Below are positions 1 to 64,000 of a stretch of 64,000 nucleotides of DNA, in pieces (positions within the stretch are counted from its first letter, which is position 1; every line of letters starts with the position of its first letter). The stretch spans positions 51,066,788 through 51,130,787 of the forward strand of contig CM120640.1 in assembly GCA_051362555.1 (NCBI GenBank), in the 5' to 3' direction. Below the pieces are notes generated by a model. The model had not been told where the DNA came from and made no database searches. It saw only the letters and a list, made by a program, of their open reading frames with translations. This DNA comes from Lingula anatina. Its lineage: Eukaryota > Animalia > Brachiopoda. Position numbers and translations under genes: made by a program.

Positions 1-53
1 AATATCTACATGTATATATATATTGTGTAAAACATGTAGTGTATAAATTTTAG

Positions 54-2872
54 GTGCAAGAGTTGAATGATGATGAACTGAACCTCAGCTGGATATGTAA
101 AAGGGAAGAAATTCTCAAAGAAGTAAACAATAACTTGTTAGGAGAAAGAAAAATGTTGCAAGACGAAATGGTAAGGTTTAGAATATTTAGGACAAATTCA
201 ACTGTTCGGACATAATACATACAGTACATACATATAGTTTCAAAAGTTGAAAAATCTACTTGTCAAGACATATATAGTAATCGAAATGTTATTTGACATA
301 ATGGTGTGAACCTAACAGGAGGGTTAAATTTGAAGTATTACATTTAATACATTATTTGAAAACTTCTACAACCATGAAATAACAATGTAAACTGTCTATG
401 GCTCTAATTTATAAGCACTCAAATAGCAGATTGAGTGATTAATTTGGAGTATCCCTTTTCATGTCTACTTAATATGAGTCACATCAGAAACTATAGTACG
501 TGGAAGTGGTTTATATGCCTTATATGCTCCACCGATGCTGGGTACCGATGTACCTTTAATCAAGGATTTTTAACAATTACTTCTTGCTTTAATATTACCA
601 GTATATCCCGATATAGTCTACCGGGGTACTTTGTTTTGCCACAAAATTACACACACACACAGCCACACATTTTTTTTTTCACAGAGTATACATCACACCT
701 GATTTCTTTACCCTTCTTTAAAAATATTTCACATATATGCAACGAAAGGAAGTTTTACTCTCAAATATTTTTCTTTAAATCATCAATTTTCAGAGAAAGC
801 TTCAAGTAAATATAGCTCATCTTCAGTCTGACTTTTGTTCTAAAGTTTGGGAATTTGGTCAAGAGTATGATCTTGTTGGAGATGGCAGGCAGAAGAGAGA
901 AAAGATAGCAAGAGAAGAGTTCCAAGAGCTAAAAAAGAAAGAACACAAAATTATAAAGGGTATGTCATTTTTGTTTTTACAATAAATACTATTAAAATTT
1001 TTCAATCATTGATCTTAATGTAACAGACAAAAGTGTAAATTTAAAAAAAAATCAAAACAAAAGAGAATTTAGAAATGGAATCTTTACCTGTTCCATGTAT
1101 AAGACCATTAACCATTGGCAGTTAAATGTGTTTAAGCATTCAGTTTTCTCATATTTTATCTGATTGAATTAATTTACATAGAACTAGCATGTTTTCGAGC
1201 CCATCAAGAAAATGTAGACAAGTTGGAGATGGACAAGAAGACTTCTAAAATGGAACTACACAAACTAGAGCAGCAGTTAAAATGTAGGTCATCGAGATGT
1301 AACACATCAGAACTTTTAGCATGAAATCATACGAATTTTCAGTTAATCCAATGCATTTTTGTTTTTTGTTTATTACTAACTTATACATGAACATTTTCAT
1401 AGTTAATCTTGCACTGTCTTTTGCTAGTGATAGTTGAAGATGAATTGGTCCAGATGAAAAAACTGAAAGAGTTAGAGAAGGACAGAAATTTAATTTACCA
1501 GTTGCCTCAGACTGACTCAGAGTTTAAAAGGTAAGTTAAATATATATCATAGTATTTTGTTTTAAAAAATATTCTAAATCATTTTTAAGAAAGTTTGTAC
1601 AGGCAATGTAATTTTCAATTTAAACCATTTACAAGTATCTGAACTTTGTGGTTCTTCTTTTTCAGTTTACCACAATAATAATAATAATTAGAAAATAAAT
1701 AACCACTAGCAGTGTTTTACATCCATGCTTCAATATTGATATTAAGGTTACATGCAGAATTAGAAAGTGCAAGGGAGGACAAACTTGAATGCTTGTGCAA
1801 TGCACTTCAACAGGAGTTGCAAGAACTTCAGCAGCAGCAGTGGCAGAGGCAGTTACAGATGCAGAAGCTAAAACAACAACAAAATAGACAAAGACTAGCC
1901 TTAAAACCACAAGATAAATCATTTGTTGAACAAGTAAAGTCCAGAGCTCTTTCACATAAGTTACTATGTACAAGGAGCTTTTCCTTTGTTATGCATACCA
2001 AAAAAAGAGAACTGTTACTGATATTTGTAAGGTTGTGCGATGGACATCTTTTAAGGTCTTATATTACATTACAAGTTGATGAATAGTGGATCAAACATAC
2101 TACAACCATATAAATGTTAAATGATAAACGTAGAAATAAATATTACATAATTGATTTTATCACAGGCATCAAACTGTGCAGCTAAAAACCATTCTACAGA
2201 ACTGAAGTCTGGACCAGCATTTGCAGTTTTATCTTCTTCTATGCCATCATCAAACCCAATCACAGATGGGATAACAGAGGGAACCGGACCAAATGGGTCC
2301 CAGCATTTTAATAGACAAGTTTGTTATAGGAGAGGTTTGTCACTGAAGATTGATTTACAAAGTAAAAAGAATATGCTGTTCATTTACTTACTGGTTATTT
2401 ATATAATAATCAGATACCCAATATTATTAAGAATGTTCCATTGTATCAGTCATCTGCAAATTACCTGGATAATGGAAAACCACAAGTTTTTCAAACATGT
2501 ATGTGGACAAGATAAAAAAAAATGCAATTAAAAGATATTCAGATTATCATCAGAATGAAAGTTTCTGCAATTTACAATTACAGGAGTAAAACGAAGTCAA
2601 CGGGTATCACAAAGTGGAACAAGCCAGCCAGTCCCTGCAGGAGAATATGAACAGAATATATTCATATCAAGGACTGTGGCTAAAGATGCTGAAGGGTAAA
2701 TATGAGAAATTCCCTCTATTGCATTTTCCTACCTAAATAACGATTTTAAGATCTCCTCTACAGAATTAAGAGAAGACTCTAAGTCTTGATTTGTCTTGTT
2801 GCATGCATTAAAATTTTTGTGGTCATTTTATTCAGTTTTACAGAACAGACAAAGAAGATACGTTTCAAGTGA
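54..2872 (+). CDS. CCDC172: Coiled-coil protein, CCDC172-like; 5'-partial and multi-exon (approx. 54-170, 794-959, ~1182-1283, ~1428-1530, ~1747-1933, 2166-2333, 2584-2695, 2836-2872)
   Basis: The spliced translation gives VQELNDDELNLSWICKREEILKEVNNNLLGERKML, FCSKVWEFGQEYDL and LEKDRNLIYQLPQTDSEFKRLHAELESAREDKLECLCNALQQEL. These parallel recalled human CCDC172 motifs ([47 protein letters not shown]). Junctions are GT-AG. The last exons and the stop are less certain. Confidence 0.7.
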
Positions 2873-3078
2873 GACTAAGAATAATGAGCAAGATGATACT
2901 GGTACTATGGAAAAAATCAACAAATAACACCAACCAGACAAAAATTACCCAGAGTTAATATTTGCTGTAAAGTTCTGGAACCAAAAATTTTTTTTAAAGC
3001 ACAAGAAAAAATAAAATGCCACATATTGGCTAATGCAAAAATAATTACATAATTTATCAAAACAGAACTACTGAAAAA

Positions 3079-3081
<3 letters not shown>

Positions 3082-3129
<48 letters not shown>
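3082..3129. repeat. (TA)n microsatellite
   Basis: Read directly from the sequence. Confidence 0.95.
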
Positions 3130-3132
<3 letters not shown>

Positions 3133-4019
3133 AGGCAAGATAAAAATCAGGCAGATTTAAATAACACCAAGGTGAGATTGAAATTTCAATCTTGCATAGG
3201 TGGATGTAAAATCTGCCAGGATTTCGATCTTGCCTGTGACATTTTCACAATTTTAAAAACTGCCCTTGCTGGTGATGAATTGCACAAGTCAGTTACACCA
3301 ATTCAGAATAAGCATGGAATCATATCTAGCTTACGTAATATTTCATATTATTCATTTGATCCAATTTGTCTTAAAATTGAAAAATAAATATTTAATAAGT
3401 CAATTAGTTATTTTTATTTATTCTCCCATGTTGATTACTTGTATTGAATTAACCAAGATATTTTAGCTGTACCTAGGTATGCAGTTTTATGTTATGTCAA
3501 AAACATTTTTCAACCTAGTTAATCAGTTTATCATCTCTTCCTCCAAGATTGATAGCGAGTCAAAATGTGCCTTTTCTTTCTTCTACACTTTTTTTTTTTT
3601 TTTCAAATAATACATAAGACAAGTTCAGTACCAACAATATACGTTTAATCAGCAAAAACAGAATTAACAATAATTACTTAAGAACTGTAAAATGGATTCT
3701 GTTGCAATCAATTGCAATAAAACATCAAGTTAATTTTTATGCTTTCAAAATACAAATTAATGTATATTATCCCATCTGAAACTGCACAGTAGTGTTTGGT
3801 TAAGTACAGATTGTTTGACCAGGCCAGTAGCAGGCACTTAAAAAGGGATGGTTTTCTGAAAAAAAGTGTACCTTTTACCACAAGTTACAAGTACTTAGTA
3901 CTTTAGTCAAAATTTTACCAAAGCAGATAGGTACTTGCTTAATTTGCATATTTAAATTGTAATAACATTTAAAAGGTTGATGTTTCTTGTAGAATAATAA
4001 TAATATTGCAATATTAATG

Positions 4020-4436
4020 GTGCATGTCCATGGCACTGGGTAACAACAATAGGACATGGGCATCAAAATTTCAACATGGCACTGATGAGCACACTTTCTG
4101 CTTAGAATATGCATCATATTTTGCTTTATATTCATAAATTTTGGAAAAAGTAAGAGTAAACAAGAGTCCCTTAACTTCACAAATTTGGGAAAGCACACCG
4201 CGATCCTGAATGTGTGTGCCCCAGATTTAAGGGCTGTTAGAGTGTCATTTCAGATAAGAATTAAAAAGTCAAAAATACACAGCAATGTTTGGAAACACAA
4301 AATCGTCTGTTATAACAAGACAAATCCACCCTCTTTCACATGAAAGCACCCCCATTGTAATCCAACACATACAAGTATTTTGACAGACTTTCAAAAATGA
4401 TAACCCATTGTTACCCAGTACTGTGGATGTGCACAA
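4020..4436. mobile_element. Non-autonomous TIR DNA element, short internally deleted copy
   Basis: Imperfect TIRs gtgcatgtccatggcactgggtaacaa / ttgttacccagtactgtggatgtgcac. Both halves match the longer copy at ~31803-32784. Confidence 0.8.
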
Positions 4437-5660
4437 TGTGAATACCCAATTTCCTAACACATTATTTTTCTAATGATCACTAAACAAAAGTTTTTTCCTC
4501 GTAAAAGTTAAAATTTATTTTGATTTAACAAACTAATATTGGACCTACATCATATACAAAATTGTATTGCATACCATTATTACCTTCACTATTTCCCTCT
4601 TTATATAGCAATCTTCATATCCATGAAGTGCTTTAAGAAGGCAGGAGAGTATTTGCTTCTATCTTTAACTTAAACTATTATGATTGTGTTTACTTTTAAG
4701 TTTATATTAAAATCAATGCATAATTTTTTTTTTCCACAAAAACTGTCAGCATGCAATAAGTTTCTGGCATAATTTTAACAAAGCCGACATCTATCTCATT
4801 TTTATCATCATTATTAATATATAATGTTTATATAAGTATATAATGTTTATATAAGTGTATAGGTAAACATCTTGAGCTTTTTTAACACAACTTCTGATAT
4901 GCTTTTTACAGTGTCAGAAAGTTGCTAGTGAACTGGAATAATGTCAAGAATTTTCATGGCCAGCATGTCAAGCTATAAATATATTAAAGATCCCCTAAAT
5001 GCTAAATATGATATAACTTAGGGCAAAACATAGACATCATTCAGAAAAAAATTACTAGTATAACATCATTCATTCGTGCATAAAGTCTTCAGTTTCACAA
5101 ATAATTTTACCTTTTGTGTGCTTGTCCTCTTCATGCTCCAGTTGGCACAAAAACTATATGGTTGGAATATTTTAGGCAACAACATGATAACAGACCAGGA
5201 TGTCTAAAACATTCTAAACAATTACAAAATAAGGCTGCCATGTGAATAACTCTAGATGCTGTTATTCATGAGTTTTTTAAATCTGTGACAGTACTACACT
5301 GTACTTCAAACCCCTGAACATAAGCATTTTCCCCCCGACATTAAAATCGTTCATCATTCATCTTGGCTCACAGTATATATATATCAATTTGCTACTTTTC
5401 CATCAAATTGGCATGGTCAGAAAGATTGTATTTATAGGTACGAACAGTATGCCAGAGTGAATCCAAGAACAACAAAAATTACTATACTTCTATTTTCCAT
5501 ATTTTTTCAAATGTAGACACATGAAAAATCAATAACTCAGGGTGCAAGTATACACTTCCAATTGAAAATACTTTAGAACTGGAATGTATGCAAGTGGAAA
5601 CATTGACAATGTTGTTTAAAAATTTTCTACCACTTGGATTCATTGTCAACTAAAATCACT

Positions 5661-8123
5661 TCATTTTTGAATCATATCATAATTCCCTTCCTCAGGATCT
5701 TCATACACATCTGGATCTGCTCCTACAGTATAATAATCTTCAATTCCACCAACTACCTCTGCTTCATGGTATCCATCACCAGTACTATACATTAGGTCAG
5801 GGTCCTCTTCTTCACCACTGTTGGTTTGCAAGCGACCATAAGTAGCATCAACTGGTGGCTTTTTTCCCTTCCCAACCCTAATGTGGTCATACTCAACATC
5901 TTGAGCATGGTCACTGGAAACAACTGTCTTTTTACCTTGTGGAATCAGTACTGGGTTTGGTTTCTTTTTCACTGTCTTGTTAGTGTGCAATGCTGCTGGT
6001 GGTTGATAATGTTCCTCGTGAAAGTGATCATCAGTTTCTGCATGCCGTTTCCAGGCATTGTCTTGGATATCTTGTGGTTGGGAATATATTGTTCCTTCTT
6101 TATCTGGTTTTGGTTTCAGGGGGGGCTTTGGCTTTGGTTTGGGTTTGGGTTTGTTTTGTTGTTGAACTTTTAATTTGTCTTCTAATTCTCTGGCAAATCC
6201 TGTGGCCCCTTTACTACTGACCTTGTTATCTGATCTTGTGTACCTTCTGTCAGGAAGCTCAGGGGATGGGGATGTTGTAGAAATGGATGCAGTTCTTTTC
6301 TCAGCAGTTTGTTCTTTGATTTGTCTTAACCTGTCATTGATAAGCAAAAATATATCGTTTCCCTCCTTTGTAGCAAGTGAAAAAAGTCCTTCACCAGAGT
6401 TGCACTTTCGCCCTGCCTCAAACTGGAAGTTGGTTTTGCTGCGACCATACCGTCTGATAAATCTAAACGGCCAAATATACTCCACTCTGCCTGTGTGAAG
6501 ATTGACCATGGAAATGTTCATGGCATTTACATGTAAATCATAGTCACCTGTGAGTCTACAGCGCCTAGAAACTTCATTGTCAACTATTTTTATTCTAAAT
6601 ACCCCAGCTGAAAAAAGAAGAGAATATCAAATGAAAACAATGTCAACATAAAGTATACACACACGAAAAAAAAAACAAAAAATAAAACTTGTAACTTGTA
6701 GATCACGAGGTTATTTATATAATACACTATATATATATATATATGTATCTATCTATACTAGTACATGTAGAACTACATTGATTTTATATTATTCCCAACA
6801 AAATATGTGCCAAAAATAATGTGCTGGGATATGGTCAAGTGTTGCAAATATTTAATTTTATAAGAAGAATTTTTTTTCATTTCAACATTTCAATTCTACA
6901 GTTTGACCTGATCTACAAAAACTGGAATCACGAGCTGAAAGAGAAAAGTGTGGGGACTTTCAGGACTTTTCTTTAAGTACTTTTCAAATTAATAAGCCAA
7001 TTTCCTTCTTAAAAACTAGTCAATAACATTTTGCAAGAACATATGCGGTACAAATACTTACGATTTTCAGCACATGCATATAGTGCACTTTCATCAAAAT
7101 GAGCTTCATCAGAGTTGAGACTAGTCATGGATTCTCCTTTTTGCATTGTTTGCTGACAATTGGTATAAAGAACTCCTCGGGAAACACAATTCTCAATTGT
7201 TCCAACCCACTGACGTAGTTCCTCCTCGCTGTCTGTTGAGAAGAGTTTTGGTTTAACTGATGTGCTAAAGGTCACTTGAAATATAAGTTCTCTTCCACCT
7301 GTTGTCTGAGTCTGCTTTATATTCTTAATATCTGACAGAAAGATTGTGCTTTTTTTAAGCTCTGGTCCCTTCTTTTCCTGGTCCTCATAGAAGGATAACC
7401 TTGGTGAATCCACACTAGTGCCTGCTGCATAGAGAACACACCACCGTCTAACCCAGGTTTTTCCCTGAAATGTACACCATCTTTTTCGTGAATCACCAGT
7501 TGAAGTAGTCAGAGGCAACTCACAAGTCAGTCATAAAAATAGGTGAAAGGATGGTAGCTTATACGTACACCACACCTTAACCAGACATGAACATTTTTAT
7601 TATACCAGTAACTTCCTGATTACTATAAATTTACGACGTACATGCGATAAATTAGACATACGGCTTGATTCATTAACATACCAGTTTCCAAACAAGTCCA
7701 CATATCCATCACGGAATGAGATTGAATCGAAGAACAAAAATCACGCAATTAATAAATATATTTTAACGCCAAAGTTTAAAACTGCATCCTTTCAGCAACC
7801 GCAGGTTGGGACTAATTTTTAGATCTAGAAAAAGTTGATTTATGATTCATCGGTGATAGTATATCTTTGGTTGACCGAAGGTCAGGAATAGCATGCTATC
7901 TATAATGGCCTACTTTACCAATAATTTCCTTGCTGGTTCGACTGGGGTCGGGCATTGACGGCATCAGAACTAAATGCCCTAGTACATGTATACGTCTGCG
8001 AAATTAAGGAAGTCTCGAAAAGAGTCCCTAAAATATTTTAACATTTGGGACGAAAAATCAAAAACATACCTTAAGTGGTGCATTCAGCCAACAAAACACG
8101 TATCCTTCTTTAACAGCCTCCAC
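5661..8123 (-). CDS. Dok: Docking protein (Dok1/2/3-like): PH domain, IRS-type PTB domain, Pro/Tyr-rich tail; exons 8123-8070, 7464-7062, 6607-5661 (~467 aa)
   Basis: PH motif (AVKEGYV...KTWVRRWCVLY...EEELRQWV) and PTB motif (WPFRFIRRYGRSKTNFQFEAGRKCNSGEGLF). The tail has many Tyr-X-X-Pro/hydrophobic sites. Exon lengths 54+403+947 keep frame across GT-AG junctions. Confidence 0.92.
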
Positions 8124-8528
8124 GGTGGCGTTTTAGCATATCACGGTTTGAATTTTTAGTTTTTATCAAGTACAAACTCTTAACAAGGAAGTAACGTGGA
8201 GAACAAGAAATGAAATTGTGAAGTATCACGGGTACCCGGAAGTAAAATAATCAATGTTAATGGATTTTAAATGAATATTTGATGATTTACTTATCATATA
8301 AAACTAACTTTAAAGTCGTCGCTCCGAAGCTCCTGAAATAGGAAATTTACGTACCTTTTGTTTTACTAGTCATTGACCCAATTTCTTTTACTCTATAGTA
8401 GGTCAAGGTCGAACGGTGGGCAACGTTGATGGCACGCTAATCTTGTGTTGTGCTTAATATTGTAGTTCATCCTTTTTTGAAAATGCCTGCTGGGCTCTGA
8501 AGTTCAAGCCTTAACTGTTGTTTTAGCA
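8124..8528. promoter_or_regulatory. Bidirectional promoter region between Dok and DDX41
   Basis: The two start codons face away from each other ~400 bp apart. An ETS/GABP-type CCGGAAGT lies at 8236-8243, an AGGAAGT near 8186, and CpG is locally raised. Confidence 0.65.
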
Positions 8529-15392
<6,864 letters not shown>

Positions 15393-17631
15393 CACCTCAA
15401 GGGAATTCCAATTCATTTCAAGGGAGATGGCCTAGATATAATACTTATGACTCTGAAGGCATTGTATTTGCCCCTGGGACAGGCCCCATACACACAAGCT
15501 AAGGCAAATAGCATTGGTAAAGTGAAGTTGGGACAGCGAGAAAATTTAGATGCGTCCGATTCTGCTAATTAAGAAAGATTATGACAAACCCGAAACAAGC
15601 GGACCAGTTACTATGCCATGTAAAATGACTGGAGACAGTTGTATGGCAAAAACCAATCTTTAAAGCCTGATTTTGGTCTTAACAAACCCTTTGTAGTAAA
15701 GGTTTTTCACAGCTGGAACTGGTAACTTAGTGCACATCCCCACTTTTGATGTAGTTACCTGTGTATTAACTTTTACTGTTAATATATCGTTTTACATTTT
15801 TTAAACAAATGCTGAACATTTAAGTCACTTTTCAAACTAAGCACAATATAGTTGAAAGGTAAAGTAGAACAGATGTTAGTGGGAAACTTGTAAATTAGAT
15901 ATGGATTTCCTTAAGTGTAATGTGCACTGCCGAATGTGCACAAATTGTTGCATCAAAAATCATTCAAGTCACCAAATCAGGGTTACTAGAAATGTCAATT
16001 CTAAAATTCTACAACTTTTTAAGCAATCACACACATTTTGTTAGCAATTTTTCCAATTTCTGTGGATTGGCACAAATTTCATTGGCTTATCTCAGCTTTT
16101 TTGTAAGCCAGGCATGTGATGAAGCTCTACTTATGAAAGAAATCTCACATCATTGCAGTTTTATTGCAACCAATCAAACATCTTTCTAACAGATCTTACT
16201 CAAGCCCTGTACAATCGTATAATGCTTTGAAAAAAATGACATTAAATTTAAGATACTCTACCTTTAATTCTTCTGTAAAATAAAACTTGTACAAATAAAT
16301 TCTTTTTTATGTATATGTTTATTCAATAATTTGTTTTTGGCCACCATATAGTAGAAATCTTGTAGATGTGAAGTAGAATGCCTTGGTCGCCATTAGAAAA
16401 GACAATTGTGCAATAGGTAACAAAACTTGAAAAAATAACATGACCAGAGTTTCCATTCTGATTTCTACATATAACAAGCACGGTTCCATGAACCTATAAA
16501 CCTTTTCTGAACTGAAAATTTTTATCATCTAGATTGTCGACTTCCACATACTGCAGAGAAAGCATGACATAACAAGTACCCATTTAATTTCAAAGATCCT
16601 CTTTCCAGCCAATGGTATATGCTCTTTCAAAACCAGGCACTTCTCTCCATACTATGTGCATCACACCTACATCTTCGTGTACTTTGCTGAACACTTATTA
16701 GGAAATTTCTGTGAAACGTTCTACATGAACAAAAACTTAAGAAAGCCCCTCCATTTAATTCTTGCCTCAAGTCTCCTTTTTAAGAAGCAATGTTTTGATC
16801 TTGCACAAAAATTGCACATAATAAACTCTGCTACTGGAGCACAATTTGCGATATTTTACATGCATTTACAGAATGCACAGAAATCCAAAAAACATCTACA
16901 TTGTAACAGTTAAGGCTGCAAGGTTCTTCTTTGCTCCCCAATAACTGCTGAGGTAGTTGCCTACATAAGTGTTACAGCTTTCAGTATCAAAATTCCACCT
17001 GGGCACAATTCAAAATCGTAAATGCTATCATTTACTTTTCAAGACAGTTTTGAATGCATTACTACAGATGCATACATGTAAACGTTATTTATACTACTTT
17101 GTGTAAAAAGTATTCACTCAATGAAGGTATAATTTCAATGTTTATGCTACATCTGCCAAAAGTGTTATAGCACACATACGTAAGGTTTTGTAGGGTTCAA
17201 ATGAAACACTGGACTCTTCACCAGACCAACTGCACTTGTAGTTATATGAATGCTCTAAAATCTTAAGTCCCTTCTCGTCTCTGCATAAGGCACCCTCCCC
17301 CTTTGAATACTCCCAAGTTTCAATCAATTGTGACCAAAAATTGTCATCACATTGGAATACTTAAACAGCTGCTCCCAGAGCACTTTACATATATAACATA
17401 TCATGCCGTCACATTAAGCGGTTCAAACACCCGTTCTCTTCTAGAGGGTTCAGATCCAACTCTCCTTCTCGGAATTTGGATGCTTGGTGCGATCCCAAAA
17501 TCCACCATCTAGGCAGAGCGCTGCAGTCTGGGGAGCAACATAATCACTGCTCCTCAGTGTAGTAAGGCAAGTCACATCTTTGCAGAAAAGCAACTATCAT
17601 TTGTAAGAAAAAATCCTAAGTTTCAAAGTCA

Positions 17632-20600
17632 CTAGTCTTTGCTTTGGAAAATATACAAATTGTTTGTAGCTGCTACTGCTATTACATTTTCTGATGGATG
17701 CCAGCCAGCATGCAAGATTTTCTTACTAAAGTCTAAAGAGTCCACACTTATTTCATCTTTCTTTCTTTTTCCACCTGAGCAAACTTTCCTAGGTTTTAAT
17801 ACTGTCCTTGGTTTCATATTTTCTCGAGATGCTTCCAAAGTTACATCCCTCTTACTCTCCCTATCAAACATGCGGAAGAAATTGTTGTAGGACCCAGTCA
17901 TGATGTGCCTAAAATAGCAATGAAGAAAATATATGAGAAACTGCAGCAATAATTAACATTATAGGACCTATTTTGGGCAGCAACCCATTGGCCATTTTAC
18001 ACTGATATCCAACTGTTTTATAAATGCAAGATTAATTTGATGGGATCAAAACGTATGTGGAATGAAAATTCAAAAAAAAAAAAATTGTTTAGGACATTAT
18101 GTTTGCATAATAAGAGTGGCATTGAAGCCACATTGGTTGCCAGTCCCGTTCTACAAAGCTCAGAGAGAAATTTTGTTTTCAGGCCAAACTACCACTTACT
18201 TAATCACAGATCGATTTCTACTTTTGTTGTGTTTGAATTATTTTCCTTCAAAAAATATCTGACAATGAAAGGTCTAAGGTTTGTGCAAGTTTGACAAACA
18301 TTTCATTTAAAAACAAGCAGAACAGAAGAGCAATTTTCAAAGCATTAAAACATTACCTGTCATCACCACTCCAAGCACACTCAAACTTGTCAAAGATGCA
18401 GTCATTTTCATACAGTGAGCACAGCTTACTACGAAGAAATTCATGTACAGGGTATGTTTCTATTGGCTTAGAGTCCATATTCAGATCCCAAACTTTGACA
18501 GATAAATAATCACGAGATATTAGGTATCTGCCACTATGACTAAATTTGACATCTGATATACTGGATATAATCTCTGAGAAGAAACTTCGGTTAGTTGGAT
18601 CCTCTGGCTCTTCAAATACTGCAATAGAAATACAGATATTGACCATACGAAAAATAACTATCTCTCAGAGAGAATAATGATAATCAGATCAATTTACAAT
18701 ATTGGATATTTAAATAAATTAACATCTTTGCAGGTAACTATCACCTAAAACTCTTTTTTTAATGCATGTAACATCAATGTCTGCAGGTAACGGGGCCTGT
18801 AATGTACTGTTCATCCATTCAGGCACGTTTACCCTACACTTCAATATGCCTGCCGCTATCATTATGTCATAACACAGCATAGTTAAGCCACACAAATGTC
18901 TTGACAGGCATGTCTTCAGGAATATATCAAGGCTTACCAAAGCAGTCCTTGAAAATCATACTCACATTTTGTATGTTGATCACAAAGTGCCCTGGACCTC
19001 ATGTCACATAACCTTATACTGCCCTTGCTACTACTATATACAAACACGTTACACATGCTTGGGTGGAATTCTGCTGCAGTTATCACTTCATTCAATTCTT
19101 CCATATTAGCTGGTTTAATATCAACAATGTCTAAAAATGCTGGTTAAAGAGTCAAACAAAATTTGCATCTTTTAATTATTCCATATTTTCTACAAAGATG
19201 TTTTTTTAATATAAATATTCTCCAAGTCTAATCTGCACATTGTCTACAAAAAAAAAGAATCATACAATCTAAAATGCAATAATCAAGGATACTAAAACTT
19301 TGGTCGGTAATCTCAAGGTGCCACAGATTAATCCTAAGGTCATCTGCAGACATATAAGTTTCCTGGTCACTGTTGACAGAAATGGAGTTAATATGGTAGG
19401 TGTGTGCATTAGCAAACACACGACGTGGACTAGCTTCAACCATCAATTCCATAGGTTTGAGAATTGGCACCCGCAGTGCTTTTACAGATGTAGGGTCTCG
19501 CAACATGCCAGTCTCATCCTTTGTGTTGAAACCTTCTGGTCGCTTGTCTCTCTCTGAAATCTTCCATAATTTGATTGTTTTATCTGAAACAAAAACAAGT
19601 AAAGGTTGTCTAAGAATATATTCAAACAGAAAAATGGACACAGTGTCTACCATTATTAAATACATCTGTTTGCAGGTGAAAGGACCTGCAAAGTACTGTC
19701 CATCCATTCAAGCACATTTACCCCACACTTCAATATGCCTGCTGTTATCATTATGCTATAACACAGCACAGTTACACCACACAAATGTCTTGACAAGCAT
19801 CCCCTTGCCAAGGCCCTTATAAAATAAAACAAATTGTTTATTTCTTTTAAATAGTTTCAGACACGCTCCTACCATTTGTTGAAAGCAAGAAATTGGCTGG
19901 ATTGGCTCTCCTTAACCATCTTATTTTGTTGATCTTTTCTTCAATTTCTAAACTCTTCAAGTAATCAAACTCTGGTTCATGACTCTGGAAAGTGCTATAC
20001 ACATTGTATTCCCCACGATGAGTCTGGTTGGCTTTGCCCTATGAAATGCAAAAAAAGCTTTTGTAGTGTTATTAGGGGACTACTGCATTTTAGACTGCAT
20101 TCAGCCTGAGCCAGACCAACTAAGAATGCAAACAGTCTAGCAATCTTTGACAGGCTGATTATATATTTAATTATACTGCAGCTCAATATATTAACTCTTG
20201 TCTGTGATGCTTTGAGGCCATTACTTGGTTTAACTTGTACTGTATGTGAATGGCAGATAAAAAGTAGCAGCAAGTCAAAAGTGAATAAAAGAATGTAGAA
20301 AGCAAACCCATTTAAGTCTTTAAATATCTGTTCAAAATTATCAAAGGCTAATAAATCTCAACTTTGAAATCAAAACATACATATATCAACGACTGGCTGA
20401 CTCCAACTACTGATTTGTCAGGAAGCATATCTTACAGTTGGCATAAAGTAATGCACATAAATAACTCTGGTAGCACAATCAATCATTTTATAAAAAAGAT
20501 CCCCAAATCTTAAAAGTTGTACTTATCCATTAATTGGAAATGTGCACCATTTCAAATAGCTACTCTATTTTATGCATAACCGAAGGAATAGTAGGCTTTT

Positions 20601-23107
20601 GTCCTAAGATAACACTTAACTAAAGCTAAGCAAAGGATAATGTGGCACTCTTTATTATACAAAATAGAAGTTGTGGTTTTCGATTCTAATTATTCTATTA
20701 TGAACACCATATCTATGTGGACTGCTTTTTAATGGTTATTTTCTCATATCATACAACATCATAGTGGCAATGACAGAAATACCAGGATATGGACAAAAAC
20801 ATCAGTTACCAGGAATGGTGTGATGTATAAGACAAACAGTTAGGAAGAATAGTGACAGTAGTAGTACCGAAGAAAAGATTGTTGCCACTTGAAAATATTT
20901 TTTAAATAACTCATTATTTACTAAAAGGAACACAAACAGTACAAATGCAACTAAAACCACATACTGTCGCAACTTAATATATATATATATCAGTGAAGTT
21001 GGATTGTTACAATTCTGTGGGAATACTGTTCACACACAGAGCACGACCAGGCATTCCCTTACTAAATAGTCAGCTGCTGACCACCCTTCAGATGTGCTCA
21101 CCAACTCATCACGCTGGAATATGACAACACGTCCTCCCTTGTCACCCGTGGCTAAGAGCTCTCCATCATGGTTGAATTCCACACAGGAGATGATGTCAGC
21201 TAGAAAGAAAGAGGAAAAGGTTACCCCATTTAACAGATACTAATACATAAACAAAACACAGTAGATGTTGAACCGTTGATGCTGATGGATTGCTGCTGGT
21301 TTATTGGATTTACAAGGTTTCAAAGGCAGATTGTTCCAAGGACACATTTGCATTGGAGACCGTTTAACTGTGCAGGGTGCAAATTGAGCAGCAAAGATCT
21401 TACTCAATGCCACTGTTAACACAATATTTCTACTTCTGGGACATCAATAAACAGAGAATCATGGCTAAAAGCATCTAGATCAATCATTTTACTTTCATTT
21501 GCTTGTATGATGGCCTCTACGTTCAAGTCAGCTACAAACTATAACTCATACTGTAATGACAATAACATCTCTGTTTAGGAATGAAACATTACTAAGTCAC
21601 TTTATACAAGTCAGCATTTAACTTCCCATTAATATGGCTCATCCCACTCAATTCTGCAGTTACTGATAAGTTGCACTATACTTAAAAGTAAACAGGAAGC
21701 CTTTATTTTTTCATCATAAAGACAACTCTATGACCTTTACAACCTAGAGCACCTATCACTGAACATTTGTCTGAGATGATGCCATCATTATGGCATTAAA
21801 GACAACCTTCATTATATATCTTATGATACCCTTGCAGATTCTAAAAAAACAATTTTGTGGCAATCTGTGTAATGTTCGTACTTCTACAAGATACTAGGAT
21901 ACTAACAGACAGGTGCAAGCCATATGTCTAGGGGACTTGCTCAATTTCTACATACTACTCTACAATTTAACATATACATGACATTGCAATACTACATTCC
22001 CCGTTCCATTCAGTACTTGTTTCATTCTATCATATCTAATTTTCACGAAAGCATTACAAGACATCTAACAATGGGCAATAAATATCTGATGTTGTTTTTG
22101 TCAAAATAATCCAATATTACAATAAAATTATTTGACTTTTAAGTAAATGATTAAAAATTATAAAACATGCATAATGATGTACACTTGGACTTATAAAATG
22201 AGCCACACTTTTACTGCATTTTTTAGTTATTTTTATTAGGACATGCATGCCAGATTCATTTGTAATATAACATCATTTAAGTCTTCTTCAGTAATACAAA
22301 GTATTCTCCAAATTAAGAATGTATAAGGGAAGAATGCAATTTGAAAACTTGGAAGCACCTACAATGCAGACCTCTGCTATGTGAAGAGGCCTTAAAACAT
22401 TCTTCAAAAAATTCTTTTACATGATAAATACTAGGAGACCCTAATTCAGTTAAAATTGTAGAACATATTTCTTTACCAAATAAATATGGCTCTATTCTAA
22501 AAATTTATCAAAATCTATCCATTTACAAACTATTGTCTACAAAAACACAACCTTCTTTTTTGGCAGAGGTAAACATCAAACAAGCCCCTTCACTTCTTTC
22601 AACTGAGGCTTACACTCACTTTTTATAAATGAACTGACATTTTCATCTTCAAACAGAACCGTAACATGACAAACAAATGGGATTTACAAGACATGACAGC
22701 TCTCTAAACCGACAGTTGCATGATAGTAAAGGTACATATCTGATTTAACTAGACATGTTTTCTTAAAATAAATGCGTTTGATATTAATTTAGTTGACGGG
22801 AAGTGTTTCTTAATAGTACTTAAACATTCAATCACAAGACTACAGTACCGGCTGAAACTTGGTACCCACCTTCAGTAACATCTTCTTCTACTGTGCCTTT
22901 GACCTGAGAAAAGCACCACTGAATATCACCCCCATTCGCTGAAAATAGAAAACAAACGGTTATACAAAATGCAAAATATGACATCTTTATAAAATCCAGA
23001 ATTCACGTTGACGAAAGAATGTATTCTTCCTGTCGGTGTCAGTGTCAATGGGGTGTATGGGGAGTAGTTCAATTTGAGGATGCATTTACCACTATACCTG
23101 TCATCAT
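17632..23107 (-). CDS. PPP2R2: PP2A regulatory subunit B55 (twins/PPP2R2); exons 23107-23098, 22938-22870, 21199-21102, 20038-19873, 19583-19293, 19130-18966, 18618-18357, 17908-17632
   Basis: Translation gives [94 protein letters not shown] and [12 protein letters not shown], all hallmark B55 sequence. Phases are consistent. Confidence 0.97.
18775..18911 (-). ncRNA. Candidate intronic box H/ACA snoRNA, copy A
   Basis: 137 nt in the host-gene sense orientation. Hairpin 1 (atgcctgtc...ggcaggcat), hinge, hairpin 2 (tgtagggtaa...ttacctgca), then ACA plus 3 nt. Paralogous to 19664-19800. Confidence 0.65.
19131..19292 (-). other. U12-type (minor spliceosome) GT-AG intron in B55
   Basis: The donor is GTATCCTT, a TCTTTAAC branch box lies close to the AG, and the pyrimidine tract is short. 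Splicing restores QSFNIVDIKP. Confidence 0.88.
19664..19800 (-). ncRNA. Candidate intronic box H/ACA snoRNA, copy B
   Basis: Same 137-nt two-hairpin plus ACA layout as copy A. Many differences from copy A retain pairing as G-U. It ends ~80 nt before the acceptor. Confidence 0.65.
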
Positions 23108-23213
23108 AGAGCATCAGTTTGTGGTTTCTGCCACAAAAAAATCCCTGATGTAGGCTTGGGAGTTGAGCAAATTAATCAGTAACCGCTGTTAGGCACGATG
23201 GTGGCCGATTTGA

Positions 23214-23290
23214 GACTCACTTCCCAGCCAACGGAATTTCAAAATGGCGCACCTCGATTTCATGACGTCATTACTATGCATCCCGTAGGA
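23214..23290 (-). promoter_or_regulatory. B55 promoter and possible untranslated first exon
   Basis: A YY1-type CGCCATTTT on the minus strand at ~23241-23249, a palindromic CRE TGACGTCA at 23263-23270, and a strong donor GTGAGT at 23220-23215. Confidence 0.55.
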
Positions 23291-24329
23291 TTGTGGGAAT
23301 GGAAGGAAAATGATGGATGCGGTGCTGTACACCCGTGAGATAAACTTATTGATTATAAATCATAAATGTAAACGGGCGAGTAAAAAAATAACTTTGAGTA
23401 GAATGCATTGCAAAAAAAAAATGCTGTATACATATGACTAAAATATCTGTTACTCAATCACAATGACGCACATAGTTTTGATATGAAATTATAGAATTTT
23501 TTATCAGTTTATAGGCCTAATCATTATATTTATTTCATCATTATCATTTCCTAATTTAAAATTTCAACTTTTGATTTTTCAGCAAATGGTCAAGATAAGG
23601 GGCACAACTGTAAAAGTAACAAAAAAGAAAAACTGAAAGAAACAGCCCTACCGAATCAACCTATATGTTGGTAGGCCTAACTAGGCCCCTATCATACTGC
23701 CCTATAGGCCTACTGAATTCTTATAGTAGATAAAGCACTTCAGGTTAAAGGCTACTGTACAAACTACACCCTTCAACGAACTCATTGTCAAAGCTGCTTA
23801 CAACCAAGATAGGATTTTAGTTACAGCATAGTCAAATCCGGGGAAGGGAGGAGGCGGGTGCAGATTCGCTTAGTGTAGGGTGAGCGTACAGAGTGGACTT
23901 AATTTCTGACTAGGCCTACCCTCCTCTCCCACCATTCTAATATGTTTATATCCTCTCCTCGACATTATATTCATCCCACTAAATGCCCACCAGAAGCACA
24001 TAGTGCAGTTATAACATGTTAAAACAGAACAAAAACAAAAAATACCAATACCAACAGCATCATAAACTAAGCTCCTTTTTATTTGATTATTTTTTTACGT
24101 ACGTTAAGTTTTTTTCATCATTTAATTAGGCACGGGTTTCTCGATTTTTAATATGTAAAATAAATACAAAAATCTTACTGCACTGAGAGATTCATGATAT
24201 CAAAAAGAAAAGGGCACCCACCTCCCCCTAGTTGACAAATTCTAAAAGAAGTTAACAGTGTTTTTGAAGAGGGATAAATACTGGACGTTTTGCATTATTG
24301 GAAACCTTGTTTATGAATTATATGAATAT

Positions 24330-25930
24330 GTCACATCTCCATTTTGATCATTGTCGGTGCAGTGTCCAGTATTTGAGACAAAAACAAGCACACCCATTTG
24401 GTTACCAGCAATACTTACTGAATGATTTAGTTTTGTTCACTGCTGCGTTGAACATTCCGCCAAGCTTCGACGTTAGATTAGCCTGCCTTAACATTGTAAA
24501 AGCCATTCCCGGGAATTCACCAATAGCACAATTGTCGAACATGTGGGCCATTGTAAAGCCTTGCTGTTCTCCATTCTCAACCATGCCACCCTTACTAGTT
24601 TCTGTGGTTTACAAGCACATGAACTTTCCAGTAATTACCACATAAAATACCACAGAGGTTCGCTCAGTAGTACTGCGTCTTGCTATATTGACTGCCCCTG
24701 TAAACCGCTCCGAGGGCCTGCAACGTTTCAGTTGTGTTTTGGTGCAGAGAACATGTGCACACTGTCCTTGTACTAGTGCCAATCCCAAAAGTGAGTTTGA
24801 AAGGGGTCTGTGTCAGATGTGGTTCTTCCCAAAGCTGGTCTATGAATAAATATCGGGAATAAAAGATATAGATCGCCGAGTTGAGTGCTACGGTGTTCGG
24901 CGTGCTAGCAGTGTTTTCGCACCGGGGCAGAAAATCGATGTCCCTTTATCCGTTTTTGCGTACTGCTATCCTTGGTGAACCGACCATGAATTTGTCCGAT
25001 TTGGTTCACCTTAACTCAATAGAACGGTTCTTGCAAACCTATATGTACGATCCAATTATTCGCCAGTAACCTCGTCCGATTCTCTTCCCATCTTCAGATC
25101 TGCTTGTCAATGTCATTAAAAGTCCTAGTTGCAATATTTTACTCTATTGTATTGGGGTTAAGTTATGATTCATTGCTCTTACACAGTCTGGATTATCTGG
25201 ATTACAGCTATTGAGATAAATAACGCTCAATGTCGTTATTGTGGGATGTTTGGGATTAAATGATTGATTCACAGAGTTGGAATAATAAAAGCTTAAAGAT
25301 CAAGGCTATGTCCATACCTGATCGATTATATTCCTAGGGCATAAATCCCAGTGTTACGAGCATGCTGACTACTCACGATATCCGATACGAAAGAGAGAAG
25401 ATCAATATTTTCGATCACAACGTTTAAACTGTTTACTCTGGTGTAACAACAGGGCTCCTCTTTTCAACACTAGAATAAAAGCATATAGGCTCCTGAGTTC
25501 TTGACAAACATATCTATCAATTATTCATAATATTATTATGTGGAGTAGCAAGCTGGTACGACATGATTCTGCTAACAGATCGAAGGAAGACGCGGTCTCG
25601 GTCACCCTACCGGCCCAAAGACATGAATAGCGATCGATTGAGAAAATTGGATTCTAAGATAATTCAATCATTACACTGCTGAAGAAATATCCGACAGCAA
25701 ACCTGCCAACACGTCTGGAAAGATCAGTTGTGCCGTAGAGAAATCGGATTATAATGTGAAGTAAATCTGCTCCGGTCATGTCCAGTACCTGAGAACGAAG
25801 CCTAATATACACTTGCTCCCATACCTGGCAATTGTTCCAGCAGCTTAATTCCCTCCTCATTTCACATCATAGGGTATCCATGCCTACCGATTTCATTCCT
25901 CAGAAAAAGGACTATTATTCCCGCGAGAGA
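24330..25930 (-). pseudogene. Decayed coding sequence with a CUB-domain-like segment
   Basis: Minus-strand frames read GYP...LSCW...IRLRSQVLDM..ADLLHI...LSRRVGRF...FFSS, which is CUB-like. Neighbouring coding-like segments (24400-25100) are broken by stops. Confidence 0.4.
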
Positions 25931-27575
25931 TAAAATCTATGAAATATGTTGCTACCTACTCGGCTTTCCACACATACGTTTCAGAGTTGACGCATTACGT
26001 ATCTCAACGCGCTGTAGGGTGCAGTTCACAGGGAGTTAGAGTGGGGGTCGAGTGCCATTTTCGAAAAGTAAACATATTTTCTCTCTGTCCTCTTAAGAGG
26101 AGACAACTGTATGGGTCAAACACGTTTCACCAAATACGTGTGTAAAAGGGTAAACATATATCATTGAATTCGCTTGAGGGTTGTATTTTGGCATGCTCTT
26201 TTTTTTCTGACGTCACGCATACTGGTACCTGTAAACAATTCCTACCATGTTATGAGAGTTTGTGGCCTCAGGATCTCGTGTTTACTAATAGTGTGTTTTT
26301 TCGGCAAATCAAGCGCGTGTTTTACGACATACTCGTAGATGCTAATTAATATATACTTGTGAAAATTTTGTTTATAAGGGGTAAAATCTAAGGAGGCTGT
26401 TTTTGATAAACGTTCGTATCCTACCTGATCTTTCCAAGACTGGCCTGCGGAATTTTTACACAACACAGCGACTATAGGGCACTATACATGTAAATTAATT
26501 CAGATGATTTGGTAGGCCTATTAGATAGCATTTGTGACACGAGTTTGCCGGGCGGACATGCACCTTTAAATACACCCGACATACGCCCAAAGCTCAATAT
26601 CCGAACATTTAGAAAATACATCAGAGTCTGATTTGGGAATAATTAAAATTAATTGTTCTTTATAATTAATTTTAATTATTAAATTAAAATAGTTTCATTT
26701 TATACTGGTAGGCTACAGCATATACATATGGCAGGCCTATTGTTTATAAAACACAAAATACTCGGTCGATCGGGTTTTTGAAAAGCCTGTGCCCTCAATA
26801 CATATTTCATAATCTTTAAACGTAAAAAAAGAAAAAATCCCCATCACGCAGTTTTGGTCCTATTTTGGGTTTTAAAAATTTCCTTGGGAGTTCCCCTTTG
26901 CTAAAAATAGGGAGGAATGTCACCGATAGAGTGCGTTGTACTCAATAGCCTTATGTTATTTGTCAAACAGAGAGTCACCTATCGTCATTTCACAGGTCAT
27001 TATCACTTGGTTTCGACGCTTGGTGCATCTTTGCAGGTTGAAGACAGGTGAGTTAATGTCAGTATTCGCTCAACTGAAGTTCAGATTTGTTAAAATTGAT
27101 CCAGTGCTGATGTAGTTAAAATCCCGGTTTCGATTCGAGTTCGGATTGAATAAAATGAAAGCAAGTAGGCCTACGAATATTTAAGCAACAGCGTAAACAA
27201 GTACTTTCGTTTCGTTTACCCTGCACTTTTTTCTGCATGATGCATATGTTCACTTCTTGCTGCTTTTTAAAACAACGGTTTAGCAAGGATAAAAGAGTGA
27301 CCGTTTTGATTTGATAAATGTCGCAGAATGTCAGGTGCCTTCAACAGATCTGATCGAAAAAATTCAATAAGACCAAATATTTACCCCAATTGCCTAAATA
27401 CTAGTTATAACAATGAAGCCTAGCCTGATTTGTGCGATACCATCTACGATAATCCTACAGCCTCCGTGCGTAGATCTACCATTTTCAAAATACGTCAAAA
27501 ATTTAGCTTGAAACCGCTGGATTTCATACATGGCCACCGGAAAGGGATTTACGGGCAGTGTACGTACACCGTACG

Positions 27576-27730
27576 GACGTCGTACCCTGTACCAGGGCGA
27601 GTAATAGATTTTTTACAGATAGGCCTACTCAACTGAGTTGAGCCCTAAATGACCATCTATCTAGCTAGAGACATATCTGTGAATATCTGTAAAAAATCTA
27701 TCACTCGCCCTGGTAGAGGGTACGGACGTC
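27576..27730. repeat. ~46-bp inverted repeat within a CpG-rich putative transposon relic
   Basis: 27576-27621 is the reverse complement of 27684-27730 with about 3 differences. Confidence 0.85.
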
Positions 27731-28681
27731 GCATGGTAAATGTAATCTAGGCTTAACCGGTGTTCCGCTGGCAATCTTCCGCTTACGAAGTCTTTTGAAC
27801 ATATATATGAAATTGCTTTCTCGTCTCGCTCGGATCGCTTACGATCCGGAAAGCAGGTACTTGCCAAATGTGTAGTCGTGGTGAATAACATCGGTGTATT
27901 TTACTACATAGGTATTTGAGTAGTTTGGGAGAATTTGATTTTGAATTCGCTTGTAGGTAGCAAGCAAGACACATGCAGACGTATTTTAGAGAAAGTGTGG
28001 GCCATGTTGGACCAGTTACATCACACATTCTGAAAAATTAACTACTCCGCACGAAATTTTGCTGGCCGGTGGCTACCGTCCCAGACTGCCATGTGTCATT
28101 TTATCTTGATATAAACTTTAAATAACATGTCGGAGGGAGGTTCACTGCCGATAACACATGAGGAGGAGGGAGAGGGGAGTAATCCCGTCTTAAGTGACGG
28201 GCACTCCAGATAATCAGCATATTAGCGCTCGCCCGCACAACTGTTTCCATTTTCTTTCTTCTGACAAGCCCAGAGTACAAAATTTGTGAATGGGAATCAT
28301 CTGATAGATAAGCCCAAAAACCTTTCCACTTAGCATAAAATCAAGCGAGATTTCGAGGTATTTGGAGGAAGAGTGGTGAGGAGAATGTTGCGACAAAAAA
28401 TAATACATAAATAAATAAATGAATAAAATGGAACATAAAAGCTGACAGGATCACAGAATTGTCTTTTGCAATTCAGTACGCTTCACCAAGTTTTACATGT
28501 GACTTTTGTTTTGCTTCACAAATGGACATTTCAGGTGCATGTTTTGTATACAAAATATGTTATAAGATAAGAGTTTATTCGGCCAGTTATAAAAATCGGA
28601 CATAATATTCTTCGGAGCAAAATTTGATAAATGTACAAAGTAAAAGTAATAAAATAAATAAATTGAGAATTAGATTTAAAG

Positions 28682-28724
28682 AAATAAAATAAAATAAAAT
28701 AAAATAAAATAAAATAAAATAAAA
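28682..28724. repeat. (TAAAA)n microsatellite
   Basis: Read directly from the sequence. Confidence 0.9.
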
Positions 28725-29077
28725 TGCACTACGACGTTACTAATGCTTTACCCGTATCGCCTAAACGTGAACCCCACCTACCGAGGATTCTTGCACGTTT
28801 TCCAATCACGTATAACGTCACGTAGAGCCATCAGTTTCGTTTTAGGTTCTCTTGGATGATTCACATTGTTATGATAAAGACACAAAGTTCAAATTAGGGT
28901 AGGGGGAGCAGTTGGCGTACGGATTCTCGATCATGTCCCCTTTTGAAAATGCCAATGATATGCAGATCGGCAGGTAGAACAAAACGTCACATGTTGTCAT
29001 GCGGGTACAAGCAAAGAATTCTTATGTACTTCCTTGCACTTTTTTAATTACAGTAAAGAGTTGTTGAAAACGTCGCA

Positions 29078-32000
29078 ATGGGTAACGAACTGAGTAGTCG
29101 GGAGCTTGGTAGTGATCTTGCCATGCTGGCACTGCTAAGAAGTTTGGAGGAGGCACGGATGGGACGGAGCAGTTCTGAACCTATAATGACACAGCATGGT
29201 TGGGACCCTGATGATTGTTCAGATAATATGGATGTGCTGGAAGATGGACTTAAGGTCAGGATATTCGAACTGGTTTTGTACTGACTGATTTGTTACTCTT
29301 TTTATGCACTCTTATCTGCTCGATCGGACTATCAATTCTTTTCAAATGTCTTCTCCTACACAATCATTTCAAATCTGATATGCATGATCTCGAGCAATGT
29401 TTCATTTAATCTAAAATATTTGGCCGAGTGAGAGTTTTAAAGTCTTAAAATTTAATCAGAATTATGTTATGTTTTACTGTAAGTGGCTTTAGAATGTGTA
29501 GTAGTTATGTGGCTTTTCCTAATATTGAGGCCTTTGATTAGTAATAAACATTCTAACCATCAGGCCATTTGGGACAATTTCTTATCAAGTTTCTTTAAGT
29601 ATAAATCTTTTGAGAGGTTCACTGAAGGACAATATTAGTCTACTTTTTCAATCGTTAAATGTCATTTTGTGATATCTAGAGGTATTTCTGCATAATTAAC
29701 CTCATAGCAGATATATACTTTGTTTTTGTCTTAGTTGAATTGCTGAAATTTGTAAAAAATTTGTAAAACTCTTTTACTATCCAATTTTCCTATCACTTTA
29801 TTTACTCTGCTTTTTTTTTCTTTTTTGATATCTATATATGTAAAGTCAAAAAGTTTTTTTACTAGCTTCTCTTTGTAAAAATTGATGGTAAAATTGATAC
29901 TCTTTCTCAAAACTCGGTATTGATCAATCTACCTTCAGGTTAGAAAAAAGGTTTCTAGAACTCTGTCACCCCTTTTACCAATCCCAGAGATGCGCACTGA
30001 CGCCGTTCGTGGTAAAAAGAGTTACAGGAACGGCACCCACATCTGGCGTATTCATTGGCCAAAGCAGCACCGCGGCTCTCACGCAATGGTGGGCGTGGCC
30101 TCCACCCAGGCCCCTTTAAAATGCATAGGCAAGTGAGACTTGACATTTAATATGGAATATTTTTTTCGAAATAATTTTTTATCAGTTTTTTCCTATTTTG
30201 CTGACTGATAAATGAAAATAAGGATTAAAATCGTGTTTTAATAACTTTAAATTAACTCTTTGATGTCATTGTGACATCAGTTCATAAATGGAATTCGCCA
30301 GAGTAGCAAACAAAAACACATCGCCTATTCTATGTCATACGACTCCCATTAAAAGAGATATTTTGGATCTCCACATTTTCCAAATTATCGTCTGTAAAAG
30401 GGTAATACGCTCCACAAAAGACCCTCATGTCAGTTGCTAGTCACAGTAATGGTCTTGTTACGCCTGGCCTCTTCGTGGCTGTTGCCAGCGCTCTCAAGCG
30501 GCAAGGCATTTCTTGGGGGTAGGTTTTTAGAGTTCAATCTGGAATAGCATTCCAGGCATCGGTCTAAAATTGTCCAATCTGGTCCAGTTTTGTTGTAGGA
30601 CATGTAGGCAGTTGATTGGTGAGTAATGGTCTACCGAAATATTGTCTATGTGGTTCAAATGTGGCGATTTTGATGACCAGGGTAGCTGCTCATTCCCTTG
30701 GTTCTTTAAGTTATCTGCCATTAAAAGTGCTCTGTGTGAACCTGCAACCTCATCGTGCAACCTAGAATTGTTCCTAAGGTGCCCCCTATCAAATGATAGT
30801 CAAGTGGTTCCGAGATTATTCCTTTATTTGATCTGGTTCAGGTTTTCGTCGATGACTACCATTGGTGTTTTGGCACCAATGTGGAATGTACTCCAAATAC
30901 TGACGCTGTCAACCACCCTTGTCACTTTAGACCCGGCATATGCTTCGTCGTAGGCCTCTTCTGGATATCTGTAAACTCTGTTTTGACTAATTGGGCGGTA
31001 CAGGTGAAATCTGACCTCAATAAAGAAAGCCACGCAGTTTCAGTGTTCTACCCAGAATCGTTCATGGCCCCCAATTCATTAGAGAAACAGACGACGATGT
31101 TTTGCTGTATACAGTGGGTACTTCGGAGGTCATTTGGTGTTCTTACCTGCTAAAACCAGTTTGGTGTTCGCTAAGGGCCTTGAAAAACGCATTTTAGTGG
31201 CAATTTACCCCTCGTTCTGAACGGACTGTGTTTTTTGTTTAGTTGCAGCAGCGTATCCCGAAAGACAGTGGGTCTTGTATCCTGTAGGTAAAATTTTGAT
31301 ACATTGGGGTGACCTCTGTGTAGGTACATCAGTCTGGGCATTACTCTATAAAACTGTGGGGACCGTTCCGTTTGGCGCTATGATCTGTCTGGTTATGTCT
31401 GTCTTTTTCGCGCCATTCTGCCTTAGATTAACAGATTTGTAATGCACTACTTGACTCATCTTATGCACTGCAAAACTGACCGCTTGCATGCAAAATGTCA
31501 AATTCTTCTATGCAGTAGTTGCCGAAATATGGATACTTTTTTGACAGAACCAAGCTTTGCCTAAGCCAAGCTTTGATCAGCCCAAAGGAACACTACCCAA
31601 TTAAATCACTGCAAATTACATAATGTAGCAGCGCAACAGGCATGAAAGTCAGTTAATTGGTAGTGACACACCTGACTGCACACTTTTACATTCACAAATC
31701 TTATATGAGATCGGAGTTTTTTGAAAAAAATAACTTATTTTTACCTAGGTATACCTTCGAAACTGAAATATTCCATATTAAATGTCAAGTCTGTATATAT
31801 CAGCACGTCCAGGATACTGGGTAACAACAATTGGGCATGTGATCAAAATTTCAACATGGCGCATATTTTGTGAGCACGCTCTCTGGTTAGAATATGTATC
31901 GTATTTTGCTTTATATTCATAAATTTTGGAAAACAACACTAAACATACGAAAATTATCAGGAAAGAGTACACCTAACTTCGCAGAGTTCGAAAAGCACGC

Positions 32001-35000
32001 TGCGATCTTGAATCGGCGGTTAAACAGCGATGACATGAAGTCGATTTTCGTGAGTTACACGTCAAAAACTGGGAACCGGATTTTACTAATTTAATTGGTC
32101 TCATTAATATTTATGTGACGGGGTCATTACGTCATCAGTGGAAATTTTCACAATCAACGCTAGGTCCTTTGGCTAAATCTGAACGGGGAACCGAAACTTC
32201 ACGATAGCTGTGGCTTCGCTGTCGTGAGTGTCTGAAGGAAACGAAACATTGGGCTATAACATGTGTGATTACACGCTCAGATAACACATTGTTATTTTAT
32301 GAAAAGCAGACTGTATTTCAGGTATTTAAATTCCAAAATTGAACGATTTGTATAGTTCACGTGTATGGGAGATACTCTGTACTGAAGTTGAAAACGGAAA
32401 CGATGGTAATGCACAAAAACCCGTTTTCTTCAACCATCAAAATTCTTTAGTGTGTGAACCGTAAATGATCCTTGAGATAACCAAAAAACATGACAGTACT
32501 ATTCTGAGAGTTTTCTTTTCCAAAGTGTACAGCTGCAAAACAGACTGGTATGTCTGTGTCCCAGATTTTTAAGCACTGTTTTTATTTAGTGTCATTTTCG
32601 GCCAAGAATTAAAAAGTTTAAAATACACAGCAATGTTTGGAAACACAAAATTGTTTGTTATAGTAAAACAAATCCATCCCCTTTCACATGAAAGCACACC
32701 CATTGTAATCCAACACATGGTAATATTTTGACAGGCATTCAAAGATGATAACCCATTGTTGTTATCCAGTATCGTGGACGTCCAGATAAGTAAAAGCACA
32801 TCGTATTCGACAGAAATGTTATGGACTGTACTGATTATTCATATGACATAAGTGTGTGATTCACAGAAAGACAAATAGCTAAACACGCAAGTTCTGGTAT
32901 GCTATGCCCTACTATTTTTTTGCTCTGGCATATAATATAACAGTTTGACGTGAATTTTGAATAAAATAATCCCATTTATACTTCGATTCAGGTTTCACAC
33001 ACTTGATTGGTTCCAACGACCAGTCTCTAGGCTGGGACATCGCACGGAATCTTTTGATCTATAACGACTGTACTATCAGACGTTATCCAGACGGTAAAAT
33101 GCCTGGATTCGAAGCCCCAGAGGACATTACAGTTATTCTGAACATGGATACTGGTGTGCTGGGATTTAAAGGTGGAGGTGAAAACTACGGCGTAGCTCTG
33201 ACTGGACTGAGGAGCATCAATCGACCGTTGTCCCCTGCCATAAGTGCCACTAGAGACGGGGCTGAGATTGGAATCCACTACTTAGGTGGCACAGGTGATA
33301 TTAAAAATTATATAACATTATATTCTGTAATTAGAACATATATAATTATCAAAATTAAGCATCAAGTTTTTAATATTTATCTTATTGCTGCTTAGATTTT
33401 TGTCATCGATAATATCTTCAATCGTTTACAAATTACAATCCCAACGTTGCTCTATTTGTTGAAATTTGGAATTTGAAAAAACTCTTATTTAGATTCTGGT
33501 CCAACTGTTGGCCCTACACCAATCACAAGTCCGCGACCAGCATCTGCTGCAGGGGCATTCACCTTCCATAGTAAAGTGCACGGCAGTGCCGTCAAGTTTT
33601 TGAACAACTACAGAACAGCCGCACGAGAAGAGTAAGTGTATTCTAAGATAATATTGTTCAAAAATCAAACTTTATTCCACATATTAGAATTTTGAAAAAT
33701 GTGGTGCATTCATAACTGCAAATGTCTGTCGCAGTGTTGAAGCCAAATCCATCCGCCCAAGCTGTATTGAACAAACGCGTTTCGTCTTACTATTGACCTA
33801 CGTATGGCTCTGCTTTACTCTAAGTCACCCTACCTACCCTTTCCAACACCTACCCCTACCAGAACGAACCGATAGGATAACTTTAAAATATCTATACAAT
33901 ATTGCATGTTCTTAAGTAAGCATACTAAGGACTTGTTTTTTATTTATTTTTTCATCCATTGTTTTGAACTTTACATTCACCTTCACTGAATGCCTTAGAT
34001 ACGTTTAAAAAATTTATTTAAACACTTTAATGTTTTCAAGTCCCCTCAACAATGACAAGAACGCAGTGGTGTTCACTTCTCGGCCCTTGGAAACAGAAGA
34101 ACTCTTTGAAATCCACATAGACAAGAGAATCAAGGGTTCTGATAAACCTGGTTCCGTGGAAATAGGCGTTACCACTGTGAACCCTCAGCAGCTGAGTTCT
34201 GTTCCAGCCACCATGACTGACTGCAAAGTTGGTCAGACCTGGATGTACAGTGGAGCTGAAATGTTGTTGAATTCACTCAAAGTGGCGAACATGCCCAAAG
34301 ACATCTATGAACTTCAGGTATCGATACACTCGTAGGTGGATCTGGGGGTTGGTGAGAGGCCAAAAATGAAGTGACCTCCCGATCCTTATGTGAATCCTCC
34401 AGTGTGCACTCTTAGGTTATGGGGAGACGGAAATAAAATGTCTTTTTTTTACCGAAAACTAAAAAAATTAATTTTCATTTCTTAAAAAAAACTGCAGCAA
34501 TTGCATTAGTCCCAGAATAGTACATGGCAGACAAGTTAAGCAGTAAATCTTGATATCTGTTTGTGAAAGCATTAATTGGCATTTTGAAAATTCTTATTCC
34601 TTCATTTAGACCGAAATTAAGAATTAGCAAAAGATTGGTCTTGGTTTGAACATAGAGTAATGGAATCTAGCAGTTAACATGGCCTTAAGCCTGACTTTTT
34701 CTTGAATACGTTCACTTTTTCACTTAGTCAACTGGGAAGTTATCTAAACTGGGAGTGAAACGTGATGCTCAAGGGCGACTGGATATATTTGTCAATGGTG
34801 AATACATTGGCACTATTAACGACAGGTTCCCCACCACTATCTACGGAGTTGTGGATATCTACATGCAAACCGTACAAGTCAGCATCACAAGTATGTATTC
34901 TTCAAGTTTTTGTATGATTTCTGTCGCCATTGCATTTCTGTCGCCATCGCCAATGCATAAGTTATCACTGACATGTGTGATAGGTTGAAAAGTAATAACC

Positions 35001-38000
35001 CTTCTACATATCTCTGTTTTTAGCTTAGTTTACCACGAGACTGTGCTTTGCAAATTGATAACCAATCTATATATTATTCTGAGCGATCTGAGTCTCTTTC
35101 ATTTGATAAAGGCCCTAAGGTAGAAGCACCAATAGAAAAGGAAGAAGAACCTAGTGGGCAAACTCAAGAGGCTGCAAAGTCTACCTCTCCAACCTCTCCA
35201 CCGCCTCCCCCAATCACATTCCGCAAAACTTGTGGAAAAAATGTAGAAATGTCAAGTGACCAGAAAACTGCAACCAGACGAAAGTAGGTTTAGAATGATA
35301 CGTGCTTAGCCTTTTGATATTTCAAGAATGGAGAAATATGGGCCCTATGTATTAACTAAATAATTGAATTAAAATAACATTGGTATTCTTTATTTCATTC
35401 CTGGTATGGACATGACTACATTTTAAAACAGCGCTGTGATCACTATGATGCAGTAAAGAATTATATAGGCCTTTAGTCTTTGTAGTTTGTGCAGTTATTC
35501 AACAATTAAATTACTACTCTCTTTCGTTTAAAACTTCCAGTTATATGACCGACTGCGATAATGGGATAGTCCTTAGCTCTAGACCGCTGCAATCCGGCGA
35601 AATGTTCGAGATCAGAGTGGATAAGACCATCAGCAAGTGGGACCACGAAGGCCTCAAAATTGGTCTTGTTGATTTACATTCTGGTTTTGAGATCCCCCGC
35701 ACGCTACCTGGTCAAATAGCTGAAGTCACGTGGTCGTGGGTCGGAGACGAGGTGTTTCACGACAGAAGAGTAGAGAAAAAATTGAACATGAATCTAAACA
35801 GAGTCAAGGTAAACTTATCGATTTAAGTACAGTATTTTGAGAAAACAGCGCATTCGGTTAAACACATGAATACTCTGAAATTAGCTTTGAATGACAACTT
35901 TTTGATTGTTGTGTTTGACGTTATTTCCGTCTTTTAATTTGTTTTGAAACAGAATGGAGATAGGGTCGGTGTGATGAGGGCAAGCGATAACACCGTTCAC
36001 TTTTTCTACAACGGTCAAGATTTCGGGGCGGCTGCAGATAGAATCCCTGAGAAAGTATTTGCAATCGTAGATGTCCATGGTTGCACTTTTGAAGTGTCCT
36101 TAAACAGTGAGTTAAATTTACTATTTGATGTTCATTACACCAATTTTTATTTTGTGTATTGACACTCTAGGTGACTGTAAATATTTTTGGAACTTTACCT
36201 GTGTATGCCATGGCTGTCAAAAATGTTCGTCTTAAGCGCCATATCACATTCCATTTTACTTATAATTTACTGAAATATTTTTTGGAAGATGCAGTTAAAC
36301 GCCAGTCATTATAAGCGACTATTTTCACAGAAGTTAACTCAACTTTTAATAAGATAATTATTTCTTCTTTAATAATAATCTTAATAATTTCTTTATTCGA
36401 TAATTAGATACATCATTGTAAAATGAGCACTTCGTTTTTTTAAAGTTTATTTCATTATTTTTAGTGCCCGACACAGAAATGGAAACCAAACAAACGGCGC
36501 CTGGGCCTAATCCCAACTCCGAAGTTAACACCGCTTTGATGAAAATGAAGCAAACAGTGGAGTTACTGAAGATCAAGAATGAAGCATCAATAAAGAAAGT
36601 GAAACAGATGGCGCAAGAAAATTTATTGGAACTTTATCGGAGCCACCAGGACCCGTTGCTTCGCAAGGCGATGGGTGAAAAGTTCACAGAGATGCAGGGG
36701 GCAACACACATCGTCGACTATATAAAGTTCCTGCGTGAGTGCGGCCTAGAAGTAGATTACATCCAGGAATGCTATAGTACACTGCGAAAAATTTGCGTTT
36801 GGTACAGCGATGATTCCCTGAAGTTCGCTCGCGCTCTTGGGGAAACAGATTTATTAGCAATTATGGTATCCGAGCTACAGAAATACAAGAACAAATCTTA
36901 CGAAACTGACGAGGTAACGCTTTACTGGGTATTAATGTATACTTAAAGTGATAATAACTCTTCATATGAGATTTATATTTCACAATAAAAGCATTGTGAA
37001 TAACTCACAGAAATATAATATATTCTGTTTTGCCACAAAAATGGCAGTTCTGATATCTGAGGTGGTCTTCAGACCACGTGACCTCCACTGACGGCTGTAC
37101 TCTGTTATAATCTCTTAAGAGATTTTAACAAAAAAAAAACTTTTTAGAAAAAAAACAGGGACTATTTTGAATCTAAAAATGGATTCATTAACCATTAGTA
37201 AGTATGGGAAAATTGTTGTTTACTCCAGGAAAATTCATTTTTTGGCCAAAACAAAGAGTTATTATCCCTTTAATATACTTTGTAACATCACACAAGTGAT
37301 CGTCATATAAATGTACATGAAAGATTTTTGTTGAAACCCGTAACTATAGTCTTCATAGTAATTTTAGCATAACCATATCCTTTATTGCATTTTTAGAAAT
37401 TGCTGGACGTGGTGAAAACTAATCTTATTCTCCTACATAACTGCGCCAAAGTTACTGAAAACCGCGGTGTCATAAGGAGACTGCAAGTTATCGACGCCAT
37501 CTTGCCCTACCGTAATAGCAAGATTAAGGAATTGAGCACCCACGCCCTTATGGCCCTCTCCTACATGGTTGCTATTGATGAACACCATTACATTCAGGCA
37601 GACGAAAATTCCATCGCTTTCATCTTACAAATCCTGGAAGAGGCATTCAATAACAAAACTACCCACATGAGCGAAACTGGTTATCATGTAGATGAAGTCC
37701 TGGTCGGACTGGCCAACCTTGCCAAGAACAAAGGGAACCGAATAAATGTTGTTAAAAAACAAGGTGTTAACACATTTGTGAAAATCATGAAACTTGGCCG
37801 ACCCAGTGAGCAAGAGTGCGCGGCGATGGCGTTGTTGGAAATGGTGGACGACACAACGGTGCAGCACATTGCCGCAACACCAGGTTTACATGGGGTTCTT
37901 GCTACTATGAAAAACAGCCCAGTGGAGGCAGTCCGACAGGCCTCAGAAAGACTGTTGCTCAAGTTGCCTTCGCAGGACTCTTTTGTCCAGATGATGCCAG

Positions 38001-38246
38001 GTGATTGAAACATATTTAATGACTTTTAATAATGTGAATGTGTTGATGGAGTTCATTTATTTGCTTATTATGAAAAGTGTATTACAAGAGAAGCAGACAT
38101 TATTTCTGATCGAGATCAAGAATTCTGTTATTTATTTAAAGAAATACATTTCAGATATGCCGAAACCAACTGCACCTAAAAGAAGAAAGTGTGACTATAA
38201 AGAGATATGCAACGCTTACATGAAAACCCTTAACTTAAATGGCAAG

Positions 38247-38317
<71 letters not shown>

Positions 38318-39828
38318 CGCTCGCGCGAAATGTAATCCGTTACAGATATCTTATGAACTTTTCTCCCATAGATGCGTTTTTCGACCACGAATTTGACCGG
38401 TGCTACTGCAGCGTCTGTCACACAGACCGTGGAGATGACTTGTATTATACCAGGGGAGACCCTCCCAAAGATTACGGTATTCCTGCTGGCTGGTGTAGAT
38501 ACGCTTTGAGGTGAGAAATAAACAGCGTTTAATTTGATAGGTGTGTAGAGTTAAAACAACAGCATGGGAATAGCATAACAAAAAAGATGTCTTGTTTTTC
38601 CTGTCGTTGGTTAATGCCTATAAGGTTGTCAAATAGAAAGCACATCCAGTTTTCTTCGCACCGTTTTCGTGCCAGATAATGGGGCTTGATTTCCGGATTG
38701 CTGTCATCATACTTTTGCCATCTGCATGTTAACATTTACTTTAATTTTTTTTCTCTACAAAGTTTGCCTGCAAAAGCCAAAGCCATGAATGTTTTAGAAG
38801 CCTGGCACAGAGCTTACCATGGGACCAGGAGCACTGCGGTTGCTAAAATATTACAAGTGGGAGAACTTTTGATGCCAGGTTCGTTTTGATTGAATATATT
38901 GTGTTCAAATTTTATGAATCACTCTTTAATACAACAAAAAAGCAAATTTTGTCTTTTACAGGTTATTAAATACACCTCCGTATTGTTTTTTGTTTTTTTT
39001 GTTTTTTTTTGTTGTTGCTTTGATGGCCTCGTCTTATTAGGGAAAAATGAATTTGAAACAACGCTACAGGTGTAAAACAAGAATATGAAAAAGATGAATC
39101 AACATAAACCCCTTCATTTACCACATTTCTTAGTAGAAAAAGGGGTACACTTAAAATCTATTTACTCATCTGCGCTATGAAATTGCAGTTTATTTTGTCC
39201 CCTTAAAAACGTAAAATTACATCTTGACTTTCTTATAGGTGACACTGCTCTTGGCGGAGAAAAAATAAGTGTGTGCAAAGGGCATTTCACAGAGGAAAGG
39301 AAGCCAGAAGGATTCAACATCAAGAAAATCTTTGTATCGCCCAGCATCCGATATGCAGGACATAATGCTTATGCTATGCCGCACAAGTAAGGCTTCCGTC
39401 CCGACCTTTGATATTTTTTACATCTAAAGACAGATTTTTGATGGCTTCGTACATTAAAAGTCAAATAAAGAAAGGGAGTTCAATTTTATTCATTGTAAAT
39501 TTTCTAAGAAAAGAAATTTTTGTTTTCAATCATCTGTCCTTAAGAAGTACTGGTAGAAGGTAGTTGATCAGTCAATGTATTTTGAAGGAATATGTGCTTT
39601 TTTTACAGGTACAAGGATGCTACAACAGAAAAGAACTACGTAGCTCGCGTTGCATTCCAAATCTGCATTCGCCCGGATAGTTACGTTGTAGGTGACCAAA
39701 CCATTGGAGCCCTGAGCCAGATAGACCCAAAATTTGATAACCAGGAAATAGAATGGGCGACAGAGGAGAGAGGTAGCACTGTCCTCTATGGCCTGCTAGT
39801 GAAGTTGGAAGAGGAAGTCAGTGCTTGA
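29078..39828 (+). CDS. Multidomain protein: N-myristoylation motif, SPSB/Gustavus-type SPRY, 2 Neuralized (NHR) domains, ARM-like repeats, NEURL4-type Zn-finger and ADP-ribosyltransferase domain; 15 exons (29078-29254, 29939-30128, 32992-33294, 33493-33631, 34041-34317, 34728-34891, 35111-35284, 35541-35808, 35953-36106, 36465-36913, 37397-38000, 38154-38241, 38372-38510, 38763-38878, 39239-39386) plus terminal exon 39609-39828
   Basis: N-terminus MGNELSS. SPRY: HGWDPDDCS...TDAVRGKKSY..GTHIWRIHWP..HRGSHAMVGV...LIGSNDQSLGWDI. NHR: AVVFTSRPL...FEI...IGVT and GIVLSSRPLQSGEMFEIRVD...GDRVGVMR. ARM: LLHNCAK...ALMALSY...VLVGLANLAKN. ART: CYCSVCH...PAGWCRYAL...AYHGT...FVSPSIRYA...FQICIRPDSY...EIEW...LYGLLVK. 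Confidence 0.9.
30440..31420 (-). mobile_element. Decayed Tc1-family (DD34E-like) transposase in intron 2 of the SPRY-NHR-ART gene
   Basis: Fragments F..EVRFHL...NRVYR, SVSIW, and HDEVAGSHRA...QLPWSSKSPHLNHIDNI (compare WPxxSPDLNPIEN), interrupted by in-frame stops. Confidence 0.85.
31803..32784. mobile_element. Non-autonomous TIR DNA element, longer copy of the 4020-4436 family
   Basis: TIRs cacgtccaggatactgggtaacaacaat / attgttgttatccagtatcgtggacgt. About 200 bp at each end is homologous to 4020-4436. Confidence 0.8.
38248..38312. repeat. (CT)n(CA)n compound microsatellite
   Basis: Read directly from the sequence. Confidence 0.95.
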
Positions 39829-41104
39829 ATAAAGATGCAATGTGCAAGAGCAATATGGTAGCGCCACCTTGTTCAGGATTGGTTTGAGAACAGTTCACAA
39901 CAGCAATACTAGAACTTTATCAACATGCTTCAGTGTTTTTGTTTAATAAAGCGGCTTCAAACTAGCAAATGTGGTAAACTAGCCTGCAATTTTTGTCTTT
40001 GCTTTAAAAGTTACAGCTGAAAATGTTACCTTAAAGGTTGCAGCTAAAAAGGTTACATTTGGCGTATCAGTTTATGCCGTGAAATTTTATTAATCACGCT
40101 TAGAGTTGCACACAAATTAATAGGAGCATTAAAGATGTGTGGCCTCGTGAAAATATCTGTATTGGCACACACGTATTAACTCATACTCATGTTATGTGTA
40201 ATTCAAGAAATTTTTATTGTGTTATTCAAAACTTCAAATGCTCTCTCAATTTTTAATTATATGAAAGCTATGAAAAATGATGATTGTTTCGTTGTTTTTA
40301 TTCATGAATTAATACAAATGAATTTCAAACCCTTTTTATAAAACTGCGGTGCCCGCCATATATCGCCTTGTAAGATATCGTTGAAAAAATTCTAAGTGTA
40401 AAGGTATCTCATCTGGGATTTTCCCGCCAATTTTCCTGACCAATCAGAGGCCTGGATAGAGGTATAATAAAACCCAATAGTCTGGAAATAACCAAAAACG
40501 AATCTTTTTATCAAAGTTATCTAAAGTATATTTCTTTGCATGCGGTTAGCTTTTCTGACGATAAATGAAACAAATTTGCAGGCTAGTGTGTTTTTAAACA
40601 TGATATTCATCAATTATATATTTGTATATACAGAAATTAAGACGCCACGTTTAGCAAGGGAACTCGGTTGTTGGCACTTGGACTGGTTGTTTTCGTGTTA
40701 GACGTTTGACTTTCTTGTATACCGCTATGCACGTATGTTTAAGAAAACGGTCATATCTGTATAATTTGTTTTACGGGTTGAAGAGCACCATTTGGAATAT
40801 GGAATGTTAACACATTAACAAAGCAATTTTAGGACATTAGTGGTAGTGATCTTCTGATTATTTATTGTAAAAAACATCTTTAACATTAAAATATATTTGC
40901 AACCGAGAGGTTGATGTCTTATTAATATGTGCACTTGTTGTAAGGTTTACAATGTATATTCAAACGAATAATGGGTTGAAAAAAGGCAAAGATTTGTACT
41001 TGAAAAGTTTGAACACAAATAACACTCAAATCTGTCTTTCCAAAACAATGTAATAAATAAATAAATAAATAAATGCATCCTCAACACAATTACCAATAAT
41101 GTGG

Positions 41105-44100
41105 TCAACCGATAATGTTTGTTTGTTTGTAGCAACTTCCAGTACACTGACGTAAGCTTGCCGGGCTCTGTAAAGATTGACAGAAGACGTCTTGTGTAAT
41201 CTCATTTGTCGTCATGTCTACGCACATAACTTGCCTTGTCTGCACTGAAAGCTGACCACAACTTGCTGGACACTGAAATATAATAACATAATGTCAACTT
41301 GAGCTTTAAAAAAACACATATTTCCTTCAAAATACATTGACTGATCTACTGCCTTCTACCAAAAACCACACACGGTGCTTGCCTAGACGATGCAGCCCCA
41401 GTGCACTGTGTCAGTCTGTTCAGTTACAGAACTGCCGGTCGCACATTGGAAAATCTTTAGAAAAAGTTGCGTGCGCTGCGATAACATCGACTTCATAACA
41501 CCCTAAGTTTTGCAAAATTTACGGTAAGTTAAGACACTTCTAGATGAAAAAAATCCGTATGCTATACAGTTTGAAGGGATGTTTTATGGTAACAGAGACA
41601 AATATCAGTATCTATGCCGAATTGTATCGATTGTTGCAATAGATGATCAAATATATCACATATTCTTGAATCGAACTAGACGAAATACAAGGTCACGTCA
41701 GGGGGCTCAGGATAATAAAGAACGGCAATCTAGTGCATGCTTTGTACACTTTGGTATGCCCAAATAAAAAATGCCAAAAACCTTTCGAATACAAGTGGAT
41801 ATATGATTTATGAGTGTAAGAATTTCATAAAAGTTATAAGATTTCATTTTGATGGAGCATTTCCCGTCAGCAATTTGGCCTTTCACCTCAGAAGCCAAAA
41901 GATAGAGTCATCACGTAGACCTACCTGAAACCAGTGCCCAGTGACCCATCTATACGGACAGGTGGACACACCACTATTGACTGACCCTCCCACTTGAGGA
42001 CACTGGTCGTTTGAAACCCTGACAGGAATACCCGACCTTTGACTAACGCAAGTCACAGGGCACACTAGTTGTCGCGTCCCGCAAGACCGGGTGCATTGTT
42101 TGATATCCACAGGTGTCCAACTGTAAAGAACAAGAAATGTAGCACCTGAGGTTACATTACCAAATCCGATTCTTTGCAATTGTGCTGTATGAATACCATA
42201 AATGTACATTTCTTAATAGGAGGTGGAATTTATAAAAGGCTGTCAAAATACAGTTTTTAAAGTTTAAATAGTTCTGTTGATGAGCTTCGTTCTTAACTCC
42301 TTTAAAAAACTCTTCTGTCCTTATTTTATGGTAAAATATCTCTTAGTTTTTAAGTGGAACTTACTTTGCTGGACATGCCTGCGTATTGCAGGAAAGTGAT
42401 GTCGAAGTGGGCCTGTCTTGGGCGTTGCACAAAACATTGTCGACAATTGATCCGCCTGGGGCGACCACGCACAATGCCTTTACTAGCTGCATTCCTGACA
42501 AATAATAGAACTATTTTTTTTAGGAAATTTAAATCTTCCTGTGACCTTATGTGCTCAAGTAATTTTATATTTTGTGTCAACAGTCAGGTCAAATATCACA
42601 TTCTAACCTGGAAAAAAGTACACCTGTCTGTGTAACTAATTTTGCTCTTTGTTGATCAGAGCCCTAGCGGGGAGAGGTTCAAACATCCACTTTACAGCAG
42701 AAGACCAACCATATGATTTCCTCAAATTAAAGACGACCATTTAATTTTGAAGTTTAACAAACTTCGACAATGGAAATAATATTCAAATCATGAAATCCCG
42801 AGAAAAAAATTAAGGCCCCAGAACATCCAATAAAAAGTCCAAAAATTTTCCGTTAAGATCCCACACCCCATTAAATTCCCGGTAATTCCTGGGTTTACTA
42901 TTTATAAGTTTCATCAATTAAACTGCTATCAAACATCTTGATCCTATAAGGAACCAAAGTAAAAAGTGTTGCTACTCGTAGCTAAGCAAGCAAAGATATA
43001 AAGGGCGTGTCGACCGCCCTTACCTCCTCCGCATGTCTGCGTGCATCCAGTTATATAATGGAGGCTCCACCTGTAGCGCTGTACACTGCCAACCGCTGCT
43101 GGTGCGACGTGATTGGTTGGCAAGTAGTATTCATAAGTGATAACAGGATCCACACCATTATACTGCGTGCTGTCATACTCTTGCTTCACCTTTGAGGTAG
43201 ATAAAACAATATCTATAATAAATATAATTATTGCAATTTGAAGACGACTTCTGAAATGATGTTGTCGACACAGGTCCTCTTTTACACTGTCCATTTGATG
43301 ATTGGTAATCAAAATAAATTTTCAAAAAGCGAAAAGGAAATCCAAGTTTAATAAAATGGGATAGTACATGAATGAATGTACATGATTTTTTTAAAGCAAG
43401 GAGAGAATAGTAAATACCACTATTTATAGGAACTTACCGAAAAACTGACAGTGATATTGTTAGGGATTGACTTGATTGAAAGATACTCGCTGTCACTCAA
43501 ACCACCTTTATACTGCACGTGTACTCCCTCGCTGTCATACAGACGTGATTTTCCCCTACCAGAGTGAGGTCCAAGCAACCAGCGGCCGTTCACCCGAACC
43601 CCAATATGAGTGTAGGCATTGCTGCTGACTATCTTAATGCTGGTCGCACCCTCAGTTAGTGTTAGAAACGTTACATGCTCTAGGAATAAATAAAAAAGGA
43701 TAAGATAGTAGTTAAGGATGCATTTGATACATCCAGCCTGCTGTGGACCTTTTACACCAATACCACTCCGGTAGATACAAGTAAAATAGCTCCCCTTTGT
43801 CAAGAAAAAAAAATCATACAACTTACTTTGCATTTCATAGATGAGTGACGTTTGCAAGCTGAAAAAAGAAGCTTTTACATGTACTAAGTAACTAATATTC
43901 CTTTTAAAATGTAGTCTTTAAAGGTCATGGAAAAGTTTGAAAAATCACTTTTCACACTCAGCAATTACCTTGAAATTTCCCGGAAGTCTGCTTCCCAGAA
44001 AACTTTTTACAAGAATTCCCTGTACCTCCACATATTCCGCAAACGTCAAAAAAAGTGCCAGAATTTAGTTCTCCATCACAGCCGAATTTCTAAATAAAAA

Positions 44101-47100
44101 AGACAGATATAGTACACTATAATGTAACATTCTCTGCAAAACGGTGGCCCAAACTTGACTGAGGATATGCAATAAACCATTTACACAGTTAGCATTATTA
44201 TCTCTACCACATGAAGAATAAAAAAACTGGCTAGCAACATGCCTGCTACAGGTACGTTCAGTAGAAGGCCTGAATAATAAAAACCATAAGCTTTTGCAAT
44301 GCAGACATGAAAGTACATCTTGTTTTTAGTAACGCATCTGGCCATTTTTTTACAGTTCAGCAGTCTGAAAGTAATATAAAAAGATGGATAGCAACTGCTT
44401 TCATAAATTTTATTCAGATTACTTTTACACAAACGATGGGCGACCTCAGTTTAAAACGTGTCTGTCTGTTGTTGTTGTTGTTTTCTCTTTTTTCCTTTTT
44501 TTCTGTGAAGCAGTCAGTATTGAATTATGCAACGAGTACTTCACTTGTAGTTCAATTTATCTATCTTGGTGCAATATTCACTGACAAATACGAAGATACT
44601 CCGGAAATAAAACGACGAATTAAAATCGCGAAGAGTGCCTAACTAATTAGGTCTGGAAGGACAAAAAACATTTCTTAATGTAAAGAAGAGACTGCTCTAA
44701 TTTTTCGATAGCTTCATATGACGTGGAATGTTGGGAGGTGAAAAAAATCAGACAGGAAGAGATTAAAATGTTTTGAATTATGGTGCTATCGGCGTGTTCT
44801 TAGAATCAGCGGGGTTACAAGGACTACGAATGACGATTCGGATGATGAGAGGCCGAGAAATGGAAAAATAAACATTATTTATGGGGACCGTATACGGACC
44901 TCGAGGACGAAGTAGACCTAAAACGCGATACAGCGACAATATAGCGGACCTCTGTGGGTCCATGATTCAAGCAGACAGGCCGGCACAGAACCGTGACCAG
45001 TGGAGAGCTTTGGCGAGGGGGGGCACGGCGGGTCGGCTCCGACCAACCAATCTTAAAGATGATGATGATGACGATGAGTTCACTTGTAGTGAGAAGTTGT
45101 CTCAGTATCATTACGCTGAAACCAAGACATACCATTCGACTCATCCAAGTTCTTCACAAAATGGGCCGGGGAAAAGTCCACGTTAATATATCTCACGAGC
45201 AGGGGAACGTGAAAACACTGCCTTGGCAACTCTTGGGTGAAAATGAGAACGGTAAATTATTTTGTTATCAGGCGGGGGAAAAGGCCGCTCGTATGCTCCC
45301 ACGACTGAACTTGGCAAAAAGATGACAGTGCTACAAAAGCGTAATATGACGGATGTTTGTTATGTAGCCTAGAAAAAACTGTTGAAGCTTATCAGCTCAA
45401 CAATTTGACGCGACCAATACATTGCCTTGATCTATCAAAGTGAAGAAAATGATATAGGCTGTCAAATGCAGGTCTACTTTGCAAAGAATTTATCAGTTTT
45501 GCCATGCACTGTTAGCTACAATGATGAATCCTTCCAACACCAACTAAAATCAGAGTAATCACTAAGGCCTACCTGGCATTTTCCATCTACACATTTATCG
45601 AATCCCCAGGTAGGTGAGTCATGTTCACAATTAGTGCCATCTATAGCACTTTGTTCCCTGACTTCGGCTTTCTGGTCAGGGCTTTCACTCGGTACACACA
45701 CTACATGGCACTGACGGTTTTCTGAAAAAAAAAACAAGCTTGGATGAAAAATATAGATATTTTCACCGGCTATTTGATTTTCTCAACCATGAGTCATTTA
45801 AGATATAAAACCAGACATAAAAAGCACTATTTAAAAAGCTTAACAGCTGTCTTGTAATTTATAAATAAAATTATGAAATTGGATATGTGACAAATCTTTT
45901 GATCATCATTATATCTTTGAGAAGAATTTCAATATCCTATGTTAAATGTTGCAGTTGAGGCGAAATTCGAAAAATCGTACGGAAAATATATTTTTTCCTT
46001 TTTAGATGACTTACTCTGTACTTTATCAAAGGGTACCCAGTTTGTATATCTCCCAAGTCGGTCAGGTTGCGTGTTTGTGGCAGCACACTGCCGCTCTTTA
46101 AACTCGTACTGGCTGGAGATGGCGGGGCACGGCTGATATTTAATTGGCAATTAATGAAAATGAAAGACACTGGACTCAGTGCAATATTATACAGAAGCAC
46201 CTTTGTTATCAATAATTGTACTGAATAAGTTTAATAGCTTTAAAAAAGCTAAGTATGCGCACATATCTATATCTATCGTAACATCAAGGAATACCTTTGA
46301 ACTGTTATTTATTAATAGGATCGCTTAAATAATGTCTTAGCGGGGGAGCTGCAGGATGATTGTGATACAAAGAAATTCAGTAGTACGCTGCCTTACAGTC
46401 TTTATTGTAATGGTTTTCCTCCCGAATCAATCTTCAAGTATCTTATTCGCGTTTTCTCGACATATCGAATTTTCCTTCAAAAAGTAATTTTCTCCAACTC
46501 ACAAATTATGACTCGACTTGGCCCTGCCTTTGGATTCGACGTTTAATTGAACAATTTAGTTTTTAAAGTTTCCCATAACGTTTAAACCGCTATGACTGAC
46601 TGCCTGTACATTTTAAAAGGACATATCGATATCAGGTACTTTTATTTGAGGAGTTTTATCGTTTTTAAGGTCTGAATTGGGAAAGTAAAGCATCTTTCAG
46701 GACATATAGACATTGAAAATATGACTGAAGGACAATTTCAAGCGCGGATAGTATCCCTTTAAGGACGAATTCTTGATATGGATTTGGAAAAGATCGACAC
46801 GATTATAAAAAAAACTTCAGTCAATAAAAGAACAGTGAAATAACTCTCGTTCAATCTAGCCTCTGTATAGAGTTTGAGAAAACCATTAGTAACCTTATCA
46901 ATTTTGCAGATTACTGCTAATTGATCATGTAAAATAGCAGCCAAGCAAATAGTTTTAGTTTTAAAAGTTAAAATTAATTCTTTTTAGTACTTGCAAAAGA
47001 GTTTCAACGATACCTGAATATTGCAAAGCTGTGCTTGAATTGCCTCACCATCACAGCTATCTTTAGATGGTCCTCTGGAACAAACAAAAAATTGTTGGTA

Positions 47101-47676
47101 TCTTTTTCGGAGGAGAAATTTCCAACCTTTTCGGATTTCTTTCTTTTCTTTCTTATATTAATATGAAAAAGAAAGTTTATTAAAAATTTGGATCTATGTC
47201 CATGATTCATACTTTTTGTTATTGATGTAATACTTATTTGAGCGCGTTTTAAATTGATGGTTTTGAAATCGATTGAGTGGACCCTATTTGGTATTATTCA
47301 TTCTTACTGGTGACAATATCTTCTTTTTAGTCTTATTCCTCCACCGCAACTTCGTGTGCAGATACTCCAGGTGTTTTCCCAAGGCCCCCAGTTTCCGTCA
47401 GAAGCCTAGAATTAGAGACGTTTATAAAATCTCTAGTTCACAATTGAGGTACGATTCCATGTGAAATGGCTAAATCATAAAGAATGATTGCCTTGAATGT
47501 TTTACTCAAGTTCATAAATATAAATGTATTTATAAATTTAAAATAAATAATGATATATGTGTTTATCAATTTAAAACCATTTTAATCAATCAATCAATCT
47601 TCAATCGTCTTACCTGAGATGGAATGCTACATTCCAAAAGAAACCACATAAACATAAGCCATCTTAAATAAAACAT
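41105..47676 (-). CDS. Secreted ADAMTS-like/papilin-cassette protein (signal peptide, Cys-rich module, spacer, 3 TSP1 repeats, no protease domain); exons approx. 47676-47614, 46132-46015, 45721-45573, 44090-43970, 43679-43438, 43189-43024, 42494-42365, 42120-41925, 41272-41105
   Basis: Signal peptide [21 protein letters not shown]. Cys-rich module PCP...EFKERQC, CHVVC...AIDGTNC...[29 protein letters not shown]. Spacer GATSIKI...ITYEY. TSP1 repeats W...[14 protein letters not shown] and CPASCG. Exon phases are compatible. Confidence 0.88.
44520..45078 (+). mobile_element. 3' fragment of an RTE-clade LINE, with a (GAT)n tail
   Basis: FIYLGAIF...[12 protein letters not shown]...[13 protein letters not shown]...GRSRPKTRY...AQNRDQWR, typical of the RTE C-terminus, frameshifted and followed by GATGATGAT repeats. 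Confidence 0.85.
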
Positions 47677-49910
47677 TTTGCTAGAAATCTTTAGGTGTTA
47701 CTAACGTGGCTTCACTACATTTATTTGAATAAAGACTCTTGAATGTCTGCATGTCTTTAAGTAGCTAAACAATTTAATTAAAGAAGTAAGAGATTATATT
47801 TAATCTTAGCGGATATGGGTTAGGCAATATGCTTTCTATTTTAAACTACAAATTCTTGCGTTAGGTAGACCTTTCACTGCTTTGTACACAAAACGTGCCT
47901 TTTACATGGAAACTATCTCTATATATCTGACGCAAACATAGATTATCTCCCTGTTTAGCTGCAACATATTTCATAACACAGATAGTGTTGAATTTTTTCT
48001 GACGAAAGGTCAGTGCTTTCATTTTGAATCTTTACCCACGATCGGATAAAAAATAAATAGATATATAGAAAATTTTTAGAAAGGGAGAACAAAGCTTTTA
48101 CGTTTAAGACCAAACATTTAAATATACCTTCACCCGAAAAAAAGTACATAGAAATCCTCTAAATTGTTATATCAAGAGAAAGAATTAGCCGTCTCCGATG
48201 ATATGCTGTATACCTTACTTCGATTGACTGCAAGGGACTTGTCTTCTATTAAATCAATAATAAGAATATAATAAAATTATTTAGAGTCTAAAATCCCTAA
48301 AAATTTATTCTGTAGACATTACAACTAAAATACAAGGTTGAAAGGATCATTTTAGATTTAAAAGTAATTGTATTAAAAGTAAAGAGAACATGGAACAAGG
48401 GGTTACATTAATCAACTCTTGAAGTCACATGGGCATGGATGACCGTGGCAGTGGTAGTGTCGGTTAGTTGTTTTTAACATGATACATGCAGGTTTATTTA
48501 ACATTGGCTATCTGCTTATCCATGGTTAAGGTAATTGATTAAACAAAGTATTGGTATTGAAGTCAAGATCAACTTTTAGTCTAAAGTTCGTTTGTAAAAC
48601 CGGCCCTTGTAATTTTTTTTTTTATAAAGTGTATATTTATTTACATTTTTTATCCTTAATATGAAGACAATTCTCAATCCTTTAAAAACTAAGCTTTATA
48701 GCAAGTTCTAGCAAATGATAAGCCGTTTGCGCTGTAATGTAACCAAATAAAACTGCAGTCTTGTATAAGAAAACGATGTCTTTTCTACATACATTGCTCA
48801 TTTTATTTTCTGAAAAAGACAGTGACGGATTTATTCTTAGAATAAAGTTCACTTAAATAGTATATAAGTTTGCGGTGTCTTTATTTCTTAACAGTAGTAT
48901 CAGATGGGAGAAATATATTTCTATTCCTATAGTACTGTTCGTAATACGGTGTAGTTCAACGTCCCTTTACAGACTTTTGACATGCTTTTGGCCTGCCCCC
49001 TCCCAATTGACGGCTACACCCAAGCAGTCATACAGCTCAATTATAATATTGTTGAACGAACTTCCGAGGTTGACAAAAAAGATAAGTCATATTTTGTTTG
49101 CTTGGGCGTTTCCTCACGGTTTTGCTACCAGCGTATAATTTTGTGGCTGGCGGGCCAGCCTTCCCACATACCTAAAATCACCTAACGCCATTGTTTGGTA
49201 ACAGTAGGTGTATTTGGGGTGTGTGTTGCTTATGAGGCCGGAACAAAATAAAAGGCTTTTCATTGAAAATGGGGAAAATTGCAAAAAAACAACCTCAGGG
49301 GTGTCCCATCCGACACATTAAGGCATATCTAAGATGATTCGAATAAAAGAAAACCCACGGGTTATTGTAAGAGCTTGAAAGCTTTTGTTGAAAAAAAAAA
49401 TGACTCGAACCTATTATTGGGCCTAAAGGGAGAAAAATGCAACCACTGGGTCGTCTACAGAGGCTCAGAGGTCTAGAAAACCAATGGGGTCAGGTGTCAG
49501 CACTCGAGTAATAAAAAACTTTGAAAGAGAGGGTGATTCAGATAATTTCCTCCTTCCTGTGGTAAGAACATCAGAACACTTGTTAAAACTGTTGTACAAT
49601 GTACGTGCGTTCAGAACAGGTTTAACAGGAAAATGGAACTGACGTTAATGTGCCTTAAAATCTGCCTTTCTGTTACAATCTGCCTTTCTATTACAAATAA
49701 TATAAGCACCTATAAGTATCTAATATGTGTAAAACATTACATTATCGCTGATCCCTGGTAACTGTTGAATTAAAATCATAGATATTTGAACAATTTGTAA
49801 TGAGAACAGTCACTTGGGAGGGTTTTTTTAATGGGCACGATGAACACGTGTTCCTTTTCTATTACATGTCAAAAGGCTTTAGGGAGCGTAAAATGTAACC
49901 GTTTGCGTCA

Positions 49911-52545
49911 TAGTCCGGTGGCTTAAGGAAAAAATCGTGACACGGCGGATAAAAGCAGTAAATTTTGCATGTGGGTACCTTTTGACATACTAAATCAAAT
50001 TAGAGCCGTAGCCCACGGAAAAAAATTACCGTTTGGCCAAAAAATCCAAAATGGCCGCCAATTTATGGAATTCTATAGAAATGTGTACTTATCTATGTTG
50101 ATTTTTATCAAATAAATTATTTTCTCAGAGTTTTCCACACCCTTATTACCCATGTTATTCATATATGTCAGATAGCAAACAAGTTCCCTTGGACTTTTTA
50201 AAAAAATCCAAGATGGCTGTTATATGCCATAGAAACAGCCATAGGAATACTAGTGCACAACTAATGCCAGCTAGAAAGATACGTTGTCCACTATCAAATT
50301 AAGTCTGTTTCTCAGATTTTTGTTACCAGCATAATATGTTTGTGGTGAGCAACTAAGAAGTGTTCTTGGGCATTTCGGAAAATCCGAGATGGCTGCCATG
50401 TGCCACAGGAATTCTAGTATACGGGGGATTCAACTAATGGCAACTGGAAAGATTAATTTTCCACTATCAAATTAAGTTTGTTTCTGGGTGTTTTCCACAT
50501 CCTTTCCACCCACACAATATGTATGTGGTGAGTGACTAACATGTATTCCTGGGCATTTTGAGAAAATCCAAGATGGCCGCCATATGTCATAGGAATACTT
50601 CTAGTGTTACAAAGGGTTGGAACTAATGCCAGCTAATTCACTACAAATTCAGTTTATTTATATTTTAGTGTTTTACACATAATTATTACACTGTGATACA
50701 TATCTAGCAGGTGATAAATGTGCACATTTGATCATTTTGAGAAAATCCAAGATGGCCGTCATTGGCCATAGGAATATTACTGGAATTGCAACTGCACATC
50801 CATGGCTTTTCATCTACTACCAGGGTGAAATTGTGTTTGCTTATCAAGTTTTGCCCATCCTTATTAGTCCTATGATATATATCTGGTGGGTAAATAGTGT
50901 ACATCCTTGGATATTCTGATAAATGCTGCTAGGGAGGCATATGGTTTATTATACATTTACATTACCATGGGTTTGTTTTAAAAATAATTTATGTTTTTCA
51001 TTCCATTTATTATTACTCCTATGATGTATACCTGGTCTGTAGCCTGTGTGTATCTTTGGGTATTCTGGAAAAAATTCAAGATGTCTGCCTTTTGTCATTA
51101 GAATATATATAACACATAATCAAATAATGCCAGAGATACAAAGAGTACAATTTAAATGCAGTTAACTTGAGATCATTTTTAAATGTTTTTCATATCCTAT
51201 TTATCCTCATGAAAGACTCCCTGTGTGTAGAAAGTGTATGTATCCTTGAACATTATTCGGAGAAAACCCAAGATAGCTGCCAGTTGTCATAGGAATATAT
51301 CATTCAAATGCAAATAGGTGTCAATTAATGGAACAGTTCAGGCATTGATTCCAACATGAAATAAAGCCGTTTGATGTTCAAACATGTTGACATCCTTATT
51401 AACCTTACTCTATATAAGTCTGGTGTGTAGCAAGTGTGCATCTTGCGCATTTGAGAAAATTCAAGATTGCTGCAATTCACAATAGGAATAGTACATTCAA
51501 CTACTGCCAGAGAGACATTGGGTTAAACGTAAAATTAATTTTGTTTCTCGGTATTTCCCACATTCTTTTTGGACTTTGAGATATCTATCCGGTGGGTAAC
51601 AAGTGTATACCCTTAAGTATTTTGACAAAATATCATGATTACCCTCATTTGCCTTAGAAGTGCCTATAAAATCTAATGCACCAGTTTTCCTATGGGGAAA
51701 AGAAGGCCATCTTGGATTTCCCCAAAATGATAAAATATGGACATTAATTACCTAACAGATATGTATCATGGGATAATAATACTAAAAAAAACAGAATAAC
51801 AACTGAATTCAGCTTCATTTTATATGTAAAGCTATCTTCTGCAGGTATTAACTGAACCCCACCTTCTATGGCTAATGGCAGCCATTTTGTTTTGTTTTCT
51901 TTTCAAAAAGGATACACATAACATTCTCATCAAATATATGTTATGTGAATTAAAAAGATGTGGAAAATACTCAGAAACAAACCTAATTTATCAATAAATA
52001 TTATATCTCCATGGCAGAAGAAGCCCTATGTGTATACTAGTATTCCTTTGATATGGCGGCCATATTGGATTTTTCTCGAAATGCCTGAGAATAAAGGTTA
52101 ATTACTCACCACAAATATATTATTTGTGTAATAAGAAACAATTAGATAGTGGGCAATGCATCTTCCTAGTTGGCATTAGTTAATTGAAAACCTGTGTACA
52201 AGATCTAGTATTCCTATGCCATATGGCGGCCATCTTGGATTTTTTCAAGAAGTCCAAGGACACTACTTTGTTACCTGACACATATAAATAATATGGGTAA
52301 TAAGGATGTGGAAAACATTGAGAAAATACTTAATTTGATAAAAATCAACATAGGTATGTATATATTTCTACAGAATTTCACAAATTGGCGGCCATTTTGG
52401 CTTTTTTGGCCAAACGGTAAATTTTTTCCGTGGGCTACGGCTCTAATTTGATTTAGTATGTCAAAAGGTACCCACATGCAAAATTTGGTGCTTTTATCCG
52501 CCGTGTCACGATTTGGCCATTTTTTTGCCCTAAGCAACCGGACTA
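49911..52545. mobile_element. 2.6-kb non-autonomous foldback DNA transposon (Academ-like) with long TIRs and internal ~170-190 bp repeats
   Basis: Ends TAGTCCGGT(G/T)GCTTA...TAAGCAACCGGACTA are flanked by a TCA direct repeat. Over 300 bp of terminal sequence is an inverted match. A recurring AAAATCCAAGATGGC(C/T)GCC motif reverses orientation near 51650-51700. No ORF. Confidence 0.88.
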
Positions 52546-52683
52546 TCACAGAGTTTAAGAGATATAAAAAATCAGTGCTGCCATGTGTCATCACAGGGTC
52601 AGGTTAGACATAAAAAGCCCTCTTCATAATTTGCATTAATTTTTGCGGAAATAATTTGTTTTTACTTGGGTTTATGACAAATT

Positions 52684-52686
<3 letters not shown>

Positions 52687-52716
<30 letters not shown>
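52687..52716. repeat. (TG)n microsatellite
   Basis: Read directly from the sequence. Confidence 0.95.
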
Positions 52717-52719
<3 letters not shown>

Positions 52720-55516
52720 GTATAACTAATACCATATTTAGATCGTGATTGTCTCTGCTTGGAGAAATATTTTTGTCTCCCATTGTTTGCAGGGAATCGT
52801 TCTGGCTTTGCAAGGTTCAAAAGATTTTGATTAAGTCTCTCAAGCAATCTCTCTTGATCTTCATTACTGTTCACTCTTCAAGTCCTGTAACCAGTATCCA
52901 TCGTGAGAGGGTATCATTATGGCGAACAAAGTCTCACAAGTCTCACATTCTCCAGTGGGTGTCACAGGTTGTACATGTAATAAACTCCCAAATCACTCGG
53001 GTTGTCGTAACTTTTGAATAAAAATTTACTTTTAAGCATTTAAGACAGCTTGAGGCTAGTGCAAGCGCGAAAATGCCGAGAATGACCGAGGCTTGAGAGA
53101 GGTAAAAAAATTCGTGATCACCGTGGTTGTGGACTGGTGACAGCCCGGTGTAAACGAGGCAGCAACAGTCAATTGACTGAAAGAAAGCACAGGTGAACGG
53201 CAAATATTAGTGAAGATATCATCTGAAGGCGAACACCGACCTCCATCAGAAACCTATTAGCTATATGTCCGGAGAGATTCCCCTCGTAATAGGTGACCTT
53301 TTCGTAACCTGTTGCTTGTCATAAACATTAATAACAATGAATGTCCATCATAATGGAGTCTAACGTGCTCTAGGCCCCCACAGGTACAGGTATCATTAGT
53401 ATAATGGGGCAAGTGTCAATGCGCGTGCACTATCAATCAATTTAAGTACTATGATGTGTGCTGTATGGGCTGTTGGAAAAGCATTTTGGTCAGATTGCAA
53501 ACCTTTAAAACCACTGCACTTACTGTCTTTTAACTCTGACGGCGTATCAATTCAGAAATGAACCCCCCTTACCCTCCCGAAAAGACATAAAGGAGGTTGA
53601 CCCCCCCTCCTTTCTAAAATGAGAGCAAATACACCAACTAGAATCAATTGAAGCATGTGTTGTGATCATCAAACAATCAAAATATTAAAAAAAACAAAAA
53701 ACTGCTCCTCAAAGATTTCTAGGTTTTTGGGATAGCTGCAAGAGCGAGTGTTACCTCTTGGTGGTGGTGGTGGGGGGGGGGGGGGGGGGGGGACCTACAC
53801 TGGTTCCTGGATCTCCCCGAAGTCGATATATTTTGCATCGTTTTTTAGATGGTATTAAATGATACGTGGATAAGAAATTTGGTAATATGTATGATGTATC
53901 TGATGTACGTGACGTGATGTACGCTATTTGCCCCGGTAGGTTTTTCCATTTGTTATCTGAAATTGCTATTTCAGTTATTACCAAAATAAGATGTGTAACT
54001 ATATAAGAGTTTTGTCTTTCTGCATTGTGTAAATGTGCTAAACTATTGAACTCAATAAAGTAGAACATGTGGTAGCAATTGTTTATCACTAATAATATAA
54101 AATTAAGTCAATTAAAATCATTACAATCCAAAGTGAAGAAATAAGTGAGGATATAATGGGGGTGGTGGGATATTAATTTTATAATTATTCCATTAATATT
54201 CATGTTTCAATTGTTATATATATATATATATATATAATAAAGATTCTGATAAAGTCGCATGCCGCATTGTTATACCCGGGTAGTGAGAGCCGACAACTTG
54301 CAGTTTTATACGTTTATTCTCTTCATACAAATACAAGGGTTTTTTATACAATAATCTCTTCGTACTGATCAACTTTGTGTGACCTAAAAATCTTCCATTC
54401 TACTTTGTCGATTGAATATTCAATATATCTCCTTGGGCACTAGTTCACATCTTCTAATACTAAATGTCCAAAAATATAATTTCTGTTTCGTCACATTTGA
54501 AAAGCTCACAAAGTCCAGCTTGCAGCTGTTATCATTGACATGGAAAATAAATCTTTGATTTAAAATCAACTTATTAACAAGAACCCAGGGGACGATGTCA
54601 TTTTCCCATCATGCCTAAAACAAATTTCGTACTGGTATGACTCCTAACACTGTTTGACTCCTTAATTGCACTGACAGTTACATGTAATAACTTTATAAGT
54701 TTTATCTTATTGATTTTCCTGTTAATTTGGGATTAATGAAACCGTAACCTTAGACAACAGTAAATGTAGCGCACAGATTTTACATAGATAGGCCTATTAT
54801 AGCATATAAAAATGAAGCCTCGAAATGAAGGTCTTTTGTCACATAGATGAAGCATAATATAATTATATGTTTCATTATTTATGCCCGCCAACTATTGTAT
54901 ATAATATGTAGGGGTTTATACACGTTTCATGCCATTCATATTTTAAGCATTATGTCAAAAAACCAGTTTGTAAGATGATAACATGAACTGTCACGGCAGC
55001 AGCATCATATACATGATTGTAATCAATTCATGAAGATTTTATCCCAGATTGATGAAACATATGTCATTGACAAATGATATGAATTTTTACTAATGAATGT
55101 ATTTTCCCTCATTTTTCGAATCATGAACACATATGCCTCTGTTTTAATATCACAACACCGCATGTTCCTTTTTAGTGGCAACAATATATGTTTTTCATAT
55201 GTAAATAACAAAGCCCCCGGCCTACACTTTCCACTCTAGTGGGTGCTCTTTTAAGGGGCGGGGAAACACATTTAAAAGAATTGAGATTTGTGTTGGCTGC
55301 TTGTAGTTGTTATAAGGTGTGGTTTCGGAGGGAACGGAATACTGAGTTGTAGGGTGGCGATTTTCCGTACGGGCTCCCTAGCAGCAGGTAAGACTCTTTT
55401 TGAGTTTTTCGTACTGCAGAAAAATAAACATTTATAAAAATGTAACTTTTAAAATTTGACGGATGGTGCGGTGAAAAGAACGTGCTTCTTTTGATAATCA
55501 GAGTTGCATGTAGCAT

Positions 55517-55518
<2 letters not shown>

Positions 55519-55576
<58 letters not shown>
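55519..55576. repeat. (TA)n microsatellite
   Basis: Read directly from the sequence. Confidence 0.95.
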
Positions 55577-55578
<2 letters not shown>

Positions 55579-57881
55579 TTTGTTGTGTGAAGTGTGAAAA
55601 ATGGACACTTGGGCAAAGTCAACGAGAGTTTTATTTTACCGTGCGCTTGAGGTAAAACATAACGCAGAAAAGTGACAAGCCACACTTTTTCTTAAACACG
55701 TTTTTATCACAGATAAAGCTATCTATTTAAATCATTAGTAAAGAGAAGTTTATCGCAAGACGTAACTTTGATATTCACTTAAAATTCGAACTTTAGTCTA
55801 TCGTCATAAGATCAATAATAATTGGCCAAAGAAATAAACAGTAATAGATCTTACAAACCTCTTTAAGGAAATGAAACAAATGAAGAAATTTGCTATCGGC
55901 TTATGTATTTCTCGAACTATCAGTTTCAACTGTGTCTAAACCGATACGGGCGTGTCAGTTTCTTACTTCATTTTGAAGTAAACTCGTCAAAATTGAGTTG
56001 TTAACCTGTTTTTGGCACCGTGACAGAGACACGATAGCGCGTCGTCAAGGTAACCATAGCCCTTAGTAACGATTAACCATACGGTTTTAATGGAGAGCGC
56101 CCTGATGATCGTGTTCACTGTGTTTAACAATGCTCTCAAAAACTGTTTTATTTCCTTGGATTATTCTACATCCACGGAGATGTAGCTTTAACTGATTGTC
56201 AGGTATTCTCTACGAGGTTAATTCATCATGCCACAGGATGTGGGGCCTTACAAAATTTAAAAAGAATTATGGGCAAATTTTTATCTTGTGGAATAAGACA
56301 TTTTTTCTTGATATTGGGCGTGAGTGTGAATGTGCCCTGAGGCAACCAATGGTCACGTTTAAAATGTTTGACCGGGCAGAGTTAGGTTAAGGGGTTCAAA
56401 TCGTCCAGTCGCTCATTAATGATTGTTTTTTTTTTTTTTTTGGAAATTTTAACAGTAATGCACTGTATGGTGGAAAACACTGATAGATAAACATCATTGA
56501 TCACCTATCTCCCGGCGCATAAATACATTATAGCAATAAATGATGGCGGTTTAAATCGTCGGGAAACCATTTAACAGATAACGTTATCATATTAAAAGAT
56601 TATTAGAGAAGACACGACAGCTATTAAGTTTACAGAAAAGTTACTAAGTTTTTATTTTATCAAGTTTTTGATTTTGATCAAGTTATATATTACAGAGGAT
56701 AACTTACTCAACATAAGACGAATAGATTAAACAAAATTGGTAAATAGTTTCTCTTCTGTATTGTTCAACGTAAAGCATTCTATCAAGTTGTTTTATTTTT
56801 CTATAAAAAGTTGAACTAAAAACTAGCGAAAGAAACAGTCTAGTGGGGAAAGTAATCCGCCATGTATAACGATTATCGCGGAACAATACAAATGTTGGCA
56901 AGAGTAAGGGTATGAAGTGAATTGTAAACAAAACCTGTTCAAATTGACAACCTTTTCTTGACATTTATATTAATGCAGCAGTATGGAACATAAACGAACC
57001 CAAAAAATGAACAGACTTGCTACACTTTTACTGAACCATAAAACTAGTTGAACTGCAGCCCCACCGTGTGTCTGCGTGCCCATTTTACCTAATGTGAACT
57101 CTATTATGTTGTCGGGAGGGAATGACGCATGGGAGCAACCGGGTGCCGGCCTAGGGCGTGTCAAAATAGTTGTTAAGCTGGTTTAGCGAGCGTCGTCATC
57201 TTAGACGTGGCTGGCCAGGTGACTTTACGTGCAAACTTGACTGAAATGATTACCCCCCTACTGATAGATAATTGCAAAATATTTGGAACTACTTCAAGGG
57301 AGAGCTAATTGGCTCATGTGTATAAATCTGATATCGGAGATAACACGAGGATTTTGTTCACTGAAATCCCAGGTTAAAGAAAAATCAAAACACAGAAAGC
57401 GTAAATTATATCATCTACGTCCCTTTATCTATTTAGGTATTTCTTATTTTTCTTTCCCAAAAAACATGATAAAACATTCTCAAATGAGTCACTGCGTTCT
57501 TCTGTAATTTATACAACAATGTTAAAGTAATTATAACCTTGGAAGAAGCCTAAAAATGAAGTCCTGGAGCGATAATAAAAGTCTTCCCTCTAAATACCTT
57601 TCATCATTTACTACCGTTACTCACATATCTTGACAAAAAAACTCTTTGCACCAGGGTCTAGGACTTATTTTTCACCTCCCTCCCCCGAAGAAAAACCAAA
57701 GAGCATTTGAAAATATTGTCTAAAGTTACTTTTTTTTTCAGAGCAATTTTTTACTAGGGCGTGACCCATTCATATTCAGCTAGTGAGTAGTGGAAAAGCA
57801 TCCCACTCCAGGCGCACATTCCTCCTCACTGGGGCATGCTGGATTGAGGGCCCCGACTGGAAATTTACAGAAAGCTGATTG

Positions 57882-60800
57882 ATGGCGATAATGGATGCAA
57901 GGGCGCTGAGGGTAAGTTTTTGGAGGCTTCTTGTTATACCGTAGTAAATTTTGTCACGTTAAACACTAAGGGTTTTGCTAGGTAATGTTTTTTATTCTGT
58001 CAAGACCACGCCCTTGATTCTTCCCGCTCATTTCTTTGATCAGTTATATTGCTACTAGGATAGCATACACAGGTTTGTTATTTCACAGATAATGCTCACG
58101 GTTAAGACAGATTAGGTCAATATTGTGTAAAAACTAGTTATTATCAACAGAAGCGACGGGTGTATGCAGTCTGGGTTGGTCATAAATCACCTTTTATGTC
58201 CAAAGCTCATGACTACTGGTTTATTTACTTTACTTCACTTAAGGCATAATCCGTACTTTTCTCTATGTACCGTTCATTGTTTGAAGACATCAACCATAGT
58301 GTTCATATAACAGGACCTTCAGAGGCTAAATATATTATAAAATTTAATAGATGGACTAATTTTTCTTAGCCTAAATCTATCTTTTTCCTACGATAAACGC
58401 TGGTCACAGAAGGCGTTTTTATTCCTTCTAACTGTCATGAGACACCACTGCCATTGTGTTGGTAGTGTGTGGGGTAACAAAGAATATTCTGAGACGCAAC
58501 TTTTGTAATAAAACACACTGGCATCATCGTAATTTAATATGTTAGAATAATACATTTGACTATTCAACATCGTCCCTCTGTAATGGTTTGGAAATTACGT
58601 CTTTGATTGAACACTATCGTTTACTTGATACAGATTCAAAGGGAATAGATTTTTAAGTGGTTGTAAAACTAACAACAATATTGTTAAGCTAGGGCAAACG
58701 TAAAATTTAAGTTTTCCCAGCATCTAATAATCACACCCTCTTCCCTGACTCTACCTGAGCGGGATTCCATCATACTGTGATTAAGGTTTTCTCATAAAGA
58801 AAGTAGACACTTATGTATGTCACCGTGAGATAAAGACGAACAACACATGTACTTTGCTTTGAAATGCAGCCTTTCCCTTTAAGTTTTACTATAAAGGCAT
58901 TTTTAAGAACGCGGTTGCAACATCATCAGCTCTCTAGTATTGGCTTAATGTGGGCATTGTCATGTGAGAACTGCCCAGTTAATTCCAAAGAAACCTAAGT
59001 AGAAGAAGGCGTTACGATTGTCGACTCCTCTTTTTTGTATGTAACTTTTTTGCTTTTTTGAAGTATCATTTTTGCCCCACAGTTTTTTCTACTTTAAGAT
59101 TGCTGTTAAGTATGTCCGCTATGGACACCCTTGGCCTTAATTTATGGTCCCACACCTGATGGCATTTCTGTCTGTAGTAAGATCGATGCAGTTTTATATG
59201 ACAACGCAGGTGATAAGATATCTATTTTATACTCTTTCCACAACTGGTGATTCTATTCAGTCAGTGATCCGATTTAAGTTATGTCTTCATGCCTTGAAAA
59301 GTACAATGAAATAAAGCAGTCCTTTTTTTATTCTATGATGGCATATTTAAGCTGCTTATTTAAAGTTGACCTCCATCTCGGACAATCCATGTGTGTTTGA
59401 AATTGCACTAATGTAAAGACTAGGACATTGTTCAAACATGAAATAATTATATAAACAACGAAAGCTTCTTTGACAGCTACCGTGCACTATGACTTAAGAA
59501 GTGGCGTTGTTTTTGTGAAAGATATTGCAAATATCAACATTACACTCCTGTTCATCCGACCATATTTGATTTCATTTTAAAATACCAATTTCCTTCAGGT
59601 AATTTCATGACACATATTGAGTTTTCAAAGTTAAAAAACTTAAACTTACGTACCGTCCGTCGAGCTGACCAACATAATAGATGCCTTAAATCACTCATAG
59701 AATAAGCATGGCATCTTTGATGTGAACGCCTCCTTCCCAATCCCATAATTAGGCTATACACGTGTAAACCATATAATAGAATAGTTTGATAAACATAACT
59801 GTTAAAGCAATTAGTATCATATATCATATGGATTATATTTATCATTTGATTCAAGAACTGGAACAGTTAAAATGTGCCGTTTCTATGAAATGATTCCAAG
59901 ATCACATTTTACGGCCTTTTAAGCATTCAGCTTCTCTACACTTTTTTATAATCTGAGACAGGATTTCCAGTCTCTCATATAACCCAGAAACAACCAGCTA
60001 TTTGTGACAGTAAGAGGTATTGGAGGGCCGTTTTAAGCGGTATATCACGTATAAACTATTGCCATGCTATCAAAGGCAACGCTTGCAAAGACAACATTAC
60101 CCTGGCACACATACCATAGCCTCAAGATTGGACGCAAATTTTCTGCACGCATAATTTACCAAACCCACATGTGTTATCAGCAATTAGATCCGTCAAATTG
60201 ACTAGACGCTATGCCTGGAAAGAGACTTTCATAGTGACTTTTAGTCCCTCGGTAACCTATATTTGTTTTGACACCATGCAGGGATAATACAATATACGTA
60301 CATAAATGGGTCTGATGGGTTCATTTCAAGGTGGTCGTCCTCAAATGTAATGTTCAGCGCTAGAGGGCGTAGACGTCGACGAAAGGAGCAAAAAATGAAC
60401 GTTTCAGTTAGCCACCTTTTTGTACTTTCAGTTGACAATTACTAAAAAAACCACAAAGTTCGACATTTTTAAGGGGGGTGTACTATAACAGGTTCCTAAC
60501 TTTTGGGAAAATGAAGAACAACGTGACATTTTGCAGACGGCGGTGCCATGTAATTCTCATTATAATACGGAACAGAACAAATACGTACAGAAACAAACCC
60601 AATTTAGGAAAAGATGTCAATGGGATCAGTTTTGTATAAACTTTCATTTCACTCAGACAAAGACAAATAAATTCAACAAATTTTACTGTTGTCGCTATTT
60701 CGGTTCATGAGTAATGTAGATGAATCTATGTACGAGTCGTTTTGTTTTGACATCTTTCACCACTTTCAAACTTTTCCACAATAACAGCATTTAATTCTTA

Positions 60801-62161
60801 TTACGATCTGATGAAAAGTATGTGTATCCATTTAAACAAGGAAACATCAAACTTCAATTTTGGTATACTGAACTTGTGTTTGTGTAAACCATTCTATTAC
60901 ATTTTATTATTTCACTAACCCGGTGTAAATTATATTGCACTTAACATCAGTGTATGCTCAGGCACCTTATGTTATTTCTTTGATATTTAAAACATGTTAT
61001 TCCAACATTCCAAACCGCCAACCTGTCTGCACCCATTTACTTATCACACCTACACGTAAGCAAACAATGGCAAGAGAGATTATAAAAGACAGCGTCACAT
61101 TAAGTAAAAGTAACTCATCGGATGCACTTACACCGCGTGGGGTTATGTTGAACAATACACCTTACCTTTGAACACTCCCATTAAAGAAAATAAAGTTGTC
61201 ACTTCAATAGTACATACAATTGCTCAATTTAATCAGTCCCCTCCCACTCTACCCCTCCAAGTCTTTTCAGTATATTTTGTACTAAGTACTAACCTATGAA
61301 CTAATCACTTAAGCCTCGGTCACAACCGGCCGTACGGGCTCTTACGGGCTGTTTGCGTCCTAATTTTGCGCAGAATCTCACGTTCAGCGCAAGTCCTTCT
61401 TACGCAATTTCGAGTTCGCAGACAGCCCGTAAGCACGTACGGAGGATGTTGGACATGTGCGTCCGGTTGTGACCGAGGCTTTAATTTTGATATGTAAAAT
61501 ACGTTCTACTCTTTTATAGAACCGTTACATTGTTAATGTTTTAATGATGACCGAATGCATTTCAATATATTGTACATACATAATGATGAAATATACTGTG
61601 TCTTTTAGAAATAAATTATTGTTTCTCAAATGAAGCAGCAGGGCTGTATGTCAGATAGTTGAAGACCGCTAACCAATTTTCAACTTGCAAAGGCGGTCCA
61701 TGATACAGATTTATTTTCATGACGAACAACAAAATTGCCAACAAACAAACAATTCATTCAAGTTATATGTGTAATATTTATAGAAATATAATCCATCAAA
61801 CAAATTTAAAACGACTCCATAAAACGCACAATGATTATATTCTTGACAGTTCACTGACAAATGTAGAATACTGTAGAATAATGTAGAATACTGAATAAAT
61901 TAATATTGTTAAAGGTAAATCTTAAACCGGGTTGCCTTGCATAAAATTTATGCACTTATGTAAAGCCCTAATGGCCTCCGCCGCATCGGAGGACCATTTC
62001 CAGACGTCGCGCAAAACTGTCGAACACCTGAGCACATTCCTCTCAGGGAATTTCCTCGATTTTTGCCGTGATTGCTGCCTTTCAGTTCACCAATTGTTTG
62101 AGGGTTGTTCTGGTACACATTAACCAGAGGGGATCACCCTGTATAACATTTGTAAAATAAT

Positions 62162-62242
<81 letters not shown>

Positions 62243-64000
62243 AAGTATCATATTTTCTCAAAATACAGAATTCATTTTGAGCCTATCTCTGGCACCCCTC
62301 TCCTCAAAATACATTATATTAATACCAAATGATACGTTTTTTTTCAATATGACACTTTTTTCATGTAGAATATATGTGCTCTGTGGCTACTGCTTCTGTC
62401 CACCAAGGCAACAAAAAGTTTTAGTGTGGTCGAAATGGCAGAGGGATTTAATAACTTCCCAAAGGGACCGCTCCAGGATGATAGTGAGTATTAAACTACT
62501 AAGCACGAAATGCTTTCTCTTCTAGCTAATTTGCATTAAAATGCTTCATAAGATGTCACTAAAGTGAAAGTAAAACCGAAGAGTTAGGCCTTTATGCTGG
62601 TTCATTAATTAAGTAGTTACATGTATATCATACAATCCATTCTTTTCTAAACATTTTTGACATCGAAATTATAAAACACTACCAATTTTGTAATATGTGT
62701 CATTTTGCTTAATAGGTGGAAGCTTGCGGATAAGAAGACAAACAGACGGCCAGACTGGTGAGATCTTATACATGTTCTTCTCTTTGATTTATATTTAATT
62801 CTTGTATTATTTGTTGTGAGAAATGATACAAAGATTGAATATTGCGCCCCCCTCTCTTTGTCTTTCTTTATCGCTCTATATTAACTTGTTGTAACAGTGC
62901 AATAAAATGTAATGAGTAACAGAGTCTTTAGCCTCGGTCACAACCGCCGTACGGGCTCTTACTGGCAGTTTGCGTCCTAATTTTGCGCAGAATCTCACGT
63001 CCCACGCAAGTCCTTCTTACGCAATTTCGAGTTCGCAGACCCCGTAAGCACGTACGGAGGATGTTGGACATGTCCAAAAGATTCTACGAATAGCCTGCGA
63101 ACAGCGAGGCCGCAAGCGTAACTTGCTCCCCTCGCACGGAGTTAGCAAGAGAGACGCGCGTTGTGCAAGACGCACGTCGCAAGCAATGAAGGAGCAAGTG
63201 CCCTTTGCGTGTTGAGTAAGGCGCACGCCCTCACAACTAACGAACAAAGTCGAGAGCACACCGGGAATGCGTCGCACGTGCGTCACCCCCCACGCCTGAT
63301 GTATAAAAGGCGTGCTCACGACGCACGCTCGTGTCTTTACAATGAACGTCCACTGTGTAACGTGTACGACAATTTCGTGCGTCCGGTTGTGACCGAGGCT
63401 TTTACTGTTGTAAGTTGTATGAAGTACCAAATACTGACGACATTCAGTAGGTGTAACTTGGAATGTATTTAAAGTTTCTTAAAGTTGTGTAGCAAACTAA
63501 AGCGTTTGTGGATACTTTGAACGTTGGAGACATGATCAAAGCATAAAATCGTTGACATTTTGAAATACAAAAACCTCATTTTAGAGACACTTCAGACTTA
63601 CCGTGTATCTCTACGGGTTTATTTCAATAAAAATGATTTTTAAACCTAACCTATTCTTGTCCTCCCTTTTCTACTCATCTTCTCTCTCATAATGATTGTT
63701 CTTTTTGTCTCTATTTTCAGTAAAAACTGCTGGAGGAACAGAATTTGTGATAATGTTTATGAACAATATTGTAGAGTCCAGTGACACCACACCCTTAGAA
63801 TTATATTACACTGGCGCTGATGACGCCATAAGCACAAGGATAAATGTCAATGTGACATACTACAGCCCGGCAAGTGGAAGCATACAGCATATAGAGCGTG
63901 TTTTGATGAGATCGACCGATATAGACTCCGTTCAATTAGACTACCAGCTGAGGACTATGACAAAAAATTCCATATCCAACTTTGGAGTTCAGGTGACATC
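57882..64000 (+). CDS. IgGFc-binding protein (FCGBP)-like secreted protein, 3'-partial; exons 57882(or 57891)-57911, 62369-62483, 62716-62757, 63721->63992
   Basis: Phase-consistent splicing gives MAIMDARALRNICALWLLLLSTKATKS (signal peptide), GSLRIRRQ (furin-like site) and GGTEFVIMFMNN...PLELYYTG...VNVT...NFGVQVT, which resembles the FCGBP N-terminal domain. This gene is absent from the ORF track. Confidence 0.72.
61312..61480. mobile_element. Harbinger-like MITE, 169-bp deletion derivative
   Basis: TIR AGCCTCGGTCACAACCGG / CCGGTTGTGACCGAGGCT with a TTA target duplication. Confidence 0.88.
61965..62145 (-). mobile_element. Tc1/mariner relic: transposase C-terminus next to a TIR-like end
   Basis: Minus strand reads VYQNNPQTIGEL..AAITAKIEEIP*EECAQVFDSFARRLEMVLRCGGGH (one frameshift, one stop), preceded by TA-CAGGGTGATCCCC. 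Confidence 0.7.
62163..62238. repeat. (TA)n microsatellite
   Basis: Read directly from the sequence. Confidence 0.95.
62930..63400. mobile_element. Harbinger-like non-autonomous element, 471-bp copy
   Basis: Same TIRs as 61312-61480, a 3-bp TTT flank on both sides, and a CpG-rich interior. Confidence 0.88.

Follow-up and report, generated by a model that had tools for sequence, protein, structure and literature searches.

The window analysed here, a stretch of 64,000 nucleotides of Lingula anatina DNA, carries a gene that joins an SPSB-type SPRY domain, two NHR domains, an armadillo-like (ARM) block and a predicted NAD-using module, the NEURL4-type ADP-ribosyltransferase (ART). The reading that we favour, and to which we give about even weight, is that this one spliced gene, of a family shared with annelids and hemichordates, encodes a myristoylated, membrane-anchored ART whose SPRY and NHR domains choose partners while the ARM block controls firing. 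A preliminary description of this DNA had proposed one phase-consistent gene. Indeed, the 16 exons on the forward strand run from an ATG at 29078 to a TGA at 39828 with zero internal stops, and the structure agrees with a RefSeq protein and with RNA-supported introns (Table 1); all motifs quoted at that time are present. An in-frame TAA at 29054-29056 lies upstream of the start codon. Use of the donor at 33285 gives a protein of 1,198 aa, that of 33294 one of 1,201 aa. The model requires two GC-AG introns (30129-32991 and 38242-38371); GT donors in their place were rejected, as none lies in frame within 45 bases of either. RefSeq XP_013383120 (P0002, Lingula anatina, 1,201 aa), which has the same layout and is named 'neuralized-like protein 4', is 99% identical with 11 substitutions, agrees with the model at all junctions and uses the longer donor (33294, +3 residues). 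A second record, XP_013418417 (P0001, 994 aa), equals the model at 976 of 977 residues and begins downstream of SPRY; its first 17 residues were not found within the window. All four domain junctions are phase-1 introns, this phase being found in 7 of the 15 introns (chance 0.026). Furthermore, the NHR2 cassette matches NHR1 in intron phases, with near-identical intron positions.

Table 1. Exons and motifs of the SPRY-NHR-NHR-ARM-ART gene (positions in the window)
Feature	Positions	Strand	Remarks
Exon 1	29078..29254	+	Start codon, MGNELSS, amphipathic-looking helix, SPRY start
Exon 2	29939..30128	+	SPRY (RGSH loop); GC donor at end
Exon 3	32992..33294	+	End of SPSB-type SPRY; in-frame donors 33285 and 33294 (RefSeq: 33294)
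Exons 4-6	33493-33631, 34041-34317, 34728-34890	+	NHR1; phase 1-1 three-exon cassette
Exons 7-9	35112-35283, 35541-35808, 35953-36106	+	Linker and NHR2
Exons 10-11	36465-36913, 37397-38000	+	ARM block, ~325 aa; homologous to ARM of ARM-TIR/ARM-kinase proteins
Exons 12-13	38155-38241, 38372-38510	+	Cys/His-rich lead-in of NEURL4-type module; GC-AG intron between
Exons 14-16	38763-38878, 39239-39386, 39609-39828	+	NEURL4-type ART core
ART motifs	38818-38820, 39331-39354, 39745-39756, 39826-39828	+	His codon, FVSPSIRY, EIEW and stop, respectively

The N-terminal MGNELSS is a predicted myristoylation site. The SPRY domain that follows was recognised by Pfam (1.3e-13) and matched SPSB2/GUSTAVUS structures at 3e-36 to 2e-30, which agrees with the SPSB/Gustavus type assigned to it beforehand, and it keeps the R-G-[ST]-H loop of SPSB1/2/4 and GUSTAVUS. 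In contrast to these proteins, and as had been supposed, the Lingula protein gave no match to a SOCS box in the domain search at E up to 1. Exon 3 continues to an intron of 198-207 bases, followed by NHR1; the possibility that exon 3 reads on into a SOCS box was considered and rejected, none being found. In the pocket for D/E-I/L-N-N-N peptides (Tyr120/Val206/Trp207/Gly208 in SPSB2), Tyr120 is replaced by Phe and Val206-Trp207-Gly208 by Thr-Arg/Lys-Asp. Changes at those positions of SPSB2 abolish or reduce iNOS binding (PMC2911665). Judged from its sequence, the Lingula SPRY is without the residues required for SPSB-type peptide binding.

The ARM block had been described as ARM-like helices resembling those of invertebrate ARM-TIR proteins, and both parts of this claim stood. 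In a predicted model, residues 424-746 of P0001 were confidently helical (pLDDT mostly 80-95) and matched armadillo folds at Z 20-22; a single-sequence fold was unusable (mean pLDDT 37). The best non-self sequence match was an amphioxus ARM-TIR protein (1.8e-41). Among 148 new ARM relatives, 64 carry TIR_2 (5 of these assignments being partial and below cut-off), 11 this ART and 5 a kinase, the same ARM block thus having a TIR, a kinase or this ART as its C-terminal effector. The TIR partners keep the Glu of the C-x-x-E helix, which we take to be the NADase Glu, in 54 of 56 filled rows. An MG start was found in 15 of 22 ARM-ART and 30 of 64 ARM-TIR proteins. The Lingula protein, in which the domain search found no match to a TIR domain, resembles invertebrate ARM-TIR proteins in having a homologous ARM directly before the effector and the MG start that is frequent among them, whereas it differs in the ART that stands for TIR(-SAM) and in the SPRY and NHR domains in front. 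In the ARM tree, amphioxus ARM-ART and ARM-kinase proteins grouped at 100/98, and a single clade for all ART-bearing ARMs was rejected (p-AU 0.0073). Since the ART-bearing ARMs do not form one clade, we conclude that effectors were exchanged on one scaffold; as the trees are unrooted, they give no direction to the swaps. The amphioxus MIB-SH3-ARM-ART and MIB-SH3-ARM-kinase proteins (P0020, P0036, P0041 and P0059; uncharacterised RefSeq/GenBank records) share the ARM with the Lingula gene, and P0020 and P0036 also its ART, but their N-terminal domains are different and their ARMs fall in a separate group. Immune surveys of oyster and Aplysia include ARM-TIR proteins (PMC4346834 and PMC9334734, respectively), and the second of them gives their function as unknown.

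With an ARM scaffold that elsewhere bears a TIR or kinase, this layout is likely that of a membrane-anchored signalling enzyme with swappable output. Myristoylation of Gly2 would hold the protein at the membrane, while SPRY and NHR would bind peptide ligands, those of SPRY being other than the D/E-I/L-N-N-N peptides of SPSB proteins. The ARM could then pass binding or clustering on to the ART next to it, as it would to a TIR or kinase in the relatives, and the ART would use NAD+ for protein ADP-ribosylation, as reported for human NEURL4. The lipid anchor and the enzyme activity are what we infer from these features. A setting in innate-immune or stress signalling, and with it the putative immune and sensing roles, is suggested by the company that the domains keep.

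This arrangement recalls SARM1, in which an ARM likewise precedes an NAD-using domain (PMC8494770). However, the Lingula protein gave no match to tandem SAM domains in the domain search, and an ART takes the place of TIR. SARM1 ranked 33rd among the ARM fold matches (Z 17.0, rmsd 10.2), below generic armadillo proteins, and was not among the best 60 of 206 ARM sequence matches; the Lingula ARM resembles that of SARM1 no more than it does armadillo repeats in general. The likeness to SARM1's ARM, with its NMN/NAD site that inhibits the enzyme domain, lies at the level of the fold, and autoinhibition of the SARM1 kind would be hypothetical here. Conceivably, though with clearly less confidence than in the favoured reading, the ARM could be a passive docking scaffold that brings a constitutively active, ungated ART close to its substrates at the membrane, or to ARM-TIR and ARM-kinase relatives there. 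Its fold is that of armadillo proteins at large, with peptide-binding scaffolds (APC, Vac8, p120) as best matches, and a docking module could pair with three unrelated effector folds more readily than an inhibitor specific to one fold. In addition, the human NEURL4 domain, when isolated, shows activity in vitro (PMC8932523). Against this, no more than a few tens of residues separate the ARM from its effector, be it ART, TIR or kinase, and so constant a spacing fits coupling; NAD-consuming enzymes are usually kept off until triggered (PMC8494770). Only tentatively would we extend an ARM that controls firing to a so far undescribed marine-invertebrate kit, in which a myristoylated ARM might serve as a universal SARM1-like switch for a TIR NADase, a NEURL4-type ART or a kinase, with SPRY, NHR and MIB-SH3 inputs added via phase-1 exon shuffling; the present gene would be the ART branch, dating from the protostome-deuterostome ancestor.

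The C-terminal module is of the NEURL4 type, as first proposed. Its ART part is 53% identical to that of P0010, the six-NHR NEURL4 of Lingula (97% cover, E 8e-79), and YHGT and QEIEW are present. His, Tyr and the last Glu occur together in 24 of 27 aligned family rows; in the other 3, the ART His is lost or the ART truncated. Human NEURL4 mutated in HGS or ELEW loses activity (PMC8932523). The middle triad position reads F-V-S in the Lingula ART and is listed as L-L-S for human NEURL4 (PMC7955679). The Cys/His lead-in (C-x6-C ... C-x-C-x2-C-H) is, from its pattern, likely metal-binding. The ART region of the predicted model has a pLDDT of mostly 80-95, and language-model neighbours placed it at 0.95 to a cluster of which 89% is Pfam PARP, while Pfam PARP itself matched weakly (E 0.042, one exon). 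Whole-model fold searches, filled by ARM and NHR matches, included no ART structure among the rows listed, nor was there an ART among the 59 PDB matches of a mixed-profile search.

The two NHR domains were confirmed by domain search (5.6e-58). Identity with canonical NEURL4 was rejected because Lingula carries the separate six-NHR gene without ARM, P0010, which fills that slot, whereas the present gene has two NHR domains with SPRY and ARM; the earlier view that this is not the annotated NEURL4 thus held. Both human NEURL4 and P0010 share with it the NHR domains, the Cys/His lead-in and an ART with HG[ST] and E[IL]EW. However, members of the present family have one or two NHR domains as against six, and P0010 is without the MG start, SPSB-type SPRY and ARM block.

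The proposal of a lineage-specific effector, on the other hand, did not hold, because SPRY-NHR-ARM-ART with one NHR occurs in a Lingula paralog (P0005), an annelid (Lamellibrachia P0008, P0009, P0013 and P0027) and two hemichordates (Glandiceps P0011; Ptychodera P0012 and P0033). P0006, whose 1,019 aa are encoded on contigs no longer than 3.7 kb, also has this layout. Within the family, this gene stands apart only by its second NHR. An NHR-ARM-ART layout was found in three hemichordates, and the family ARMs form one group at 99/98 (13 rows). Counted from word-limited protein searches, with relatives from few phyla, there are at least 5 copies in Ptychodera, 4 in Glandiceps and several in Lamellibrachia, with SPRY or NHR gained or lost. 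A homolog search restricted to 1,846-5,000 aa returned no relatives, ARM plus ART together gave no usable match in Atlas, and no description of the family was found in the searchable literature.

It is unlikely, and less probable than a passive ARM, that the gene, as a derived paralog of NEURL4, serves cell biology or development (organelle, centrosome or Notch-type trafficking) instead of having an immune or stress role. NHR and ART are indeed NEURL4's own parts, Lingula NEURL4 lies among the ARM-ART domains in the ART tree, albeit without starred support, human NEURL4 has been reported from mitochondria and centrosomes, and the family has been retained across protostomes and deuterostomes. 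Yet copy number and architecture vary strongly, up to amphioxus proteins in which LRR-ZU5 and GT4-conflict domains are joined to this ART, and such variation is typical of conflict genes (PMC8195603).

In databases, the family is masked as 'neuralized-like protein 4' or 'SPRY domain-containing SOCS box protein 2'. Its recognition ties invertebrate ARM-TIR proteins to NEURL4-type ARTs, both poorly understood, via a common scaffold. It also allows a direct test of whether gating by an ARM extends beyond SARM1 to unrelated NAD-consuming enzymes, and supplies natural variants with which to study the little-characterised NEURL4 enzyme domain.

Four raw-read runs carrying the same species label served as the source of RNA evidence. 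Expression was low, with exon bins covered about 0.1-6 reads deep in two runs and almost nil in the other two. The neighbouring genes are DOK-like, WD40 and ADAMTS-like, a neighbourhood that suggests no immune cluster. Among the joints listed, RNA reads supported at least 5 of the 15 introns: 33631>34041, 34890>35112 (NHR1-NHR2), 36913>37397, 38000>38155 (ARM-ART) and 39386>39609. A further 32 joints lie outside that listing. The other 10 introns are based on the RefSeq model and homology, neither the SPRY-NHR1 nor the NHR2-ARM joint being among the RNA joints listed. That the SPRY exons belong to a separate or alternative transcript, or that the ART is a non-catalytic relic, is highly improbable: P0001 is without SPRY, the SPRY-NHR1 joint is absent from the listed RNA joints and the ART has no direct fold match, but P0002 unites SPRY and NHR1, paralogs in three phyla keep the same order, the gap is a short intron without AATAAA, and the catalytic His and Glu are conserved.

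The chimeric layout given in the preliminary description was borne out, since a single open reading frame spanning 16 exons encodes a SPRY domain, two NHR domains, an armadillo-repeat (ARM) block and a NEURL4-type ADP-ribosyltransferase-like (ART) domain. A Pfam scan of this protein recovered SPRY at 1.3e-13 and Neuralized twice (5.6e-58); it gave no hit to a SOCS box, SAM or TIR domain. The nearest structures to the SPRY domain were SPSB2 and GUSTAVUS, in agreement with its proposed classification as an SPSB/Gustavus-type SPRY lacking a SOCS box. It retained R-G-S-H and differed from SPSB2 in carrying Phe at Tyr120 and Thr-Arg/Lys-Asp at Val206-Trp207-Gly208. The SPSB2 substitutions Y120F and V206A are reported to strongly lower iNOS binding (PMC2911665), and the pocket residues are also given in PMC11203437. 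Because these residues are replaced, the SPRY domain of the studied protein likely binds a ligand other than the SPSB-type one.

A structure predicted from a 27-row alignment had a mean pLDDT of 76.6, with the ARM block and the ART mostly at 80-95. The helical block matched armadillo folds with Z 20-22, whereas the ARM of SARM1 ranked 33 among these matches (Z 17.0, rmsd 10.2). The C-terminal domain was 53% identical to that of the six-NHR NEURL4 of Lingula (P0010) and retained HGT and EIEW; human NEURL4 HGS and ELEW mutants were reported inactive (PMC8932523). His, Tyr and the last Glu were jointly present in 24 of 27 aligned ART rows. No solved ART was matched among the rows shown for fold searches with the multi-domain model or in a PDB profile search. 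The assignment as a putative ART is supported by homology to NEURL4, a language-model score of 0.95 to a cluster in which Pfam PARP makes up 89%, and a Pfam PARP match of low significance (E 0.042).

The preliminary description had also regarded the architecture as lineage-specific, and this part did not hold, while ARM-TIR kinship and NEURL4-type ART homology did. Among 29 proteins retrieved with the ART region, SPRY-NHR-ARM-ART was found in a Lingula paralog (P0005), four Lamellibrachia proteins, Glandiceps, Ptychodera and the homolog P0006. The layout is therefore not confined to one lineage; to date, two NHR domains have been seen in the studied gene alone, these relatives all having one. 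A second such Ptychodera protein (P0033) begins with MGNELS. Dimorphilus P0007 combines SPRY and ART with a weakly matching ARM (8e-05), and looks like a tandem of two SPRY-(ARM)-ART units with a degenerate second ART. NHR-ARM-ART proteins without SPRY occurred in Ptychodera, Glandiceps and Saccoglossus. In amphioxus, the same ART is joined to LRR-ZU5 (PIDD-like), ZU5, GT4-conflict or MIB-SH3-ARM, an expansion comprising P0003, P0004 and P0015-P0030, the first two with two ART copies each.

A full homology search using the ARM block gave 283 representatives at E <= 0.001, of which 150 were listed and 148 were new, two having been in the set already. Among these 148, 64 carried TIR_2 (5 of them partial, under the cut-off), 11 ART and 5 a kinase. 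The suggested resemblance to invertebrate ARM-TIR proteins was thereby confirmed: the best non-self match was an amphioxus ARM-TIR (1.8e-41), and named members came from amphioxus, a tunicate, a bryozoan and abalone. In the TIR partners, the Glu of the C-x-x-E helix, which we take to be the NADase Glu, was kept in 54 of 56 filled rows. The same ARM was also seen with MIB-SH3 repeats and a kinase, with an SH2 insertion (Ptychodera P0050), or with a B-box or CARD (the set being P0041, P0045, P0047, P0059, P0083, P0050, P0089 and P0119); the two named ARM-kinase proteins with MIB-SH3 are from amphioxus.

A quick tree built from 89 ARMs (64 TIR, 20 ART, 5 kinase) grouped the 18 NHR-type ARM-ART rows at 97. 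A careful tree of 39 rows picked after the quick tree (15 of the 20 ART, 4 of the 5 kinase and 20 of the 64 TIR) recovered the NHR-type group at 99/98, in which Lingula with Lamellibrachia stood apart from the hemichordates with P0006, and joined the amphioxus ARM-ART rows to the ARM-kinase rows at 100/98. A single clade of all ART-bearing ARMs was rejected (p-AU 0.0073). As these ARMs do not form one clade, the effector has been switched at least twice on a common ARM scaffold, in no given order since the tree is unrooted.

The NEURL4 ART family is already known (PMC3417536, PMC10789625, PMC7955679, PMC8003356), and mollusc surveys list ARM-TIR proteins (PMC9334734, PMC4346834, PMC6836662), the function being given as unknown for those of Aplysia; the accessible portion of a TIR survey names ARM for SARM1 only (PMC7075850). 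Our literature search found neither a description of SPRY-NHR-ARM-ART nor an account of an ARM common to TIR, ART and kinase, and earlier surveys (De Souza and Aravind 2012, Aravind et al. 2015, Gerdol et al. 2017/2018) and supplements may list such proteins. The NEURL4-type ARTs gain an ARM-coupled, phylum-spanning and apparently undescribed branch.

We favour, at about even odds, a mechanism in which the ART would be anchored at the membrane, SPRY and NHR domains would choose partners, and binding or clustering would be passed through the ARM to the enzyme. MG starts were present in 15 of 22 ARM-ART and 30 of 64 ARM-TIR proteins, with an aligned internal MG in three further ARM-ART models. 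An in-frame stop 24 bases upstream of the ATG makes MGNELSS the likely protein start, and by the myristoylation consensus it is a predicted myristoylation signal. That the ARM is instead a passive scaffold is possible, though we favour it less. SARM1 is autoinhibited by its ARM through an NMN/NAD site (PMC8494770); unlike SARM1, the studied protein has no SAM, and its ARM bears no special likeness to that of SARM1, so that SARM1-type control could be proposed by analogy only. A non-immune, NEURL4-like role seems improbable to us. In the ART tree, canonical NEURL4 sits within the ARM-ART domains, with no starred support. An immune role may be read from the variation in copy number and architecture, and from the coupling of SPRY-like domains to effectors in animal immunity (PMC8195603).

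A split or dead gene is very improbable. The model has no internal stop, and two Lingula anatina RefSeq proteins are almost identical to its product. XP_013383120 (P0002) shares all junctions, with 11 residues different and the longer exon 3 donor; XP_013418417 (P0001) lacks SPRY and has 17 N-terminal residues absent from the window. The product is 1,198 or 1,201 aa because exon 3 has two in-frame donors 9 bases apart, the second of which adds G-G-T. Four of nine listed raw-read RNA runs were mapped on the window, with a depth over exon bins of ~0.1-6 in two and almost none in the others. The joints displayed support 5 of 15 introns (33631>34041, 34890>35112, 36913>37397, 38000>38155, 39386>39609), including NHR1-NHR2 and ARM-ART; the SPRY-NHR1 and NHR2-ARM joints and both GC-AG introns are not among them, with 32 further joints beyond those displayed. 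Both GC donors have a strong downstream consensus and no in-frame GT alternative within 45 bases, and the SPRY-NHR1 gap of 198-207 bases contains no AATAAA. Exons 4-6 or 7-9 could be skipped in frame.

Each of the four junctions between domains coincides with a phase-1 intron (7 of the 15 introns have phase 1; chance 0.026). The phase pattern 1-2-0-1 is common to both NHR cassettes; in their alignment one intron coincides in position and the other is offset by 3 columns. This would fit exon shuffling of 1-1 modules, and the second NHR may have arisen by duplication of a three-exon cassette.

Features of the studied gene and its neighbourhood (window positions)
Feature	Position	Strand	Remarks
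Studied gene	29078-39828	+	16 exons
GC-AG intron	30129-32991	+	AG/GCAAGT
GC-AG intron	38242-38371	+	TG/GCAAGT
Exon 3 donors	33285, 33294	+	second used in RefSeq (P0002)
Repeated elements, intron 2	30160-32800		several, under divergent reads; parts recur at 4022-4433
Interspersed element, intron 10	36943-37273		high-copy; RNA depth up to ~890; strand-switching joints
DOK-like adaptor gene	5664-7530	-	PH and IRS-type PTB exons, Tyr-rich tail
WD40 exon	19231-19707	-	presumably PP2A B55 regulatory subunit
ADAMTS-like gene	~41000-43917	-	ADAMTS spacer and thrombospondin-like exons; convergent with studied gene
Degenerate inverted repeat	49907-52549		~870 bases, 73% identity, internal tandem repeats

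The strand-switching joints in the intron 10 element suggest internal inverted repeats of a MITE-like kind.
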